Shown here: piece after piece, positions 1 through 64,000 of the stretch
How the letters are laid out: the number at the start of each line of letters is the position of its first letter
Position numbering within the stretch: the stretch's first letter is position 1
NCBI GenBank assembly: GCA_965203905.1
Contig: CBDBDQ010000005.1
Coordinates: 2,432,001-2,496,000 of the forward strand
Length of the DNA: 64,000 nt
Reading direction: 5' to 3'
From: Spirochaetia bacterium
GTDB taxonomy: Bacteria; Spirochaetota; Spirochaetia; SZUA-6; Bin103
The notes under the pieces: model-generated
What the model saw: the letters and a program-made list of their open reading frames with translations, nothing else
Databases searched by the model: none
Told to the model about the DNA's origin: nothing
Made by a program: the position numbers and the translations under genes

Positions 1-1036
1 ATACACGGCCTTATCGTATTCGGCGGGAGCGGAAACCGTGAGCGCGACCAGATAGATCAAGTCGCGTGGGATCTTATCAATACGCGAGAGTTCCAGCGTC
101 TACGACGTATTCGACAACTCGGATTCTCTGAGTTGGTGTTTCCCGGAGCAACGCACAGCCGCTTTGCCCGCAGTGTTGGCGTGTATCACATCGCGCGTCG
201 TCTTGCTGACATCGTCGCACAGCAACAGAGCAACTATGATATGGACCGCGAACGTGTCGCACTTCTGTCCGCTCTCCTGCACGATGTCGGTCACGGACCG
301 TTCAGCCATGCATTCGAACTTGTGAGTACAAATGGTCCAAAAAGAACACATGAAGACTGGAGCGTTGAGATCATCCGCGATGACGCTACCGAAGTTAATG
401 GACTGTTGCGGCAGGTAGACGAAGGATTACCCGAGCAGATTGGTGCGCTTCTGAAGGAAGAAGAACCCAAGGACATCTACGCCACCATCGTTTCCAGCCA
501 ATTCGACGCCGACCGGCTCGACTACATCCGACAACGTACTGGCGAGTCGCGATCCGGTTCTGCGTTTCCTGGCAGCAGAAGCCCCGACCATCGGTTCCTA
601 TCTTGATCTCGATGATACGGTTATCTGGTCCGCATTGCTGCACTATGAGAACCATTCGGATCCGCGCCTGGCACAACTCGCGGGACGCCTGAGAAATCGG
701 AGACTCTATAAGTGCGTTGACATCGGTGTTCGGGATGAGCCAGGAGGCAATTTGTATCTTCGTTTACGGCGTGAGTTAGATGAGCGTTCAATCGAATGGC
801 GTGAAGATCTGATCTTTGACGAGCCATCAGTGACGCCATACAAGTGGTACAATTTCGAAGATGCTTCAGCGTTAAACAAGGTGCTGGTCAAGACAGATAC
901 AAATGAACCCAAGGACATCGCCAGCATGTCGCGTATCGTCGAGACACTCCAGAGCGAAGAGCGAATCCAGCGCGTATACGCTCCGGATTCGGAAAAGGCT
1001 GAAGAGATTCTCAAGATAGTGGAGGAATTGGTGTGA
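1..1036 (+). pseudogene. HD-domain dNTP triphosphohydrolase (SAMHD1/YwfO-like), 5' end outside window, disrupted by internal deletion plus frameshift near 527-530
   Basis: Frame 1 from base 1 reads IHGLI..FQRLRRIRQLG..VFPGATHSRFARSVG..ALLHDVGHGPFSH..FDADRLDYI. The family C-terminal part (DPVLRFL..YLDLDDTVIW..RLRNRRLYK) continues in frame 2 from about 530 to TGA 1036. The intervening conserved block is absent. Confidence 0.8.
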
Positions 1037-1566
1037 TGAAGGCAAGAGAGATCGTAGTCAATCTGATTGCACTGTACGGGGGAGAGCTTGTCGGTCGGAC
1101 GCGGTTGCAGAAGCAAGCCTATCTTCTTCATCGCTGTGGGGGTGAATTCCAACTGGACTTCGTCTATCACCATTACGGCCCATACTCGTTCGATCTTGCC
1201 GACGGTTTGACCGATGCGCGTGCGGAGGGCCAGATCGAAATAGAGGAAAGGCCCGGACGGTACGGCATCCGATATGCGATATTCAGGCTTAGCGAAGATA
1301 TACGGCAGCCGCACGGGATTGGGAAACTTACCGCAAGTGGTGCCCTTCGGTTACTTGAGATCATGAAAGACGAGGTTTCAGACATCGTCCTTGAGATAGC
1401 TGCTACCATCGTTTTCTTACGTGATGAAGGAGGCTACGGGGATCAAGCTGTTGTGGAGACCAAGGTCCGCAAACCTCTCAAAGCAACGGCACAACGCGTC
1501 AGACACGCACTCGCATTGCTACACAAACTCGACTTGGATACGAAGCAGCTTCCTGGAGCAACCTGA
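1036..1566 (+). CDS. YwgA-like / Panacea-like winged-helix protein, partner of the HD hydrolase
   Basis: GRTRLQKQAYLL..F.YHHYGPYSFDL motif; ATG 1036 overlaps the upstream stop (TGATG). Confidence 0.75.
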   Translation: MKAREIVVNLIALYGGELVGRTRLQKQAYLLHRCGGEFQLDFVYHHYGPYSFDLADGLTDARAEGQIEIEERPGRYGIRYAIFRLSEDIRQPHGIGKLTASGALRLLEIMKDEVSDIVLEIAATIVFLRDEGGYGDQAVVETKVRKPLKATAQRVRHALALLHKLDLDTKQLPGAT

Positions 1567-1582
1567 GATGGGCGGCGGATCG

Positions 1583-2140
1583 ATGGACTTGGTGCAGACA
1601 GTCGAAGAGTTCCGCCGGGACGGTTTCGTCAGGATTCCCGGGCTGCTGTCGGAGGCCGAGTTGCGCGCACTCCGGCACGACACGCAGCGCATCATCGACG
1701 GCGGCTACGAGGAGGTGGCGAACCGGTCCGACTACCGGACCGCGCCCGATCCCGGTAGCGGGGAGGAGGTCTTCAACCGGGTGCAGTTCGTGTTTCCGCT
1801 GGCCGCCATCGAGCCCAACCCGCTGCTCGCGCTGCTCGGCCATCCTCGGGTGCAGGCGCTGGCGCACGCGCTGCTGGGCGATGACGCGCTGTGCAACGCG
1901 GAGGCGCTGGTGTTCAAGCTGCCGGGCAACGGCTCCGAGGTGCCGGTCCACGCCGACTGCGACCCCGCCGACCGGCGCACCTCCGACGCCCACCTGGGAT
2001 TCAACGTCGACTTCTACCTCGACGACGCGACCCTGGAGAACGGCTGCCTGCTGGCCGCTGCGGGCAGCCACCGGGCGCGCCACTCCCGGGAGAACCCCGT
2101 GATGCTCAGAACCAAGTTGACCGCGTCGCCGAACTGGTAG
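1583..2140 (+). pseudogene. Phytanoyl-CoA dioxygenase (PhyH) family protein, C-terminally truncated
   Basis: EEFRRDGFV, HAD (HxD), YLDDATLENGCL..GSH are present; similarity ends right after GSH and the distal Fe-binding His region is missing. Confidence 0.65.
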
Positions 2141-2253
2141 CGCCCGCGACGGCCTTGACCGCAGTGGGGGGCGGCAGGATACTCCCGGCAGCAACCGGCG
2201 CGGTGGCCCACCGCCACGGCGCCAGGACGATGAAGAAAACGAGGTAATTCGAA

Positions 2254-3141
2254 ATGGCGGACAAGAAAATCGGATGGGTCGGTACCGGGGTGATGGGGCG
2301 CTCCATGTGTCTGCACCTGATCGAAGCGGGCTACGAGACGGCGGTGTACACCCGCTCGCGGGAGCGCGCCGCCGACCTGGAGGCGGCCGGCGCCGCATGG
2401 TGCGACGGACCGGGTGCGGTCGCCGCGTGCTCCGACGTGGTGTTCGCGATCGTCGGCTACCCCAGCGACGTGGAGCAGGTTTTTCTGGGTGAGGGCGGCA
2501 TCGTGGCCAACGCCGCGCCGGGGGCGCTGCTGATCGACATGACCACCTCCGAGCCGTCGCTGGCGAAGCGCATTGCGGCGGCGGCCTCCGAGCGCGGCTG
2601 TGCCGCCCTGGATGCGCCGGTCTCCGGCGGCGACGTCGGCGCGCGCGGGGGAACCCTGGCGATCATGGTGGGTGGCGAGCAGGCAGATTTCGACCGCGCC
2701 AAGCCGCTGTTCGAGATCATGGGCGAGAACATCGCCCTGATGGGCCCCGCCGGCTCGGGCCAGCACACCAAGATGAGCAACCAGATCCTGATCGCCTCCA
2801 CCATGATCGGGGTGGTCGAGTCGCTGCTGTACGGCCAGCAGGCGGGGCTCGACCAGGACGCCATCATCGACGTGATCGGCAAGGGCGCCGCGGCCTGCTG
2901 GTCGATCAACAACCTGGGCCGGCGCATCGTGCAGGGCAACTTCGATCCCGGCTTCTTCATCAAGCACTTCGTCAAGGACATGGGCATCGCGCTGGCCGAG
3001 GCGCGGGCCATGAACCTGGCGCTGCCCGGACTGGCGCTGGCGAACCAGTTCTACCTCGCCGCCACCGCCGACGGCCTGGAAGACCTGGGCACCCACGGCC
3101 TCTACAAGGTGCTGGCGCGCATGAACGGCGCCGCGGACTAG
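2254..3141 (+). CDS. NAD(P)-dependent beta-hydroxyacid dehydrogenase (3-hydroxyisobutyrate dehydrogenase/GarR family)
   Basis: IGWVGTGVMG Rossmann motif, DAPVSGG, GSGQHTKMSNQ, F.PGFFIKHFVKD. Confidence 0.92.
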   Translation: MADKKIGWVGTGVMGRSMCLHLIEAGYETAVYTRSRERAADLEAAGAAWCDGPGAVAACSDVVFAIVGYPSDVEQVFLGEGGIVANAAPGALLIDMTTSEPSLAKRIAAAASERGCAALDAPVSGGDVGARGGTLAIMVGGEQADFDRAKPLFEIMGENIALMGPAGSGQHTKMSNQILIASTMIGVVESLLYGQQAGLDQDAIIDVIGKGAAACWSINNLGRRIVQGNFDPGFFIKHFVKDMGIALAEARAMNLALPGLALANQFYLAATADGLEDLGTHGLYKVLARMNGAAD

Positions 3142-3165
3142 GGCCGAGCGCGCTCGGAGGGGGCG

Positions 3166-4212
3166 GTGCGGGTCGAGGCGAACGCCCCTCTGGCCGCCCG
3201 CAACACGCTGCGGGTGGCGGCCACGGCGCGCTACCTGGTGCGCGTCGCCGGCACCGCATCCGCGGCCGTGGCGCGGGAGCTGGAAAAACTGCTCGCCGAG
3301 CCGCGCTTCCGCGGCCTGCCGCGCCTGGTGCTGGGCGGCGGCAGCAACGTCCTGTTCGCCGCCGACTTCCCCGGCGTCGTGATCGTGCCGCAGGCCGCTG
3401 GCGTCGAGATCGACGAGACTGCCGAGTCCGTGATCGTGAGCGCGGCCGCCGGACACGACTGGCACCGGCTGGTGGAGTTCACGGCTGCGCGCGGCTGGGG
3501 CGGTCTCGAGAACCTGAGCCTGATTCCCGGTGCGGTGGGCGCCGCGCCGATCCAGAACATCGGCGCCTACGGGGCGCAGCTCTCCGACGTGTTCGTCGAC
3601 CTGGAGGCGGTACCGCTGGACGGCGGTGAACCGCGTACCATGGACGCCGAAGCATGCGCGTTCGGCTACCGGGACAGCGTGTTCAAGAAAGCCCTGCGCG
3701 ACAAGATGCTGATAACCCGGGTGCGGCTGCACCTGCACAAGAGGCCGCGGCTGAACCTCGAATACGCCGGCGTGCGCGGGGAGCTTGCCAGCATGGCGGT
3801 GACCGAGCCGACGGTGGCCGACGTGAGCCGGGCGATCATCCGCCTGCGCCGCCGCAAGCTGCCCGATCCGGATTCACTCCCCAATGCCGGTTCCTTCTTC
3901 AAGAACCCGGTGCTCGCTCCCGACCACTACGCTCAGGTACGGGAGCGCTTCCCGCACCTCGCCGGAGTGGCGGTGGAGGGTGGCCACAAGGTCCCGGCGG
4001 CGCAGTTGATCGAGGCCTGCGGGCTGCGCGGCCGCCGCTTCGGGCGCGCCGGCGTGGCCGAACGCCACGCCCTGGTGCTGGTCAACCACGGCGGCGCCAG
4101 CGGCGCCGAGCTGCTCGCCGCCGCGGACGCGGTGGAGGAGGCGGTGTTGGAGCGTTTCGGCGTCCGCCTGGAGCGCGAAGTGCGCGTAGTCGGCGCCGAG
4201 GAGGAAGCCTGA
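3166..4212 (+). CDS. murB: UDP-N-acetylmuramate dehydrogenase
   Basis: LGGGSNVLF, GLENLSLIPGAVGAAPIQNIGAYG, FGYRDSVFK, PNAGSFFKNP, HALVLVN, LEREV. Confidence 0.96.
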   Translation: MRVEANAPLAARNTLRVAATARYLVRVAGTASAAVARELEKLLAEPRFRGLPRLVLGGGSNVLFAADFPGVVIVPQAAGVEIDETAESVIVSAAAGHDWHRLVEFTAARGWGGLENLSLIPGAVGAAPIQNIGAYGAQLSDVFVDLEAVPLDGGEPRTMDAEACAFGYRDSVFKKALRDKMLITRVRLHLHKRPRLNLEYAGVRGELASMAVTEPTVADVSRAIIRLRRRKLPDPDSLPNAGSFFKNPVLAPDHYAQVRERFPHLAGVAVEGGHKVPAAQLIEACGLRGRRFGRAGVAERHALVLVNHGGASGAELLAAADAVEEAVLERFGVRLEREVRVVGAEEEA

Positions 4213-4325
4213 TGGAACAGCAACCAACCTCTCCGGAGGGCTCTCGGCGTCACCCTCCAAACCGCGCCTGAACGACGTTTACGAATGGTGGCGGCAGGTG
4301 CCGTGGATTCCTCTTCAGGTCTGTG

Positions 4326-5741
4326 CTATCCGGCCATTACGAGCGGCAGGATGGTCATCATCGGCAGCGTGGTCGCCGCCAGTGCTGCCGGCGAACCCGC
4401 GTCGTGGTACCGCAATGGCTGCCGTGTCGTGGCGAAGCGGGAGGCCAGGTACTGGAGCAGCAGTCCGAGGCCGATGCCGTAGAGCACGTGCCCGATCAGG
4501 GAGGCATAGTTGGCCGTGGCCGCCGCCAACGACCAGTCGACCGGCTGCCGCAGCAGTGCCGGGAACAGGGTCAGAGCGCCGAGCACCCACCACAGCACTC
4601 CATACACCACTCCCCAGCTCATGCCGGCACCGGGGCTGTGTGCCTCACGCTGAAACAGCAGACCGAAGCTGCTGCCGATGAGGATCGAAATGACGAAATG
4701 CACCAGTACGCCGACCACGGGCGAGCGCGAGCCGACGAGGCTGGCGACCATGGGCAGGGCACCGACGCCGTACATGACGAAGGTGAAGAGTACGCCCCCC
4801 AGAATGCCGCCTGCCTGACCGATCAGGACCCCGCGGACGCTGCGTGCGCCGGCGCCTTCGTGGGTGCGATGGAGCGGATCGGAGTCCACGAACAGGATCA
4901 TCCATAGGCGATTCACGACGCCGTAGACCAGGCCGACGACCGCCCCGTAGAGCAGGTGCGCCACCAGCGAAGGAAAGCTCGCGCGGGCCGCCTCCAGCGT
5001 CCATTGAATCGGGCTGTGCATCAGGAGCGGCAGCAGCGTCAGCGGGCCGAGAATCCACCACGACATGCCGTAGCTCATTCCCAGGATCACCGCCGAGCCG
5101 GCACCGCGCACGTCGCGGTGGAACAGAAGCGCGAAGGTCACGGCAATGACCAGACCGATCAGGTAGTGCAACGTGCCGCCCGCCATGGGCGCGCGCATGC
5201 CGACAATGCCGGCGACCAGGGGAAAGAAGTCAGCCGACTCGATACCCCACAGGAACGCCCAGGCACCGATCAGTCCGCCCAGTCCGCCGACCACCAGCGC
5301 CTGTACCGGCGGCGGCACCAGATCGGGAACCCGCGGTTGTGCCGGCGACCGGTTGGCGGTCGCGGGGATGAACGGGAGCAGGCGGCCGATACCGTACATC
5401 CCCAAACCCAGCACCGCACCGAATCCGAACACCTGCACGAGAAGTTGCGAGGAACCGGCGTGGATGGCCGCCACGCTCCACCGCAGGCCGCGCCCATCCA
5501 CGAGCGGCAGCAGCGTCAGCGAACCCAGCATCCACCACAGGACGCCGTACGCCTGGCCCCACAGCAGGCCCGTGCCGGCGGTGCGCACCCGCACACCGAA
5601 CCCGAGTCCGAAGAGCAGGCCCAGGACGCCGCTCACCACCAGGTGGAACAGCCAGCCCTGCGGCGGCGTTGCCAGCAGCCCCGCGACCACTCCGCCGATC
5701 ACCCCGGCGATCACCCCGGCCAGCACCCGGTTGCGCGTCAT
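4326..5741 (-). CDS. Polytopic membrane protein made of three tandem His-containing membrane repeats
   Basis: ATG 5741 overlaps the upstream stop (ATGA); three repeats of H....G..YG..WW.LG.LTL.P....W......L..H.LYG. Confidence 0.8.
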   Translation of the reverse strand: MTRNRVLAGVIAGVIGGVVAGLLATPPQGWLFHLVVSGVLGLLFGLGFGVRVRTAGTGLLWGQAYGVLWWMLGSLTLLPLVDGRGLRWSVAAIHAGSSQLLVQVFGFGAVLGLGMYGIGRLLPFIPATANRSPAQPRVPDLVPPPVQALVVGGLGGLIGAWAFLWGIESADFFPLVAGIVGMRAPMAGGTLHYLIGLVIAVTFALLFHRDVRGAGSAVILGMSYGMSWWILGPLTLLPLLMHSPIQWTLEAARASFPSLVAHLLYGAVVGLVYGVVNRLWMILFVDSDPLHRTHEGAGARSVRGVLIGQAGGILGGVLFTFVMYGVGALPMVASLVGSRSPVVGVLVHFVISILIGSSFGLLFQREAHSPGAGMSWGVVYGVLWWVLGALTLFPALLRQPVDWSLAAATANYASLIGHVLYGIGLGLLLQYLASRFATTRQPLRYHDAGSPAALAATTLPMMTILPLVMAG

Positions 5742-7480
5742 GACTCCCCACCCTGGTCCGGCTCCTGGTCGAAGCTCATCGTTTGCACGATGTCCGGCGG
5801 GAAGAACACGTCCAGCACCCAGTCCAGCAGGACTCGTACTCGTTTTTCCAGGTTGGGGAGCTTCGACAGGTAGATGCCGCGCCACATGATCCACGCGAGA
5901 AAGCCTGAGAAGCGGTGCCCGAACACTTCAGCCACCGCCAACTGGTACCCCAGCGCGGCCAGGCTGCCCAGGGTCTTGAAGTCGAACGGTTGCAGTGGCT
6001 GACCGCGGATCGCGGCGGCAACGTTGCGCCCCAGGAGTTTCCCCTCGCGCGCGGCGTGCTGCGCGGTCGGTGGGTAGTAGGCCCCCTCGTTGTTGGGAAT
6101 GGGGATTTGGGCGCAGTCGCCCGCCGCCCACAAGGCGGGCCTCTCGGTCGATCGCAGCTCCGACGACACCGGGATCTGGCCGCGCCGGGTCAGCTCGACC
6201 CCGAGCTTGCTCACGACCGGCCCCGGCTTGTTGCCCGCGGTCCACACCACGGTGTCGGCGGCAAGTTCCTGGTCGCCAATGCGGATCGCGCCCGGCCTGG
6301 CGCCGGTGACCCGCTTGTTGGGGATGAACTGGACGCCGCGCGCGGCCATCTTCTCCTGTGCGAACCGCCCGAGCGGCTGGCTCAACTCGGGCAGGATCAC
6401 CTCGCCGGGATGCACCAGGACGAACCGCAGGTCGTCCGGCCCCACGTTGGGATAGTACGGCAACATGCCGCGGCCGAAGTCGTTGAGACCGCCGATCAAC
6501 TCCACGCCGGCGAAACCGCCGCCGACCACCACGAACGTCAGCCGTTGGCGTTTCCTCTCCGCCTCCTGCTCGAAGTCGGCCCGCTCGAACATGTCGATGA
6601 CCTGGTTGCGCAGCCGGATGCTGTCCTGCAACGACTTGAAGGTCAGGGTGTGGGCCGCGAGCTCTTTGTTGCCGAAGAAGTTCGGGGTGCACCCGCTGGT
6701 GATCAGCAGGTGGTCGAACGGCAGGCTGCGGTGGGGCGAGCGCGCGTCGGGACTCAGATCGACCCGACCGCGCCCCCAATCGACGCTCTCGACCTCGCCC
6801 TGCACCACGTGCACCCGTTGAAAGAACGCGCGCAGGGGCGGACTGATGTGCTGCGGATTGACCGCGCTCGCCGACACCTCGGACAACATCGGCGTATGCA
6901 CCAGATAGTTGGTCTTGCTCACCAGCCACACGTCCACGCTCGGATCGTCGGCGAATGCCTTGTCGAGCGAGGCGGCGGAGCTGGCCCCGGCGTAGCCGCC
7001 ACCGACGATCACCACGTTCGTCCTGGTCGTGGATTCGGGTGCGAGCGTTGCGGCGGCCGGCGCCAGACCCAGGCGCTGGTACACCAGGCCATAGAGGAAA
7101 CCGGTCAGACTGCCGTGCAGCACGTAGGCGACGAGTTGCGGGACGATGCTCGCCGCAGTGTCCACGTGCCACATCGGAGCGTCCGCCTCGAGGAGGGGGA
7201 ACAGGTTGAGGGCCAGGATCACCCACGCCACCGCGCCCAGCACCACGCCGCCCATCACGTTCGCCGCGTGACCGCCGGGCGCCGGACGGAACAGCAGCGC
7301 GTAGCCACCGCCCAGCAATCCTCCCGCCACCAGCAGGCGTACCGCCCCGCCCAAATCGGCCAGGGTGATCCCGCCGGCCGGCGTGGTGGGACCGAGCGTC
7401 ACCGGAATCAGCTCCACCAGAGCAACGAACAGACCGATCAGCAGGCCGGTGACCAAACGGCGCGTCATCAGTGGATCCAT
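5738..7480 (-). CDS. NDH-2-type FAD-dependent oxidoreductase with N-terminal membrane domain
   Basis: VVIVGGGYAG and FVVVGGGFAGVEL dinucleotide motifs, WTAG, WAAGDCA, PPTAQHA, F.G..AW..WRG.YL.KLP; G-rich RBS before ATG 7480. The ORF-track extension to 9346 is shadow sequence. Confidence 0.9.
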   Translation of the reverse strand: MDPLMTRRLVTGLLIGLFVALVELIPVTLGPTTPAGGITLADLGGAVRLLVAGGLLGGGYALLFRPAPGGHAANVMGGVVLGAVAWVILALNLFPLLEADAPMWHVDTAASIVPQLVAYVLHGSLTGFLYGLVYQRLGLAPAAATLAPESTTRTNVVIVGGGYAGASSAASLDKAFADDPSVDVWLVSKTNYLVHTPMLSEVSASAVNPQHISPPLRAFFQRVHVVQGEVESVDWGRGRVDLSPDARSPHRSLPFDHLLITSGCTPNFFGNKELAAHTLTFKSLQDSIRLRNQVIDMFERADFEQEAERKRQRLTFVVVGGGFAGVELIGGLNDFGRGMLPYYPNVGPDDLRFVLVHPGEVILPELSQPLGRFAQEKMAARGVQFIPNKRVTGARPGAIRIGDQELAADTVVWTAGNKPGPVVSKLGVELTRRGQIPVSSELRSTERPALWAAGDCAQIPIPNNEGAYYPPTAQHAAREGKLLGRNVAAAIRGQPLQPFDFKTLGSLAALGYQLAVAEVFGHRFSGFLAWIMWRGIYLSKLPNLEKRVRVLLDWVLDVFFPPDIVQTMSFDQEPDQGGES

Positions 7481-7705
7481 GTCAGTCCCCCAGTCTGCCG
7501 GCAGCGCGTCCGTACCTCGCCGGAACGCCGTCCAGGGCGCGATCGGAGTGCGGCGGGTTCCGGCTCGACGAGTATAAACGTATGGGCCCGAAGATCGGAA
7601 ACAGCCGTGGCCCCATGGCACCATGCAGCTCGAGGACCGGGACGCGCCATTCATGAGATTCTGGTACCGGCCGCGAGCTCTCGATCGCGATGAGGAGGCA
7701 GGTTG

Positions 7706-8965
7706 ATGGAACAGGAATTGCCGCGTCTGGCACGTTTTCGGCGTCCCCTGCCGAGCGCCGCCCTGGCCGATGTGGGAGCGGCCGTGCAGCAGGCGCTGAC
7801 CGACACGTTCAGTTCCGCCGACGTGGCCGGGCGACGCGTCGCGGTCGGCCTGGGCAGCCGCGGTGTGGCCAACTACGCCCTGGTGGCGCGGCGCACCGTC
7901 GACTGGCTGCAACGCCGGGGCGCGCAGCCGTTCATCGTGCCGGCGATGGGCAGCCACGGCGGCGCCACCGCGGCCGGGCAGCGTGAAGTGCTTGCCGGCT
8001 GGGGAATCACGTCCGAATCGATGGGCGTGCCGGTGGACGCCACCATGGCGGCGGTGGAGTTGGGCAGCGTCGGCGACCCGGCGGTACGGGTGTTCATGGA
8101 CCGGAACGCCTGCGCTGCCGACGCCGTGCTGGTGGTCAATCGCGTCAAGCCGCACACCGACTTTCACGGACCGGTGGAGAGCGGCCTGATCAAGATGGCG
8201 GTAATCGGACTCGGCAAGCGCGCCGGCGCGGAGGCGATCCACTTCCACGGCGTGTACGGGCTGGCGCACCTGATCCGGCCGGCGTTCGACGTGGTGCTGG
8301 CCTCGGGCAAGCTGCTCGGTGGCGTGGCGCTGGTGGAGGATGGCCGTGAGCAGACGGCGGCGGTGCGGGCGGCGCGCGCCGCCGACATCCCGGCCCGCGA
8401 GGCGGAGTGCCTGGCACTCGCTCGCCGCAGCATGGCCGCCCTGCCGCTGGAAGAGATCGACGTGTTGGTGCTGGACGCGATCGGCAAGGAGATCAGCGGC
8501 ACCGGCATGGACACCAACGTGGTCGGCCGCATCGGCATCGCCGGCGTCGCCGAGCCGCAGTCGCCGCGGGTGCGCCGCATCGTGGTATTGGGGCTGACCG
8601 AGGCCTCGCACGGCAACGCTCTGGGTATCGGTCTGGCCGACGTGACCACGCGCCGCTTCCAGCAGCAGGTTGACCAGGACGTCACCAACGCCAACGTGCT
8701 CACCAGCACCTTTCTGGAGCGCGGCCGCATGCCGCTGGTGGCTGCGAACGATGTCGAGGCGGTGCGCTGGGCCCTGCACACGTGCGGTGCTGCCGCGCGC
8801 GACGCGGTGGTGGTGCGGATCCGCAACACGCTGGCTCTGGAGACCCTGCTGCTCAGCCGGCCGGCGGCGCAACGCGCCCACGCCGCGCGGGTCCCGCTTA
8901 CCCGGGAGGGCGACTACGAACCGCCCTGCACCGCCGGCGGCCAGATCGTTCCCTGGCGAGAGTGA
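7706..8965 (+). CDS. LarA-superfamily (lactate racemase-like, putative nickel-pincer) protein
   Basis: GSRG, PFIVPAMGSHGGAT, NRVKPHTDF..ESGL.KM..IGLGK, GKEISGTGMDTNVVGR; RBS GAGGAGG. Confidence 0.75.
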   Translation: MEQELPRLARFRRPLPSAALADVGAAVQQALTDTFSSADVAGRRVAVGLGSRGVANYALVARRTVDWLQRRGAQPFIVPAMGSHGGATAAGQREVLAGWGITSESMGVPVDATMAAVELGSVGDPAVRVFMDRNACAADAVLVVNRVKPHTDFHGPVESGLIKMAVIGLGKRAGAEAIHFHGVYGLAHLIRPAFDVVLASGKLLGGVALVEDGREQTAAVRAARAADIPAREAECLALARRSMAALPLEEIDVLVLDAIGKEISGTGMDTNVVGRIGIAGVAEPQSPRVRRIVVLGLTEASHGNALGIGLADVTTRRFQQQVDQDVTNANVLTSTFLERGRMPLVAANDVEAVRWALHTCGAAARDAVVVRIRNTLALETLLLSRPAAQRAHAARVPLTREGDYEPPCTAGGQIVPWRE

Positions 8966-9031
8966 ATTGGGGGTTGCCCATCCTCGGTTATCGAATTCCC
9001 GGTATGCTTGGTAACAACGTGAGGTGGAGCA

Positions 9032-9253
9032 ATGCTTGATTCGCCGGATTCCATGGTGATGAAAATCGGAGAAGCTGCCGGCGAGATCTGGCGCGCCCTC
9101 GACAGCAGTGGCACGGAGCTGGACGTGTCGCAACTCAGGACCCGGACCAGACTGCGTTCCGACCGGCTGCACCAGGGTATCGGCTGGCTGGCGAGAGAGG
9201 ACAAGATCGAGCTGGTGATTGAGGGGAGGATCACGCGGATTTGGCTGAAATGA
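9032..9253 (+). CDS. DUF2582-like small winged-helix protein
   Basis: IGEAAGEIWRAL...GIGWLAREDKI pattern; RBS GAGGTGGAG. Confidence 0.8.
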   Translation: MLDSPDSMVMKIGEAAGEIWRALDSSGTELDVSQLRTRTRLRSDRLHQGIGWLAREDKIELVIEGRITRIWLK

Positions 9254-9293
9254 CGCTGCTGAGCAACCACCTGCCCGCGGCAAGGGGCGGGCC

Positions 9294-10028
9294 ATGAACG
9301 TACTCGTGGTCGATATCGGCGGCTCCAAGGTGAAGATCAGGGTCACCGGTGAGGAGCGGCGACGAGCCGCACCGTCGGGACCGGAGATGACGGCGACCGA
9401 GATGGCCGAGACGGTCGGGAAGCTGGCACTGGGGTGGCACTACGATGTCGTTTCGATCGGTTTTCCGGGGCCGGTGCTGGATGGCAAGGTCCTGAAGGAG
9501 CCGCGGAATCTGGGACCCGGCTGGGTGGGTTTCGACTTCGTGGAGGCGTTCGACCGTCCGGTGAAGGTGATCAACGACGCGGCGATGCAGGCGCTCGGCG
9601 GCTATCGGGGCGGGCGCATGCTGTTCCTGGGGTTGGGCACCGGTCTCGGCTCGGCGATGGTTTCGGGGGGCACGGTGCTGCCGATGGAGTTGGCTCACCT
9701 GCCGTACAAGAAGGAGATGACCTTCGAGGACTACGTCGGCCGGCGCGGTCTGGAGCGGCTGGGCAAGAAGAAGTGGCGCAAGGAGGTGGCCGCCGTGGTG
9801 GCGTGTCTGCGCGCCGCCCTGGTATCCGACTACGTCGTCCTCGGCGGCGGCAACGCCACGCTGCTCAAGGAGCTGCCTCCGGCCACCCTGTTCGGTCCCA
9901 ATACCAACGCGTTCCTCGGAGGTTTCCGGCTATGGGAGTCGGCAACGGCAAGGTCACGCCGTGACGCACCGGCTTTCCCGCCGCCAGCGTCACCGCTGCC
10001 ACCAACGGGTCAAGGAGATACCACATGA
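9294..10028 (+). CDS. ppgK: ROK-family polyphosphate glucokinase-like sugar kinase
   Basis: VDIGGSKVK, INDAAMQA, LGLGTGLGSA, ELAH, LGGGN. Confidence 0.8.
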   Translation: MNVLVVDIGGSKVKIRVTGEERRRAAPSGPEMTATEMAETVGKLALGWHYDVVSIGFPGPVLDGKVLKEPRNLGPGWVGFDFVEAFDRPVKVINDAAMQALGGYRGGRMLFLGLGTGLGSAMVSGGTVLPMELAHLPYKKEMTFEDYVGRRGLERLGKKKWRKEVAAVVACLRAALVSDYVVLGGGNATLLKELPPATLFGPNTNAFLGGFRLWESATARSRRDAPAFPPPASPLPPTGQGDTT

Positions 10029-11116
10029 CGAGATTGCATGAGCTGGCCGACCTCGGCCAGGCGGTCTGGTTCGATTTCATTCGGCGTTCGTTCACCGAGT
10101 CCGGCAAGCTCGGGGACCTGATCGACCGGGGCGTGCGCGGGGTCACTTCGAACCCCACCATCTTCGAGAAGGCGATCGCCGGCAGCGCCGACTACGACGC
10201 GGACCTGCGGCGGCTGATCGACGTCGGCCGGTCGCTGGACGAGATCTACGAGACCCTGGTGGTCGAGGACATCCGCGCGGCCGCCGCCCTGTTGCGCCCG
10301 CTGTACGACGCCACCGGCGGCGGCGACGGCTACGTGAGCCTGGAGGTCAACCCCAATCTGGCCCACGACACCGACGCGACCATCGAAGAGGCGCGCCGTC
10401 TGTTCGCCCTCGTGGCGCAGCCCAACGTGATGATCAAGGTGCCCGCCACTCCGGCCGGCGTGCCCGCGATCAAGGCGCTGATCGGCGAGGGGATCAACGT
10501 CAACGTCACCCTGATCTTCTCGCTGGCCCAGTACGAGGCGGTAGCGGAAGCCTACGTCGCCGGGTTGGAGCGCCTCACGGTCGCCGGCGGCGGTCTCGAC
10601 ACGGTGGCGTCGGTGGCATCCTTCTTCGTGAGCCGGGTCGATACTGCCGTGGACGCCGCCCTGGCGGAGGCCGGCAGCCAGGAGTTGCAGGGCAGGATCG
10701 CGATCGACAACGCCAAGGTGGCCTACGCCCGCTTCCGCGAGCTGTTCAGCGGCTCCCGCTGGCAGGCCCTGGCCGCGCGCGGAGCGCACCCGCAGCGTCC
10801 GCTGTGGGCCAGCACCGGTACCAAGAACCCGGCGTACTCCGACACCCTGTACGTCGACAGCCTGATCGGCCCGGACACCGTCAACACCGTGCCGCCCGAT
10901 ACCCTGCAGGCGTTCCTCGATCATGGCCAGGTTGCCGCCACCATCGATACCGACCTCGACGGGGCGCGCGCCCGCCTGCAGCGCCTGGCGGCGCTGGGCA
11001 TCGACCTGGACGCGATAGCCGGGGAGCTGCAGGATGCCGGGGTCGCCTCCTTCACCGAGTCGTTCACCAGCCTGATGGCCGGCATCGGCGCCAAGCGCGA
11101 GCAACTGCTGGTATGA
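10025..11116 (+). CDS. tal: Transaldolase
   Basis: GVTSNPTIFEKA, GYVSLEV, NVMIKVPAT, NVTLIFS, SFFVSRVD, LWASTGTKNP. Confidence 0.95.
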   Translation: MTRLHELADLGQAVWFDFIRRSFTESGKLGDLIDRGVRGVTSNPTIFEKAIAGSADYDADLRRLIDVGRSLDEIYETLVVEDIRAAAALLRPLYDATGGGDGYVSLEVNPNLAHDTDATIEEARRLFALVAQPNVMIKVPATPAGVPAIKALIGEGINVNVTLIFSLAQYEAVAEAYVAGLERLTVAGGGLDTVASVASFFVSRVDTAVDAALAEAGSQELQGRIAIDNAKVAYARFRELFSGSRWQALAARGAHPQRPLWASTGTKNPAYSDTLYVDSLIGPDTVNTVPPDTLQAFLDHGQVAATIDTDLDGARARLQRLAALGIDLDAIAGELQDAGVASFTESFTSLMAGIGAKREQLLV

Positions 11117-11138
11117 ACGGAGCGACCGACCTCGAGCC

Positions 11139-13178
11139 GTGACGGAGGCTCGCGCGATCGCTCTGGGGCGGGCCGACTGCGGCTGCTTCGAGCGCGCAAT
11201 CCGCCGCGAATGGCTGGTGACCAACGGCCTCGGCGGCTACGCGGCGGGCACCGTGGGCGGGATCAACACGCGCCGCTATCATGGTCTGCTGGTCACGGCG
11301 CGGCAGCCGCCGCGGCAGCGCATGCTGGTGCTCGCCAAGGTCGACACCTGGGCCGCCTGCGGAGCGGAGCGCTATCCGCTGTTCGCCAATGAGTTCGGTG
11401 ACGGCACGATCGACCCGCACGGCTACCGCTACCTGGAGTCGTTTCGCCTCGAAGATCTGATCCCGGTCTGGGAGTACGCGCTGGCCGACGCCCGTCTGGA
11501 GCAGCGCATCTGGATGGTGCACGGGCACGATACCGTGCACGTGAGCTATACCCTGGTGCGCGCCACCCGCCCGCTGGCGCTGACCGCAACCCCGCTGGTC
11601 GCCGGTCGCGACTTTCACGCCCACGTGCGAGGCGGCCGCGAGATGGCGAGCGGCGCGATCGCCGGGGGCGTGTCCGTGGACACCGGCACCGACACCGGTC
11701 CCTGCCGGATCGTCGTCGATCACGGCCGGTTCCATCAGCGTCCGGAGTGGTACTGGAACTTCAAGCATCGCGTGGAAGAGCGGCGGGGACTGGACAGCAG
11801 CGAGGATCTGTTCGCGCCGGGGTACTTCGTCTGCGAGCTGGAACCCGGTGCCACCGTCACGCTGACGTGCTCGCTGGAGGAATCTGCGGCCACCGGCGGC
11901 GCGTTCTCGCTGGCCACCGAACGCCGCCGGCAGGCGCACCTGGTGCCGGCGTGGGCGGCGGCAGCACCCGGCTGGGTGCAGCGCCTGACGCTGGCGGCCG
12001 ACCAGTTCGTGGTGGGCAGCGTGCGCGCCGGCGACGCCGCTCCCACGCCCGGTCCGGCGGCGCCGGGGAGCACCGTCATCGCCGGCTATCCCTGGTTCGG
12101 CGACTGGGGCCGCGACACCATGATCGCCCTGCCGGGGCTGACCCTGACCACCGGCCGGCACGCGCTTGCCGCCGCCATCCTGCGCACCTTCCGGCGTACG
12201 ATCGACCGCGGCATGCTCCCCAACCGGTTGCCGGAGCGGGAGCACGAGGTGCTGGAGTACAACACCGTGGATGCCGCGCTGTGGTACGTGCACGCGATCC
12301 ATCAGTACCTGCGCCACAGCGGCGACCTGGCCCTGGTCGAGGAGCTGTTTCCCGCGCTGGTCGAGGTGGTCGAGTGGCACCGGCGCGGTACCCGCCACGG
12401 CATTCGCGTCGACGCGCAGGACGGCCTGCTGTGCGCCGGCGAGCCGGGGGTACAGCTCACCTGGATGGACGCCATGATCGGCGACTGGGTGGTGACCCCG
12501 CGCATTGGCAAACCGGTCGAGGTCAACGCCCTCTGGCACAACGCGCTGCGCGTGATGGCCGAGCTGGCGGCGCGCCTGGGCGATGCCGTAGCGGGCGCCG
12601 GCTACCGCGCCGCTGCCGACCGCACCGCCGCCAGCTTCCGCCGGCGCTTCTGGTACCCCGCCGGCGGCTATCTCTACGACGTGATCGACGGTCCCGAGGG
12701 TGAGCCGGAGGCGGACGGCACGCGCTGCGATCGGCGGCTCCGGCCCAACCAGCTGTTCGCGGTATCGTTGCCCTTCCCCCTCCTGAACGAGGGCCAGGCG
12801 CAGGCGGTGGTCGACGTCTGCGCGCGCCGGCTGTGGACCTCGTACGGCATGCGCAGCCTGGCCGACTCCGATCCGGACTACGTCGGCCGCTACCGCGGCG
12901 GGCCGCTGGAGCGCGATGCCGCCTATCATCGGGGAACCGTGTGGGGATGGCTGCTGGGGGCCTTCGCCTGCGCCCACTACCGCGTGTACCGGGATCCGGC
13001 GGCGCGGGACTTGCTCGCTCCCATGGGACAGCATCTGGCCGACGCCGGGGTCGGCTCCATCAGCGAGATTTTCGACGCCGACCCACCGCATACTCCGCGC
13101 GGCTGCTTCGCGCAGGCCTGGAGCGTGGCGGAGGTGTTGCGCGCCTGGAAAGAAGTGGGAGACGAGGGAGAGACTTAG
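11139..13178 (+). CDS. Glycogen debranching enzyme (amylo-alpha-1,6-glucosidase, archaeal-type GDE)
   Basis: EWLVTNGLGGYA, RRYHGLL, IAGYPWFGDWGRDTMI, QLTWMDA, RPNQLFA, QAWSVAE. Confidence 0.92.
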   Translation: MTEARAIALGRADCGCFERAIRREWLVTNGLGGYAAGTVGGINTRRYHGLLVTARQPPRQRMLVLAKVDTWAACGAERYPLFANEFGDGTIDPHGYRYLESFRLEDLIPVWEYALADARLEQRIWMVHGHDTVHVSYTLVRATRPLALTATPLVAGRDFHAHVRGGREMASGAIAGGVSVDTGTDTGPCRIVVDHGRFHQRPEWYWNFKHRVEERRGLDSSEDLFAPGYFVCELEPGATVTLTCSLEESAATGGAFSLATERRRQAHLVPAWAAAAPGWVQRLTLAADQFVVGSVRAGDAAPTPGPAAPGSTVIAGYPWFGDWGRDTMIALPGLTLTTGRHALAAAILRTFRRTIDRGMLPNRLPEREHEVLEYNTVDAALWYVHAIHQYLRHSGDLALVEELFPALVEVVEWHRRGTRHGIRVDAQDGLLCAGEPGVQLTWMDAMIGDWVVTPRIGKPVEVNALWHNALRVMAELAARLGDAVAGAGYRAAADRTAASFRRRFWYPAGGYLYDVIDGPEGEPEADGTRCDRRLRPNQLFAVSLPFPLLNEGQAQAVVDVCARRLWTSYGMRSLADSDPDYVGRYRGGPLERDAAYHRGTVWGWLLGAFACAHYRVYRDPAARDLLAPMGQHLADAGVGSISEIFDADPPHTPRGCFAQAWSVAEVLRAWKEVGDEGET

Positions 13179-13181
13179 CCC

Positions 13182-15878
<2,697 letters not shown>

Positions 15879-15925
15879 TTGGCAGCGCGCCGCGCACGGC
15901 GACTGTCATGTGCGCGGCGCTGCGA

Positions 15926-18067
<2,142 letters not shown>

Positions 18068-18227
18068 TTATGGCAAGCTGCCGGGTATGGCGCGACGTTC
18101 CGTTACCGGGCGCGCGCTCGTCACATTGTAGCCCCAATCGTCAACGCTCCGTCAATGCTCGGAGTGCCTTCTTGTCTACCCGATAGACCGCACGGCGGCT
18201 ACCCGGTAGATTAGGCGCGGCAAGATC

Positions 18228-20126
18228 ATGGGACAGGCATATACACGACTTACCGAACCGCTGGTGCGTACCGGCGGCGAGCTGCGGCCGGCGACCTGGG
18301 AGCAGGCGCTGGAGCGGGCGGCGCAGGGGGTGCGCGCCGCCATCGAGCGCGGTCCTACGCGCTCCTTCGGGCTGTTCAGCTGCTCCAAGGCCACCAACGA
18401 GATGAACTTCCTGGCCCAGAAGTTCGCCCGCTCGGTGGTCGGCAGCAACAACATCGACAGCTGCAACCGCACCTGACACGCGCCGAGCGTCGTCGGTCTG
18501 GCGGCGGTATTCGGCGCGGGGGGCGGCACCAGCTCATACCAGGAGATCGAGGACACCGACCTCATCGTGCTGTGGGGTTCCAACGCCCGCGAAACCCATC
18601 CCATCTACTTCCACCACGTGTTGAAGGGGATCCGGCGCGGGGCGCGCATGGTCGCAGTCGATCCGCGCCGCACCAGCTCCGCGCAATGGGCGGACCTGTG
18701 GCTGGGCCTGGACGTCGGAACCGACGTGGCGCTGGCCAACACGGTCGGCCGCGAGATCATCGCCGCCGGCCTGGAGAACCGCACCTTCATCGATCACGCC
18801 ACCGTGGGCTTCGAGGAGTACCGGCGCTCGGTGGAGCCGTTCACCCTGGAACGCGGCGAGGAGCTCACCGGGGTGCCGCGCGCCGCCATCCGCGAACTGG
18901 CGCACAGCTATGCCACCGCCGACCGTGCCCAGATCTGCTGGACCCTGGGAATCACCGAACATCACAACGCGGTCGACAACGTGCTGGCCCTGATCAACCT
19001 CGGGCTCCTGACCGGCCACGTCGGGCGCTACGGCTCGGGGCTCAATCCCCTGCGCGGGCAGAACAACGTCCAGGGCGGCGGCGACATGGGGGCGATACCG
19101 AACAAGCTGCCCGGGTTTCAGGACCTGGAGGACGCGGCGCTGCGCGGCAGGTTCGAGGCTGCCTGGGGCTGCCCGCTGCCGGATCGCATCGGCTGGCACC
19201 TGTCACTGATGTTCGAGGCGATGGAGCACGGCGACCTCAAGACCTTGTACGTGATCGGCGAGAACCCGGCGCAGTCGGAGGCCGACGCGACGCGGGCGCG
19301 GGCGCTGCTCGGCGGTCTGGACCACCTGATCGTGCAGGACATCCTGTTCACCCGCACCGCGCAGATGGCCGACGTGGTGCTGCCGGCTGCGGCCACCTGG
19401 GCGGAGGCGGACGGCACGGTGACCAGCAGCGAGCGGCGCGTGCAGCGGGTGCGCAAGGCACTGGAGCCGCCGGGCCAGGCCCGCGACGACATGGCGATTC
19501 TGTGCGACCTGGCGCGCCGCCTCGGCCACGACTGGGGAACGCCCACCGCGGAGCAGGTATGGGATGAGTTGCGCTCGCTGTCGCCGATGCACGCCGGCAT
19601 GAGCTACTCCCGGCTGGCGGAACTGGGCGGCATCCAATGGCCGTGCGCGGACGAGCAGGACCCCGGCAGCCAGTTTCTGCACGGCCGCCTGTGGCGCACC
19701 CCGCTGGAGGGAGCGCCGGCGCCGTTCCACCCGGTGCAGCACCAGCCGCCGGTGGACAAGCTGGACGACCAGTTCCCGTTGCGCCTGACCACCGGACGCA
19801 CGCTCGATTCCTACAACACGGGGGTACAGAGCGAAGGCTTCCGCTCGCCGATCCGGCGCGGCGACTCGCTCGACATCTGTCCGCAGGACGGCGACCGCCT
19901 GGGAGTGGCCGACGGCGAGCGGGTGCAGGTGAGCTCGCGTCGCGGCAGTCTCGAAGTCACCGCCCGCTACGCCGACGGGTTGCGCCCGGGACTGGTGTTC
20001 ATGACCCTGCACTTCCCCGACCAGGTGGATACCAACCTGCTCACCATCGATGCCTGGGACCGCAAGTCGGGCACCGCCGAGTTCAAGGCCACCGCGGTGC
20101 GCATCGACAAGCTGGCGGCGCGCTGA
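18228..20126 (+). CDS. Selenocysteine-containing formate dehydrogenase catalytic (Mo/W-bis-MGD) subunit, read through UGA at 18474-18476
   Basis: ORFs 18228..18476 and 18567..20126 share one frame: SNNIDSCNRT-U-HAPSVVGL..GGGTSS, LRGQNNVQGGGDMG, LPAATWAEADGT..SERRVQ, LTTGR, AEFKATAV; SECIS-like hairpin directly after UGA. Confidence 0.92.
18477..18518 (+). promoter_or_regulatory. Bacterial SECIS element
   Basis: CGCGCCGA (18479-86) pairs with TCGGCGCG (18511-18); upper stem CGTCGTC/GGCGGCG closes a GGTCT loop; GGUCUG also occurs at this position in the E. coli fdhF SECIS. Confidence 0.85.
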
Positions 20127-22045
20127 TGGACCTGCACCTCGTCGCAACCGAGCCCACCGCCGCCGAACGGTCGGCGGTCGACGCCGTGCTCGACGGGGTG
20201 GTGCCGCCGGCCGCCGGCTCCGAGCTGCAGGACGCGGCGCGAGGCGGCCGCGTCGAGCTCGGCGGCGCCCGCGCCCGGCGCGGTGTCCGCCACCAGTTGC
20301 TGCCGGCGCTGCACGGGGTGCAGGACGCGATCGGCTGGATCAGCCCCGCGGCGCTCGGCTACATCTGCCGCCGTCTGGACGTGCCGCCGGCCGAGGCCTA
20401 CGGCGTGGCCACCTTCTACGCCCTGCTGGCCACCGAGCAGCGGCCGCCGCGGGTGGCCCACGTGTGCGACGACATCGTGTGCCGCAATGCCGGCGCCGCC
20501 GAGATCTGCCGGCGCCTGGAACAGCGGCTCGGGCCCGCCCACGAGGCGGCCGGCGCTTCCCACCCGCCGCCAGCCGCCGCCGGGGGAGCGCGCGCCACCT
20601 GGATGACCAGTCCCTGCCTGGGGCTCTGTGAGCACGCGCCGGCGGTGCTGCTGCAACTGGCGGGCGACCGCGACGCCGCATTCGCCCCGGCCGGCGTGGA
20701 CGAGGTGTGCGCAGCGCTGGCCGCGGGTGCCGGCGGCGCAGCCGGCCCGGTGCCCGGGGCCGAGGCGGTTCCCGCCCCGCCCCCGGCCGCGCTCCGTTCC
20801 TCGGCCCCGCAGGCCGACCGCACCGCAACGGCGGCGGAGCTGACCCTGCTGCGCCGGGTCGGCACGGTGACCCCGGAGAGCCTCGACGACTACCGTCGTC
20901 ACGGGGGCTACGCCGCCCTGCGCCGCGCCTTCGAGCTGGGCCCCGAGGGCGTGCTGCGCGAGCTGCACGACTCCAGGCTGGTGGGGCGCGGGGGTGCGGC
21001 GTTCCCTACCGCGACCAAGTGGCAGGCGGTGGCCCATGCCGCCGCGCGCCCCCACTACGTGGTGTGCAACGCCGACGAGTCGGAGCCGGGCACCTTCAAG
21101 GACCGGGTGATCATGGAGCAGGACCCGTACGCGGTGCTGGAGGCGCTGACCATAGCGGGGTTCGCGACCGGGGCCACGCAGGGCTACCTGTACGTGCGTG
21201 GCGAATATCCCGTGGCCACCGAGCGCCTGCAGGTCGCCCTGGACCGGGCGCGCGCCCGCGGCCTGCTGGGCGGCGACATCCTGGGCACCGGGATGGCCTT
21301 CGACATTGACCTGCGGCGCGGCGCCGGGGCCTACATCTGTGGCGAGGAGACCGCGCTGTTCAACTCGCTGGAGGGGTTTCGCGGCGAGCCGCGCAGCAAG
21401 CCGCCCTATCCTACCGAGGCCGGACTGTTCGGCAAGCCCACGGTGATCAATAACGTGGAGACCCTGGTCAACCTGCTGCCGATTCTCCTGGCCGGCGGCC
21501 GTGCCTACGCGGCGCAGGGTACCGCGCAGTCCACCGGCACCAAGCTGTTCTGCCTGTCCGGTGCGGTGGCGGTTCCCGGCGTCTACGAGGTGGAGTTTGG
21601 GGTTACCCTGCGGCAGCTCCTGGAGCTGGCGGGGGGCACCCTCGGCGGCACCCCGCGGGCCGTCCTGCTGGGCGGCGCGGCCGGCAGCTTCGTGGGCCCG
21701 GAGCACCTCGATGTTCCGCTCACCTTCGAAGACACCCGCAGGATCGGCTCCACCCTGGGCTCGGGAGTGGTGATGCCGTTTGCGCAGAACACCGATTTCC
21801 CCGACATCCTGCGTCGTATCGCGCGTTTCTTCCGCGACGAATCGTGCGGCCAGTGCGTGCCGTGCCGGGTCGGCACGGTGCGCCAGGAAGAGTCGCTGGC
21901 GCGCCTGTGCGGCAACGGCGCCGGTGCCGAGCGGGCGCTGCTCGGAGATCTGGCGCAGGTGATGGGCGACGCCTCGATCTGCGCGTTGGGCCATACCGCG
22001 GCGGCGGCGCTGCAGTCGGCCCTGGCCCTGGGACTATTGGAATAG
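20126..22045 (+). CDS. NuoE-NuoF (FdsG-FdsB-like) fused diaphorase subunit of NAD-linked FDH
   Basis: VATFY, CDDIVC..CLGLC (2Fe-2S); GRGGAAFP, CNADESEPGTFKDR, GAYICGEETAL, ESCGQCVPCRVG..SICALG; ATG overlaps the upstream stop. Confidence 0.93.
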   Translation: MDLHLVATEPTAAERSAVDAVLDGVVPPAAGSELQDAARGGRVELGGARARRGVRHQLLPALHGVQDAIGWISPAALGYICRRLDVPPAEAYGVATFYALLATEQRPPRVAHVCDDIVCRNAGAAEICRRLEQRLGPAHEAAGASHPPPAAAGGARATWMTSPCLGLCEHAPAVLLQLAGDRDAAFAPAGVDEVCAALAAGAGGAAGPVPGAEAVPAPPPAALRSSAPQADRTATAAELTLLRRVGTVTPESLDDYRRHGGYAALRRAFELGPEGVLRELHDSRLVGRGGAAFPTATKWQAVAHAAARPHYVVCNADESEPGTFKDRVIMEQDPYAVLEALTIAGFATGATQGYLYVRGEYPVATERLQVALDRARARGLLGGDILGTGMAFDIDLRRGAGAYICGEETALFNSLEGFRGEPRSKPPYPTEAGLFGKPTVINNVETLVNLLPILLAGGRAYAAQGTAQSTGTKLFCLSGAVAVPGVYEVEFGVTLRQLLELAGGTLGGTPRAVLLGGAAGSFVGPEHLDVPLTFEDTRRIGSTLGSGVVMPFAQNTDFPDILRRIARFFRDESCGQCVPCRVGTVRQEESLARLCGNGAGAERALLGDLAQVMGDASICALGHTAAAALQSALALGLLE

Positions 22046-22065
22046 GGATTGGAAGCGAGGTGGAA

Positions 22066-23016
22066 ATGGAGCAGGCGATGGTGACGGATCCGGTGCGCAC
22101 GGTGGAGCTGACGGTCGATGGCAGCGCGGTGCAGGTCAGTGAGGGAGCGACGATTCTCGACGCCTGCCGGGTGGCCGGCATCGCCACGCCGACCCTCTGC
22201 TTCGCCGACAACCTGACGCCCGTAAACGCGTGCCGGGTCTGCGTGGTGGAGCTGGAGGGCTCGCGCACCCTGGTGCCGGCCTGCGCCCGCGCCGCCAGCG
22301 ACGGCATGCAGGTGCAGACCGACTCGGAACGGGTGCGCCACAGCCGGCGCCTGGTGCTGGAGCTGCTGGCATCGTCGGTGGACCTGACCCGCGCCGACGC
22401 CGCCGTGCGCCACTGGCAGGACCGCTACGGCGTCGAGCCGCAACGGTTCGGGCCTCCGGCGCCGGACGCACCCGCAGGCGCGCGGGAGCAGCTGCACCCC
22501 GGTCACCATGCCGCTCCCGACGGCGCTACGGCGGCCACCGTGGGGCAGCCGGTCAAGATCCAGGACGACCTCTACGTGCGCGACTACAAGCGCTGCATCC
22601 TCTGCTACAAGTGCGTGGAAGCGTGCGGCGAGGATGCCCAGAACACGTTCGCCATTGCGGTCGCCGGGCGTGGCTTCGACGCCCGCATCGCCACCGAGTT
22701 CGAGCAGCCGCTGCCGGAGTCGGCCTGCGTCTACTGCGGCAACTGCATCGGCGTATGTCCCACCGGCGCGCTGATGTTCAAGAGCGAGTACGAGCACCGC
22801 GAGCAGGGCACCTGGGACGAGTCACGACAGAGCGTGACGCGCACGGTGTGTCCCTACTGCGGCGTCGGCTGCAACCTGGAACTGCACGTTCAGGATCAGG
22901 AGATCGTGAAGGTGACCTCGCCCGCCGACCATTCGGTCACCAGCGGTCACCTCTGCATCAAGGGGCGCTTCGGCTTCCAGTTCGTGCAGAACCGGCCGCC
23001 GCCACCGAGCGGTTAG
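22066..23016 (+). CDS. FDH iron-sulfur subunit (FdsA/NuoG N-terminal part) ending in the Mo-bis-MGD 4Fe-4S domain
   Basis: PTLC..NACRVCVVE..PAC; CILCYKCVEAC; CVYCGNCIGVCPTGAL; C-terminal TVCPYCGVGC..HLCIKGRFG. Confidence 0.92.
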   Translation: MEQAMVTDPVRTVELTVDGSAVQVSEGATILDACRVAGIATPTLCFADNLTPVNACRVCVVELEGSRTLVPACARAASDGMQVQTDSERVRHSRRLVLELLASSVDLTRADAAVRHWQDRYGVEPQRFGPPAPDAPAGAREQLHPGHHAAPDGATAATVGQPVKIQDDLYVRDYKRCILCYKCVEACGEDAQNTFAIAVAGRGFDARIATEFEQPLPESACVYCGNCIGVCPTGALMFKSEYEHREQGTWDESRQSVTRTVCPYCGVGCNLELHVQDQEIVKVTSPADHSVTSGHLCIKGRFGFQFVQNRPPPPSG

Positions 23017-23996
23017 CCGGCCACCGAGGCGGAAGCGGACGGCACCGCCTGCAGCTCGCCGGTTGGGGCGCCGCCGGCGTCCAAGATACCGGTCACGCGC
23101 TGCGCGCCGGCATAGATGTTGAAGCGGCCATCGCGCAAAAACCCCACCAGGGTGATGCCCAGTTCCGCGGCCAGGTCGCAGGCCAGGCTGGAGGGTGCCC
23201 CCACGGCGGCCAGGAAGCGGACCCCGGCGCAGGCGGCCTTCTGCACCAACTCGAAGCCGGTGCGGCCGCTGAACAGGATTACCGCGTCCTGCAGCGGCAG
23301 CCGTGCCTCCAGCACGGCACGGCCGATCAGCTTGTCCAGGGCGTTGTGGCGCCCGACGTCCTCGCGCAGCAGGCACAGCGTGCCGGCGGCATCGAACTGC
23401 GCGGCGGCGTGCAGCCCGCCGGTCTGGGCAAAGGTGCGCTGGTGCCGCCGCAGCTCGGCTGGCAGCCGGTGCAGGATCGGCGCCGCCACGGCGGGAGTGG
23501 CGGCACGCTCCGCGGTCTGCGCGACGGGTGCGGGGAGGGTCGCCAGGACATCGTCGATGGAGGCCTTGCCGCAGACGCCGCAGCTCGAGTTTGCCACCAG
23601 GCGGTTGTCCCGTGCGTCCACACCGCGTTCCGCGCCACCGCCGTGCCCGGCGCTAGCGTCCGACCCACCGGCCAGCGTAGCGCGTACCACGTTCCCTTCA
23701 CGCCCGCAGTGGCGCACGCCGACCAGCTCCTCGGGACGGCGATAGAATCCTTCGTTGAACAGGAACCCCGCCGTCAGCTCGTAGTCGTGCCCCGGCGTGC
23801 GCATGGTTACCGCCACGCTCCGTTCCTCGTCCGCTGCGGCGCCAGCCTCGCAGACGCGGATTTCCAGCGGCTCCTCCACCGTGAGCAGGTCGCTCCGGGC
23901 GCAGCCGGCGCTGCCGCGCACCCGCACCACGCTCACTTCGCGGGCCCGGTCGCCGGGGTTCGCACCTGCAGCCCCCGGGCCGCCGGCACCAATCAC
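23013..23996 (-). CDS. fdhD: Formate dehydrogenase accessory sulfurtransferase
   Basis: EEPLEIR, TMRTPG, SSCGVCGK, TGGLHAAA, EDVGRHNALDKLIG, APSSLA. Confidence 0.95.
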   Translation of the reverse strand: MIGAGGPGAAGANPGDRAREVSVVRVRGSAGCARSDLLTVEEPLEIRVCEAGAAADEERSVAVTMRTPGHDYELTAGFLFNEGFYRRPEELVGVRHCGREGNVVRATLAGGSDASAGHGGGAERGVDARDNRLVANSSCGVCGKASIDDVLATLPAPVAQTAERAATPAVAAPILHRLPAELRRHQRTFAQTGGLHAAAQFDAAGTLCLLREDVGRHNALDKLIGRAVLEARLPLQDAVILFSGRTGFELVQKAACAGVRFLAAVGAPSSLACDLAAELGITLVGFLRDGRFNIYAGAQRVTGILDAGGAPTGELQAVPSASASVAG

Positions 23997-24188
23997 CCCG
24001 CAACCCCTCGCCGCACGTCCATCCCCCGATCATGGGGCGCCTAGGCCCGAACGTCAACAAGCCCGGAGCCAGCCGAGCCAGCCACACCCGACCGCACCTG
24101 CCACCGGACGGACTGCTGCATTCTGACGCGCGTGCTATCCTCTGTTACCGTTCTCATGATCGGTCGCGAAGCACAGCAGGAGCGTTAG

Positions 24189-25418
24189 ATGAGTCCCACA
24201 GCTTCAATACATCCCGCCCGCATTGAGCGTCTGCGCGTGCGAAACTTTCGCGCCCTGCACGACGTCGAATTCCAGAGCATGCGACCACTTACCGCACTAC
24301 TCGGCCCCAACGGAAGTGGCAAGTCCACGGTATTCGATGTTTTTGCTTTTCTCGCTGACTGCTTCGAATCCGGCCTGAGACGTGCGTGGGACCGGCGCGG
24401 ACGTGCCCGCGAGATCAAGTCACGCGGGTCGGACGGTCCGGTAACGATCGAGATCAAGTACCGCGAACGCCCGGGGCGTCCTTTGATTACCTACCATCTG
24501 GCGGTCGACGAGCAGGATGGCAGACCGAGGGTGAAAGAAGAGTGGTTGAGCTGGCGCCGTGGCCGATGGGGGAAACCATTTCGGTTTCTGGAGTACCGCG
24601 GCGGGATGGGCCGAGCGGTCAGTGGGGACGAGCCCGATGAGCAGGCCGAACGGATGGAGATACCCCTCAATGCGCCCGATCTTCTGGCCGTCAACGCTCT
24701 CGGCCAGTTCGCGGACCATCCACGTATCGCGGCCCTCCGTAGTTTCATTACCGGCTGGTACGTATCGTACCTGTCTGCGGACAGCGCGCGTGGACAACCC
24801 GAAGCGGGGCCGCAGGAACGGCTCAGCCGATCCGGAGACAACTTGGCCAACGTGATCCAGTATCTGGCCGAACAGCATCAGGATCGACTGGAGCAGATTT
24901 TCAGCGTTCTGCGCAACAGGGTGCCGCGTGTCGAGAGAGTGCTGGCCGACACCATGCCGGACGGCCGCCTGCTGCTGCAGATCAAGGACGCTCCGTTCAG
25001 CCATCCGGTGATGGCTCGCTTTGCCTCCGACGGGACGTTGAAGATGCTGGCGTACCTCGTCTTGCTGTACGACCCCGAGCCGCCACCTTTCATTGGAATC
25101 GAGGAGCCAGAGAATTTCCTCCATCCGCGACTGCTGCCGGAACTGGCCGAGGAGTGCCGGGCTGCGGCCGAGCGCACCCAACTGCTCGTCACAACACATT
25201 CGCCGTTTTTTCTCAACGGACTGAGACCTGACGAAGTGCGGATTCTGTGGCGCGACGAACAAGGGTACACGCATGGCGAGCGGGCCGCCGACCGCCGCGG
25301 GGTTTCCGAATTCACCACGGAAGGCGCCTTGCTGGGCGACCTCTGGATGGAGGGCCACCTCGGGGTGGGCGATCCGCTGGTAAACCAGGGAATCCCTTGG
25401 CCCGCCGATAGTCGATGA
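24189..25418 (+). CDS. ABC/AAA_21-type ATPase of a putative defence/TA pair
   Basis: NFRAL, Walker [10 protein letters not shown], signature ASDGTLK, Walker [19 protein letters not shown]. Confidence 0.9.
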
Positions 25419-25421
25419 CAG

Positions 25422-26040
25422 ATGCCGGCGCGACACCTGGAGTTTCTGATCGAAGAGCCCTCGATGGAGACTTTTTCTCAGTGCGCTGTTGCCGATCATT
25501 CTGCCGGGAGAGTGTACTTTCGCGTGCCACGTTTTTCCGTACAAGGCCAAACCGGCCGCAAAGCTGCGGGACCGACTGCGAGCGTACGCGCGCTGGTTGC
25601 CCCATGACTGGAGGCTCGTGCTTCTCGTCGATCGTGACCAAGCGGACTGTCACTGCCTGAAGCAGCAACTTGAAGACGTGGTTCGTGATGCCAACCTTCA
25701 GCTCCCATCGCCTGCTGGCGGCGTAGCTTGGCAGGTGGTAATCCGTATTGCCATTGAAGAATTGGAGGCATGGTACTTCGGGAGTTGGGACGCGGTGCGT
25801 GCGGCATACCCGAGAGTCCCCGCCACCGTGCCGCAGCGAGCACAATACCGCGACCCCGATGCGGTCTCCGGTGGCACGTGGGAAGCGTTCGAACGCATTC
25901 TTCAGCGCGTGGGTTACTTCTCTACGGGAATACGGAAGATAGAAGCGGCCCGAGCAATCGCTCCGCACCTGGATCCGCGGAAGAGCCGTTCCCGGAGCTT
26001 CGCGCGATTCCACGATGCCGTGTTGCAGGCTACGAACTGA
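25422..26040 (+). pseudogene. DUF4276-like (TOPRIM-related) protein with +1 frameshift in a T5 tract at 25472-25476
   Basis: HLEFLIEEPSMETF then, after removing one T, LSALLPIILP..VLLVDRD..C..LK..IAIEELEAWYFG..SRSF. Confidence 0.75.
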
Positions 26041-26044
26041 TCAG

Positions 26045-26542
26045 CTAACAACGGACGGCGCCCGGCACCGCGGCGAGGCCGAGCCGCAGGGCTATCAGGT
26101 CTCCTACATTCTCCAGGAACAGCTCGTCCTCGGGCTGGAATGGCGCGGGCCGGTCGGAGTCGACCGCCAAAAGACCGATCAGGCTGCCGGCGGAGCGCAG
26201 TGGCACGGCGACCTGGGACGCCACCCAGCGGCGGGAGCCGCCCTCGGCCCCGGCGAGGTTCTGTGCGACGGCGGTCTCGCCGGCGTCGGCGGCTCGGCCC
26301 CACAGCCCCTCGCCGTAGGTCACCGCGGACGGGTAGGGACGGCGGCCCGCGGCCGCCACCAGCGTCAACTCGCCGGGACGGTCGTGCAGCGCGGCGTAGA
26401 GGCATATCGTCGCGTAGTGGGCAACGTGGTCGCAGAGGTGCCGGCAGAGCTGCTGCAGGCGCTGCGGCAGCGGCGACGGCTGCTCCAGGATCTCCTCCAC
26501 CGTGGCGTACTGCGCGCCGAGCTCCGCGGCGCGACCCGTCAT
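26045..26542 (-). CDS. Stand-alone GAF domain protein
   Basis: [27 protein letters not shown]; ATG overlaps the upstream stop. Confidence 0.8.
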
Positions 26543-27981
26543 TCCCCCGCCGCCTTGAGCCGCTTCAGCTGCGCGGCCTCGGCGCGTGCCTTGTAGAACG
26601 GGTCGAGCGGGAAGCAGCCCGAGATCAGGCCGTTGCGGGGCGCCGTGGTGCAGTCGCTGAAGGTGCGGCAGATGCGCTTGCGTTCCAGGGCCCGGCCGGC
26701 CAGCAGGTCCGCCGGCAGGTGCGGATAGGAGAGCGCCATGCGGCCGATGCCCACGAAATCGACGCCGCCGCGGGCGACGCCGGCGCTGGCGACGTGGGGC
26801 AGCCACTCCTGGAGGTAGCTGTAGCCGCTGCCCACCACGATCATCTCCGGGAAGTGCTGCTTGATCTGGCGCACCACCTCGATCTGCCGCGCCACGCCGA
26901 CCAGCGGATCTTCCGGCGGCTGGTAGCCGTCGGAGGGTGGGAACAGCGCCGGGCGCTGGATGTGGGGGTTGTAGTAGGGGCTGCCGGCCGTCACGTTGAG
27001 CAGGAAGATGCCCAGCTCCTGCAGCAGGGCGACGAAGCGCAGCGGCTCGGTGAGGTCATACGCCGTCGGGTCGTGGCCGGCGGCGCCGAAGCCATGCCGA
27101 TAGCGGGAAGCGACCGGTGACGGAATGCCGACCCTGGTTTCGGCCTGTGGCTCGAAGGGGATCAGGTCGAAGGCGCTGAGCCGGACCCCGATCAGCAGCT
27201 CGGGGACCCGCCGCCGGAGCCCGGCAACCACCTCGCGCAGAAAGCGGGTACGATTCTCGAAGCTGCCGCCATAGCGGCCGGGACGATCCACGGCGCTGAG
27301 AAACTCGTGCCCCAGGTAGCCGTGGCAGTGCTTCACGTCCAGGAACGCGAAGCCCGCCTGCCACGCCAGCACCCCGGCCGCGATGAAGCGTTCGATGAGC
27401 GCCTCCACCTCGTCGTCGGAGGCGGGCCGGTGCTCGGCGCCGATGCCGAATTTGCGATCCAGCAGGGCGTGCGGGTACAGCGTCACGGGCTCGGTGACCT
27501 GCTTGGAGTTGGGACGGCAGAAGCGGCCGGAATGGGTAAGCTGCAGCCCCACCAGCAGGTCAGCGGCATGCCCGTACCGTTCCTCGTGCGCTGCCACCAG
27601 CTCCGCGCGCAGCGCCGCCAGCGCCGCGGCGGTATCCTCCTCCAGGCGCAGCTGGTTGGGATTGGCGCGTCCGGCATGCTGAATCGCCGTCGCCTCGCCG
27701 CCCCAGATCAGCTTGGCGCCACTGGTTCCGAAGGCACGCCAGCGACGCCGCACCAGCTCGGTCGGGGTGCCGTCCGCCGCCGCGTCCCATCCTTCCATCG
27801 GCTGAATGCAGAAGCGGTTGCCGACCGTGCGTCCATCGGGCAGGCGCAACGGTGCGGCGAGGGGCGCCATGGCGGGACCCTCGTCGAAGACAATCTGATC
27901 CGCTATGCCGAGCGTATGGAGGTAGTCGCGAAAGGCGGCCGGCGTCTTGAGAGCGGCTACGCGCCGGTAGGCGGGGGCCAC
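26539..27981 (-). CDS. NADH:flavin oxidoreductase (Old Yellow Enzyme family)
   Basis: [50 protein letters not shown]. Confidence 0.9.
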
Positions 27982-27985
27982 CCCG

Positions 27986-28966
27986 CTACCAGCGCACCAG
28001 GTTTCCGCCGAACGTGAGGCCGGCGCCGAAACCGGCGGTCACGATCAGGTCGCCGCGCTCCAGCAGGCCCTGCTCCACCAGGTCGTTCAGCGCTATCGGA
28101 ATGGTGGCGGCGGAGGTGTTGGCATACTCGGCGATGTTCACGTAGAGCTTCTCGCGGGGTATGCGGCCGCGCTTGGCGGCGGCCTCGATGATGCGTTCGT
28201 TGGCCTGGTGCGGCACGATGAACTTGACGTCGTCGATGGTGAGGTGATTGCGCTCCAGGATGGTGGTGACGGTGTCGACGATTACCTGGACCGCGAAGTT
28301 GTAGACCAGGCGTCCCTCCATCTTGATGAGCAGCTCCCGGTAGCTGGTCTTGCCGGGCTCGTAGGGGGTACGCGTGCCTCCCGCCTCTCGGGCCAGGGCC
28401 ATCGCCCCCGAACCGTCGGAGCGCAGGAACGAATCGAGGATCCCATGCCCGTTGTTGGAGTGGGACACCACGGCGGCCCCGGCGCCGTCACCGAACAGCA
28501 CGCAGGTGTTGCGGTCCTTCCAGTCCATGATGCGCGTCAGCACCTCACTGCCCACCACCAGGACGTGCTGCACCGTTCCGGAGGCGATCAACCCCTTGGC
28601 CGTCTCCAGGCCATACACGAAGCCGGTACAGCCGACCAGCAGGTCCATGGCCGCGCAGTTGCTGGCGCCCAGCTTGTCCTGGATGATGCAGGCGGTCGAC
28701 GGGAAGCCGACGTGGTCGCCGGAAGCGGTCGCAACCAGCACCATCCCCAGGTCGTCGGGCTCGATCCGGGCCCGCTCCAGGGCCTGCATCGCGGCGCGGT
28801 ATCCGAGGTCGGATGGTGCCTCGTCGGGGTCGGCTATGTGGCGAAACTTGATCCCGGTGTGTGATTGGATCCACTCGTCGGAGGTGTCGAGGAACGCCTC
28901 GAATTCGTGATTAGACATCCGCCGCTCGGGCACGTAGGCGCCCGTCGACCGAATCTCTGCTCCCAT
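27986..28966 (-). CDS. fabH: 3-oxoacyl-ACP synthase III
   Basis: DTSDEWI, GCTGF (catalytic Cys), [28 protein letters not shown]. Confidence 0.96.
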
Positions 28967-29034
28967 CAGCTCCCCCTGGGAACGTTAATGCTGGAGTATC
29001 TCAAACCGGTATAACACGTCGGTCAGTTCCCCGT

Positions 29035-29063
29035 AGTGTACGTCCGGAGGACGCGTCGGTCAA
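29035..29063 (-). promoter_or_regulatory. Sigma70-type promoter of fabH
   Basis: TTGACC-N17-TACACT on the minus strand. Confidence 0.65.
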
Positions 29064-29069
29064 CCTTGC

Positions 29070-29102
29070 CCTGGCCGCAACCTGGCCGCAACCTGGCCGC
29101 AA
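29070..29102. repeat. 11-bp tandem repeat, CCTGGCCGCAA x3
   Basis: Three perfect copies plus a partial fourth, intergenic. Confidence 0.9.
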
Positions 29103-29128
29103 CCGGCCACGGCCGGCGGCTCCGTTTG

Positions 29129-30328
29129 CTACTGCCACCCCGGCCCCGGTGGCGGTCCGGCAAGCAGGGTCGTGCCCTGGTAAAACACCGCCGGACAGCC
29201 GGCGGCACGGATCCCCCGCTCGAGGCGGTGGGTCACCTGCGGCGGCCAGTCGCTGCCGCGCAGCACGGGCATCACCCGCTGCGGCGGACACGCGCTCAGC
29301 ACCTCGTCGAGCAGGGCGCCGACCACCTGCTCGATGGTCGCGGCGGCGCCCTCGCCCTTCATCTCCGTTTCGCTGCACGGCAGCCGGCGCGGGTCGAGGC
29401 CGAACAGCCGCCACACACCGGCCAGGGCATCCGCCTCGCTCAGTCGGCCGCTGCAGCGGCGCACCAGACGCGCCCAGGCCGCGCCGCACTGGAACACGTG
29501 CCAGTTCATGTATCCGAGCAACGGTTGCACGAAGTCCGCCTGGCGCGCGAGGGCGCCGTAGTGCTGCCCGCTCAAGGCGGCGGCGTGCGGGCCAATCGCG
29601 TTGCTCCCGGCGATCAGGCGATCGCCTCCGGCCCGGCGTGCGGCGGCGAGGAGCTGCGTCGCCGCCGCCTGCAGACGCGTCGCGCGCTGCGCAAACCAGG
29701 ATCCGAACGGCGCCGCGGCGCCGCCCGCGGCTGCGCGGCGCCGGGCAAGATGATCCAGCGCCCCGATCAGGTCGTGGCGGGCGCTCAGCTCCGCGAACTG
29801 CGCCGGAGTGATGCCGTCGAGTCCGGCAACGACCCGTTCCCAGTCCGTTGCAGGCGGCGGCGCCGGCCAACCGGGGGCACTCTCGAACAGGGCACCGATA
29901 GCGGCCGGATGGCGAAACCGGGCGTGGGTCAGGCAGATTGCGTGCGGGCGCCAGCGCCTGCCGAGTTGTTCCAGGTTGGCACCGATGGCCGCGTCGGCAC
30001 GGCCCCCGGGGACCCACATCGGCCACTGCTGCTCGTGCGCCGGATAGTCTCCCAGCAGGTCTCGGCGCGCCAGTGACTGCCACTCCCCGGACAAGGCCAT
30101 GGTTTCGCCGCCGGTGATCCCATGCCCCCACCAGGTGCCGGCCAGCAGCCACACCACGACGCCGAGCCGGTCGGCCACGGCGACCGCCCGCTCCAGGTCC
30201 GCCGCCGAGCGCTCCGGATTGAACCCGGTGCGCAGCAGGAATATCGAGACCCCGGCCGCGGCCAACTCGGCGGCGTACGTGGGGTCGCTGGCCACCGCAG
30301 ACGGTTCTACGTACACCCCACGCGTCAT
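29129..30328 (-). CDS. Hypothetical protein, possibly glycoside-hydrolase-like TIM barrel
   Basis: 399-aa ORF with alternating strand/helix pattern; AICLTHARFRHP and ADFVQPLLGY resemble GHL-type barrel strands. Confidence 0.55.
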   Translation of the reverse strand: MTRGVYVEPSAVASDPTYAAELAAAGVSIFLLRTGFNPERSAADLERAVAVADRLGVVVWLLAGTWWGHGITGGETMALSGEWQSLARRDLLGDYPAHEQQWPMWVPGGRADAAIGANLEQLGRRWRPHAICLTHARFRHPAAIGALFESAPGWPAPPPATDWERVVAGLDGITPAQFAELSARHDLIGALDHLARRRAAAGGAAAPFGSWFAQRATRLQAAATQLLAAARRAGGDRLIAGSNAIGPHAAALSGQHYGALARQADFVQPLLGYMNWHVFQCGAAWARLVRRCSGRLSEADALAGVWRLFGLDPRRLPCSETEMKGEGAAATIEQVVGALLDEVLSACPPQRVMPVLRGSDWPPQVTHRLERGIRAAGCPAVFYQGTTLLAGPPPGPGWQ

Positions 30329-30366
30329 GGCCGTGCCTCGCTCCCCATCTTAACCGCCTGCCGTGG

Positions 30367-30395
30367 TTGACGCCACGGGGCCGTCGTGGTACGTT
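30367..30395 (+). promoter_or_regulatory. Sigma70-type promoter of fabD-fabG-fabF
   Basis: TTGACG-N17-TACGTT with extended -10 TGn. Confidence 0.65.
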
Positions 30396-30484
30396 CCGCG
30401 CCAGCTTCCGGGCAGGTTCGATTGCACGGATCGGACCCGCGTCGGCGCTGTTCCATCCAGGCAGCGCTGGGAGCCGCCTACCGT

Positions 30485-31420
30485 ATGAAGACCTGTTTTT
30501 TGTTCCCTGGACAAGGAGCCCAGTATCCCGGCATGGGCAAGGACCTGTGGGACGCCAGCGCCAGCGTCAAGGAGTTGTTCCGCGGCGCCTCAAAGGTCAC
30601 CGGACTCGATCTCGAGGAGCTCCTGTTCCGTGGCAGCGCGGAGGATCTGCAGGCCACCAATCGCACCCAGATCGCGGTTACCCTGGTGAATGTCGCCGTG
30701 GCGCGGGTGCTGGCCGAGCGCGGCGTCGCGGCACACGGCTACGCCGGGTTCAGCGTCGGCGAGTACGCCGCCCTGGCGGCCGCCGGAGTGATCGCCGACG
30801 AGGACCTGTTTCGTATCGTGCAGGCACGTGGCGAGTTGATGGAGCAGGCCAGCCGCGGCGCCGACACCGCCGGCGGGGCGGCCGGCATGGCCGCCGTGAT
30901 CGGACTGGCACCGGAGGCGCTTACCGCGGCCCTGGAGGGCGCCGGTGAGGGCGTCTACGCGGCCAACTTCTCCAGCCCGCGCCAGGTGGTGCTGGCCGGC
31001 ACCGTGGAGGGCCTGGCGCGTGCCGAGGAGGCATGCTCGGCGGCGGGTGCGCGCCGCTTCGTGCGGCTGCGGGTCTCCGGACCGTTTCATTCGCCGCTGA
31101 TCGAGGGCGCGCGGCAGCGGTTCGCCGAGGTGGTGGCCGATTTCGAGTTCTACGATCCGGTCACCCCGGTGTACGCCAACGTGACCGGAACCAGGGTGAC
31201 CAGCGGTGCGGAGGCGCAACGGCTGTGTGTCGAACAGATCGTTTCCAGCGTGCAGTGGGTGACGGAGATCCAGGCGCTGGAGGACGCCGGCTACGAGCGG
31301 TTCCTGGAGACCGGTCCCGGCTCCGTGCTGACCGGGCTGATGCGCGGCTTCGACACCGATGTCGGCTGTACCCCGGTAGGGACGGTCGAGCAGGTCGAGT
31401 CGGTGGCGGGTGCGGGGTGA
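30485..31420 (+). CDS. fabD: Malonyl-CoA:ACP transacylase
   Basis: FLFPGQGAQYPGMG, AGFSVGEY (GxSxG), VSGPFHS, ETGPG. Confidence 0.95.
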   Translation: MKTCFLFPGQGAQYPGMGKDLWDASASVKELFRGASKVTGLDLEELLFRGSAEDLQATNRTQIAVTLVNVAVARVLAERGVAAHGYAGFSVGEYAALAAAGVIADEDLFRIVQARGELMEQASRGADTAGGAAGMAAVIGLAPEALTAALEGAGEGVYAANFSSPRQVVLAGTVEGLARAEEACSAAGARRFVRLRVSGPFHSPLIEGARQRFAEVVADFEFYDPVTPVYANVTGTRVTSGAEAQRLCVEQIVSSVQWVTEIQALEDAGYERFLETGPGSVLTGLMRGFDTDVGCTPVGTVEQVESVAGAG

Positions 31421-31424
31421 GTTG

Positions 31425-32174
31425 ATGGGGGGAGAGTTGCACGGCAAGGTTGCCATCGTCACCGGCGGCTCCCGCGGCATCGGCGCCGCGGTGGTGGCAA
31501 CGTTGCTGCGCGAGGGAGCCGTCGTGCACTACCTGTCGCGGTCGGCGGCCGCCGATCACGCCGGGTTGGAGCAACGGGCCGCGGCCAAGGACACCGCGGT
31601 GCACTGGCGGCAGACCGACGTGACCGACGAGGCGGCCATCGTGGCCGCCGTGAACGGCGTTCTGGACGCCCATGGCGGGGTCGACGTGCTGGTCAACAAT
31701 GCCGGCATCACCCGCGATGGACTGGTCATGCGGATGAAGCGCGAGACCTGGGACGCCGTGCTGCAATCCAACCTGACCTCCACTTTCGTCGCTTCGCGTG
31801 AAGTGGCGCGGGCCATGCTGCGGGCGCGGTCCGGTGCGATCGTCAACGTCTCTTCGGTCAGCGGGCTGCGCGGCAACCCCGGGCAGACCAACTACGCCGC
31901 GTCCAAGGCCGGCATCATCGGCCTTTCGAAGAGCCTGGCGCGGGAGGTCGCGGGCCGCGGCGTGCGCGTCAACGTCGTGGCGCCGGGATACATCGACACC
32001 GACATGACCCGTTCCATGCCCGAGCAGGCGCGCAGCGCGGTGCTGGAGATGATCCCCCTGAAGCGCACCGGCACCGCGATGGATGTGGCGGAGCTGATCT
32101 GCTTCCTGTGCGGTGAGCGAGCTTCGTACATTACCGGGCAGGTCATTCAGGTCGACGGCGGCCTGGCGATCTGA
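31425..32174 (+). CDS. fabG: 3-oxoacyl-ACP reductase
   Basis: TGGSRGIG, NNAGITRD, GQTNYAASKAG, PGYIDTDMT. Confidence 0.95.
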   Translation: MGGELHGKVAIVTGGSRGIGAAVVATLLREGAVVHYLSRSAAADHAGLEQRAAAKDTAVHWRQTDVTDEAAIVAAVNGVLDAHGGVDVLVNNAGITRDGLVMRMKRETWDAVLQSNLTSTFVASREVARAMLRARSGAIVNVSSVSGLRGNPGQTNYAASKAGIIGLSKSLAREVAGRGVRVNVVAPGYIDTDMTRSMPEQARSAVLEMIPLKRTGTAMDVAELICFLCGERASYITGQVIQVDGGLAI

Positions 32175-32245
32175 GGAGACGGGGTACCGATGGTTGACGT
32201 GCGATGCCTCGAAGCGATGGCTGAGGGGCGCTGGAGGAGAAGCCT

Positions 32246-33493
32246 ATGAGCAGGCGAGTGGTCATCACCGGCCTCGGTACGGTGAATCCGCTGGGCAAGG
32301 ACACCGGCACATTCTGGCAACGGGTGCAGGCGGGGGAGTCCGGCATCGGCCCGGTGACCAGGTTCGATGCCAGTGATTTTTCCAGCCGGATAGCGGGCGA
32401 GATCCCCGACTTCAGCGACCGCCACGTGCTGGAGTCGCGCGAGTCGCGGCGCATGGACCTGTTCTCGCGGTTTGCCATCGTCGCCGCGATGGAGGCGCTG
32501 GGCGACGCCGGGATCGATCCGGACGGACTGGACCCGGACCGGATCGGGGTGTTGTTGGGGGTCGGCTTCGGCGGCATGGACACCCTGGAACTGGAGTTCA
32601 AGCACCTGTTCGCGCGCGGACCCAAGGGCGTGCATCCGCTCCTGGTGCCGAAGATGATCAGCAACATCGCCGCCGGACACATCGCCATTCGCATCCGCGC
32701 CTACGGTCCCTCCTACACCGTGGTGTCGGCGTGCGCGTCCGCCACCGACGCCATCGGCGAGTCGTATCGCTGGATCAAGGACGGCGCCACCGACATCATG
32801 CTCAGCGGCGGCACCGAGGCCCCGGTGTCGTCCCTGGCTCTGGCCGGATTCTGCGTGCTGCAGGCGGTGAGCACCAAGTTCAACGACGATCCGGCACGAG
32901 CCAGCCGGCCGTTCGACGGCGCTCGCGACGGCTTCGTGCTGGGCGAAGGCGCCGGGATTCTGGTATTGGAGGAGCTGGAGCACGCCCGCCGCCGCGGAGC
33001 GCCGATCTACGCGGAGCTGTCAGGATACGGCGCCACCTGCGACGCCAACCACCTGACGGCGCCCCATCCCAGGGGGCTGGGTGCCGTTACGGCCATGCGC
33101 ATGGCCCTGACCACCGGCGGCGTGCCGGCGGACGACGTCGATTACATCAACGCGCACGGCACCTCCACGCAGCTCAACGACGCCACCGAGACTGCGGCCA
33201 TCAAGCAGGTGTTCGGGGACCATGCCACCGAGCTCAAGGTGTCCTCCACCAAGTCGCAGGTGGGCCACCTGCTCGGCGCCGCCGGCGCGGTGGAGGCGGT
33301 TGCCACCGTACTCGCCATCCGCGACCAGTACTTTCCGCCCACCATCAACCACGAGCAGCCGGACCCCGCCTGCGACCTGGACTACGTCCCCAACGCGGGA
33401 CGTCCCGGAGCCATCAAGGCGGCGCTCTCCAACTCGTTCGGATTCGGCGGCCACAACGCCGTGCTGGCATTCCGCCGCTTCCAGGAGGACTGA
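32246..33493 (+). CDS. fabF: 3-oxoacyl-ACP synthase II
   Basis: RRVVITGLG, SACAS, SRPFD..RDGFV.GEG, NAHGTST, GHLLGAAG, SNSFGFGGHN. Confidence 0.96.
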   Translation: MSRRVVITGLGTVNPLGKDTGTFWQRVQAGESGIGPVTRFDASDFSSRIAGEIPDFSDRHVLESRESRRMDLFSRFAIVAAMEALGDAGIDPDGLDPDRIGVLLGVGFGGMDTLELEFKHLFARGPKGVHPLLVPKMISNIAAGHIAIRIRAYGPSYTVVSACASATDAIGESYRWIKDGATDIMLSGGTEAPVSSLALAGFCVLQAVSTKFNDDPARASRPFDGARDGFVLGEGAGILVLEELEHARRRGAPIYAELSGYGATCDANHLTAPHPRGLGAVTAMRMALTTGGVPADDVDYINAHGTSTQLNDATETAAIKQVFGDHATELKVSSTKSQVGHLLGAAGAVEAVATVLAIRDQYFPPTINHEQPDPACDLDYVPNAGRPGAIKAALSNSFGFGGHNAVLAFRRFQED

Positions 33494-33583
33494 CGGGGCA
33501 CGCCCGCACGCACCTGTCGTGACCCCCGAGCCGGCGGCGGCTGCCCGCCGACCGGCCGTGCCTGCTGTTCTACACCTGCGACC

Positions 33584-33979
33584 CTACCGATCCGCTTGCG
33601 CTGGCAGGCGTTCGCCGCATTCGTGGCACAGACCGTACAGGGTGATCTCGTGGCCCTCCGTGACGAAGCCGTTCGGGGCCAGTTGCTCGATTCCCGTGGG
33701 GCAGTCCTTCACCTCCCACAGCGCGTTGCAGCTCCGGCACAGGAAGTGGTGGTGGTGCGGCTTCCCGGCGCGTTCGTAGCGCGCCGGCTCACCGGGAACC
33801 TCCACCGGCCGCAGCCAGCCCGCCTCCACCAGGTCGCGGATGGCGCGGTACACGGTGGCGATGCCGATGCGCGGCAGCCGCGTGCGCGCCCCCTGGTACA
33901 GTTCCGCCGGGCTCAACGGCCGGTCAGCGGCCTCTACGACGGCGCGGATCGCACTGCGCTGCCGGGTAACTCGTTCCAT
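33584..33979 (-). CDS. Fur-family transcriptional regulator
   Basis: TRQR, ATVYR, HHHHFLCRSC, LYGLCHEC. Confidence 0.93.
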   Translation of the reverse strand: MERVTRQRSAIRAVVEAADRPLSPAELYQGARTRLPRIGIATVYRAIRDLVEAGWLRPVEVPGEPARYERAGKPHHHHFLCRSCNALWEVKDCPTGIEQLAPNGFVTEGHEITLYGLCHECGERLPAQADR

Positions 33980-34036
33980 GGGTCTGGCGCAAGGGTAGCA
34001 TGACAGGCCGCTGCGCGGGGGCAGCCGGTCCGGGGC

Positions 34037-34879
34037 CTACCCCTCGACCGACTCCTTGATCGCGGCCCGGTCGGCGGCAGCCCACTCGGCCCAGCGTGTT
34101 TCGTCGTCGGTCAGGAACCCCGAGTTGCAGCGTGGTTGCAGTTGCAGGTCCTCGCCGAGGAGCCGCATCTGGCGGTGATCGTTGCGCGCCCTGGCCCGCT
34201 CCAGCAGCTCCTGGGTACGTGGTCCGCGGTGCGTGTCCGTGTGCTTCAGCCAACTGAGGTTGTAGAAGATGCTGAAGAAGTAGCGGACGTTGCCGGAAGT
34301 GTTGGGGGTGCCGGAGTGGATCAGGTCGCCGTGGGTCACGCACAGGTCGCCGGCCGTCAGGCGCAGCACCGTCTCCTCCGGATGCGGAAGGTTGCGCCGC
34401 TCCTCCGGGATGGTGAGTCCGCGCCGATGCGACCCCTCGATCACGCGCAGCGGCCCGTACTCGTCGCTCAGGTCCTGCAGGTAGGCGATGGCGTTGATGG
34501 CGTTGGGACGCTGGTAGGCGGACCCGCGCGGCACCTGGCCCCAGCGGTCGCGGTGCCAACCCGACACCTTGCCGTCGGCCTCGGCCTCCGGCACCGAGCG
34601 GAAGCCGGCGAGGGTGAGATTGTCGAGTTGCACGAACGGACCCATCACCAGTTCCGCGAAGTCGAGCAGGGCGGGGTGCGAGACCGCCGGCCAGAACAGC
34701 CTGGGGGCGTACTCGAGGGTATTGCGCAACCACCACTCGCCGTACTCGGCATGCATTTCGTCGAGCTTGTCACGCCACGCGGCCATCTGCCGCTCGCCGT
34801 AGAACTGCGGAAACACGGTGTAGCCACGTTCCTTGTAGAGGGCGACGTGGTCCGCGTACTCCCCGTAGTCGACCGCCAT
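34037..34879 (-). CDS. Phytanoyl-CoA dioxygenase (PhyH) family protein
   Basis: WHRD, YLQD..GPLRVIEGSH, GD..HGDLIHSG..N.S...R. Confidence 0.88.
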   Translation of the reverse strand: MAVDYGEYADHVALYKERGYTVFPQFYGERQMAAWRDKLDEMHAEYGEWWLRNTLEYAPRLFWPAVSHPALLDFAELVMGPFVQLDNLTLAGFRSVPEAEADGKVSGWHRDRWGQVPRGSAYQRPNAINAIAYLQDLSDEYGPLRVIEGSHRRGLTIPEERRNLPHPEETVLRLTAGDLCVTHGDLIHSGTPNTSGNVRYFFSIFYNLSWLKHTDTHRGPRTQELLERARARNDHRQMRLLGEDLQLQPRCNSGFLTDDETRWAEWAAADRAAIKESVEG

Positions 34880-34918
34880 TGATCTGCTCCTTGATTCGAG
34901 CGCTGAGATGCCGACGCC

Positions 34919-36802
34919 CTATTTCACCGTCGTGTCGGCGCCATCCTCGGTGCTGGCGACACTGGCGCTGACCTCCGTGACACCGCCGTCCTCGGCACTG
35001 TCACCGTTGCCGCTGCCGTCCGTGACTGCGCCGTCCCCGGTGCTGCCACCGTTGCCGCTGCGGTCCGTGCCTGCCCCATCCTTGGCCCCACCGTCCCGCG
35101 TGACGTCGAGCGCTTGCGTCAGGCCGCGGACGCTCGACGGGTCGAGTCCGAGTTCGCTGAGCAGCGTATCGAGCAGGGGCGCCTGCGCGCGATACCGCAG
35201 CGCGCTGTTGACGATCTGGTCGGCGAGATTGCCGCCGCCATCCACAGCCCCGGAAGCGGCGCCGTTGCCGGCCAGGCCGTCGACCTGGAATATCTTGATG
35301 CCGTCGATCCGCTCCATTGGCTTCACGCTCTGGCGGATGATGTCGGGCAGGTGTTCAATCAGTGCCATGCGTACCTGCATGGAGATCTGCTCGTCGGAAA
35401 GCAGATTGTCAGCCTCGTGTGCTCTGCGCTTGCCTTCGGCGTCCACCGCGTACCTGCGCTCCGCCGCGTTCGCCTGCAGGACCTCTGCGTCGGCGATGCC
35501 CTGAGCCCCGATCCGCTGCTTGTCGGCTTCCGCTTGCGCGGTCGTGCGTACGGCCTCCGCTCTGTCGAGCGCGGCACGTTTTTCCGCTTCGGCGGCCACC
35601 TCGATGGCAATGGCTTCCCTCTCCGCGGCCTTGCGGGCATCGACCAGCTCTACCTGCTTGGTGCGCTCGGCGACCTCCACATCGCGCGCCGTGCCCACCC
35701 GTTCTTCCTCACGCACCGCCGAGCTGCGCGCCTGGTTCGCCGCGCTCTCGGCCTCGGATTGCGCCTTCGACCGTTCGGCGACCGCGATGGTGCGGTCCTG
35801 GTCGGCAAGTTCGATGGTCTTCCTCTGTTCGATCCGTGACGTCTCGACCAGTCGATCGCGTTCGATCTCGCGGTTGCTCACCGCCTGTTGCCTGGCGATG
35901 CGTTGTTCCTCCACGGTACGTTCGGCGTCGATATTGGCGATCTCCACCTGCCGCTTGGCCTGAATCTCGGCTTCCTGAGCGTCGCGGTTCTTGGATGCCT
36001 CCTCGATGGCAATTTCGGCGCTCTGGTCCGCCTTGCGGATCGCGATCTCTCGTTCCTGGGCGAGCTGCGCATATTGCTGGTCGCGCTCGATGTCGAGTTT
36101 CAGGCGTTCGGCGCCCAGGTTCTTCTTGCGCACCTCCACCTCGGTGTCCTGTTCGATCTCGTTGCGCGTCTTGCGGCGGGACTCGATGGCCTCGGTCAAG
36201 CGCGTGAGGCCCTCTGCGTCGAAGGCGTTCTTGGGGTTGAAGTGCTCCACGCTCGTCTGATCGAGGCCGGTGAGCGACACCGACTCCAGCTCGAGACCGT
36301 TCTTGAGCAGATCCTCGGACACCACCTGTTGCACCTTCTGCACGAAGTCGACCCGTTTCTCGTGCAGTTCCTCCATTGCCATCTCGGCGGCCACGGCGCG
36401 TAGCGCATCGACGAACTTGCCCTCCACCAGCACCTTGAGCTGATCCGGCTTGGTGGTCTTCAGGCCGAGAGTCTGCGCCGCGTTGGCGATCGATTCGGCA
36501 GTGGGTTTGGCGCGTACGTAGAACTCCGCGGTAACGTCGACGCGCATGCGGTCATGGGTGATCAGCGCCTGCTCGTTGGCACGTCTCACCTCCAGCCGCA
36601 GCGTGTTCATGTTCACGGGAATCACCTCATGCAGAATCGGCAGCACCAGGGCCCCGCCGTTGATGATCACCTTCTGACCGCCCATTCCGGTGCGCACGAA
36701 GGACACCTCTTTGGAGGCACGCCGGTACAGGCGGGCCGTAATCAGGCCGAGGGCCAGCAACGCCACTACGACGATGCCGACGAGAATCAGTATGTCGGTC
36801 AT
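34919..36802 (-). CDS. Flotillin/SPFH family protein (YqiK-like)
   Basis: N-terminal TM, FVRTG.GG, LITHDRMRVDV.AEFY, NGLELESVSL, long E/A-rich coiled coil. Confidence 0.92.
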   Translation of the reverse strand: MTDILILVGIVVVALLALGLITARLYRRASKEVSFVRTGMGGQKVIINGGALVLPILHEVIPVNMNTLRLEVRRANEQALITHDRMRVDVTAEFYVRAKPTAESIANAAQTLGLKTTKPDQLKVLVEGKFVDALRAVAAEMAMEELHEKRVDFVQKVQQVVSEDLLKNGLELESVSLTGLDQTSVEHFNPKNAFDAEGLTRLTEAIESRRKTRNEIEQDTEVEVRKKNLGAERLKLDIERDQQYAQLAQEREIAIRKADQSAEIAIEEASKNRDAQEAEIQAKRQVEIANIDAERTVEEQRIARQQAVSNREIERDRLVETSRIEQRKTIELADQDRTIAVAERSKAQSEAESAANQARSSAVREEERVGTARDVEVAERTKQVELVDARKAAEREAIAIEVAAEAEKRAALDRAEAVRTTAQAEADKQRIGAQGIADAEVLQANAAERRYAVDAEGKRRAHEADNLLSDEQISMQVRMALIEHLPDIIRQSVKPMERIDGIKIFQVDGLAGNGAASGAVDGGGNLADQIVNSALRYRAQAPLLDTLLSELGLDPSSVRGLTQALDVTRDGGAKDGAGTDRSGNGGSTGDGAVTDGSGNGDSAEDGGVTEVSASVASTEDGADTTVK

Positions 36803-36815
36803 GACTTCTTCTCCT

Positions 36816-37490
36816 TCAGGTAGAGTCTTCGATCAGCTCCCGTGCAAGGTCGATCACGGCGAAACGACTGTTCAGCCGGCGGATGATCAGCACCTCCTTG
36901 GGCGCCGAGAACGAGGCCTGCGGGTCATCGGGCTCGACCATGACGTAGTGGGTGTGGCCGTGTACGTCGCGCAGCCTGGCCTCAGCGGGTTCGCCGTGGC
37001 GTGCCGTGCCCAAGGTGATGGTGGCAACCGAGCCGATGAAGGAGTCCGCCGTTACGGCGTCGGTCTCGTCCATCGGGACGATGCGGGCGATCACGCCGCC
37101 CGCCGCGCGTAACGCCGGCAGGGAACCCGCGAGCACCACGGGCACGGCGATCGCCGGGGACAGGTACCAGCCAAGGGCGCCCATGGCCAGGCGCTGCAGC
37201 AGCAATCCGCCGAGGCCGAAGATCGTCAGGAACGCAACGAGCAGCATCAGCACCGGAACCTGCCCCACCCGCAGCCACGCCAGCGCCTTCGCGAACGGGG
37301 TGACCATGGCTTCGCTCGCGTCGAGCTCGAGGTTTGCGTCCACGTCGGTGTTCGGCAGGAGGGTCTGCAGGTGTTCGGAGACGCTCGCGCCGAGCACCGC
37401 CCCCGCCCCTTCCACCGCGGCGACCAGCAGCATCACCCCGAGTGCCGCCGTGAAGGCGACATTGCCGGCGTGCAGCACGGCTTCGACCAT
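36816..37490 (-). CDS. YqiJ-like (DUF1449/NfeD OB-fold) membrane protein
   Basis: LAWL..GQVP, IG..ATITLG.A..G.PAEA..RD.HG..HYVMVEP; directly upstream of flotillin. Confidence 0.85.
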   Translation of the reverse strand: MVEAVLHAGNVAFTAALGVMLLVAAVEGAGAVLGASVSEHLQTLLPNTDVDANLELDASEAMVTPFAKALAWLRVGQVPVLMLLVAFLTIFGLGGLLLQRLAMGALGWYLSPAIAVPVVLAGSLPALRAAGGVIARIVPMDETDAVTADSFIGSVATITLGTARHGEPAEARLRDVHGHTHYVMVEPDDPQASFSAPKEVLIIRRLNSRFAVIDLARELIEDST

Positions 37491-37811
37491 CACGCGGTCG
37501 CGTAAGCGGCGGCCGGCCGCCGGGCGCGGCGGTAGCGGCGCCCGCGAGTCGGCCCGTTCTCCGGCGCTGCATCCGGCCAATCGTTGTCCGCGTGGCTTGC
37601 AAGCGGTGCAACGGGTGTCACTGGCGTGTTCGCCAACACGATGTGTCCTCCGGCTGGTGGCATCCGCCTACCGGCGAGTGCGTACCGCTGCGGTTGTATA
37701 CCCGCGACCTCGCGATGTCAACTTTGCCTTCGGCGCAGCGCTGCTCGGCTCCGGGCGGGCCTCCACCGAGCTGTTGTGGCGGTGCGGCCGATTGGGTAAG
37801 GTCGCGCCACC

Positions 37812-39494
37812 GTGGGAGACGTGAGCGACACGCTGGTCCGCCTCGTGCGCGAGGCGGTGCAACAGGAGGTGGAGGTGCCGCTGTCCAGACCACCGGACAG
37901 CGCCATGGGCGACTACGCGGTGCCCTGCTTCCGGCTGGCCCGCGAGGTGGGCACGCCCCCGGTGCCGCTGGCGCAACAGATCCGCGACCACCTCCGGCAG
38001 CGCGACCTGGCGGCGTTGGGCATCGCCGGGGTCGAGGCACACGGACCCTACCTGAACGTATTTCTGGCCAAGGGCGACCTGGCGGAGCGGGTGATCGGCG
38101 AAATCCTCGAGGCGGGCGCCGGCTACGGAGCACGTGGCACCGGACTCGGCAAGCGTGCGCTGGTGGAACACACCAGCATAAATCCCAACGCGCCGCCGCA
38201 CCTGGGCCGCGCCCGCAACGCCTGGATCGGCGACACCCTGGTACGCCTGCTGCGCTTCGAGGGGTACGCCCTGGAGGCACGCTTCTTCGTCAACGACGTG
38301 GGCCGCCAGATCGCGCTGCTGGTCCTCGGGGTCGGCGACCGCCGTCCCGACTTCCACGAGTTGTTGGAGATCTACGTTGCAACCAACCGGCGCCTGGAGC
38401 AGGACGCGGGGCTGGAACGCGAAGTGAACCTGCTGCTGGAACGGCTGGAGAGCGGCGACCCGGAGCCCCGCGCCGCCTTTCGGCGCGTGGTCGAGATCTC
38501 CGTGCACGGCATGCGCGAGCTGTTCGGTGACGCGGGCGTGCGCTACGACCGCTTCGACTACGAGTCGGACTACCTGACGCCGGAGCGCCACCGGCAGATC
38601 GTGGACGAGCTACGGGCCACCGGCAAGCTGTTCGAGGACGAGCACGGCCGGCTGGTGCTCGACCTGGAGGGCTTCAGGCTGCCCTCACGCAACCCGGTGC
38701 TGGTGATCACCCGCGGCAACAAGACCTCGCTCTACGTGCTGCGCGACATCGCCTACACCCTGGACAAGATGGCCGCCGCCTCCGATCTCAACCTGGTGGT
38801 GCTGGGCGAAGACCAGAAACTGTATCACCGGCAACTCCAGGCAGCCCTCAAGCTGCTGGGATCGGCTGCCCCCGACCCGGTGCATTACAGCTTCGTGCTG
38901 TTGGGCAAGGGCTCGATGTCCACCCGCCAGGGCAACCTCGTGCTGTTGGAAGAGTTCGTTGCCGAGGCCAAGCGCAAGGCCAGCGCCGAGTTGGGCGCGC
39001 GCGGCCATGCGGACGACCCCGCGGTGGCGCGGGCGGTGGCGTACAGCGCGCTGAAGTATTCGTTCCTGAAGGTCGCCAACGACAAGCAGGTGCTGTTCGA
39101 CTGGGACAAGGCCATGGCCTTCGAGGGAGAGAGCGGCCCCTACCTGCTCTACAGCCACGCCCGCATCTGCTCCATTCTGCGCAAGTACGGCAAGCCGCTC
39201 CCCGCCACCGCGGAGTTCGCCGTGCTGGAGGCCGGCGAGGAATCGGAGTTGCTGAAGCTGCTGGCGGAGTTGCCGGATCAGGTCGCGCGCGCGCTGCGGG
39301 TGCGCAGCCCGCACGTGATCGCCGGGTACACCTTTGCCGTGGCGCGGCAGTGCTCCACCTTCTATCATGCCTGCCCGATCCTGCAGGCGGCCTCTCCGTT
39401 GCGCGAGGCGCGGTTGCTGCTGGCGGCGGCGACGCGTCAGGTGCTGGCCAACTGCCTCGGCCTGATGGGAATCGACGCGCTGGAGCAGATGTAG
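37812..39494 (+). CDS. argS: Arginine--tRNA ligase (archaeal-like motif set)
   Basis: GDYA, GPYLN, EHTSINPNAPPHLGRARN, NDVGRQ, MSTRQG, GESGPYLLYSHARI.SI, FYH.CPIL, terminal EQM. Confidence 0.95.
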   Translation: MGDVSDTLVRLVREAVQQEVEVPLSRPPDSAMGDYAVPCFRLAREVGTPPVPLAQQIRDHLRQRDLAALGIAGVEAHGPYLNVFLAKGDLAERVIGEILEAGAGYGARGTGLGKRALVEHTSINPNAPPHLGRARNAWIGDTLVRLLRFEGYALEARFFVNDVGRQIALLVLGVGDRRPDFHELLEIYVATNRRLEQDAGLEREVNLLLERLESGDPEPRAAFRRVVEISVHGMRELFGDAGVRYDRFDYESDYLTPERHRQIVDELRATGKLFEDEHGRLVLDLEGFRLPSRNPVLVITRGNKTSLYVLRDIAYTLDKMAAASDLNLVVLGEDQKLYHRQLQAALKLLGSAAPDPVHYSFVLLGKGSMSTRQGNLVLLEEFVAEAKRKASAELGARGHADDPAVARAVAYSALKYSFLKVANDKQVLFDWDKAMAFEGESGPYLLYSHARICSILRKYGKPLPATAEFAVLEAGEESELLKLLAELPDQVARALRVRSPHVIAGYTFAVARQCSTFYHACPILQAASPLREARLLLAAATRQVLANCLGLMGIDALEQM

Positions 39495-39517
39495 GCGGAA
39501 CTGGTCGGCGAATTCGA

Positions 39518-39601
39518 TGCCGGCGCTCGGACTCGAACCGAGACGGTGTTGCCACCACCAGATTTTGAGTCTGGCATGTCTACCAATTTCATCACACCGG
39601 C
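39518..39601 (-). tRNA. tRNA-Leu (CAA)
   Basis: Reverse complement GCCGGTG..TGGTAGAC..CCAGA-CTCAAAA-TCTGG, long variable arm, GGTTCGAGTCC, CGCCGGC-A; CCA not encoded. Confidence 0.96.
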
Positions 39602-39616
39602 TTGGTAGGCCGTTCA

Positions 39617-39646
39617 ACACTAAGGATTCCTTGGGCCTCCTGTCAA
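39617..39646 (-). promoter_or_regulatory. Sigma70-type promoter of tRNA-Leu
   Basis: TTGACA-N18-TAGTGT just upstream of the tRNA 5' end. Confidence 0.6.
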
Positions 39647-39782
39647 TTGGTGGCAGGTCGATCAGGTCGATCGATGCAGCGATTCCCGATGAACGCCCGC
39701 TGGTAGCGCCCCTTGTCTGATAGGTGGAGATGGGCTGATAGGCTGAGATTGGCGTGAGTGCGGGCTCGTGTGCAATGCGGGA

Positions 39783-40295
39783 CTACCGGCTTGGCCTAAC
39801 GAGATGATCCAACCGATTGGAGACCTCGTGTTGAGGCAGGAAGACCGTGGCGTCGTCTTGCCAGGTCTTTAGCGCATGGATCAGCAGCGATCTGGCGCAG
39901 CCTCCGGCTGCGGCCAGTTCGTCGACGATCCAAAGCACACCGTGCACGCGCAGGCCGCTGTCGGTAGCGACCCTACGGAGCAGAGCGTCGCCGGTTAGCA
40001 GGATGCCGCACTGAGTGAGTGCCGTGACGATGCATAGGCTATCGTTGGCGGAAAGGGCGGGATGTCGCTGTTTGAGTGCGAGGGCTTGAGCGACTTCGTC
40101 TGGTGCCAAGTCGTGAGTGATCATCCCGGCATCGTCGAGCTGTCGCCACTGCCCATAGGAGAAATCAAGGATTTCGGACTCCCGCACAGGCAGCGGGACG
40201 ACGAACCGGTACGGCAGATTGCAGAGCACTTCCAGTAGACCTCCTTTGCGGAGGTCGATGAGGCAGGAAGCGTCGTTGACGACGACGCGCGTCAT
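39783..40295 (-). CDS. PIN-domain nuclease (VapC/DUF3368-like)
   Basis: VVVNDASCLIDL, V..E, LS.ND, LLTGD..LR, VHGVLW; ATG overlaps the upstream stop (ATGA). Confidence 0.85.
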   Translation of the reverse strand: MTRVVVNDASCLIDLRKGGLLEVLCNLPYRFVVPLPVRESEILDFSYGQWRQLDDAGMITHDLAPDEVAQALALKQRHPALSANDSLCIVTALTQCGILLTGDALLRRVATDSGLRVHGVLWIVDELAAAGGCARSLLIHALKTWQDDATVFLPQHEVSNRLDHLVRPSR

Positions 40296-41371
40296 TCAGT
40301 CGTCGGACCGCTGATTTCTCGCTCGACGGAGTCGAGGGTCTGGTTGAGAAGCGCAGCGGCACGCACGGGCGAGATCAGCCCTTCGCCAACGGCGCGTGCG
40401 ACCAAGCGCTTGAAACGTCGGGGCTTTTCGAAGGCCGCGAACCCGTGGTCGGGGCGGATAGGTTCGGGTTCCGTCTTGCGCCAGGGGCGCGCGAAAGTCG
40501 CGAATGCCTGCTGGACGGTGGCAGGAGGCAGGACACCGACCTGCCCGAGGCGCATCAGCATGGTCGCCGCCGACACGCCGTAGGTGTGCTTGAGCCGGAT
40601 AGTCTCGTAGTAGGTAATGCGGCGACGGGCGGCACCGACTTCCCCCAGGAGACGCTGACGTGGAACGAGAAAGGCACCAGCGAAGCGATTCATCGCCGTC
40701 TCAAGCGTTATTGCCGGGTTGCCGGTGGAGCGGATGACCCTGTGTGCGAGCTCGTGGGCAAGGGTGAAGCGTTTGCGCTCGACATTGATCCGGTTCGAGA
40801 CGACGACCGCCTCGGCGACCGACCTGCCACCCCGGAGCACGTGGCACGCCAAGCCATTGATGCTCTCGGGAAGATCATCCACGACTACCTTGATGCCCTT
40901 GTCTTCAAGGAGTTCGCACAGGCTGGGAATGGGATCCATGCCAAGACTCCATGCGTCGCGGAGCTCGTCGGCTTTGTTGTCGATCTGTACTTCAGCCGCG
41001 ACGCTGTCGCAGCGGCGACCCTCGGCCCAATCGACGGTTGCCGGCATGTCGAGGATGTCCTCGATTGCCAGGTAACGCTCGAGGTTGTCTATCAAGATCG
41101 CCTCGGCCTTCGCCCGGTCGCGAGCAGAGGCTTTGGAATGCTTGCGAAACTCCAGCCCGTCGAGGGTCTCGACCTGCGCGCTCATAAGGAAGTCCAGTGA
41201 CACGTTGAGGGTCTTTCCGAGCGCGACCAGCACGGCCGACGAGGGCAGCATCTTGCCTGCCTCATATTTGCTGATGGCCTGAGCCGTGACCCTTGGGGTC
41301 ATCTGCTCTGCGAGTGACCGCATGGATAAACCGGCCCGTCTGCGGGCGAGCCGGAGTCGTTGTCCAAACAT
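40292..41371 (-). CDS. XRE HTH fused to ImmA/IrrE (M78) zinc metallopeptidase
   Basis: GQRLRLARRRAGLS..LA....TAQAISKYE.G HTH; RKRFTLAHELAH (HExxH), E...NRFAGAFLVP, YGVS. Confidence 0.93.
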   Translation of the reverse strand: MFGQRLRLARRRAGLSMRSLAEQMTPRVTAQAISKYEAGKMLPSSAVLVALGKTLNVSLDFLMSAQVETLDGLEFRKHSKASARDRAKAEAILIDNLERYLAIEDILDMPATVDWAEGRRCDSVAAEVQIDNKADELRDAWSLGMDPIPSLCELLEDKGIKVVVDDLPESINGLACHVLRGGRSVAEAVVVSNRINVERKRFTLAHELAHRVIRSTGNPAITLETAMNRFAGAFLVPRQRLLGEVGAARRRITYYETIRLKHTYGVSAATMLMRLGQVGVLPPATVQQAFATFARPWRKTEPEPIRPDHGFAAFEKPRRFKRLVARAVGEGLISPVRAAALLNQTLDSVEREISGPTTE

Positions 41372-41490
41372 GCGCTACCCTCCGTCATTCCCCTGAATGA
41401 TAACCTTACAGGATGGACGTTGAATAGATCGTTGCAAAGTAAGGACTTATGTTCGTATCGATCGCAGACGGAACGGGACACGCGAAGCTT

Positions 41491-41528
41491 GGTTGACAGA
41501 TCATTGAGATATAATGATATTGTAAACC
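41491..41528. promoter_or_regulatory. Palindromic operator overlapping a sigma70-type promoter of the Ubl operon
   Basis: GGTTGACA-G-ATCATT-GAGATAT-AATGAT-AT-TGTAAACC; contains TTGACA-N17-GATATT. Confidence 0.65.
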
Positions 41529-41584
41529 TAAGGTTGATGCAACGCGCCAGCGCCGATAGCTGAGGCCTCGTATATGGACGTGGT

Positions 41585-41863
41585 GTGTCGGATAGGAGAC
41601 GAGAGTCGGAGGAGACTGGAGTGGTTACGTACGAATTCAAGGTGAACGGTGAGACGTTATTCTCAGATCAGCAGGCGGTGGACGCAGCGGTGCTGTTGCG
41701 AACCGCGTTCGCCGGCAAGGCTATTGGTGAGGATCCGGACAAGACCGGGTATGTGCTGAGGGTGCCCAACTCGGACGTGACGTTTGTGTCGGGGGAAGTG
41801 GTGGAACTCGACAAGTACAACGTATTTCGAGCGGTCCCGAAGAAGGGTGCACCGTTCGCATGA
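41585..41863 (+). CDS. Ubiquitin-like beta-grasp protein (multi-ubiquitin-domain type)
   Basis: YEFKVNGE / helix AAVLLRTA / YVLRV / GEVVEL / VFRAV pattern with free tail PKKGAPFA; first gene of an E2/E1 operon; exact start uncertain. Confidence 0.7.
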   Translation: MSDRRRESEETGVVTYEFKVNGETLFSDQQAVDAAVLLRTAFAGKAIGEDPDKTGYVLRVPNSDVTFVSGEVVELDKYNVFRAVPKKGAPFA

Positions 41864-42285
41864 GCAGGAACTCGGTGCGGATGGCCGCTGAACTCGTTGA
41901 ATTGGGCTATCGCCCAAGTCCGTTCACGGCGCCTCAGGAACAGGGCGGAGCCGATGGAGTCAGGTTCGAGTACCGGATCGAGAATGGCAGTCGCGAAAAA
42001 GACACCGTGACCTTGGCGGTGGCCGTCCACGAAGACGAAGGGGAGTGGCCCGAAGTGGCACCGCACTGGGTGTACCTGTCGCCGCCGGATGATGTTCTGG
42101 CGCAGCAGGTGAAGGGGGCGCAGCCACCGGGAGTTGTCGCGAAACACGAATGCGAGAACGGTCAGGTATGGATGGCGATCAGCGCCCCGCCGAGCGACTT
42201 TTGGGACCAAATCGACGCACAGGACGGCAAGAACATGAGGACCTATCTAAACAGCCACATCCGAAGAATCTGGAGCATGCGTTGA
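41860..42285 (+). CDS. Prokaryotic E2/UBC-like protein
   Basis: Helix plus 3 strands, WPEVAPHWVYL (Y/W-P-x-x-x-P), WMAISAPP, W and C-terminal helix; ATGA-coupled to Ubl. Confidence 0.65.
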   Translation: MSRNSVRMAAELVELGYRPSPFTAPQEQGGADGVRFEYRIENGSREKDTVTLAVAVHEDEGEWPEVAPHWVYLSPPDDVLAQQVKGAQPPGVVAKHECENGQVWMAISAPPSDFWDQIDAQDGKNMRTYLNSHIRRIWSMR

Positions 42286-43781
42286 AGCATCGAGTTGTTC
42301 TGCGAGAAGTGCTCCATCGTCAACTCGCGGAGCACCTGCTTAGCCGTTTCCAGGACGGGGGACGCCAGGAGGAGGCTTGCTTGGCGCTGTGGCGGCGGGG
42401 GGACGGGTTCAACCGCTATACGGGGATTCTGTGCGAAGTCGTCCTGCCGGACGACGGTGATCGAGATCTGCACGGCAATGTCACGGTGCACGGAGGATAT
42501 TTGAACCGCGTTTTGGATCGCGCGCTCATGGCGAAGGCGGGGGTGGCGGTGCTTCACAGCCATCCTGGGCCTGGCTGGCAGGGGCTGAGCACCATGGACG
42601 ACGATACCGAGCGCAACATCATTGTGCCATTCATTCGAGAGACGGGGTTGCCGCTGCTCGGACTGACAATCGGCTCAGACGGTGTTTGGAGCGCTCGATT
42701 CTGGCAAGAGTCGCGACGTGGCCGCGTTGCGCCCGTGCAATGCACAGACGTGCGGCGGGTCGGGCCGCGCCACACTGGATCGGATTGGCCTCCTGACGGG
42801 CACCAACCGTACGCGCGCCGTCCAAGCTTGGTGCGGACAGTTGACAGTTGGGGGCTGGATGCGCAGGAAAGACTGGCTCGGACGCGCATCTGTGTGGTAG
42901 GCGCGGGGAGTGTCGGCTCGATCTTGCTCGAGTGCCTGGCGCGCACTGGTTTTGAGGAGATCACGATCATTGACCCTGACTCTGTCGAGGAAAGGAACCT
43001 GGATCGTCTGATCTACGCGGACCGACACTGCCTGGGTCTGCGTAAGGCGGAGGTGGCGGCGGCCTATGCGCGCAGGGTCGCCACCGCGCGCCGTCCAGTC
43101 ATTCGGCCCGTTCCATTGTCGATCCGCACAGAGAAAGCGTACCGGTTGGCGGCCGACGCCGACGTCATCGTCTGCTGTGTCGACAACGCGGAGGCGCGCG
43201 AGGTCTTGAATCACATCGCTTACGCGAACTGCCTTCCATTACTCGATGGCGGGGTTCTGGTGGAGTCGAGAGAGCGTCTACTGTCGGCGAAGTGGTCCGT
43301 TCATCTGGTTGGACCTGACATGCGTTGCCTGCGTTGCCGCGGTCAATACACAAGCAGTGATGCACGAGACGAGCGGTTGGGTATCAGGCGCGGTGGACGA
43401 TACGTCAACGATGGCGTTGAGGACGGTCCGGAGCCCGGCCAGAACACGATCTCTTTCTGCAACGTCGTGGCAGCCGAGGAGACAAGGATGCTTGTGCGTT
43501 ACTTGATCGGGGAGGATTGGTGGCACGACAGTGCCGCTACTGCCGGTCAGTGGTCGTTCGAACACCGGTTCGTAGAAGCAGAAACCGAGCCGTTTGAGCA
43601 TCCGGGCAGATGCGTCGAGAGCTGCGAGTTTGCACATATGCGCCTCGGACTCGGCGAGAGTGGGCGACCGAAGTACCCGTTCGCCGACGAGACATTAGAA
43701 GACTGGCGCAGGCGTGTGATGCGCTGGTACCGGCACGTTCGTATGAAGGTGGGCCGTGCGGTTGCAGGAGTATGCGCTTGA
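42282..43781 (+). CDS. JAB/MPN peptidase fused to ThiF/E1 adenylyltransferase
   Basis: TTG start overlapping the E2 stop, with GGAG RBS; QEE..HSHPGPGWQGLSTMDD (JAMM); VVGAGSVGS, IDPDSVEERNLDR, CCVDN, CLRC, CVESC. Confidence 0.88.
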   Translation: MKHRVVLREVLHRQLAEHLLSRFQDGGRQEEACLALWRRGDGFNRYTGILCEVVLPDDGDRDLHGNVTVHGGYLNRVLDRALMAKAGVAVLHSHPGPGWQGLSTMDDDTERNIIVPFIRETGLPLLGLTIGSDGVWSARFWQESRRGRVAPVQCTDVRRVGPRHTGSDWPPDGHQPYARRPSLVRTVDSWGLDAQERLARTRICVVGAGSVGSILLECLARTGFEEITIIDPDSVEERNLDRLIYADRHCLGLRKAEVAAAYARRVATARRPVIRPVPLSIRTEKAYRLAADADVIVCCVDNAEAREVLNHIAYANCLPLLDGGVLVESRERLLSAKWSVHLVGPDMRCLRCRGQYTSSDARDERLGIRRGGRYVNDGVEDGPEPGQNTISFCNVVAAEETRMLVRYLIGEDWWHDSAATAGQWSFEHRFVEAETEPFEHPGRCVESCEFAHMRLGLGESGRPKYPFADETLEDWRRRVMRWYRHVRMKVGRAVAGVCA

Positions 43782-44089
43782 CCGTGTGCCATGCTGCGGC
43801 GCGCCGCAGCTGCGCGTTCGTAGCTGCGGAAGCAGCGCTCATCCGTGGCATCGGGGATGGACGGAGTTCTACCGGGTTTTCACGGAGAGTGACACAGCGC
43901 GATGCGCAGTCCGGTGGTGTCGGCGACGTCACCGCGGCCCTAAGGCGTACCTCAAGCGCATCCCAGCGCCGCCGTATGCGCTCGTCGAACAACCGGATCC
44001 GGCTCAGACTATGGTCTTGACCGCTTCGGACCAGAATAACTCTTATCAGAGAGACCGTGCGGGCAGCCGGCCGAACCTGGATCGGGGCG

Positions 44090-44782
44090 TCACTCCGGGC
44101 CGACGGTGGTGCCTGCATACGACGCGCCGTCGATGATGCGGTGCAGGTTGGTCAGGTCGCTGCCGGTGACCACCAGGGTCAGCCCCAACTCGCCGGCGCG
44201 CATGGTTGCGATCGGATCGAACGGCGCACTGTAGCCCGGCGACCAGCGTTCCCCCGTGAGGCCCTGCAACTCGACCCAGGAGAGGTGGTCGTATGCGCGC
44301 GCGTCAGGGTCGCCGCGCGGGTCGGCGCTGTAGACGTGGCCGACTTCCGACAGCTTCACCACGCGGTGCGCGCCCAGGCGCTCGGCAATGACCACGGCGT
44401 CGTAATCGTGGGAGAAGCCGGGCTTCCAGCCCGCCGCCACCAGCACCGGTGCCCGCAGCTCGGCGACCGTGGTGGGGTCGGTTACCACTTCGTCCGGAGC
44501 CAGGTCGGCGAACAGCCGCTTGATCAGCTCGGCGTTCAGCCGGGTCGCGGCGATGCCGATCCAGTCGGCCGCGGCGTCGTCGGCGGGCCGGGCCAGCGCG
44601 CGGTAGGCTGACTGGTAGCGCCGCGCCGGGTCGCCGCCTCCGCACACCACGACGAAGCGCCGGTCCGGGTGCGCGGCCACCTGGCTTCTCACCGCAGCGC
44701 AGAACTCTCCCACGAACTCGGTAGCCACGGCGCCGGGGGCAATGAGCGATCCACCGAGAGAGATGATCCAGACGCTCGGCAC
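44090..44782 (-). CDS. pyrH: Uridylate kinase, archaeal/spirochaetal type
   Basis: ISLGGSLI, VCGGG..ARRY, DWIGIAATRLNA, GWKPGFS.D.DA, VYSADP, PFDPIA, GT.V. Confidence 0.92.
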   Translation of the reverse strand: MPSVWIISLGGSLIAPGAVATEFVGEFCAAVRSQVAAHPDRRFVVVCGGGDPARRYQSAYRALARPADDAAADWIGIAATRLNAELIKRLFADLAPDEVVTDPTTVAELRAPVLVAAGWKPGFSHDYDAVVIAERLGAHRVVKLSEVGHVYSADPRGDPDARAYDHLSWVELQGLTGERWSPGYSAPFDPIATMRAGELGLTLVVTGSDLTNLHRIIDGASYAGTTVGPE

Positions 44783-44917
44783 GGCGCCACCATAACGGGC
44801 GTCGCGGCACCCGGCAACCGCCCGGCTGCCGCCGGCGCCGTGACCGGCCGGGCTTCGCGGCCGGCGGCCTCGAGCTGAGCTTGATGCTTTTGGCGCGGTT
44901 GTCTATACCAGGGCCAC

Positions 44918-45889
44918 ATGCAACGTGTGCTGGTGGCGGAGCCGATTGCCCCGGAAGGGGTGCAGGATCTCCGCAGCTATTCCGCGGTCGAGGTAGTGGA
45001 GCGCTACGGCTTGGCTCCCGACGAGCTGCGGCGTGCGGTCGCCTCGTGCGCAGCACTGCTGGTGCGCTCCCAGACCGCCGTCAATCGCGCCGTGATCGAG
45101 TCCGGGACCGAGCTGCGGGTGATCGGTCGTGCCGGGGCCGGCGTGGACAACATCGACGTGCCGGCGGCCACGGAACGCGGCGTGCTGGTGATGAACACGC
45201 CGGGCGCCAACGCCCAGGCCGCGGCCGAGCTTACCGTGGGCCTGATGTTCGCGGTGGCGCGCCGTATCGCCGCCGCTGACGCATCCGTCAAGGCCGGGCA
45301 CTGGGAGCGGTCCCGGTTCCGGGGCACCCAGCTACTGGGCAAGACCCTGGGCATCGTGGGGATCGGCAACGTGGGGCGGCTGGTGGCCCGCTCGGCGGGG
45401 GCGCTGGGCATGCACGTAATCGCCCACGATCCCTACGTGACGCCGGAGCTGGCGGCCGAGCACGGTGTCGTCCTGGTGTCGTTCGAGACCCTGCTGCAGG
45501 AGGCGGACTACATCAGCGTGCATACCCCTCTCACGGCCGGGTCACGGGGACTGATCGGCGCCGCCGAGATCGCGCGCATGAAGCGGGGCGTGTACCTGAT
45601 CAACTGCTCGCGCGGTGGGGTGATCGACGAAGCCGCGTTGCTCGCCGGGCTGGAGCAGGGTAGGGTAGCCGCGGCGGCACTGGACGTATACTCCCGCGAG
45701 CCCCCGCGAGATCTGGCAGTGGCGCGTCACCCGAGGGTGGTGGCGACGCCCCACATCGGTGCCCTGTCACTGGAGGCGCAACTCAACGTGGCGATCATGA
45801 TCGCAAACCAGATCGGACGCTTTCTGACCACCGGAGAAGTGGACTCGGCGGTGAATTCGGAGGCGGTCCGATCGCGGCCCACGGGCTGA
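44918..45889 (+). CDS. D-3-phosphoglycerate dehydrogenase-like 2-hydroxyacid dehydrogenase (no ACT domain)
   Basis: GRAGAGVDNID, NTPGAN, GIVGIGNVG, H.PL, NCSRGG, DVY..EP, TPHIGA. Confidence 0.85.
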   Translation: MQRVLVAEPIAPEGVQDLRSYSAVEVVERYGLAPDELRRAVASCAALLVRSQTAVNRAVIESGTELRVIGRAGAGVDNIDVPAATERGVLVMNTPGANAQAAAELTVGLMFAVARRIAAADASVKAGHWERSRFRGTQLLGKTLGIVGIGNVGRLVARSAGALGMHVIAHDPYVTPELAAEHGVVLVSFETLLQEADYISVHTPLTAGSRGLIGAAEIARMKRGVYLINCSRGGVIDEAALLAGLEQGRVAAAALDVYSREPPRDLAVARHPRVVATPHIGALSLEAQLNVAIMIANQIGRFLTTGEVDSAVNSEAVRSRPTG

Positions 45890-45979
45890 CCTTGCCGCCA
45901 CGTTCAGGGTGGTGCGAATCCTTGTTCCGGTGACGCACCGGAGCTATATTGGAGTCCGGCCAGCGCCGGGGTAGCAGCT

Positions 45980-46738
45980 ATGAGCATCGACATTACCGAC
46001 ATCCTCAGCGAGTGGGAGTTCGATCCTGACGACCAGTACCGCGTGGTGCCGGCGCGCGACGGGCGCGACGTGCTGCAGGTGCGGCAGCCCCTCGGCATCG
46101 AACAGTACGAATTGGACGGCAGGCCGGATGGCAGCACTCCCTTCGGCAAGGAGAGCATGCTCGATGAGATGACCGACCGGCTGTCCGCGTACCAGCATCG
46201 CCATGGCAACGATGCCGGGTTCAAGATCGACCGTGACGAATTCGCTCTGCTGCAGAACGAAGGCGTTCTCTACTACTATCGCTACTACATCCTGTTCCAG
46301 ATCGGGGACTACGAACGGACCTCGATGGACACCAATCACAACCTCAAGATCTGCGAGATCGTCGAGCGCTACGCGCACCACGACGACAAGAACGACATTC
46401 TCCAATTCCGTCCCTACATCCTGCGGATGAACGCCACGGCGCGGGCCATGGTGCTGCTCGGCGAGGGTCAGGGGTCGCAGGCATGCGCGGTCCTGGAGCG
46501 GGCGATCGAAGACGTCCGCCGGTTATCCGAGGTGGATACGCCGACGTTCCACTTCGAACGGGTACGCTCGTTGCAGTACCTGCGTGCCGCCCTCCGCGAA
46601 ATCAAGGCGAACAAGGTTCGCCCCCCGGTCGACCGGCTGCGTCTGGAGCTGCGCAAGGCGGTCAACAACGAGGAGTACGAGCGAGCCGCCCAACTGCGCG
46701 ACCGCATCCGTGACCTGACCAAGGCGGATGACGACTGA
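45980..46738 (+). CDS. Conserved hypothetical protein with C-terminal UVR (UvrB/C) motif
   Basis: LQVR.PLGIEQ.ELDGRPDG, RPYI.RMN, LRKAVNNEEYERAAQLRDRI. Confidence 0.8.
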   Translation: MSIDITDILSEWEFDPDDQYRVVPARDGRDVLQVRQPLGIEQYELDGRPDGSTPFGKESMLDEMTDRLSAYQHRHGNDAGFKIDRDEFALLQNEGVLYYYRYYILFQIGDYERTSMDTNHNLKICEIVERYAHHDDKNDILQFRPYILRMNATARAMVLLGEGQGSQACAVLERAIEDVRRLSEVDTPTFHFERVRSLQYLRAALREIKANKVRPPVDRLRLELRKAVNNEEYERAAQLRDRIRDLTKADDD

Positions 46739-46797
46739 TGTGGCGTCCCGCAGGTTAGCGGGCCGGCGCCGGCGCGGTCGCTGATCCGGGCGCGCCG

Positions 46798-47508
46798 ATG
46801 CTGAAGTGCGGCGGCTCCGGCCGGCAGCTCGGGTGCCGGCTGCCGGCGGTGGTCCTGCTGTGGCTTGCGGTCGCGGTGCCGGGAGCGCCACAGCAGGTAG
46901 TCACCGCGGAGAGCTTCTTCGAAGCGGTGTCCGCCACCTATGGCGGCATCGTCGACTACCAGGCCGACATTCGCATCACGCAGGGCGAGGTCGTAATGGA
47001 GGGCGCGCTCTCCTACAAACGTCCCAACCTGTTGCGCATCGACTTTACCAATCCGGAGGGCCAGGTCATCGTCAGCGACGGCTCGCTGTTGACGGTCTAC
47101 TACCCGCGGCTGGAGGTGATATTCGAGCAGCGCCTGCGGAACCGCGGGGGCGACAACGTCGCCGGCCTGGCGAGCCGCCAGGGACTCCACTTTCTGCAGA
47201 GCAACTACGCCATCGCCTACCTGGAGGAGCCCGACCCCGTGCCCCTGGATCCGGGCTCGGGCGAGCTGGTGGTCAAGCTCAAGCTCACCAGTCGGGCCGC
47301 CTCCGAGGGTTTTCGCCAGCTCGAGATCGCCGTCTCCCCCGGCAACTTGATTCGCCGCATCACCGGCATTTCCGTGGGCTTCGAAGAGCACCGCCTGGAT
47401 TTCTTCAACGTGCGCACCAATCAGAACATCCCCGACGGGCGCTTCGTCTACGATTCGCCGCCTTCCGCCAACGTCTACCGGGACTTTCTGTTCGAATCGG
47501 AGGAGTAG
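46798..47508 (+). CDS. Outer-membrane lipoprotein carrier LolA-like protein
   Basis: Signal peptide; G...YKRPN.LRIDF..P..QVIVSDG..L..Y.P; N..IPD..F.Y..P. Confidence 0.85.
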   Translation: MLKCGGSGRQLGCRLPAVVLLWLAVAVPGAPQQVVTAESFFEAVSATYGGIVDYQADIRITQGEVVMEGALSYKRPNLLRIDFTNPEGQVIVSDGSLLTVYYPRLEVIFEQRLRNRGGDNVAGLASRQGLHFLQSNYAIAYLEEPDPVPLDPGSGELVVKLKLTSRAASEGFRQLEIAVSPGNLIRRITGISVGFEEHRLDFFNVRTNQNIPDGRFVYDSPPSANVYRDFLFESEE

Positions 47509-47510
47509 GA

Positions 47511-49667
47511 ATGGCCGCTGCCACTGCCTCCTCGGATCGCGGGGTGGACCTGGGTCGGCTCAACGACCGCCAGCGCCAAGCGGTGCAGCACGCCGGCTCG
47601 CCGCTGCTGATTCTAGCGGGAGCCGGTTCCGGCAAGACGCGCGTGATCACCACCAAGGTTGCACACCTCATCGCTACCGAGGCGGTGGCCGCGCGGCACA
47701 TTCTGGCCGTCACCTTCACCAACAAGGCCGCCGACGAGATGCGCTCCCGCGTGCACCGCCTGGTGGCCGACAGCGGTCGTGGCGATGCCGGCAAGCGGGT
47801 CATGGTGCGCACCTTCCACGCTTTCGGCGCCTGGTTGCTGCGGGTGTACGGCGAGCGCCTGGGGTTCGACCCGCAACGGCTCTCGATCTACGACGACGGC
47901 GACGCCCGCCAGGTTCTGCTGCGCCTGGTCGCCGCGGAGGATGACCAGTACCTCGCCAGCGACGTCCGCGACATGGCTGCCTGGATCACCACGGCCAAGA
48001 ACCGCGGGTTGCGACCGGATGCCGACCTCTCCTCGATGCGGCGTTCTCCATTTCCCATGGAGCGCATCTACGCGCGCTACCAGGCACGGCTGGCAGAGCT
48101 GAACGCGGCCGACTTCGGCGACCTGATTCTGCAGCCCCTGGCACTGCTGAGGCAGGACTCCGAGGTGCGTCAGCAGGTCCGCCACCGGTTCCGCGTGGTG
48201 CTCGTGGACGAGTTCCAGGATGCCAATCACGCCCAGTTCGAGCTGCTCCGGGCGCTGCACGAGCCACCCAACTACCTTTGCGTGGTAGGTGACGACGACC
48301 AGTCGATCTACCGCTTTCGCGGCGCCGACGTGGACGGTTTCCTGACCTTCCCCAAGCGCTTTGCCGGTACCGAGGTGGTGCGCCTGGAACAGAACTACCG
48401 CTCCACCGGCGCGATCCTGGACCTCGCTTCGGCGGTGGTGAGCAACAACCGCCGGCGCATGGGCAAGACGCTGTGGACGGAGCAGGACCAGGGCGACCTG
48501 CCCACCCTGGCGTATCTGCAGGACGCCGAGGAGGAAGCCCGCTACTGCGCCGAGCTGATTCGCCGCCGGCCGGCCGCCACCAGTGCGATCCTCTACCGCA
48601 TGAACTTCCAGTCGCGTACCTTCGAGACCTTGTTTCAGGCGCTCCACATCCCCTATCGGGTTGTGGGAACGGTGCGTTTCTACGAGCGCGAGGAGGTAAA
48701 GGATGCGCTGGCCTATCTGGGGCTGTGGTACAACCCGCGCGACGAAGTGGCGTTCCGGCGCGCGGTGAGCAAGCCGCGGCGCGGCATCGGCGAGAAGACC
48801 TCGAACCGCGTCGTGGCGCTGGCGGACGCCACGGAGGACGACCTGCTGGCCGCCACCGAGCGACTGGGCGCGACCACCCGCGGGCGTGCGGCAGCCGCGC
48901 TCACCGCCTTCGCGGAGCTGATGAGCGACCTGCAACGGATCGGCGCCGCGGCCAGCGTGGCGGAGCTGATGCGCGCGCTGCTCGACCGTTCCGGCCTCTA
49001 CGAGTGGGCGCTGGCCCAGGACCAGGCGGAGCGCACCACACGCGCCATGAACCTGGAGGAGCTGGTCAACGCCACCGCGGCGTATGGCAGCGGGCCGGCC
49101 GGCGTCGCCGCGTTTCTCCAGGATGCGCGCCTGGCCGGCGTCGGCGAGGAGGACGCGGCGGCGGACGGGAGCGCGGAGCCGGTGACCCTGATCACGGTTC
49201 ACAACACCAAGGGACTGGAGTTCGACCAGGTGATCGTCACCGGGCTGGAGGAGGGGATCTTTCCCGCCACCGAGCCGGGAGCCGCGCGCAGCGCCGTGTC
49301 GCAGGAAGACGAGGAGGAAGAGCGCCGGCTGTTCTACGTGGCCGCGACGCGGGCTCGCTACGCGCTCCATCTCACCTCGTGCGGGTGGCGCGCGGCGTTC
49401 GGGTTCGGCCGCGAACGGTACCCGAGCCGGTTTCTCAATGAGATTCCGCCGGAGTGCGTCCAGGTAACGGGCGCTGACGGCGACGGCGCCGCGGACGGAC
49501 TAAGCGTGGGTCAGTGGGTGGAGCACGTCGACTACGGCGTTGGCGAGGTTACTCGTTCCTGGACCCGGGAAGGCGAGGAACTCCTGCAGGTTCGCTTCGA
49601 ATCCGGCAAGACCGCAACGTTTATCGCCGCCTACGCGGACCTTGACCCCATTGCCGCCGATGAGTGA
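47511..49667 (+). CDS. ATP-dependent DNA helicase UvrD/PcrA
   Basis: LILAGAGSGKT, TFTNKAA, VDEFQD, VGDDDQSIYRFRGA, LEQNYRS, TVHNTKGLEF, EERRLFYVA.TRA, C-terminal Tudor-like domain. Confidence 0.96.
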   Translation: MAAATASSDRGVDLGRLNDRQRQAVQHAGSPLLILAGAGSGKTRVITTKVAHLIATEAVAARHILAVTFTNKAADEMRSRVHRLVADSGRGDAGKRVMVRTFHAFGAWLLRVYGERLGFDPQRLSIYDDGDARQVLLRLVAAEDDQYLASDVRDMAAWITTAKNRGLRPDADLSSMRRSPFPMERIYARYQARLAELNAADFGDLILQPLALLRQDSEVRQQVRHRFRVVLVDEFQDANHAQFELLRALHEPPNYLCVVGDDDQSIYRFRGADVDGFLTFPKRFAGTEVVRLEQNYRSTGAILDLASAVVSNNRRRMGKTLWTEQDQGDLPTLAYLQDAEEEARYCAELIRRRPAATSAILYRMNFQSRTFETLFQALHIPYRVVGTVRFYEREEVKDALAYLGLWYNPRDEVAFRRAVSKPRRGIGEKTSNRVVALADATEDDLLAATERLGATTRGRAAAALTAFAELMSDLQRIGAAASVAELMRALLDRSGLYEWALAQDQAERTTRAMNLEELVNATAAYGSGPAGVAAFLQDARLAGVGEEDAAADGSAEPVTLITVHNTKGLEFDQVIVTGLEEGIFPATEPGAARSAVSQEDEEEERRLFYVAATRARYALHLTSCGWRAAFGFGRERYPSRFLNEIPPECVQVTGADGDGAADGLSVGQWVEHVDYGVGEVTRSWTREGEELLQVRFESGKTATFIAAYADLDPIAADE

Positions 49668-50535
49668 AGCGGCGCTGCCGCCGGTGCGCCGCGCGCGCGG
49701 CTACCGGTTGTACACCGAGGACGGCCGGCGCCTGCTCGACCTGTACCTGGACGGCGGCGCGGCGTTGCTGGGACACCGGCCCGAGTTGGTGGGGCGCGCA
49801 CTGAAGAACGTGGCCGGGCGCGGTCTGCTCGGCAACTTGCCGAGCAGCTACCCGGACCGGCTGCGGCGCCGGCTGCGGCAGGCGCTTCCCGGCCACGCCT
49901 GGTTCGGCATCGCGGCGACGGCGGACGACGCTCTGGGGTTGTTGCGCGGCCGGCTCGGCGGCGCCCTGTCGCCACCGTTGCAGGTCGCCGACCCGTTGTC
50001 GGATCCGAACTGGCGCGCGGCGCGGATCGCATGGTGGCGACCGCTGTGCGACGAGCAGCCGGCCGGCGGCGAGTGGTTCGCGCACGGCCCGCCGGCGCTG
50101 CTGCATCGACTGCCGTTCGCCGTGGGCGCCGGGCCGGTCACGGTCAGCACCCGCGAGGGGGGCGCCGGGGCGAGCGCCGCCGCGCCCGACGTGTCACCGC
50201 TGTTGCTGGCCGGTGCTGCGGCCGCCCTCCGGCGCCTGCTGCGCACCGCAGCGGAGCGCAGTGCGGTAGCATCCGTCTGGCCGCCCGCCGCACCGGGCTG
50301 GCGCCGCAGCGGCGTCTACGTGATGGCGGATTATCCGCCGCACCGACACCAGGCCGTGCGCGCGGCCTTCCTGGACGCCGGCGTACTGCTCAATCCACGG
50401 TATCCGGGACCGAGCATTCTCCCCGGGACGGTGAGCCCGGGGGAGGCGGCGCTCTTGCGGCGGTTGTTCGCCACCCAGCCCGGCGGCGCTATTCGCGCTG
50501 CCCCAACAGGCGCACCAGGAACAGGAAGATGTTGA
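49660..50535 (+). CDS. Hypothetical protein with degenerate class-III aminotransferase-like N-terminus
   Basis: RARGYRLYTEDGRRLLDL....G..LLGH; overlaps the uvrD end. Confidence 0.6.
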   Translation: MSEAALPPVRRARGYRLYTEDGRRLLDLYLDGGAALLGHRPELVGRALKNVAGRGLLGNLPSSYPDRLRRRLRQALPGHAWFGIAATADDALGLLRGRLGGALSPPLQVADPLSDPNWRAARIAWWRPLCDEQPAGGEWFAHGPPALLHRLPFAVGAGPVTVSTREGGAGASAAAPDVSPLLLAGAAAALRRLLRTAAERSAVASVWPPAAPGWRRSGVYVMADYPPHRHQAVRAAFLDAGVLLNPRYPGPSILPGTVSPGEAALLRRLFATQPGGAIRAAPTGAPGTGRC

Positions 50536-51193
50536 TGAAGTCGATGTACAGCTTGAGGGCGCCGAGAATGGAGAAACGCACGAAGTCGTCCTCCGTCATG
50601 CGGTCCCCCGCTTCTTCGCTCCAGCGCTTGATGGCCTGGGTGTCGTAGGCGGTGAGGGCGACGAACACTCCGACGCCGATCAGCGACACCAGGTAGTCGA
50701 ACGCGGGGCTGCGCAGGAACATGTTGACCACCAGCGCGAGCAGGATCCCCCACACCGCCATGCCCGCGTAGTGCCCCACCGTGGTGAGGTCGCGCTTGGT
50801 GACGAAGCCCCATGCGCTGGTGCCCGCGAAGGTGCCGGCGGCCACCACGAACGCCAGCGCGATGCTCTGCTGGGTGAACAGCAGGAACAGCACCGACAGG
50901 GTGACTCCGTTCAACCCGGCGTACAGTACGAAGCTGCCGGTGGCGGCGGTCGGACTCAGCCGCGTGATGCGAGCGGCGAGGAACATCACCAGCAGCAGCT
51001 CGCCGATCACCAGGCCGTAGAATAACATCGGATTCCGCAGCAGGCCCTGGATCAGGGTCGGATTGCCGGCTACTCCGAGGGCGATCACGGCGGTGAGACC
51101 GAGGCCTCCGGTCATCCACAGGTATACGTTGCGCAGGATCCGGTTTTCCCGAACCGCAAGGATCTGATTCAGACTGAAATCTCGATTCGACAT
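50489..51193 (-). CDS. Bax inhibitor-1/YccA family membrane protein
   Basis: VYLWM..GL, TKRDL, LTAYDTQ.IK, GALKLYIDFINIFL. Confidence 0.93.
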   Translation of the reverse strand: MSNRDFSLNQILAVRENRILRNVYLWMTGGLGLTAVIALGVAGNPTLIQGLLRNPMLFYGLVIGELLLVMFLAARITRLSPTAATGSFVLYAGLNGVTLSVLFLLFTQQSIALAFVVAAGTFAGTSAWGFVTKRDLTTVGHYAGMAVWGILLALVVNMFLRSPAFDYLVSLIGVGVFVALTAYDTQAIKRWSEEAGDRMTEDDFVRFSILGALKLYIDFINIFLFLVRLLGQRE

Positions 51194-51429
51194 CTCCACT
51201 CCTCATCCGCACCGGATGATAAGGTAAATGTGCAGCGCCGCCGTTGCGGCGTCAACCGCCGCCCGGCGCCGACCCGCCCGCGTCTTTCGCAACGCCGCGC
51301 CCCCGAGCGGAACTGCCACCCGCGTTGACAGTCCCGTCGCGGCGGGTATGGTAATGGCGCGAGCGATCCGGCCCGGCAGGGGTCCGGGCTGCTTGCGCCC
51401 CGAGTCGGGCCGTTTCCGGAGGAACAATC

Positions 51430-51693
51430 GTGGTAGCGCTGTTGATCGGGCTGGTTCTCATCCTGTTTGCCATCTATTCCGTGTTGGCGGTCCCCTGGTC
51501 GCCGGGGTGGTGGGACGAGGCGCTGGAGTTCCTGAAGGGCGGCATCCCGATCCTTGCGGTGTTCATCGGCCTGATATCGTTCTTTGTCGGCATTGCGGAC
51601 ATCAAGGACAGGATCGAGGCACAGCGCGAGGAGGAGGAGGAGCGGCGCGAGGCCGAGCAGGCCGCGAACCGGGAAGGAGACGACTCCGGTTGA
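51430..51693 (+). CDS. Small two-TM hypothetical protein
   Basis: Two hydrophobic helices, FLKGG.P, GIADIKD, acidic tail; RBS GGAGG; upstream TTGACA-N16-TATGGT at 51325-51352. Confidence 0.7.
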   Translation: MVALLIGLVLILFAIYSVLAVPWSPGWWDEALEFLKGGIPILAVFIGLISFFVGIADIKDRIEAQREEEEERREAEQAANREGDDSG

Positions 51694-51719
51694 CAGCGGG
51701 CCGCAGCCTGCAATAACTT
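51690..51719 (+). promoter_or_regulatory. Putative promoter of rplM-rpsI
   Basis: TTGACA-N18-TAACTT. Confidence 0.5.
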
Positions 51720-51753
51720 TGCCCGGTTCACGGCCAGCTCAGAGACTCTTTAC

Positions 51754-52191
51754 ATGGATCAATCCGACACTCAGTTTATCAATCCTCGCAATCTGACTCG
51801 CAAGTGGTACGTCATCGATGCCGGCGGCCGACCTTTGGGCCGGGTAGCGGCGCGTGTGGCCACGGTGCTGCGTGGCAAACATCGTCCCTACTACACCCCG
51901 CACCAGGAAGTGGGCGATCACGTGATCGTGATCAATGCCAGGCATGCGCTTCTGACCGGCAGGAAAGTCGAGCAGAAACAGTACTACCGCCATTCCGGCT
52001 ATCCCGGAGGACTCAAGACCGAGAGCTACGCCCACGCCGTGGCGCGCAAGCCGAGTTTCCCGATGGAGCAGGCGGTGCGCGGGATGCTGCCCAAGGGGCG
52101 CCTGGGCCGCAAGCTGTTCGGGAACGTCAAGATCTATTCCGACGCGTCACATCCGCATGCCGCGCAACAACCGGAGGAGCTCAGCCTATGA
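51754..52191 (+). CDS. rplM: 50S ribosomal protein L13
   Basis: WYVIDA...LGR.A, LRGKH.P.YTP, YYRHSGYPGG, RGMLPK. Confidence 0.98.
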   Translation: MDQSDTQFINPRNLTRKWYVIDAGGRPLGRVAARVATVLRGKHRPYYTPHQEVGDHVIVINARHALLTGRKVEQKQYYRHSGYPGGLKTESYAHAVARKPSFPMEQAVRGMLPKGRLGRKLFGNVKIYSDASHPHAAQQPEELSL

Positions 52192-52586
52192 CGGCAGCAG
52201 TCAACCTGGCAGCCGGCACCGGGCGCCGCAAGACCGCGATCGCTCGCGTGTACCTGCGCACCGGCAGCGGCAAGATTCAGGTCAACGGCCACCAGCTTCG
52301 CGACTATTTTCGGGCCGACGACCTGGAACGCGAGGTGATCGAACCGCTCGACGTCACCGACAATCTGGCCGCCTACGACGTTCTGATACGGGTAACTGGC
52401 GGTGGTCCGCATGGCCAGGCCGGTGCCTGTCGCCACGGTCTGGCCCGGGCGCTGGTGAGTCACGACGAGAGCAATCGGCGGGCGTTGCGCGCCAACGGCA
52501 TGCTGACCCGCGACCGCCGCATGGTGGAGCGCAAGAAGTACGGCCAGCCCAAGGCACGCCGGCGCTTTCAGTTCTCCAAGCGTTAG
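52188..52586 (+). CDS. rpsI: 30S ribosomal protein S9
   Basis: GTGRRKTAIARV, GGG..GQAGA, LTRD.RMVERKKYG..KARRRFQFSKR. Confidence 0.98.
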   Translation: MTAAVNLAAGTGRRKTAIARVYLRTGSGKIQVNGHQLRDYFRADDLEREVIEPLDVTDNLAAYDVLIRVTGGGPHGQAGACRHGLARALVSHDESNRRALRANGMLTRDRRMVERKKYGQPKARRRFQFSKR

Positions 52587-52654
52587 GACGGGTTCGGTAC
52601 CGCAAACCGGGGGCGGTCCAAGAGCGGCGTCGGGCGGCGGTTTCGGGGCGCTAG

Positions 52655-53356
52655 TTGTCGGGCTTACCCGACGGAGTAAGGATTACACGAATCGATCCGG
52701 CGCGAGCCGGTTCCCGGGTACGGTGGGCGCGCCCTACCGACACCGTGGCAGTTCACACCGGCAGCGACGGGTCGGGTGAGGTCTGGTACCTCGCGGCGGA
52801 GTTGCGCACCGTGGCGGGGCTGCGTTCCGGGGATAGCGCCGATCGCGCGGCGCTTGCGGCCATGCAGCGGCGCTCCGAGGTGCTGCTGGCCGGAAGGCGG
52901 GGGCTGGCGCTGCTGGCGCGTAGCATGCACAGCCGGCGCGCACTGGCTCTCAAGCTGCGGCGCGCCGGCTTCGGCACGGCAGCGGTTACGCAGGCTCTGC
53001 AGCGTCTGGACGAACTCGGATATGTCGACGACATCGGCTTCGCACGTGTGTGGGTGCGCGGGCGCGTGGAACGTGGAGGTGACGGCCGCGCCCGGGTGTT
53101 GGCGGGGCTGTTGAGCCGCGGCGTTTCACGGCAGGACGCACAGGCTGCGGTTGCCGCGGAGTACCCGCTCGAACGCGAGGCCGAGGTCTGTCGAGAGCTG
53201 GCAGGACGCCTGGCCCAGCGGCTAACCCCCGGCGACCGTGGCCGCACGCGCCTCGCGCGCCAGCTTGCCCAGCGCGGCTTTCCCGACCACCAGATTCTGC
53301 AGGCGCTGCGGGACCTGGATCTTGCGGACGGGATGGCGGATGGGTTCGACGGCTGA
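52655..53356 (+). CDS. recX: Regulatory protein RecX
   Basis: LL.R..HS...L..KL...GF, L...GYVDD..FA, L..RGV, LAQRGF; start uncertain. Confidence 0.8.
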
Positions 53357-53639
53357 CACCGCCGCGCCCGGTCGCCTGGAGGCGCGGGTGCGCGGGCGGG
53401 TACAGGGCGTCGGATTCCGCTATGCCACCGAGCGCCGGGCGCGGGCCCTGGGACTGACCGGTTACGTCCGCAACGAGGCGGACGGTTCCGTGCTGGTGGT
53501 GGCAGAGGGGCTCCCGGAGCGGCTCGGCCAATTGCTCGACTGGCTGCGCCGCGGTCCGCCCGGGGCACGGGTTGCGGCGGTACAGCACCGCCCGGCCGCC
53601 TTCCGCGGCGAGTTCCGCCGCTTCAGCGTCGCCTATTGA
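53340..53639 (+). CDS. acyP: Acylphosphatase
   Basis: [28 protein letters not shown]. Confidence 0.95.
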
Positions 53640-53673
53640 GTCGCGAACCGGCTATCGGGACCGGCGCGCTCAC

Positions 53674-55024
<1,351 letters not shown>

Positions 55025-55085
55025 CCGTATGGCGCACGATCGAGCGTCGAGCCGTGGCTGCTCAGTGAGGCATATGGACGCTACG

Positions 55086-56150
55086 CTATTGGGAACGGGT
55101 ACGAATGGCATCCAGAGCGCCCAGCAGTCGCGGGCGCAGGCGACCGTAGTAGCGCTGGCGCAGCAGCTCGGCATGGCGCAGGAGTCGATACGGCAGCGGG
55201 CGCACGGCGTAGTCCCAGCAACCCCAGAAATGAACGATGTCACCGCCGAAGCCGGTCTTGAACCGGTACAGCCCGAACCACGGGTGCTCGGGATCGGCCG
55301 CCGGCGGGATGCCGTACAGGTCGTAACTGCGGCAGCTCTGGGCCTGCGCCAGCTGCATCGCCTCCCACTGCAACGCGTAGTTGGCCATCGCTTCGCGCTG
55401 ACGCGGCGCTGAGGCCCCGTACAGGTAGCGCGCCATGCGGCCGCACACGCTGACGATGATGCCGCCGACCAGCTGGTCACGGTAGTGCGCCGACAGCAGA
55501 AACAGCTGCGGCGCGTCCACGGCAGCGGCAAGCTCGAACAGCGTCGCGAAGTATGCGCCACTGTGGGCCGTGATCCGATGGCGCTCGGCGGTGGAGCGGT
55601 AGAGGGAATACCAGCCGGCCAACGGTTCCCCCAGCGCCTGCGGTGCGCTGGCAACGGTGACCGTCACCCCGCGGCGCCGTGCCAGGCGGATGTTGTAGCG
55701 GGTCTTCGACTTCATTCGCGCCAGGAGCTGGTCCTCATCTCCCAGGAGGCGCACCAGCACGGTGCTGGTGGGCTGCACGTCCACCGGTGCCCGGTACAGT
55801 CGACCGGCGGCGCTCGGCGGTGGGGCCTCTTCCGCAACCGGCCACGGCAGATCGTAGCGCACTACCGTGGGACGCGCCTGCAAAGTGATCGCGGGGGCCA
55901 GATCTTCCAGCATGCGACCGGCGGCGGGCGCGGCGGGCGCGCGCGGCGGGCCCCCGGGAACGTAGACCAGGGGACCCAGCGGCGTGGAACGCGTCAAAGC
56001 CAGGAGCGTGCCACCGTCGCCGGCAGCGTTCCACTGCAGCGGCTGCGCTCGCCAGCCGAAACGTTCCTTGAAACGTCCCCAGAGGGCGCTCTGCAGCAAC
56101 TCGTCGCCCGGCTGCAAGTCGTCAAGTGCTATCGACGACGCTTCCGCCAT
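55086..56150 (-). CDS. FemABX-family peptidoglycan interpeptide-bridge aminoacyltransferase
   Basis: LLQS..WG.FK...GW, KSKTRYNIRLA.RRGV, YLYGAS, NYALQW, YDLYG, GLYRFK.GFGG. Confidence 0.9.
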   Translation of the reverse strand: MAEASSIALDDLQPGDELLQSALWGRFKERFGWRAQPLQWNAAGDGGTLLALTRSTPLGPLVYVPGGPPRAPAAPAAGRMLEDLAPAITLQARPTVVRYDLPWPVAEEAPPPSAAGRLYRAPVDVQPTSTVLVRLLGDEDQLLARMKSKTRYNIRLARRRGVTVTVASAPQALGEPLAGWYSLYRSTAERHRITAHSGAYFATLFELAAAVDAPQLFLLSAHYRDQLVGGIIVSVCGRMARYLYGASAPRQREAMANYALQWEAMQLAQAQSCRSYDLYGIPPAADPEHPWFGLYRFKTGFGGDIVHFWGCWDYAVRPLPYRLLRHAELLRQRYYGRLRPRLLGALDAIRTRSQ

Positions 56151-56221
56151 GCCGGCATCGTAGCGCGACCAGGCGGCACCTCGCCATGCCGGCGCGGCCC
56201 GCCGCCTGCCCGCGCCGGGCG

Positions 56222-57559
56222 CTAACGGCGCAGCGCGGCGATCAGACGCTCGGCATCCTCTACCGAGATCTTGCCCTCCTGCAGCAGGTTGAGCACGGTC
56301 TTGACCTCTTCGCCGCTGGCTTCCTGCCGCGCCTCGGCCCCGCTGTCGGCGTCCTCGCGCTCATCGTGCCAGCGCCGGCGGTGTTCGTGGCGGCGAGCGC
56401 CGGGAGCGCCGAACTTGAACGCGCGGCGCATCTCGCGCGACACTTCTTCGCCGAGACGGCCGAACTTCATGCCGAACTCCTTCATGTCGCGCATGAACCG
56501 AGGAAACTCCTCGCTGAAGTCGACATCGAACCAGATCCCCTCGTGCTCCGGGTCGTGGTGCGAGAACTCCTCCTCATGGTCACGGCGTCCAGTCTCGAAA
56601 TCGGTGTGCTTGGTCACTTCGATCCCTCCTCTCAGGTTGTTGATCAGGAGCAGCATCTGCGGCGTCCCGGAGCCGAACTGCAGCGTGGTCACGCCGCGTT
56701 CGCTGCGGGTGCGAGCGCTGCCGAGGTAGTTGCGCATCACCCCGAGGGTGCGCGCCTTGACCGTGGCGCTGACCTGCTCCGGCAGGGCCACGGTGATCGG
56801 TCCGTTGGCGGAATAGACGGCCAGGCGCGGCGTTCCGGCCGTGGGTCCGGCGTCGTCGGCCGCGGTGTCGGGCTCGGCGTTGGGCTCGGCGTCGGGCGCC
56901 AACTCCGCTGCGGCGTCCCGCTCCCGTGGCGGCAGGGGGGCGACCTGCAGGGCGATGCGGCCATTGGCGCAGCGCACGCTGCCGCCGCCGATGCGGCCGC
57001 GTGCCAGGCGCACCCGTCCGTTGGAAGTGGATACCTGCAGCCGCGGCGTCTCGATGTCGTCCAGGTTGACCGATCCATTGGCGGCAGACACTTCCAGCTG
57101 GGCGGCTACGCTGGCGCAGAGGTTGATCGCCCCGTTGGCCGCCGCGAGGCGCAGCGGTCCACGATGCCGGCGCACGTCGATCTTCCCGTTGCGGGTGCGC
57201 GCGTTGAGCTGGCCGGCCAGGTCGCGCACCTCCAATGCGCCATTGCGGCTGCGCAGGCGGAGCTGGGTGGTCGCGGGGACCCGCAGCCACAGCCTGCCTT
57301 TCTCCGGATCGTCCACGTGGCGTTCATCCAGGGTCGCCACCGGCGGCCCGCCCTCATCCGCCTCCCGCGTCCGGACCGCGAACCGCTCCGGTACGTGCCG
57401 CGGCGCCTCCCCGTGCTCGGGAACGAAGCGCGCCTCGGCGGTGTGGTCGTCGCTCGGCTCCACGGTGAGCGGCGTATTGCGCAGATTGACTTCGAGGCGG
57501 GGGACATCCGCCGCCACTGGCAATTCGATCGTCATACACTCCTCCATCTGGTCGATCAC
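56222..57559 (-). CDS. DUF4097 beta-strand-repeat protein with C-terminal SHOCT-like helix (YvlB/LiaG-like)
   Basis: Repeated (S/T).NG.(I/V).L units; VLNLLQEGKISVEDAERLI. Confidence 0.8.
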   Translation of the reverse strand: MIDQMEECMTIELPVAADVPRLEVNLRNTPLTVEPSDDHTAEARFVPEHGEAPRHVPERFAVRTREADEGGPPVATLDERHVDDPEKGRLWLRVPATTQLRLRSRNGALEVRDLAGQLNARTRNGKIDVRRHRGPLRLAAANGAINLCASVAAQLEVSAANGSVNLDDIETPRLQVSTSNGRVRLARGRIGGGSVRCANGRIALQVAPLPPRERDAAAELAPDAEPNAEPDTAADDAGPTAGTPRLAVYSANGPITVALPEQVSATVKARTLGVMRNYLGSARTRSERGVTTLQFGSGTPQMLLLINNLRGGIEVTKHTDFETGRRDHEEEFSHHDPEHEGIWFDVDFSEEFPRFMRDMKEFGMKFGRLGEEVSREMRRAFKFGAPGARRHEHRRRWHDEREDADSGAEARQEASGEEVKTVLNLLQEGKISVEDAERLIAALRR

Positions 57560-57990
57560 AGTTGGCGCAGGGCGTCGTCGACGGCGATGCGTCCGCTGCG
57601 TACGTCGTGCAACAGCGCCAGGCGCGCGCTCCGCGCCGGCGGATTTTCTGCCGGCGCTGCAATTTCCTCGTCCTCGTGCGGCTCGGGCGGCTCGGCATCG
57701 GCGCGCAAGCGTGCCTCCGCCAGGCGCGCATTCACGCTTGCCAGGCGCGCCTTGACCGTGGGATAGGAGATCCCCAAGCGCCGTTCCACGCTGCGGAAGT
57801 TCCCTTCCGCTTCCAGAAACACGTTGACGAAGTGCAGCAGCTCGTCAGGCAGGGCACACACCTCGCAACGGCGGAACGAACCGCGCAGCACCGTGCCGCA
57901 GCCGCGGCAACGGTATTCCTGCACCAACAGTTCATCCGCGCACAGCGGGCATGCGCCGAGGCTCTCCCGCACCTCCGATCTCGCTGGCAT
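57556..57990 (-). CDS. DUF2089-like Zn-ribbon/HTH protein
   Basis: CPLC..C..C, FV..F...EGN...VE..LGISYPTVKARL, SHOCT-like end. Confidence 0.85.
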   Translation of the reverse strand: MPARSEVRESLGACPLCADELLVQEYRCRGCGTVLRGSFRRCEVCALPDELLHFVNVFLEAEGNFRSVERRLGISYPTVKARLASVNARLAEARLRADAEPPEPHEDEEIAAPAENPPARSARLALLHDVRSGRIAVDDALRQL

Positions 57991-58010
57991 GGGCTTCAAT
58001 GTCGTGCCTA

Positions 58011-58050
58011 CCCTTTTATAAATCAAGATCGTAATTGAATTTTTTAAGGG
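58011..58050. promoter_or_regulatory. AT-rich imperfect inverted repeat (putative operator) upstream of the DUF2089 gene
   Basis: CCCTTTTATAAATCAA-N8-TTGAATTTTTTAAGGG, 12 of 16 positions complementary. Confidence 0.55.
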
Positions 58051-58090
58051 ATGGGCTCGCCGCGGCGGGTGCCGCCTGCGGCCCCGATTC

Positions 58091-58119
58091 TTGACTCCGC
58101 GGCTACGGCGCGCTACGTT
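58091..58119 (+). promoter_or_regulatory. Sigma70-type promoter of hflKC
   Basis: TTGACT-N17-TACGTT. Confidence 0.6.
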
Positions 58120-58206
58120 CATGCAGATTGCAGCAGCCCAGGCACGCGGGCCGGCCCCAGTGGTGGGAAACGGCGCCGCCACGGCGCTGCGCAGTCAGGG
58201 GGATTC

Positions 58207-59193
58207 ATGGCAGAACGTGATGTGACGCAGGCGCGGATGGCGGGCAATTTCAGTCCGCGGGCGGTCGGTGTCGTAATCGGTGTCGTCGTCCTGTTCGCGA
58301 TCATCGTCTCGAGCGTGTTCGTGGTTGACCAGCGAGAGACCGCGGTGGTGCTCCGCTTCGGGCGCTTTACGCGGTTCGCCGACGAGGGTTTGCACTTCAA
58401 GCTGCCGTTCGGGATCGACCGCAACATCAACGTCGAAACCGAGCAGATCAAGAAACTGGAGTTCGGCTACCGCACCGAGCGCGCGGGCGTCCAGACCGTA
58501 TTCTCACCTCAGGACTTTCCCGAGGAGTCGGTCATGCTCACCGGCGATCTCAACATCGTCGACGTCGAGTGGTCGATCCAGTATCGCATCGTCAACCCGC
58601 GCGACTACCTGTTCAACGTGCTCGACCAGGAGAAGACGCTGCGCGACATCTCGCAGTCGGTGATCAACCAGCTGGTGGGCGACCGCGCGATTCTGGACGT
58701 AATCGGCACCGAGCGCGAGAACATCGAGTTCATCGGCCAGGAGCGGATGAACGAGATCTTCGCCTCCTACGGGCTGGGGATCAACGTCACCGCGCTCAAG
58801 CTGCAGAACATCGTGCCGCCCAAGGGCGCGGTGCAGAACGCGTTCGAGGACGTCAACAAGGCGATCCAGGACCGCAGCCGCTTCATAGAAGAGGGCAAGG
58901 AGGCGTTCAACCAGGCGATCCCGCGGGCGCGCGGGCAGGCGCTGCAGATCATCCAGGAGGCCGAGGGCTACCGTGAGGAGCGCATCAACCGCGCCCACGG
59001 TGACACGGCCCGCTTCCGCGCCGTATACGAGGAATATGAGCGCAACCCGAACGTGACCCGTTCGCGCCTCTACTTCGAGATGTTCGAGGACGTGTTCATG
59101 AACGCGGACGGCACCGACCTGATCGACCGCAACCTGGACAACTTCATCCCGCTCAAGAACCTGGTGCCCACCTTCCAAGGAGCCACGCAGTGA
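58207..59193 (+). CDS. hflK: FtsH protease modulator HflK
   Basis: TM, VVLRFG, GLHFKLP, MLTGDLNIVDV...QYRI, AF.DV.KA, PRARG.A, AEGY. Confidence 0.93.
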   Translation: MAERDVTQARMAGNFSPRAVGVVIGVVVLFAIIVSSVFVVDQRETAVVLRFGRFTRFADEGLHFKLPFGIDRNINVETEQIKKLEFGYRTERAGVQTVFSPQDFPEESVMLTGDLNIVDVEWSIQYRIVNPRDYLFNVLDQEKTLRDISQSVINQLVGDRAILDVIGTERENIEFIGQERMNEIFASYGLGINVTALKLQNIVPPKGAVQNAFEDVNKAIQDRSRFIEEGKEAFNQAIPRARGQALQIIQEAEGYREERINRAHGDTARFRAVYEEYERNPNVTRSRLYFEMFEDVFMNADGTDLIDRNLDNFIPLKNLVPTFQGATQ

Positions 59194-60188
59194 AAAAAGG
59201 CGTTACCGTAGCCGTCGTCGTCCTGTTCCTGATCATCGTCTTCCTCATGCTGGGCCCGCTGTGGGTGCTGCAGGAGGGCGAGCAGGCGGTGCTGCTGCAG
59301 TTCGGCCGCATCGTGGCCTCGCATCAGGACGCCGGCCTCAAGCTCAAGACCCCGGTGATCGACCGCGTGGTCAAGTTCCCCAAGAAGATCCTGTCCTGGG
59401 ACGGCGCCGCACAGCGCATCCCCACCGAGGAGAACCAGTTCATCTGGGTGGACACCACCGCGCGCTGGCGCATCGAGGACCCGGCACGGTTCTACGAGTC
59501 GGTCACCACCATCGACCAGGCGGCGTCGCGCCTCGACGACATCATCGACTCCGAGGTGCGCAAGATCATCTCCCGCAACCCCCTCACCGAGGCGGTGCGC
59601 AACTCCGACGTGATCAACCAGATCGAACGCCGCAACGTGTTCGCCACGGCAGGCGCCGAAAACGAGATCGACGAAAGCGTTATCGGGGATACCTTCACCC
59701 AGATCACCTACCCGGGCATCCTCAAGGGTCGCACTGAACTGTCGGACGAGGTGCTCACCGAGGCGCGCAAGCTGATCCCGCAGTTCGGCATCGAGGTGAT
59801 CGACGTGGTGATCCGCCAGATCAAGTACTCGGACGACCTCACCGAGAGTGTCTACAACCGCATGATCGCCGACCGGCAGCAGATCGCGCAGGCGTTCCGC
59901 TCCGACGGCGAAGGTCAGAAGGCAGACTGGCTCGGGCGCCGCTCGCGCGAGTTGAACGTGATCCTGTCCGAGGCGCGGCGCCAGGCGGAAGAGATCAAGG
60001 GCGACGCCGATGCCCAGGCCGCCAACATCTACGCCGAGGCCTACAACCAGGACCCCGAGTTCTACGAGTTCTGGAAGGCGGTCGAAGCCTACCGGATGCT
60101 GATGCCGAAGTTCCGCAAGACCCTCACCACCGACGCCGAGTTCTTCAAGTACCTGTACAACCAGGAGGGACAGCTCAGCGGACCGTAG
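59190..60188 (+). CDS. hflC: FtsH protease modulator HflC
   Basis: LQFG, GL..K.P, VD..ARWRI.DP, GIEVIDV, VYNRM..R...A..RS.G, DPEFY.F, FFKYL. Confidence 0.93.
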   Translation: MKKGVTVAVVVLFLIIVFLMLGPLWVLQEGEQAVLLQFGRIVASHQDAGLKLKTPVIDRVVKFPKKILSWDGAAQRIPTEENQFIWVDTTARWRIEDPARFYESVTTIDQAASRLDDIIDSEVRKIISRNPLTEAVRNSDVINQIERRNVFATAGAENEIDESVIGDTFTQITYPGILKGRTELSDEVLTEARKLIPQFGIEVIDVVIRQIKYSDDLTESVYNRMIADRQQIAQAFRSDGEGQKADWLGRRSRELNVILSEARRQAEEIKGDADAQAANIYAEAYNQDPEFYEFWKAVEAYRMLMPKFRKTLTTDAEFFKYLYNQEGQLSGP

Positions 60189-60240
60189 GAGTAGGAGCCC
60201 TTCGGGTTACGACGGGGGAGCGCTTGGCGGCCGCCGGCCA

Positions 60241-61770
60241 ATGAACCCTCTCCCCCTGTCACGGCTGGCGGCGGCGATCGGGCCGGACACGGTGCGCGGC
60301 GGTGCGGACCGCGCCGTCACTCAGATCTGCTACGACAGCCGTCGCGCAGAGCCGGGTGCGCTGTTCGTGGCGCAGCCCGGCGTCCACGTGGACGGGCACC
60401 GGTTCATCGACGCCGCCGTGGCAGCCGGCAGCGTGGCCGTGGTGCACAGCCGCGAGTTGAGCCGTTACGCACCGGGCGTCACCTACCTGCGGGTGAGCGA
60501 CCCGGCCGCCGCCCTGTCGCGTGCCGCGGCCTGCTTCTACCGCCACCCGTCGCGGGAGTTGACCGTGGTCGGGGTCACCGGCACCAACGGCAAGAGCACC
60601 ACCGCATGGTGGATCTATCATCTGCTGCGCCACCTGCAGGTCCCCGTGGGGCTGATCTCCACGGTGGGCTGCGACTACGGTGCCGGTCTCGGCGCCAATC
60701 CCGAGCACGTGACGACTCCGTTGGCGGTCGAAACCCATGCCGCGCTACGCACCATGGTCGATGCCGGGCTGCAGGCGGCGGTGGTGGAGGCTTCCTCCTG
60801 GGGCCTGGCAGCCGGCAGCCAGCGGCTGGCGGACGTGTGCTTCGATGTCGGGGTGATCACCAACTTCAGCCACGACCATCTGGAGTTGCACGGCAGCGAG
60901 GCGGCCTACCTGGACGCAAAGCTCAACCTGTTCCGCGGATTGCGCGGTCGCCACGCCTTCGCAGTGGCGCCGCCGCAACTCGCTGAGCAGGTACGCGCCG
61001 TGGGCGCGATCCCGGTGCACGTATACGGCGGCGACCCGGATGCGCAGGACGCCGGGGCAGCCGCGGCCGGGGCCCACGAGCCGCACAGCGGCGGGCTGCC
61101 GCGCGGCGGCCTGCACTTCGTGCTGCACCTGAGCGGCGCCACGGCGCCTTGCACCCTAACGGCACCCGGTCCGTTCAATCTGGCCAACTGCCTGTCGGCG
61201 GTCTCGGTGGTGGCGCGCTGGCGCGGCCTGGGTGCCGCCGACCTGGTGGCGCCGATCGCGGCCTTGCGCCTGCCCCCCGGACACATGGAGGAGGTCGACT
61301 GCGGACAACCCTTCCGGGTGGTGGTCGACTATGCCCATACCCCGGAGGCGTTTCGCGTCGCGCTTTCCTATCTGGCGGGCCACGCCCGGCGCGCCGGGGG
61401 ACGCTTGATCGCCGTGTTCGGCTCCGCCGGGGAACGCGACGTGGACAAGCGCCCGCAGCAGGGTCGCATCGCCTGCCAATATGCCGACCTGGTAGTGCTG
61501 ACCGATGAGGACTGCCGGGGTGAGGACCCGTTGGCGATCCTGCAGCAGATAGCGGCGGGATGCAGCGGCCGTACCGTGGGCGTCGACCTGGTGCTGGAGG
61601 TGGAGCGGGAAGCGGCGATCACCTACGCCGTCGCCGCCGCGCGCCCACGCGACGTGGTGGTGCTGCTCGGCAAGGGACACGAGGCCAGCATCATTGGCCC
61701 CGGTGGGCCGCGGCCGTGGGATGAGCGAGCCGCCGCGGTAGCTGCGTTGCGCGACGCCGGCCACGGCTGA
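60241..61770 (+). CDS. murE: UDP-MurNAc-L-Ala-D-Glu--diamino acid ligase
   Basis: YDSR, DGH.FI, GVTGTNGKSTT, TTP, TNF..DHL..H, VDYAHTP, FGSAGERD..KR, LTDEDCRGE, GKGHE. Confidence 0.93.
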   Translation: MNPLPLSRLAAAIGPDTVRGGADRAVTQICYDSRRAEPGALFVAQPGVHVDGHRFIDAAVAAGSVAVVHSRELSRYAPGVTYLRVSDPAAALSRAAACFYRHPSRELTVVGVTGTNGKSTTAWWIYHLLRHLQVPVGLISTVGCDYGAGLGANPEHVTTPLAVETHAALRTMVDAGLQAAVVEASSWGLAAGSQRLADVCFDVGVITNFSHDHLELHGSEAAYLDAKLNLFRGLRGRHAFAVAPPQLAEQVRAVGAIPVHVYGGDPDAQDAGAAAAGAHEPHSGGLPRGGLHFVLHLSGATAPCTLTAPGPFNLANCLSAVSVVARWRGLGAADLVAPIAALRLPPGHMEEVDCGQPFRVVVDYAHTPEAFRVALSYLAGHARRAGGRLIAVFGSAGERDVDKRPQQGRIACQYADLVVLTDEDCRGEDPLAILQQIAAGCSGRTVGVDLVLEVEREAAITYAVAAARPRDVVVLLGKGHEASIIGPGGPRPWDERAAAVAALRDAGHG

Positions 61771-61795
61771 GGCCGGCGCCGCCCCCCGCTGACGT

Positions 61796-64000
61796 ATGCG
61801 ACGCCATCTCGCGCTGTGGTGCCTGGCGGGACTGCTCGGGAGTGTTCCGCTGCCGGCCCAGCAGCGCCCGGCCATTGCGGTGGACGCAACCAGTTCGCTG
61901 CCAGCGTTACCTGGCGGCCAGTTCGCCGCCAGCGTCGCCTGGCTGCTCGGAGAGTGGTACGGACGGTACGTGATCGGACATCCGGCGGTCGATTCCGCGG
62001 AGCGCCCGCCGTGGCGGCTGCGACTTGCCGTTGCCGCGGGAGCCCATGGCGTGAATTTGCACAGCGAGCTGGTCGCTCCGGACGGGAGCGCAACAACGCG
62101 CAGCGCCTGGCTGCCGCCGGGCTCGCTCGGCGCCCTCACCGCAACGGCAGCGGCCGACGGCTTCTGGCTATGGGCGCAAGCGCGGCGATTCCCCCACCTC
62201 GCGGCGCTGGCGCCGGCACCGGCGCGTGCCGCGCTGCTGCCCGCGCAAGCCGTGAGCCGGCTCGGCCGGCAGCCACCTGCGGCAGCCGCGGCGCGCGTTG
62301 CCGCGGGCGCCTCCGGCGGCATCCTGATGCTGCTGCCCGACGGTCCGCTGGCTCTGGGAAGCAGGTTCGAGATCACGCCGGACACCGTGCTGTGGCTCAG
62401 CTGGCGGGAACACGCGCCGCCCGGACCGTGGCGCGGACTCTACCCGCTGGCCGACGGCCGGGTCGTGCTGCAGCCGGCGGCGGGGCCTCCCCTGCTCGTG
62501 GATCCCTACCTGGAGGGAAGCAACGCCGCCGACCGCGGGCCCGAAACCGCGACCGCAGCACTGCTCACGGTCACGCCCAGCGGCGCGCAGGTGTTGCATC
62601 GTCCGGGGCTCCTGGAGGTGCTGCAGCCGGCGGGCAGCGGCAGCACTGCGACCACCCTGGAGGTGCCCGTCGGCAGCATCGCCGCCACCGCCGTTACCGG
62701 CGACCGGCGCGGCGCGGTTTGGGCGTTCGATCCCCGTGAGCGCCGCATTCGCGTGTTCGCCCCCGGTACCGGCGACCGGTCCGAGCTGCGCCAGCTCTAC
62801 GCGGTTACTCCACTGCTGCCGTGGGAGGAGCTCTCCGCCTTGCAGACGATCGCCCTGACCGCCGACGGCCACCTGCTGCTCGGGTCCCGGCGGGGAATCT
62901 GGAAGCTCGATTACCGCGGGCTGCCGCTGTGGTCCCTGGGCGTGCTGGGCACGCGACCGCGACAGCGGTTGCCGCAGGCGTTCACCGTAGTGCCCCTGGC
63001 GGATGCGACGGCGTTCCTGCTGCTCGACCGTTCCACCGGCGTGCTGCATCGCTTCGTGGAGCAGCCGCAGCAAGAGTCAGGAACCGGGCAGACTCCACTG
63101 CTGTTGCGTCCGGACAGCTCCCCCTCGCCACCGGGAGCGCTTCCCAGAGCCTTGACCGGCAGCGCTCTGCGCGCCGCCGAGCAGGCCTGGCAGCGGCACT
63201 ACCCCGAGGCCGCCCTCCGGCTGCTCGCCGCGGCGCGCCGCCACCTGAGCCGCTGGCGGGCCGCCGACCCGCTGGCGCGGGACGCCGACCGGCATGCCGC
63301 CGCCATCGAGGCGCTGGGCGAGTCGGTGGAGCGGGGTCTCTACGGAGAGCCCCTCTTCGCCCTGCAGGTCGCGCCGGACACGTATCACCCGGCGCTGCAA
63401 TCCCACTACCTGGAACATCCGTTCCGCCTCTCCCTGCACAACCGCAGCGATCGCCCGGTCCAGCCGGTGGTGGAGGTGGGCGTGGCCGGAACCACGCGCT
63501 CCGCCAGGCTGCACGCGCCAACCATCGCGGCTGGCGCCACGACCACGCTCCCGGCGCCGCTCCATGCGCCTGCCACGCACGGCGCCACCGACCTGGCGCG
63601 CGAGGTGTCGCTGTGGCTGCGTGCCGCTCCCGTCGAGGGGGCTCCGGCGGTGCTGGCGCACACGCCGCTCGTGCTGGAGGCGCGGCGCTGCGTCCCGGAA
63701 GGTGCGCCTCGGGCCAGTGCCGCCCACGCCGCGTTCCTGGGTTGGCACGCGGCTGCCGCGGACGCCACGCTGACCACCCTGGCGGCCATGCCGCTGGCGA
63801 CCCACGAGCTGGTGGACGCGCTGGCCCGGCTCGCGGAAGTACACGCTGCCGGAGCGCCATGCAGCCTGCAGCCCGTGGCCCACACGCTGGCTTCCGGATC
63901 CGGAACCGCCACCGACTGGACGCTGGCACTGGCGGCGCTGCTCGCCCGCCGCGGCGACCCGGCGCTGCTTCTGCTCAGCGCCGAGCATCCGGCCATGATA
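61796..64000 (+). CDS. Large secreted hypothetical protein, runs off the window; beta-rich middle and degenerate transglutaminase-like C-terminal part
   Basis: Absent from the ORF track because no stop is reached; MRRHLALWCLAGLLGSVPLPAQ signal-peptide-like start; ends QPVAHTLASGSGTATDWTLALAALLARRG..LLLLSAEH. Confidence 0.65.
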   Translation, partial: MRRHLALWCLAGLLGSVPLPAQQRPAIAVDATSSLPALPGGQFAASVAWLLGEWYGRYVIGHPAVDSAERPPWRLRLAVAAGAHGVNLHSELVAPDGSATTRSAWLPPGSLGALTATAAADGFWLWAQARRFPHLAALAPAPARAALLPAQAVSRLGRQPPAAAAARVAAGASGGILMLLPDGPLALGSRFEITPDTVLWLSWREHAPPGPWRGLYPLADGRVVLQPAAGPPLLVDPYLEGSNAADRGPETATAALLTVTPSGAQVLHRPGLLEVLQPAGSGSTATTLEVPVGSIAATAVTGDRRGAVWAFDPRERRIRVFAPGTGDRSELRQLYAVTPLLPWEELSALQTIALTADGHLLLGSRRGIWKLDYRGLPLWSLGVLGTRPRQRLPQAFTVVPLADATAFLLLDRSTGVLHRFVEQPQQESGTGQTPLLLRPDSSPSPPGALPRALTGSALRAAEQAWQRHYPEAALRLLAAARRHLSRWRAADPLARDADRHAAAIEALGESVERGLYGEPLFALQVAPDTYHPALQSHYLEHPFRLSLHNRSDRPVQPVVEVGVAGTTRSARLHAPTIAAGATTTLPAPLHAPATHGATDLAREVSLWLRAAPVEGAPAVLAHTPLVLEARRCVPEGAPRASAAHAAFLGWHAAAADATLTTLAAMPLATHELVDALARLAEVHAAGAPCSLQPVAHTLASGSGTATDWTLALAALLARRGDPALLLLSAEHPAMI

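Follow-up and report, generated by a model that had tools for sequence, protein, structure and literature searches.

A block of DNA between tRNA-Leu(CAA) and pyrH in the window (the whole 64,000-nt stretch that was analysed) is best explained as a horizontally acquired cassette of five genes, arranged as two divergent operons around one common control region. In this explanation a relative of Type I Bub that lacks BubE is combined with an HTH-M78 regulator and a PIN protein into one regulated unit, and we give it, taken as a whole, a probability of roughly 0.7. We classify the cassette as a variant form of Type I Bub without BubE, to which a toxin module resembling Rosmer and CapH-CapP is attached.

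Anatomy, insertion site and recurrence of the cassette

The two divergent operons are each translationally coupled and the block measures about 4.4 kb (Table 1). Same-genus genomes provide the empty site: in the nearest relative (L040) the blastn matches to window positions 39301-39656 and 44089-44391 are separated by 33 nt. In 7 of 9 same-genus loci the distance from this tRNA to pyrH is about 90-330 nt, and argS, tRNA-Leu, pyrH and serA are contiguous in 6 of 9. None of these nine loci has any of the five cassette genes, and in one of them this site holds another insert, of about 11.8 kb. The flanking genes in the window are argS, an archaeal-type pyrH (scoring just under the cut-off) and a PGDH-like dehydrogenase. 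GC is 0.54-0.65 within the block versus 0.66-0.73 in the flanks, and no thiamine, molybdopterin or cysteine genes were found in the insert or its flanks. Neighboring genes overlap by 4 bases: ATGA at 40292-40295 (XRE-M78 stop, PIN start), ATGA at 41860-41863 (Ubl stop, E2 start) and TTGA at 42282-42285 (E2 stop, E1 start, with GGAG 7 nt upstream). The earlier note had described the five reading frames with their coupling, the lower GC, the position between tRNA-Leu and pyrH and the lack of cofactor genes; the frames and overlaps are read directly in the DNA, ARAGORN finds the tRNA, and the other points hold as well.

Table 1. Features of the cassette and its insertion site (window coordinates)
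Feature	Coordinates	Strand	Description
tRNA-Leu(CAA)	39518..39601	-	ARAGORN; left landmark of insertion site
Inserted block	39657..44088		About 4.4 kb, measured against the empty site of same-genus genomes
PIN-domain protein	39783..40295	-	170 aa; putative toxin/nuclease
XRE HTH + M78 (ImmA/IrrE) metallopeptidase fusion	40292..41371	-	359 aa; putative repressor/antitoxin
Conserved palindrome GTTGACA-N22-TGTAAAC	41492..41527		Divergent control region; left arm holds -35-like TTGACA
Ubl pre-protein	41621..41863	+	80 aa; single beta-grasp; invariant C-terminal G-APFA
E2-like UBC-fold protein	41860..42285	+	141 aa; without conserved Cys
JAB/JAMM peptidase + ThiF-type E1 adenylation domain	42282..43781	+	499 aa

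The cassette recurs in MAGs of several phyla, with full-length matches at 60-83% protein identity to the window. Of 18 related loci, 14 have all five genes in order, and similarity to the 18 is confined to the gene block, ending within 39800-43782. Its clean insertion, as judged from same-genus genomes, and the recurrence of the whole block in these 14 loci show that this is no chance assembly. Within the phylum, E2 is present in 1 of 401 genomes, G000 being the sole carrier. Relatives of the cassette often adjoin Gabija-like, restriction-modification and transposase genes; within 3.6 kb there is a transposase or integrase in 8 of the 18 loci, an OLD-family ATPase in 6 (with a UvrD helicase beside 3 of these), and methylase or restriction-modification genes in 4. 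The earlier note had asked whether homologs belong to sulfur-transfer or cofactor clusters, and they sit among defence and mobile genes instead.

The conjugation operon

The earlier note had begun the Ubl gene at 41585. The GTG at 41621 is the most likely start, because GGAGGAG lies just upstream, relatives have Met in this column and most of them are 80 aa long (most of the 120 listed, the window's own protein counted among them). The AF2 model of this protein has a pLDDT of 81.5, with tail residues 77-80 below 50, and its best Foldseek matches are bacterial multi-ubiquitin proteins (8u38 at 3.4e-4; 9cd2, 9d5b and BubA, 9ea8_B), followed by ubiquitin. The reading frame and the beta-grasp fold of the earlier call therefore stand, while its start probably does not. 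All 17 of 17 sequences share the C-terminal G-A-P-F-A, and its aligned counterpart in Ubl-E2 fusions of the same E2 family is the linker G-x-TPVA.

Neither Ubl nor E2 has a sequence match in Pfam, NCBIfam, PADLOC or PDB, and with Foldseek alone the E2 model (AF2, pLDDT 92.4) returns weak UEV/E2 rows only. The VIA structure search, which is independent of Foldseek, places Citrobacter BubB (9eav_D) first (Z 8.5, rmsd 3.8, 118 residues) and then UBC E2s at Z 5-7.8, in agreement with the UBC-like fold first proposed. This E2 is not a cysteine enzyme. None of its cysteines is conserved, C98 being replaced by Gly in L002 and L004. H69, S108 and H133 are invariant family-wide (37 sequences), and S108 is followed by A-P-P.

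The longest E1 reading frame, from 42150, overlaps E2; the coupled TTG at 42282 gives the length found in most relatives. Pfam identifies ThiF (1.4e-35) and makes no JAB call in this protein. The closest solved relative is Citrobacter BubCD (9ea4), with a match that spans both domains (E 1.5e-22, residues 3-328), and a profile search against BubCD gives 4.9e-25. The JAB motif residues E30, H92-S-H94, S103 and D106 are aligned with the catalytic Glu, His, His and Asp of BubCD. E1 motifs are found at 207-212 (GxGxxG), D231-x-D233...N239-L-D-R242, D301, C349xxC352 and C444xxxC448, and the JAMM-ThiF/E1 fusion with GxGxxG, D-x-D...NLxR and Zn-type Cys pairs that had been noticed earlier is thus borne out. 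PADLOC E1-E2 (Cap2) models match the adenylation core (residues about 194-320) at up to 1.4e-15. After this core, C349/C352 and C444/C448 are the only cysteines invariant in both clades and make up a Zn-site-type set of four; Y356 and Y374 are also invariant in both. The C-terminal 180 aa match nothing solved, and the sequence alignment with BubCD ends at residue 329, so that no correspondence can be drawn between the catalytic Tyr and BubCD Y370.

The divergent pair and its control region

The XRE-M78 protein contains HTH_3 (2e-10) and Peptidase_M78 (1.3e-13) in Pfam and an invariant HExxH (H206-E207-x-x-H210). In PADLOC it matches RmrA at 4.7e-44 (residues 4-307), capP at 1.2e-10 and capH at 1.5e-6, and the NCBIfam spr1629 repressor/antitoxin model matches at 2.5e-23, below the cut-off. 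The PIN protein reaches 23.1 bits with Pfam PIN (E 1.2e-4), just under the gathering cut-off of 23.6, and matches PDC-S70 in PADLOC (1.6e-6) but none of the RmrT models there. All 12 intact copies retain its acidic residues D8, E41, D85 and D103. An in-frame stop disrupts the gene in L006; it is also broken in L011 and L013, and no PIN was found in L005. L006 and L011 keep full-length matches for the other four genes. The HTH-HExxH metallopeptidase and coupled PIN gene of the earlier note are recovered in these matches, the invariant HExxH and the ATGA overlap.

A complex model of XRE-M78 with PIN has an ipSAE of 0.85 versus 0.00 for the best control. Among solved complexes 116 of 157 attain that mark, as against 2 of 215 mismatched pairs. 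At least 97% of the contacts are common to the runs, and the pLDDT of the partner is 90. The model supports binding of PIN by XRE-M78 through the PIN active-site face, and PIN looks more like a toxin held by XRE-M78, in the Rosmer/TA style, than a conjugation target.

The palindrome between the operons is the main conserved element across the alignment of 16 intergenic regions, and its arm is a perfect TGTCAAC in L001 and L003 and GTCAAC in L002. TTGACA-17-GATATT (10 of 12 matches), which lies in the palindrome, is the sole sigma-70-like site found in 39400-44300. We regard the palindrome as a putative operator.

Comparison with known systems

Type I Bub (operon type '6e'/6E.1), with Citrobacter BubA, BubB, BubCD and BubE (Ye et al.), is one of the closest known systems, its architecture and oxyester chemistry being those given in the available text of PMC11601596. 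The cassette shares with it a JAB-E1 fusion in which the catalytic Glu/His/His/Asp and the adenylation Arg are aligned, a multi-ubiquitin-type beta-grasp Ubl with a C-terminal extension beyond the conserved Gly, a BubB-like UBC fold with an invariant Ser and no Cys, and a tRNA-adjacent insertion associated with an HTH/M78-type regulator. Separate Ubl and E2 genes, as in the cassette, also occur in the available part of the published Type I list (Table S1). The BubCD homology, the Bub-like Ubl fold and the BubB-like E2 model bear out the earlier suggestion that this is a variant within the Bub class rather than something wholly new.

Type I Bub has the DUF6527 protein BubE, whereas none was found in the cassette, the window's genome or the genomes of 4 of 5 relatives. 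DUF6527 is in all Bub operons according to the available text of the Bub authors (PMC11601596), and the published Bub census was, in that text, seeded on DUF6527. The cassette E2 has S-A-P-P with invariant H69 and H133, in contrast to the Ser-x-His plus Asp of Type I BubB; this absence of Ser-x-His at S108 and that of BubE both count against our explanation. The C-terminal half of E1, with CxxC...CxxxC and two invariant Tyr, is not alignable to BubCD, and, unlike in Type I Bub, the HTH and M78 domains of the regulator are fused in one polypeptide, with a PIN gene downstream.

RosmerTA consists of the RmrT toxin and the RmrA HTH-M78 antitoxin (Millman et al. 2022; NetFlax, PMC10440598), and the available text of the latter also pairs ImmA-type antitoxins with PIN-like toxins. 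The cassette resembles RosmerTA in the near full-length RmrA match, the coupled downstream small gene and the predicted antitoxin-toxin contact over the PIN active site. It differs in that PIN, a putative toxin, matches PDC-S70 only, and in that its pair with XRE-M78 does not stand alone but belongs with a conjugation operon. In CBASS and other defence operons, CapH is a repressor and CapP an M78 peptidase that respond to DNA damage (Lau et al., available text of 10.1101/2022.04.27.489752); CapH-CapP fusions exist, and one DISARM locus has a vapC-like gene beside the fusion, upstream of the operon. As in the cassette, this HTH and M78 are upstream of and divergent from the controlled operon, but XRE-M78 is closer to the RmrA model than to capP or capH. 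CapP has a further domain after the peptidase, plus a cysteine switch.

Bil (BilABCD) and CBASS Cap2/Cap3 are likewise bacterial E1/E2/JAB conjugation systems of defence islands. Bil differs in its separate JAB, Cys-bearing E2 and E1 with tandem adenylation domains and a Cys domain (available text of PMC11601596), and Cap2 is an E2-E1 fusion acting on a CD-NTase, which the cassette does not encode.

One regulated unit or two modules

Two independent modules could be travelling together, a self-standing Rosmer-like XRE-M78 and PIN pair and a Bub-like operon, with their common regulation incidental. The strength of the RmrA match fits this, as does the pairing of RmrA-type antitoxins with many toxins as stand-alone systems (available text of PMC10440598), and the other four genes are full-length where PIN is disrupted in L006 and L011. 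A more distant metagenome clade has the three-gene operon without PIN in 11 of 11 loci and with XRE-M78 in 1 of 11, which makes the toxin pair an accessory of subclades. However, the pair holds the same divergent position in 14 of the 18 close loci, and the M78 gene adjoins the operon in all six inspected plasmid relatives at about 35% E1 identity (34-37%), which upholds the tie between the conjugation and HTH-peptidase operons drawn in the earlier note. It is again divergent in five of the six, with a different small partner (RelE/HigB-like in two plasmids, or unknown), and is fused to an HTH in four (HTH_3+M78 by Pfam in three; H5 annotated like H6). The main conserved intergenic element, a palindrome, overlaps the -35 of the Ubl operon, and CapH/CapP has the same regulator-divergent layout, including the vapC-like gene with the CapH-CapP fusion (10.1101/2022.04.27.489752, available text). 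On this evidence we consider independent modules unlikely.

We give little credence to a closed circuit in which attachment of Ubl to PIN or XRE-M78 would turn the toxin on or off. M78 genes do recur beside the operon, often accompanied by a small partner that varies (PIN in the window's clade, RelE/HigB-like in two plasmids), and the 4.4-kb insert encodes no other candidate effector or target; yet the distant clade does without the toxin pair, PIN-broken copies retain the other four genes, and Citrobacter Bub in vitro conjugates onto its own E2 and many E. coli proteins (available text of PMC11601596). A ThiF/MoeB-type pathway for sulfur transfer or cofactor synthesis, in which a ThiS/MoaD-like protein would act as carrier and no protein would be conjugated, is disfavored as very improbable. 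In its favor are NCBIfam ThiF/MoeB matches to the adenylation domain (1e-22 to 1e-16, all far below cut-offs) and a four-Cys set like that of MoeB/ThiF. Against it, JAB is fused to an E1 that as a whole matches BubCD best, a UBC-fold partner is translationally coupled, the carrier ends in G-APFA and not GG, cofactor genes are absent from the insert and flanks, and the relatives lie among defence and mobile genes.

Proposed mechanism and role

For the cassette as a single regulated unit, homology leads us to expect that the JAB domain would cleave the 80-aa pre-Ubl behind its invariant Gly so that APFA is removed, and that the E1 domain would adenylate this Gly. Ubl would then be carried via hydroxyl (oxyester) intermediates rather than thioesters, probably first on Y356 or Y374, the invariant tyrosines after the adenylation core, and second on the invariant Ser108 of E2, before being joined to target proteins. 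The HTH-M78 protein, like RosmerTA antitoxins and CapH-CapP fusions, may repress both promoters via the conserved palindrome and, as modeled, would grip the active-site face of the PIN nuclease. CapP/CapH, ImmA/ImmR and IrrE/DdrO suggest by analogy that a stress or infection signal could activate the M78 peptidase, so that conjugation is derepressed and PIN released; the CapH/CapP parallel suggests that the cassette may be stress-induced.

We propose a defence or stress-response island module as the likely role. No phage protection by Bub has so far been reported by its authors in the available text of their papers (PMC11601596; PMC13373217). Bub is a known pathway that is functionally unsolved, and the cassette is a relative of it without its usual protease.

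A five-gene cassette at a variable tRNA-Leu site

Five open reading frames occupy positions 39783-43781 of the window as two divergent sets, one encoding a PIN-like protein and an HTH-M78 protein (XRE-M78) and the other a ubiquitin-like protein (Ubl), an E2-like protein and a JAB-E1. All five genes and the divergent, translationally coupled layout described in the earlier note were recovered, and this anatomy is more than chance. At the column of the Ubl start codon relatives carry Met, and in the related locus L001 the frame is closed further upstream; of the relatives listed (at least 120), most are called at 80 aa.

Genes of the cassette and the adjoining tRNA gene (window coordinates)
Feature	Position	Strand	Start and coupling
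PIN-like protein, 170 aa	39783-40295	-	ATG overlaps upstream stop as ATGA
HTH+M78 protein (XRE-M78), 359 aa	40292-41371	-	
Ubl, 80 aa	start 41621 (most likely)	+	GTG; GGAGGAG just upstream
E2-like protein, 141 aa	41860-42285	+	ATGA overlap with preceding Ubl gene
JAB-E1, 499 aa	start 42282	+	TTG; TTGA overlap; GGAG 7 nt upstream
tRNA-Leu(CAA)	39518-39601		

The GC content of the block is 0.54-0.65 versus 0.66-0.73 outside, in agreement with the lower GC noted earlier, and the block does lie between tRNA-Leu(CAA) on one side and pyrH on the other. This pyrH is of archaeal type (E 8e-45, just under the cut-off), and the flanks also contain argS and a PGDH-like dehydrogenase. The pyrH protein is present in all 21 related genomes. 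Among nine same-genus loci, tRNA-Leu(CAA) lies ~90-330 nt from pyrH in seven, and in six argS and serA are ordered as in the window alongside this tRNA near pyrH, while the cassette genes are absent from all nine (tblastn, E 1e-3). The empty site of the nearest same-genus relative (L040, pyrH 90% identical) aligns to window positions 39301-39656 and 44089-44391. Since these two matches abut with only 33 nt of the relative's own sequence between them, ~4.4 kb (39657-44088) is extra in the window.

Another genome of the genus, G415, has an insert of ~11.8 kb with other content between pyrH and tRNA-Leu(CAA) (L052, G415:C1:3528400-3547000, ~714-12526), which encodes, among others, a methylase protein of Eco57I/MmeI type (1217 aa, with DUF7008) as well as a sulfatase and an ABC-type ATPase. 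This different insert at the same tRNA makes the tRNA-Leu/pyrH junction look like a variable hotspot in the genus; in a further relative, G414, the 18 kb next to pyrH showed neither the tRNA nor argS. The cassette is a horizontal acquisition at a variable tRNA-Leu site. The insert contains no integrase or transposase, and around it no convincing terminal repeats or att duplication were seen. Elsewhere in the window, and unrelated to the cassette, a 627-aa flotillin-like protein is encoded at 34919-36802 on the minus strand (FloT model 4.8e-20, far below the cut-off); its long coiled region is rich in Ala, Glu and Arg, and its tail in Gly, Asp and Ser.

The conjugation genes resemble Type I Bub

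JAB-E1 contains a ThiF domain by Pfam (1.4e-35), which does not call a JAB domain in this protein. Its best solved relative is BubCD, the JAB-E1 of the Citrobacter bacterial ubiquitin-like (Bub) pathway (9ea4, E 1.5e-22; query 3-328 versus chain 7-315), in a match that spans both the JAB and the adenylation domains (profile search E 4.9e-25). Residues E30, H92, H94 and D106 align with the catalytic Glu/His/His/Asp of BubCD, and R242 aligns with its adenylation Arg, as these residues are named in PMC11601596. The JAB catalytic and adenylation residues are invariant in 10 sequences from two clades. As in Type I Bub, the JAB domain is fused N-terminally to a ThiF-type E1, with both the JAB site and the adenylation residues intact.

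Past the adenylation core, the only Cys residues invariant in both of two E1 clades that are 37-40% identical to each other are C349, C352, C444 and C448, four residues that resemble the zinc-binding Cys set of MoeB and ThiF. Between the same clades C393 is not conserved, and Y356 and Y374 are invariant. In the E1 enzymes of Type I Bub, the crossover loop is described as lacking a catalytic Cys and as carrying an invariant Tyr, which in BubCD is Y370. In the cassette the candidates Y356 and Y374 fall in an unalignable region, and neither can be mapped onto Y370 because the alignment to BubCD stops at residue 329; residues 320-499 gave no match to the PDB at E 10. The C-terminal tail of this protein (window 43680-43781, residues ~467-499) is basic and hydrophobic with the pattern W..R...R..R....R.IA.L, of which the character but not the sequence is preserved in the 37-40% identical clade. 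This tail could be an amphipathic helix.

Neither Ubl nor E2 has a sequence match in Pfam, NCBIfam, PADLOC or the PDB, as single sequences or as profiles, and their assignment comes from AF2 models. The earlier note had staked its reading on Ubl folding as a beta-grasp and E2 as a UBC domain, and both folds were returned. The Ubl model (pLDDT 81.5, tail <50) is a beta-grasp whose best Foldseek matches are bacterial multi-ubiquitin proteins, with 8u38 first (3.4e-4), then 9cd2, 9d5b and Citrobacter BubA (9ea8_B), followed by ubiquitin. Its C-terminal G-APFA is invariant in all 17 sequences and aligns with the G-x-TPVA linker of Ubl-E2 fusions. The cassette protein therefore shares with Type I Bub both a multi-ubiquitin-type beta-grasp and the conserved Gly, at which cleavage is predicted. 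A close relative, P0224 (152 aa), consists of two tandem beta-grasp repeats with the second ending in G-APFA, so domain number varies within this family, as reported for Bub Ubls.

The E2 model (pLDDT 92.4) gave weak UEV/E2 rows in Foldseek (best E 0.026, TSG101 UEV and Ube2w), BubB not being among the matches listed. A Foldseek-independent VIA search placed Citrobacter BubB first (9eav_D, Z 8.5, rmsd 3.8, 118/128 residues), followed by many UBC E2s, Atg3, UFC1 and the Cap2 E2 domain at Z 5-7.8. A whole-library profile search returned 103 proteins at E <=1e-3, 36 of them at <=1e-10. Long repeat proteins, which we took as spurious (the one checked is a cadherin-repeat protein), make up many of the matches, and the credible ones are E2s of ~125-145 aa and six Ubl-E2 fusions of 201-286 aa. 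Across 37 of the latter sequences, E2s and fusions, the invariant residues are P64, P68, H69, S108, W115 and H133, with no Cys among them; the only Cys of the cassette protein, C98, is Gly in two close relatives. A UBC fold, the lack of a catalytic Cys and an invariant Ser (here S108) are all features of Type I BubB. The surroundings of this Ser differ: BubB is described with an invariant His two residues after the Ser and a nearby invariant Asp, whereas the cassette has S108-A-P-P with invariant H69 and H133.

A reading of the operon as a ThiF/MoeB sulfur-carrier system, for which the ThiF-type domain might speak, was rejected since the carrier ends in G-APFA rather than GG and since an E2 and a JAB domain are present. 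The earlier observation that thiamine and molybdopterin genes are missing also holds, none being found near the cassette.

We instead expect chemistry of the Bub kind. In the Citrobacter system the JAB domain cuts a Ubl-E2 fusion directly after the conserved Gly, and a loop Tyr of the E1 and a Ser of the E2 hold Ubl as oxyesters (PMC11601596). By analogy with this cleavage and from the G-APFA terminus, the JAB domain of the cassette would trim APFA off Ubl behind the invariant Gly, after which Ubl would be carried on an E1 Tyr and then on the E2 Ser. The conserved Tyr and Ser residues and the lack of a conserved Cys in the E2 fit such an oxyester relay at the level of sequence, with the cautions that the candidate Tyr residues lie beyond the alignment to BubCD and that the cassette Ser is followed by A-P-P and not by x-His. 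The cassette probably works like Bub, with a confidence of about 0.7 for the overall scheme.

A putative HTH-M78 regulator and PIN toxin

XRE-M78 joins HTH_3 (2e-10) and Peptidase_M78 (1.3e-13) Pfam domains in one protein, and its HExxH motif is invariant even in a 29%-identical relative, which bears out the HTH-HExxH metallopeptidase proposed from the sequence. It matches 14 PADLOC models of RmrA, the HTH-M78 antitoxin of RosmerTA (best 4.7e-44, residues 4-307 versus 5-295 of 363), and more weakly the models of capP (1.2e-10) and capH (1.5e-6), the peptidase and repressor of CBASS. The PIN-like protein scores 23.1 bits against Pfam PIN, just under the cut-off of 23.6, and matches PADLOC PDC-S70; no RmrT toxin model of PADLOC matched it. 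PIN/VapC nucleases have four conserved acidic active-site residues, and all four are found here (D8, E41, D85 and D103), invariant in 12 intact copies.

A model of the XRE-M78/PIN complex scored 0.85 versus 0.00 for the best control. In a benchmark that holds only roughly for our own alignments, 116 of 157 solved complexes attain this score, as do 2 of 215 mismatched pairs. At least 97% of contacts are shared between model runs, with a partner pLDDT of 90, and the modelled contacts involve PIN around all four acidic positions and XRE-M78 at residues 41-66 and 328-355. This modelling supports binding of PIN by XRE-M78. The cassette shares with RosmerTA an RmrA-type HTH-M78 protein, and where the RosmerTA antitoxin neutralises an adjacent toxin, the cassette has the coupled PIN gene as its putative toxin. 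Its layout is also that of CapH/CapP, in which the genes for the HTH repressor and M78 peptidase precede the operon they control and point away from it. In CapH/CapP, cleavage of the repressor is stimulated by ssDNA or DNA damage.

The main conserved element between the two operons is a palindrome, GTTGACA-N21-23-TGT(C/A)AAC, with a perfect TGTCAAC arm in L001 and L003 and GTCAAC in L002. Its left arm holds the sole sigma-70-like -35 found in 39400-44300, and we infer that the palindrome is an operator. Within 41372-41490, the stretch that separates the palindrome from the start of XRE-M78, the window also has ~95 extra bases (columns 31-125 of the alignment) that are absent from all 15 aligned relatives.

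Absence of BubE and the Bub census

Type I Bub operons include the DUF6527 serine protease BubE, and the cassette is without it. No DUF6527 (PF20137) was found in the genome carrying the cassette (98.7% complete), among 122 flank ORFs of 18 related loci, among 59 ORFs of five distant loci or among 23 plasmid ORFs. Of five relatives' genomes, four lack DUF6527 and one contains it outside its cassette locus, L006. The latter genome, G405, has two matches elsewhere (L049 5535-7231 and L050 5768-7251), each adjoining an ORF of ~415-423 aa, and these may be canonical Bub operons alongside a BubE-less cassette. A DUF6527-adjacent E1 of this genome was considered as a bridge and dropped, as the L049 ORF matched the window E1 only over 48 residues around the nucleotide-binding motif and had no PDB match.

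The operons in question were defined as type 6e by Iyer et al. 2006, comprising a polyUbl, an "inactive" RWD-like E2, a JAB-E1 and a metal-binding protein (PMC1779556), and were renamed Bub by Ye et al., who showed the oxyester chemistry and stated that BubE is present in all Bub operons (PMC11601596). According to the header of their Table S1, the operons were taken from Millman et al. 2022 as those containing DUF6527, so the universality of BubE is true by construction; that table also has Type I operons in which Ubl and E2 are separate genes (PMC11601596). Six plasmid protein accessions did not occur in the table, which identifies genes by IMG ids, so that their absence carries no weight either way. 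Our search, which was not exhaustive and had subscription journals outside its coverage, found no published description of DUF6527-less Bub-like operons.

The cassette is a Type I Bub variant that lacks BubE and is coupled with a Rosmer- and CapH/CapP-like HTH-M78 protein and a putative PIN toxin. We file it as a variant rather than a member of Type I because it is without both BubE and the Ser-x-His motif. The BubCD-homologous JAB-E1, BubB-like E2 and multi-ubiquitin-type Ubl agree with the earlier suggestion of a variant of the Bub class and not a wholly new one. Similar combinations of the regulatory genes have been described: CapH-CapP fusions occur in 15 CBASS systems, and one DISARM locus has a vapC-like gene beside such a fusion (Lau et al., preprint 10.1101/2022.04.27.489752). 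ImmA-type antitoxins, often with an N-terminal HTH, pair with PIN-like toxins (Ernits et al., PMC10440598). An EMBO J 2026 paper describes VapC operons under DNA-damage control and restates that Bub has no demonstrated anti-phage effect (PMC13373217).

Relatives and spread

A search with the E1 listed at least 120 proteins with identities of 63-100%; the entry at 100% is the protein of the window itself, there given a shorter call of 395 aa. Scanning genomes yielded 18 cassette loci in MAGs whose record titles name Binatia, Thermodesulfobacteriota, Gamma- and Alphaproteobacteria, Acidobacteria, Bryobacterales and others. The complete ordered five-gene set is found in 14 of these; L009 is cut by a contig end, L013 and L016 are remnants, and L005 has no PIN match and an E1 match ending at residue 381. 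The PIN gene of L006 is broken by an in-frame stop, and the copies in L011 and L013 are truncated. DNA similarity between the window and these loci stops at the edges of the gene block, and within the window's phylum E2 occurs in one of 401 genomes searched, which is the window's own.

A scan of 122 flanking ORFs, each >=100 aa and no more than 3.6 kb from one of the 18 cassettes, found transposase or integrase genes in eight loci, an OLD-family ATPase in six (with an adjoining UvrD helicase in three, a Gabija-like pair) and methylase or restriction-modification genes in four, as well as a Schlafen/AlbA_2 protein and a DruA-like protein. From its genomic context, the cassette may have a defence or stress role.

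In a distant metagenome clade of 11 loci (E1 37-41% identical), JAB-E1 directly follows E2 in every case, with PIN in none and XRE-M78 in one. Neighbours there include a ThsB-TIR protein, HsdM, a methylase-HNH protein and a Schlafen protein, based on 59 of 78 listed ORFs after omission of a near-duplicate locus and nine short ORFs. Three of these loci have a putative ORF of 338-398 aa without a Pfam match (L022 3907-4932, L028 8804-9997 and L030 8792-9805 on the minus strand) that converges on the E1 gene and overlaps its 3' end by ~30 nt.

Ten actinobacterial plasmid records carry the E1 at 34-37% identity. In all six that were inspected an M78 gene adjoins the Ubl-E2-E1 operon, divergent in five and co-oriented in one, where it sits with a sigma factor. 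Three have HTH_3-M78 fusions by Pfam, and a fourth (H5) is annotated like H6, another of the six. The partner gene is RelE/HigB-like in two, with no family assigned in the others. No E1 match was found in 50,697 phage records, and none was confirmed in two viral-contig scans.

Implications for the Bub pathway

A broader proposal, which we regard as unlikely, is that DUF6527-less Bub-like operons form a third Bub type, missed by the DUF6527-seeded census. The HTH-M78 antitoxin/repressor would there link the function of the conjugation machinery to an exchangeable toxin (PIN, RelE/HigB-like or others). On this view a single trigger would set off both Ubl conjugation and release of the toxin, or else the toxin would be gated by the Ubl system.

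Among the ubiquitin-like pathways of bacteria, Bub is understood least, with its oxyester chemistry known and its targets and biological role not. The cassette is a minimal form of it, three conjugation genes without the BubE protease, that has moved between phyla repeatedly. As a compact 4.4-kb unit with its own putative regulator and nuclease toxin, it would allow induction, conjugation and a measurable toxic output to be studied together. A census seeded with DUF6527 overlooks a clade of Bub relatives whose recurrent companion is an M78 gene, itself accompanied by a gene that varies, and this pattern may hint at the purpose of the pathway.
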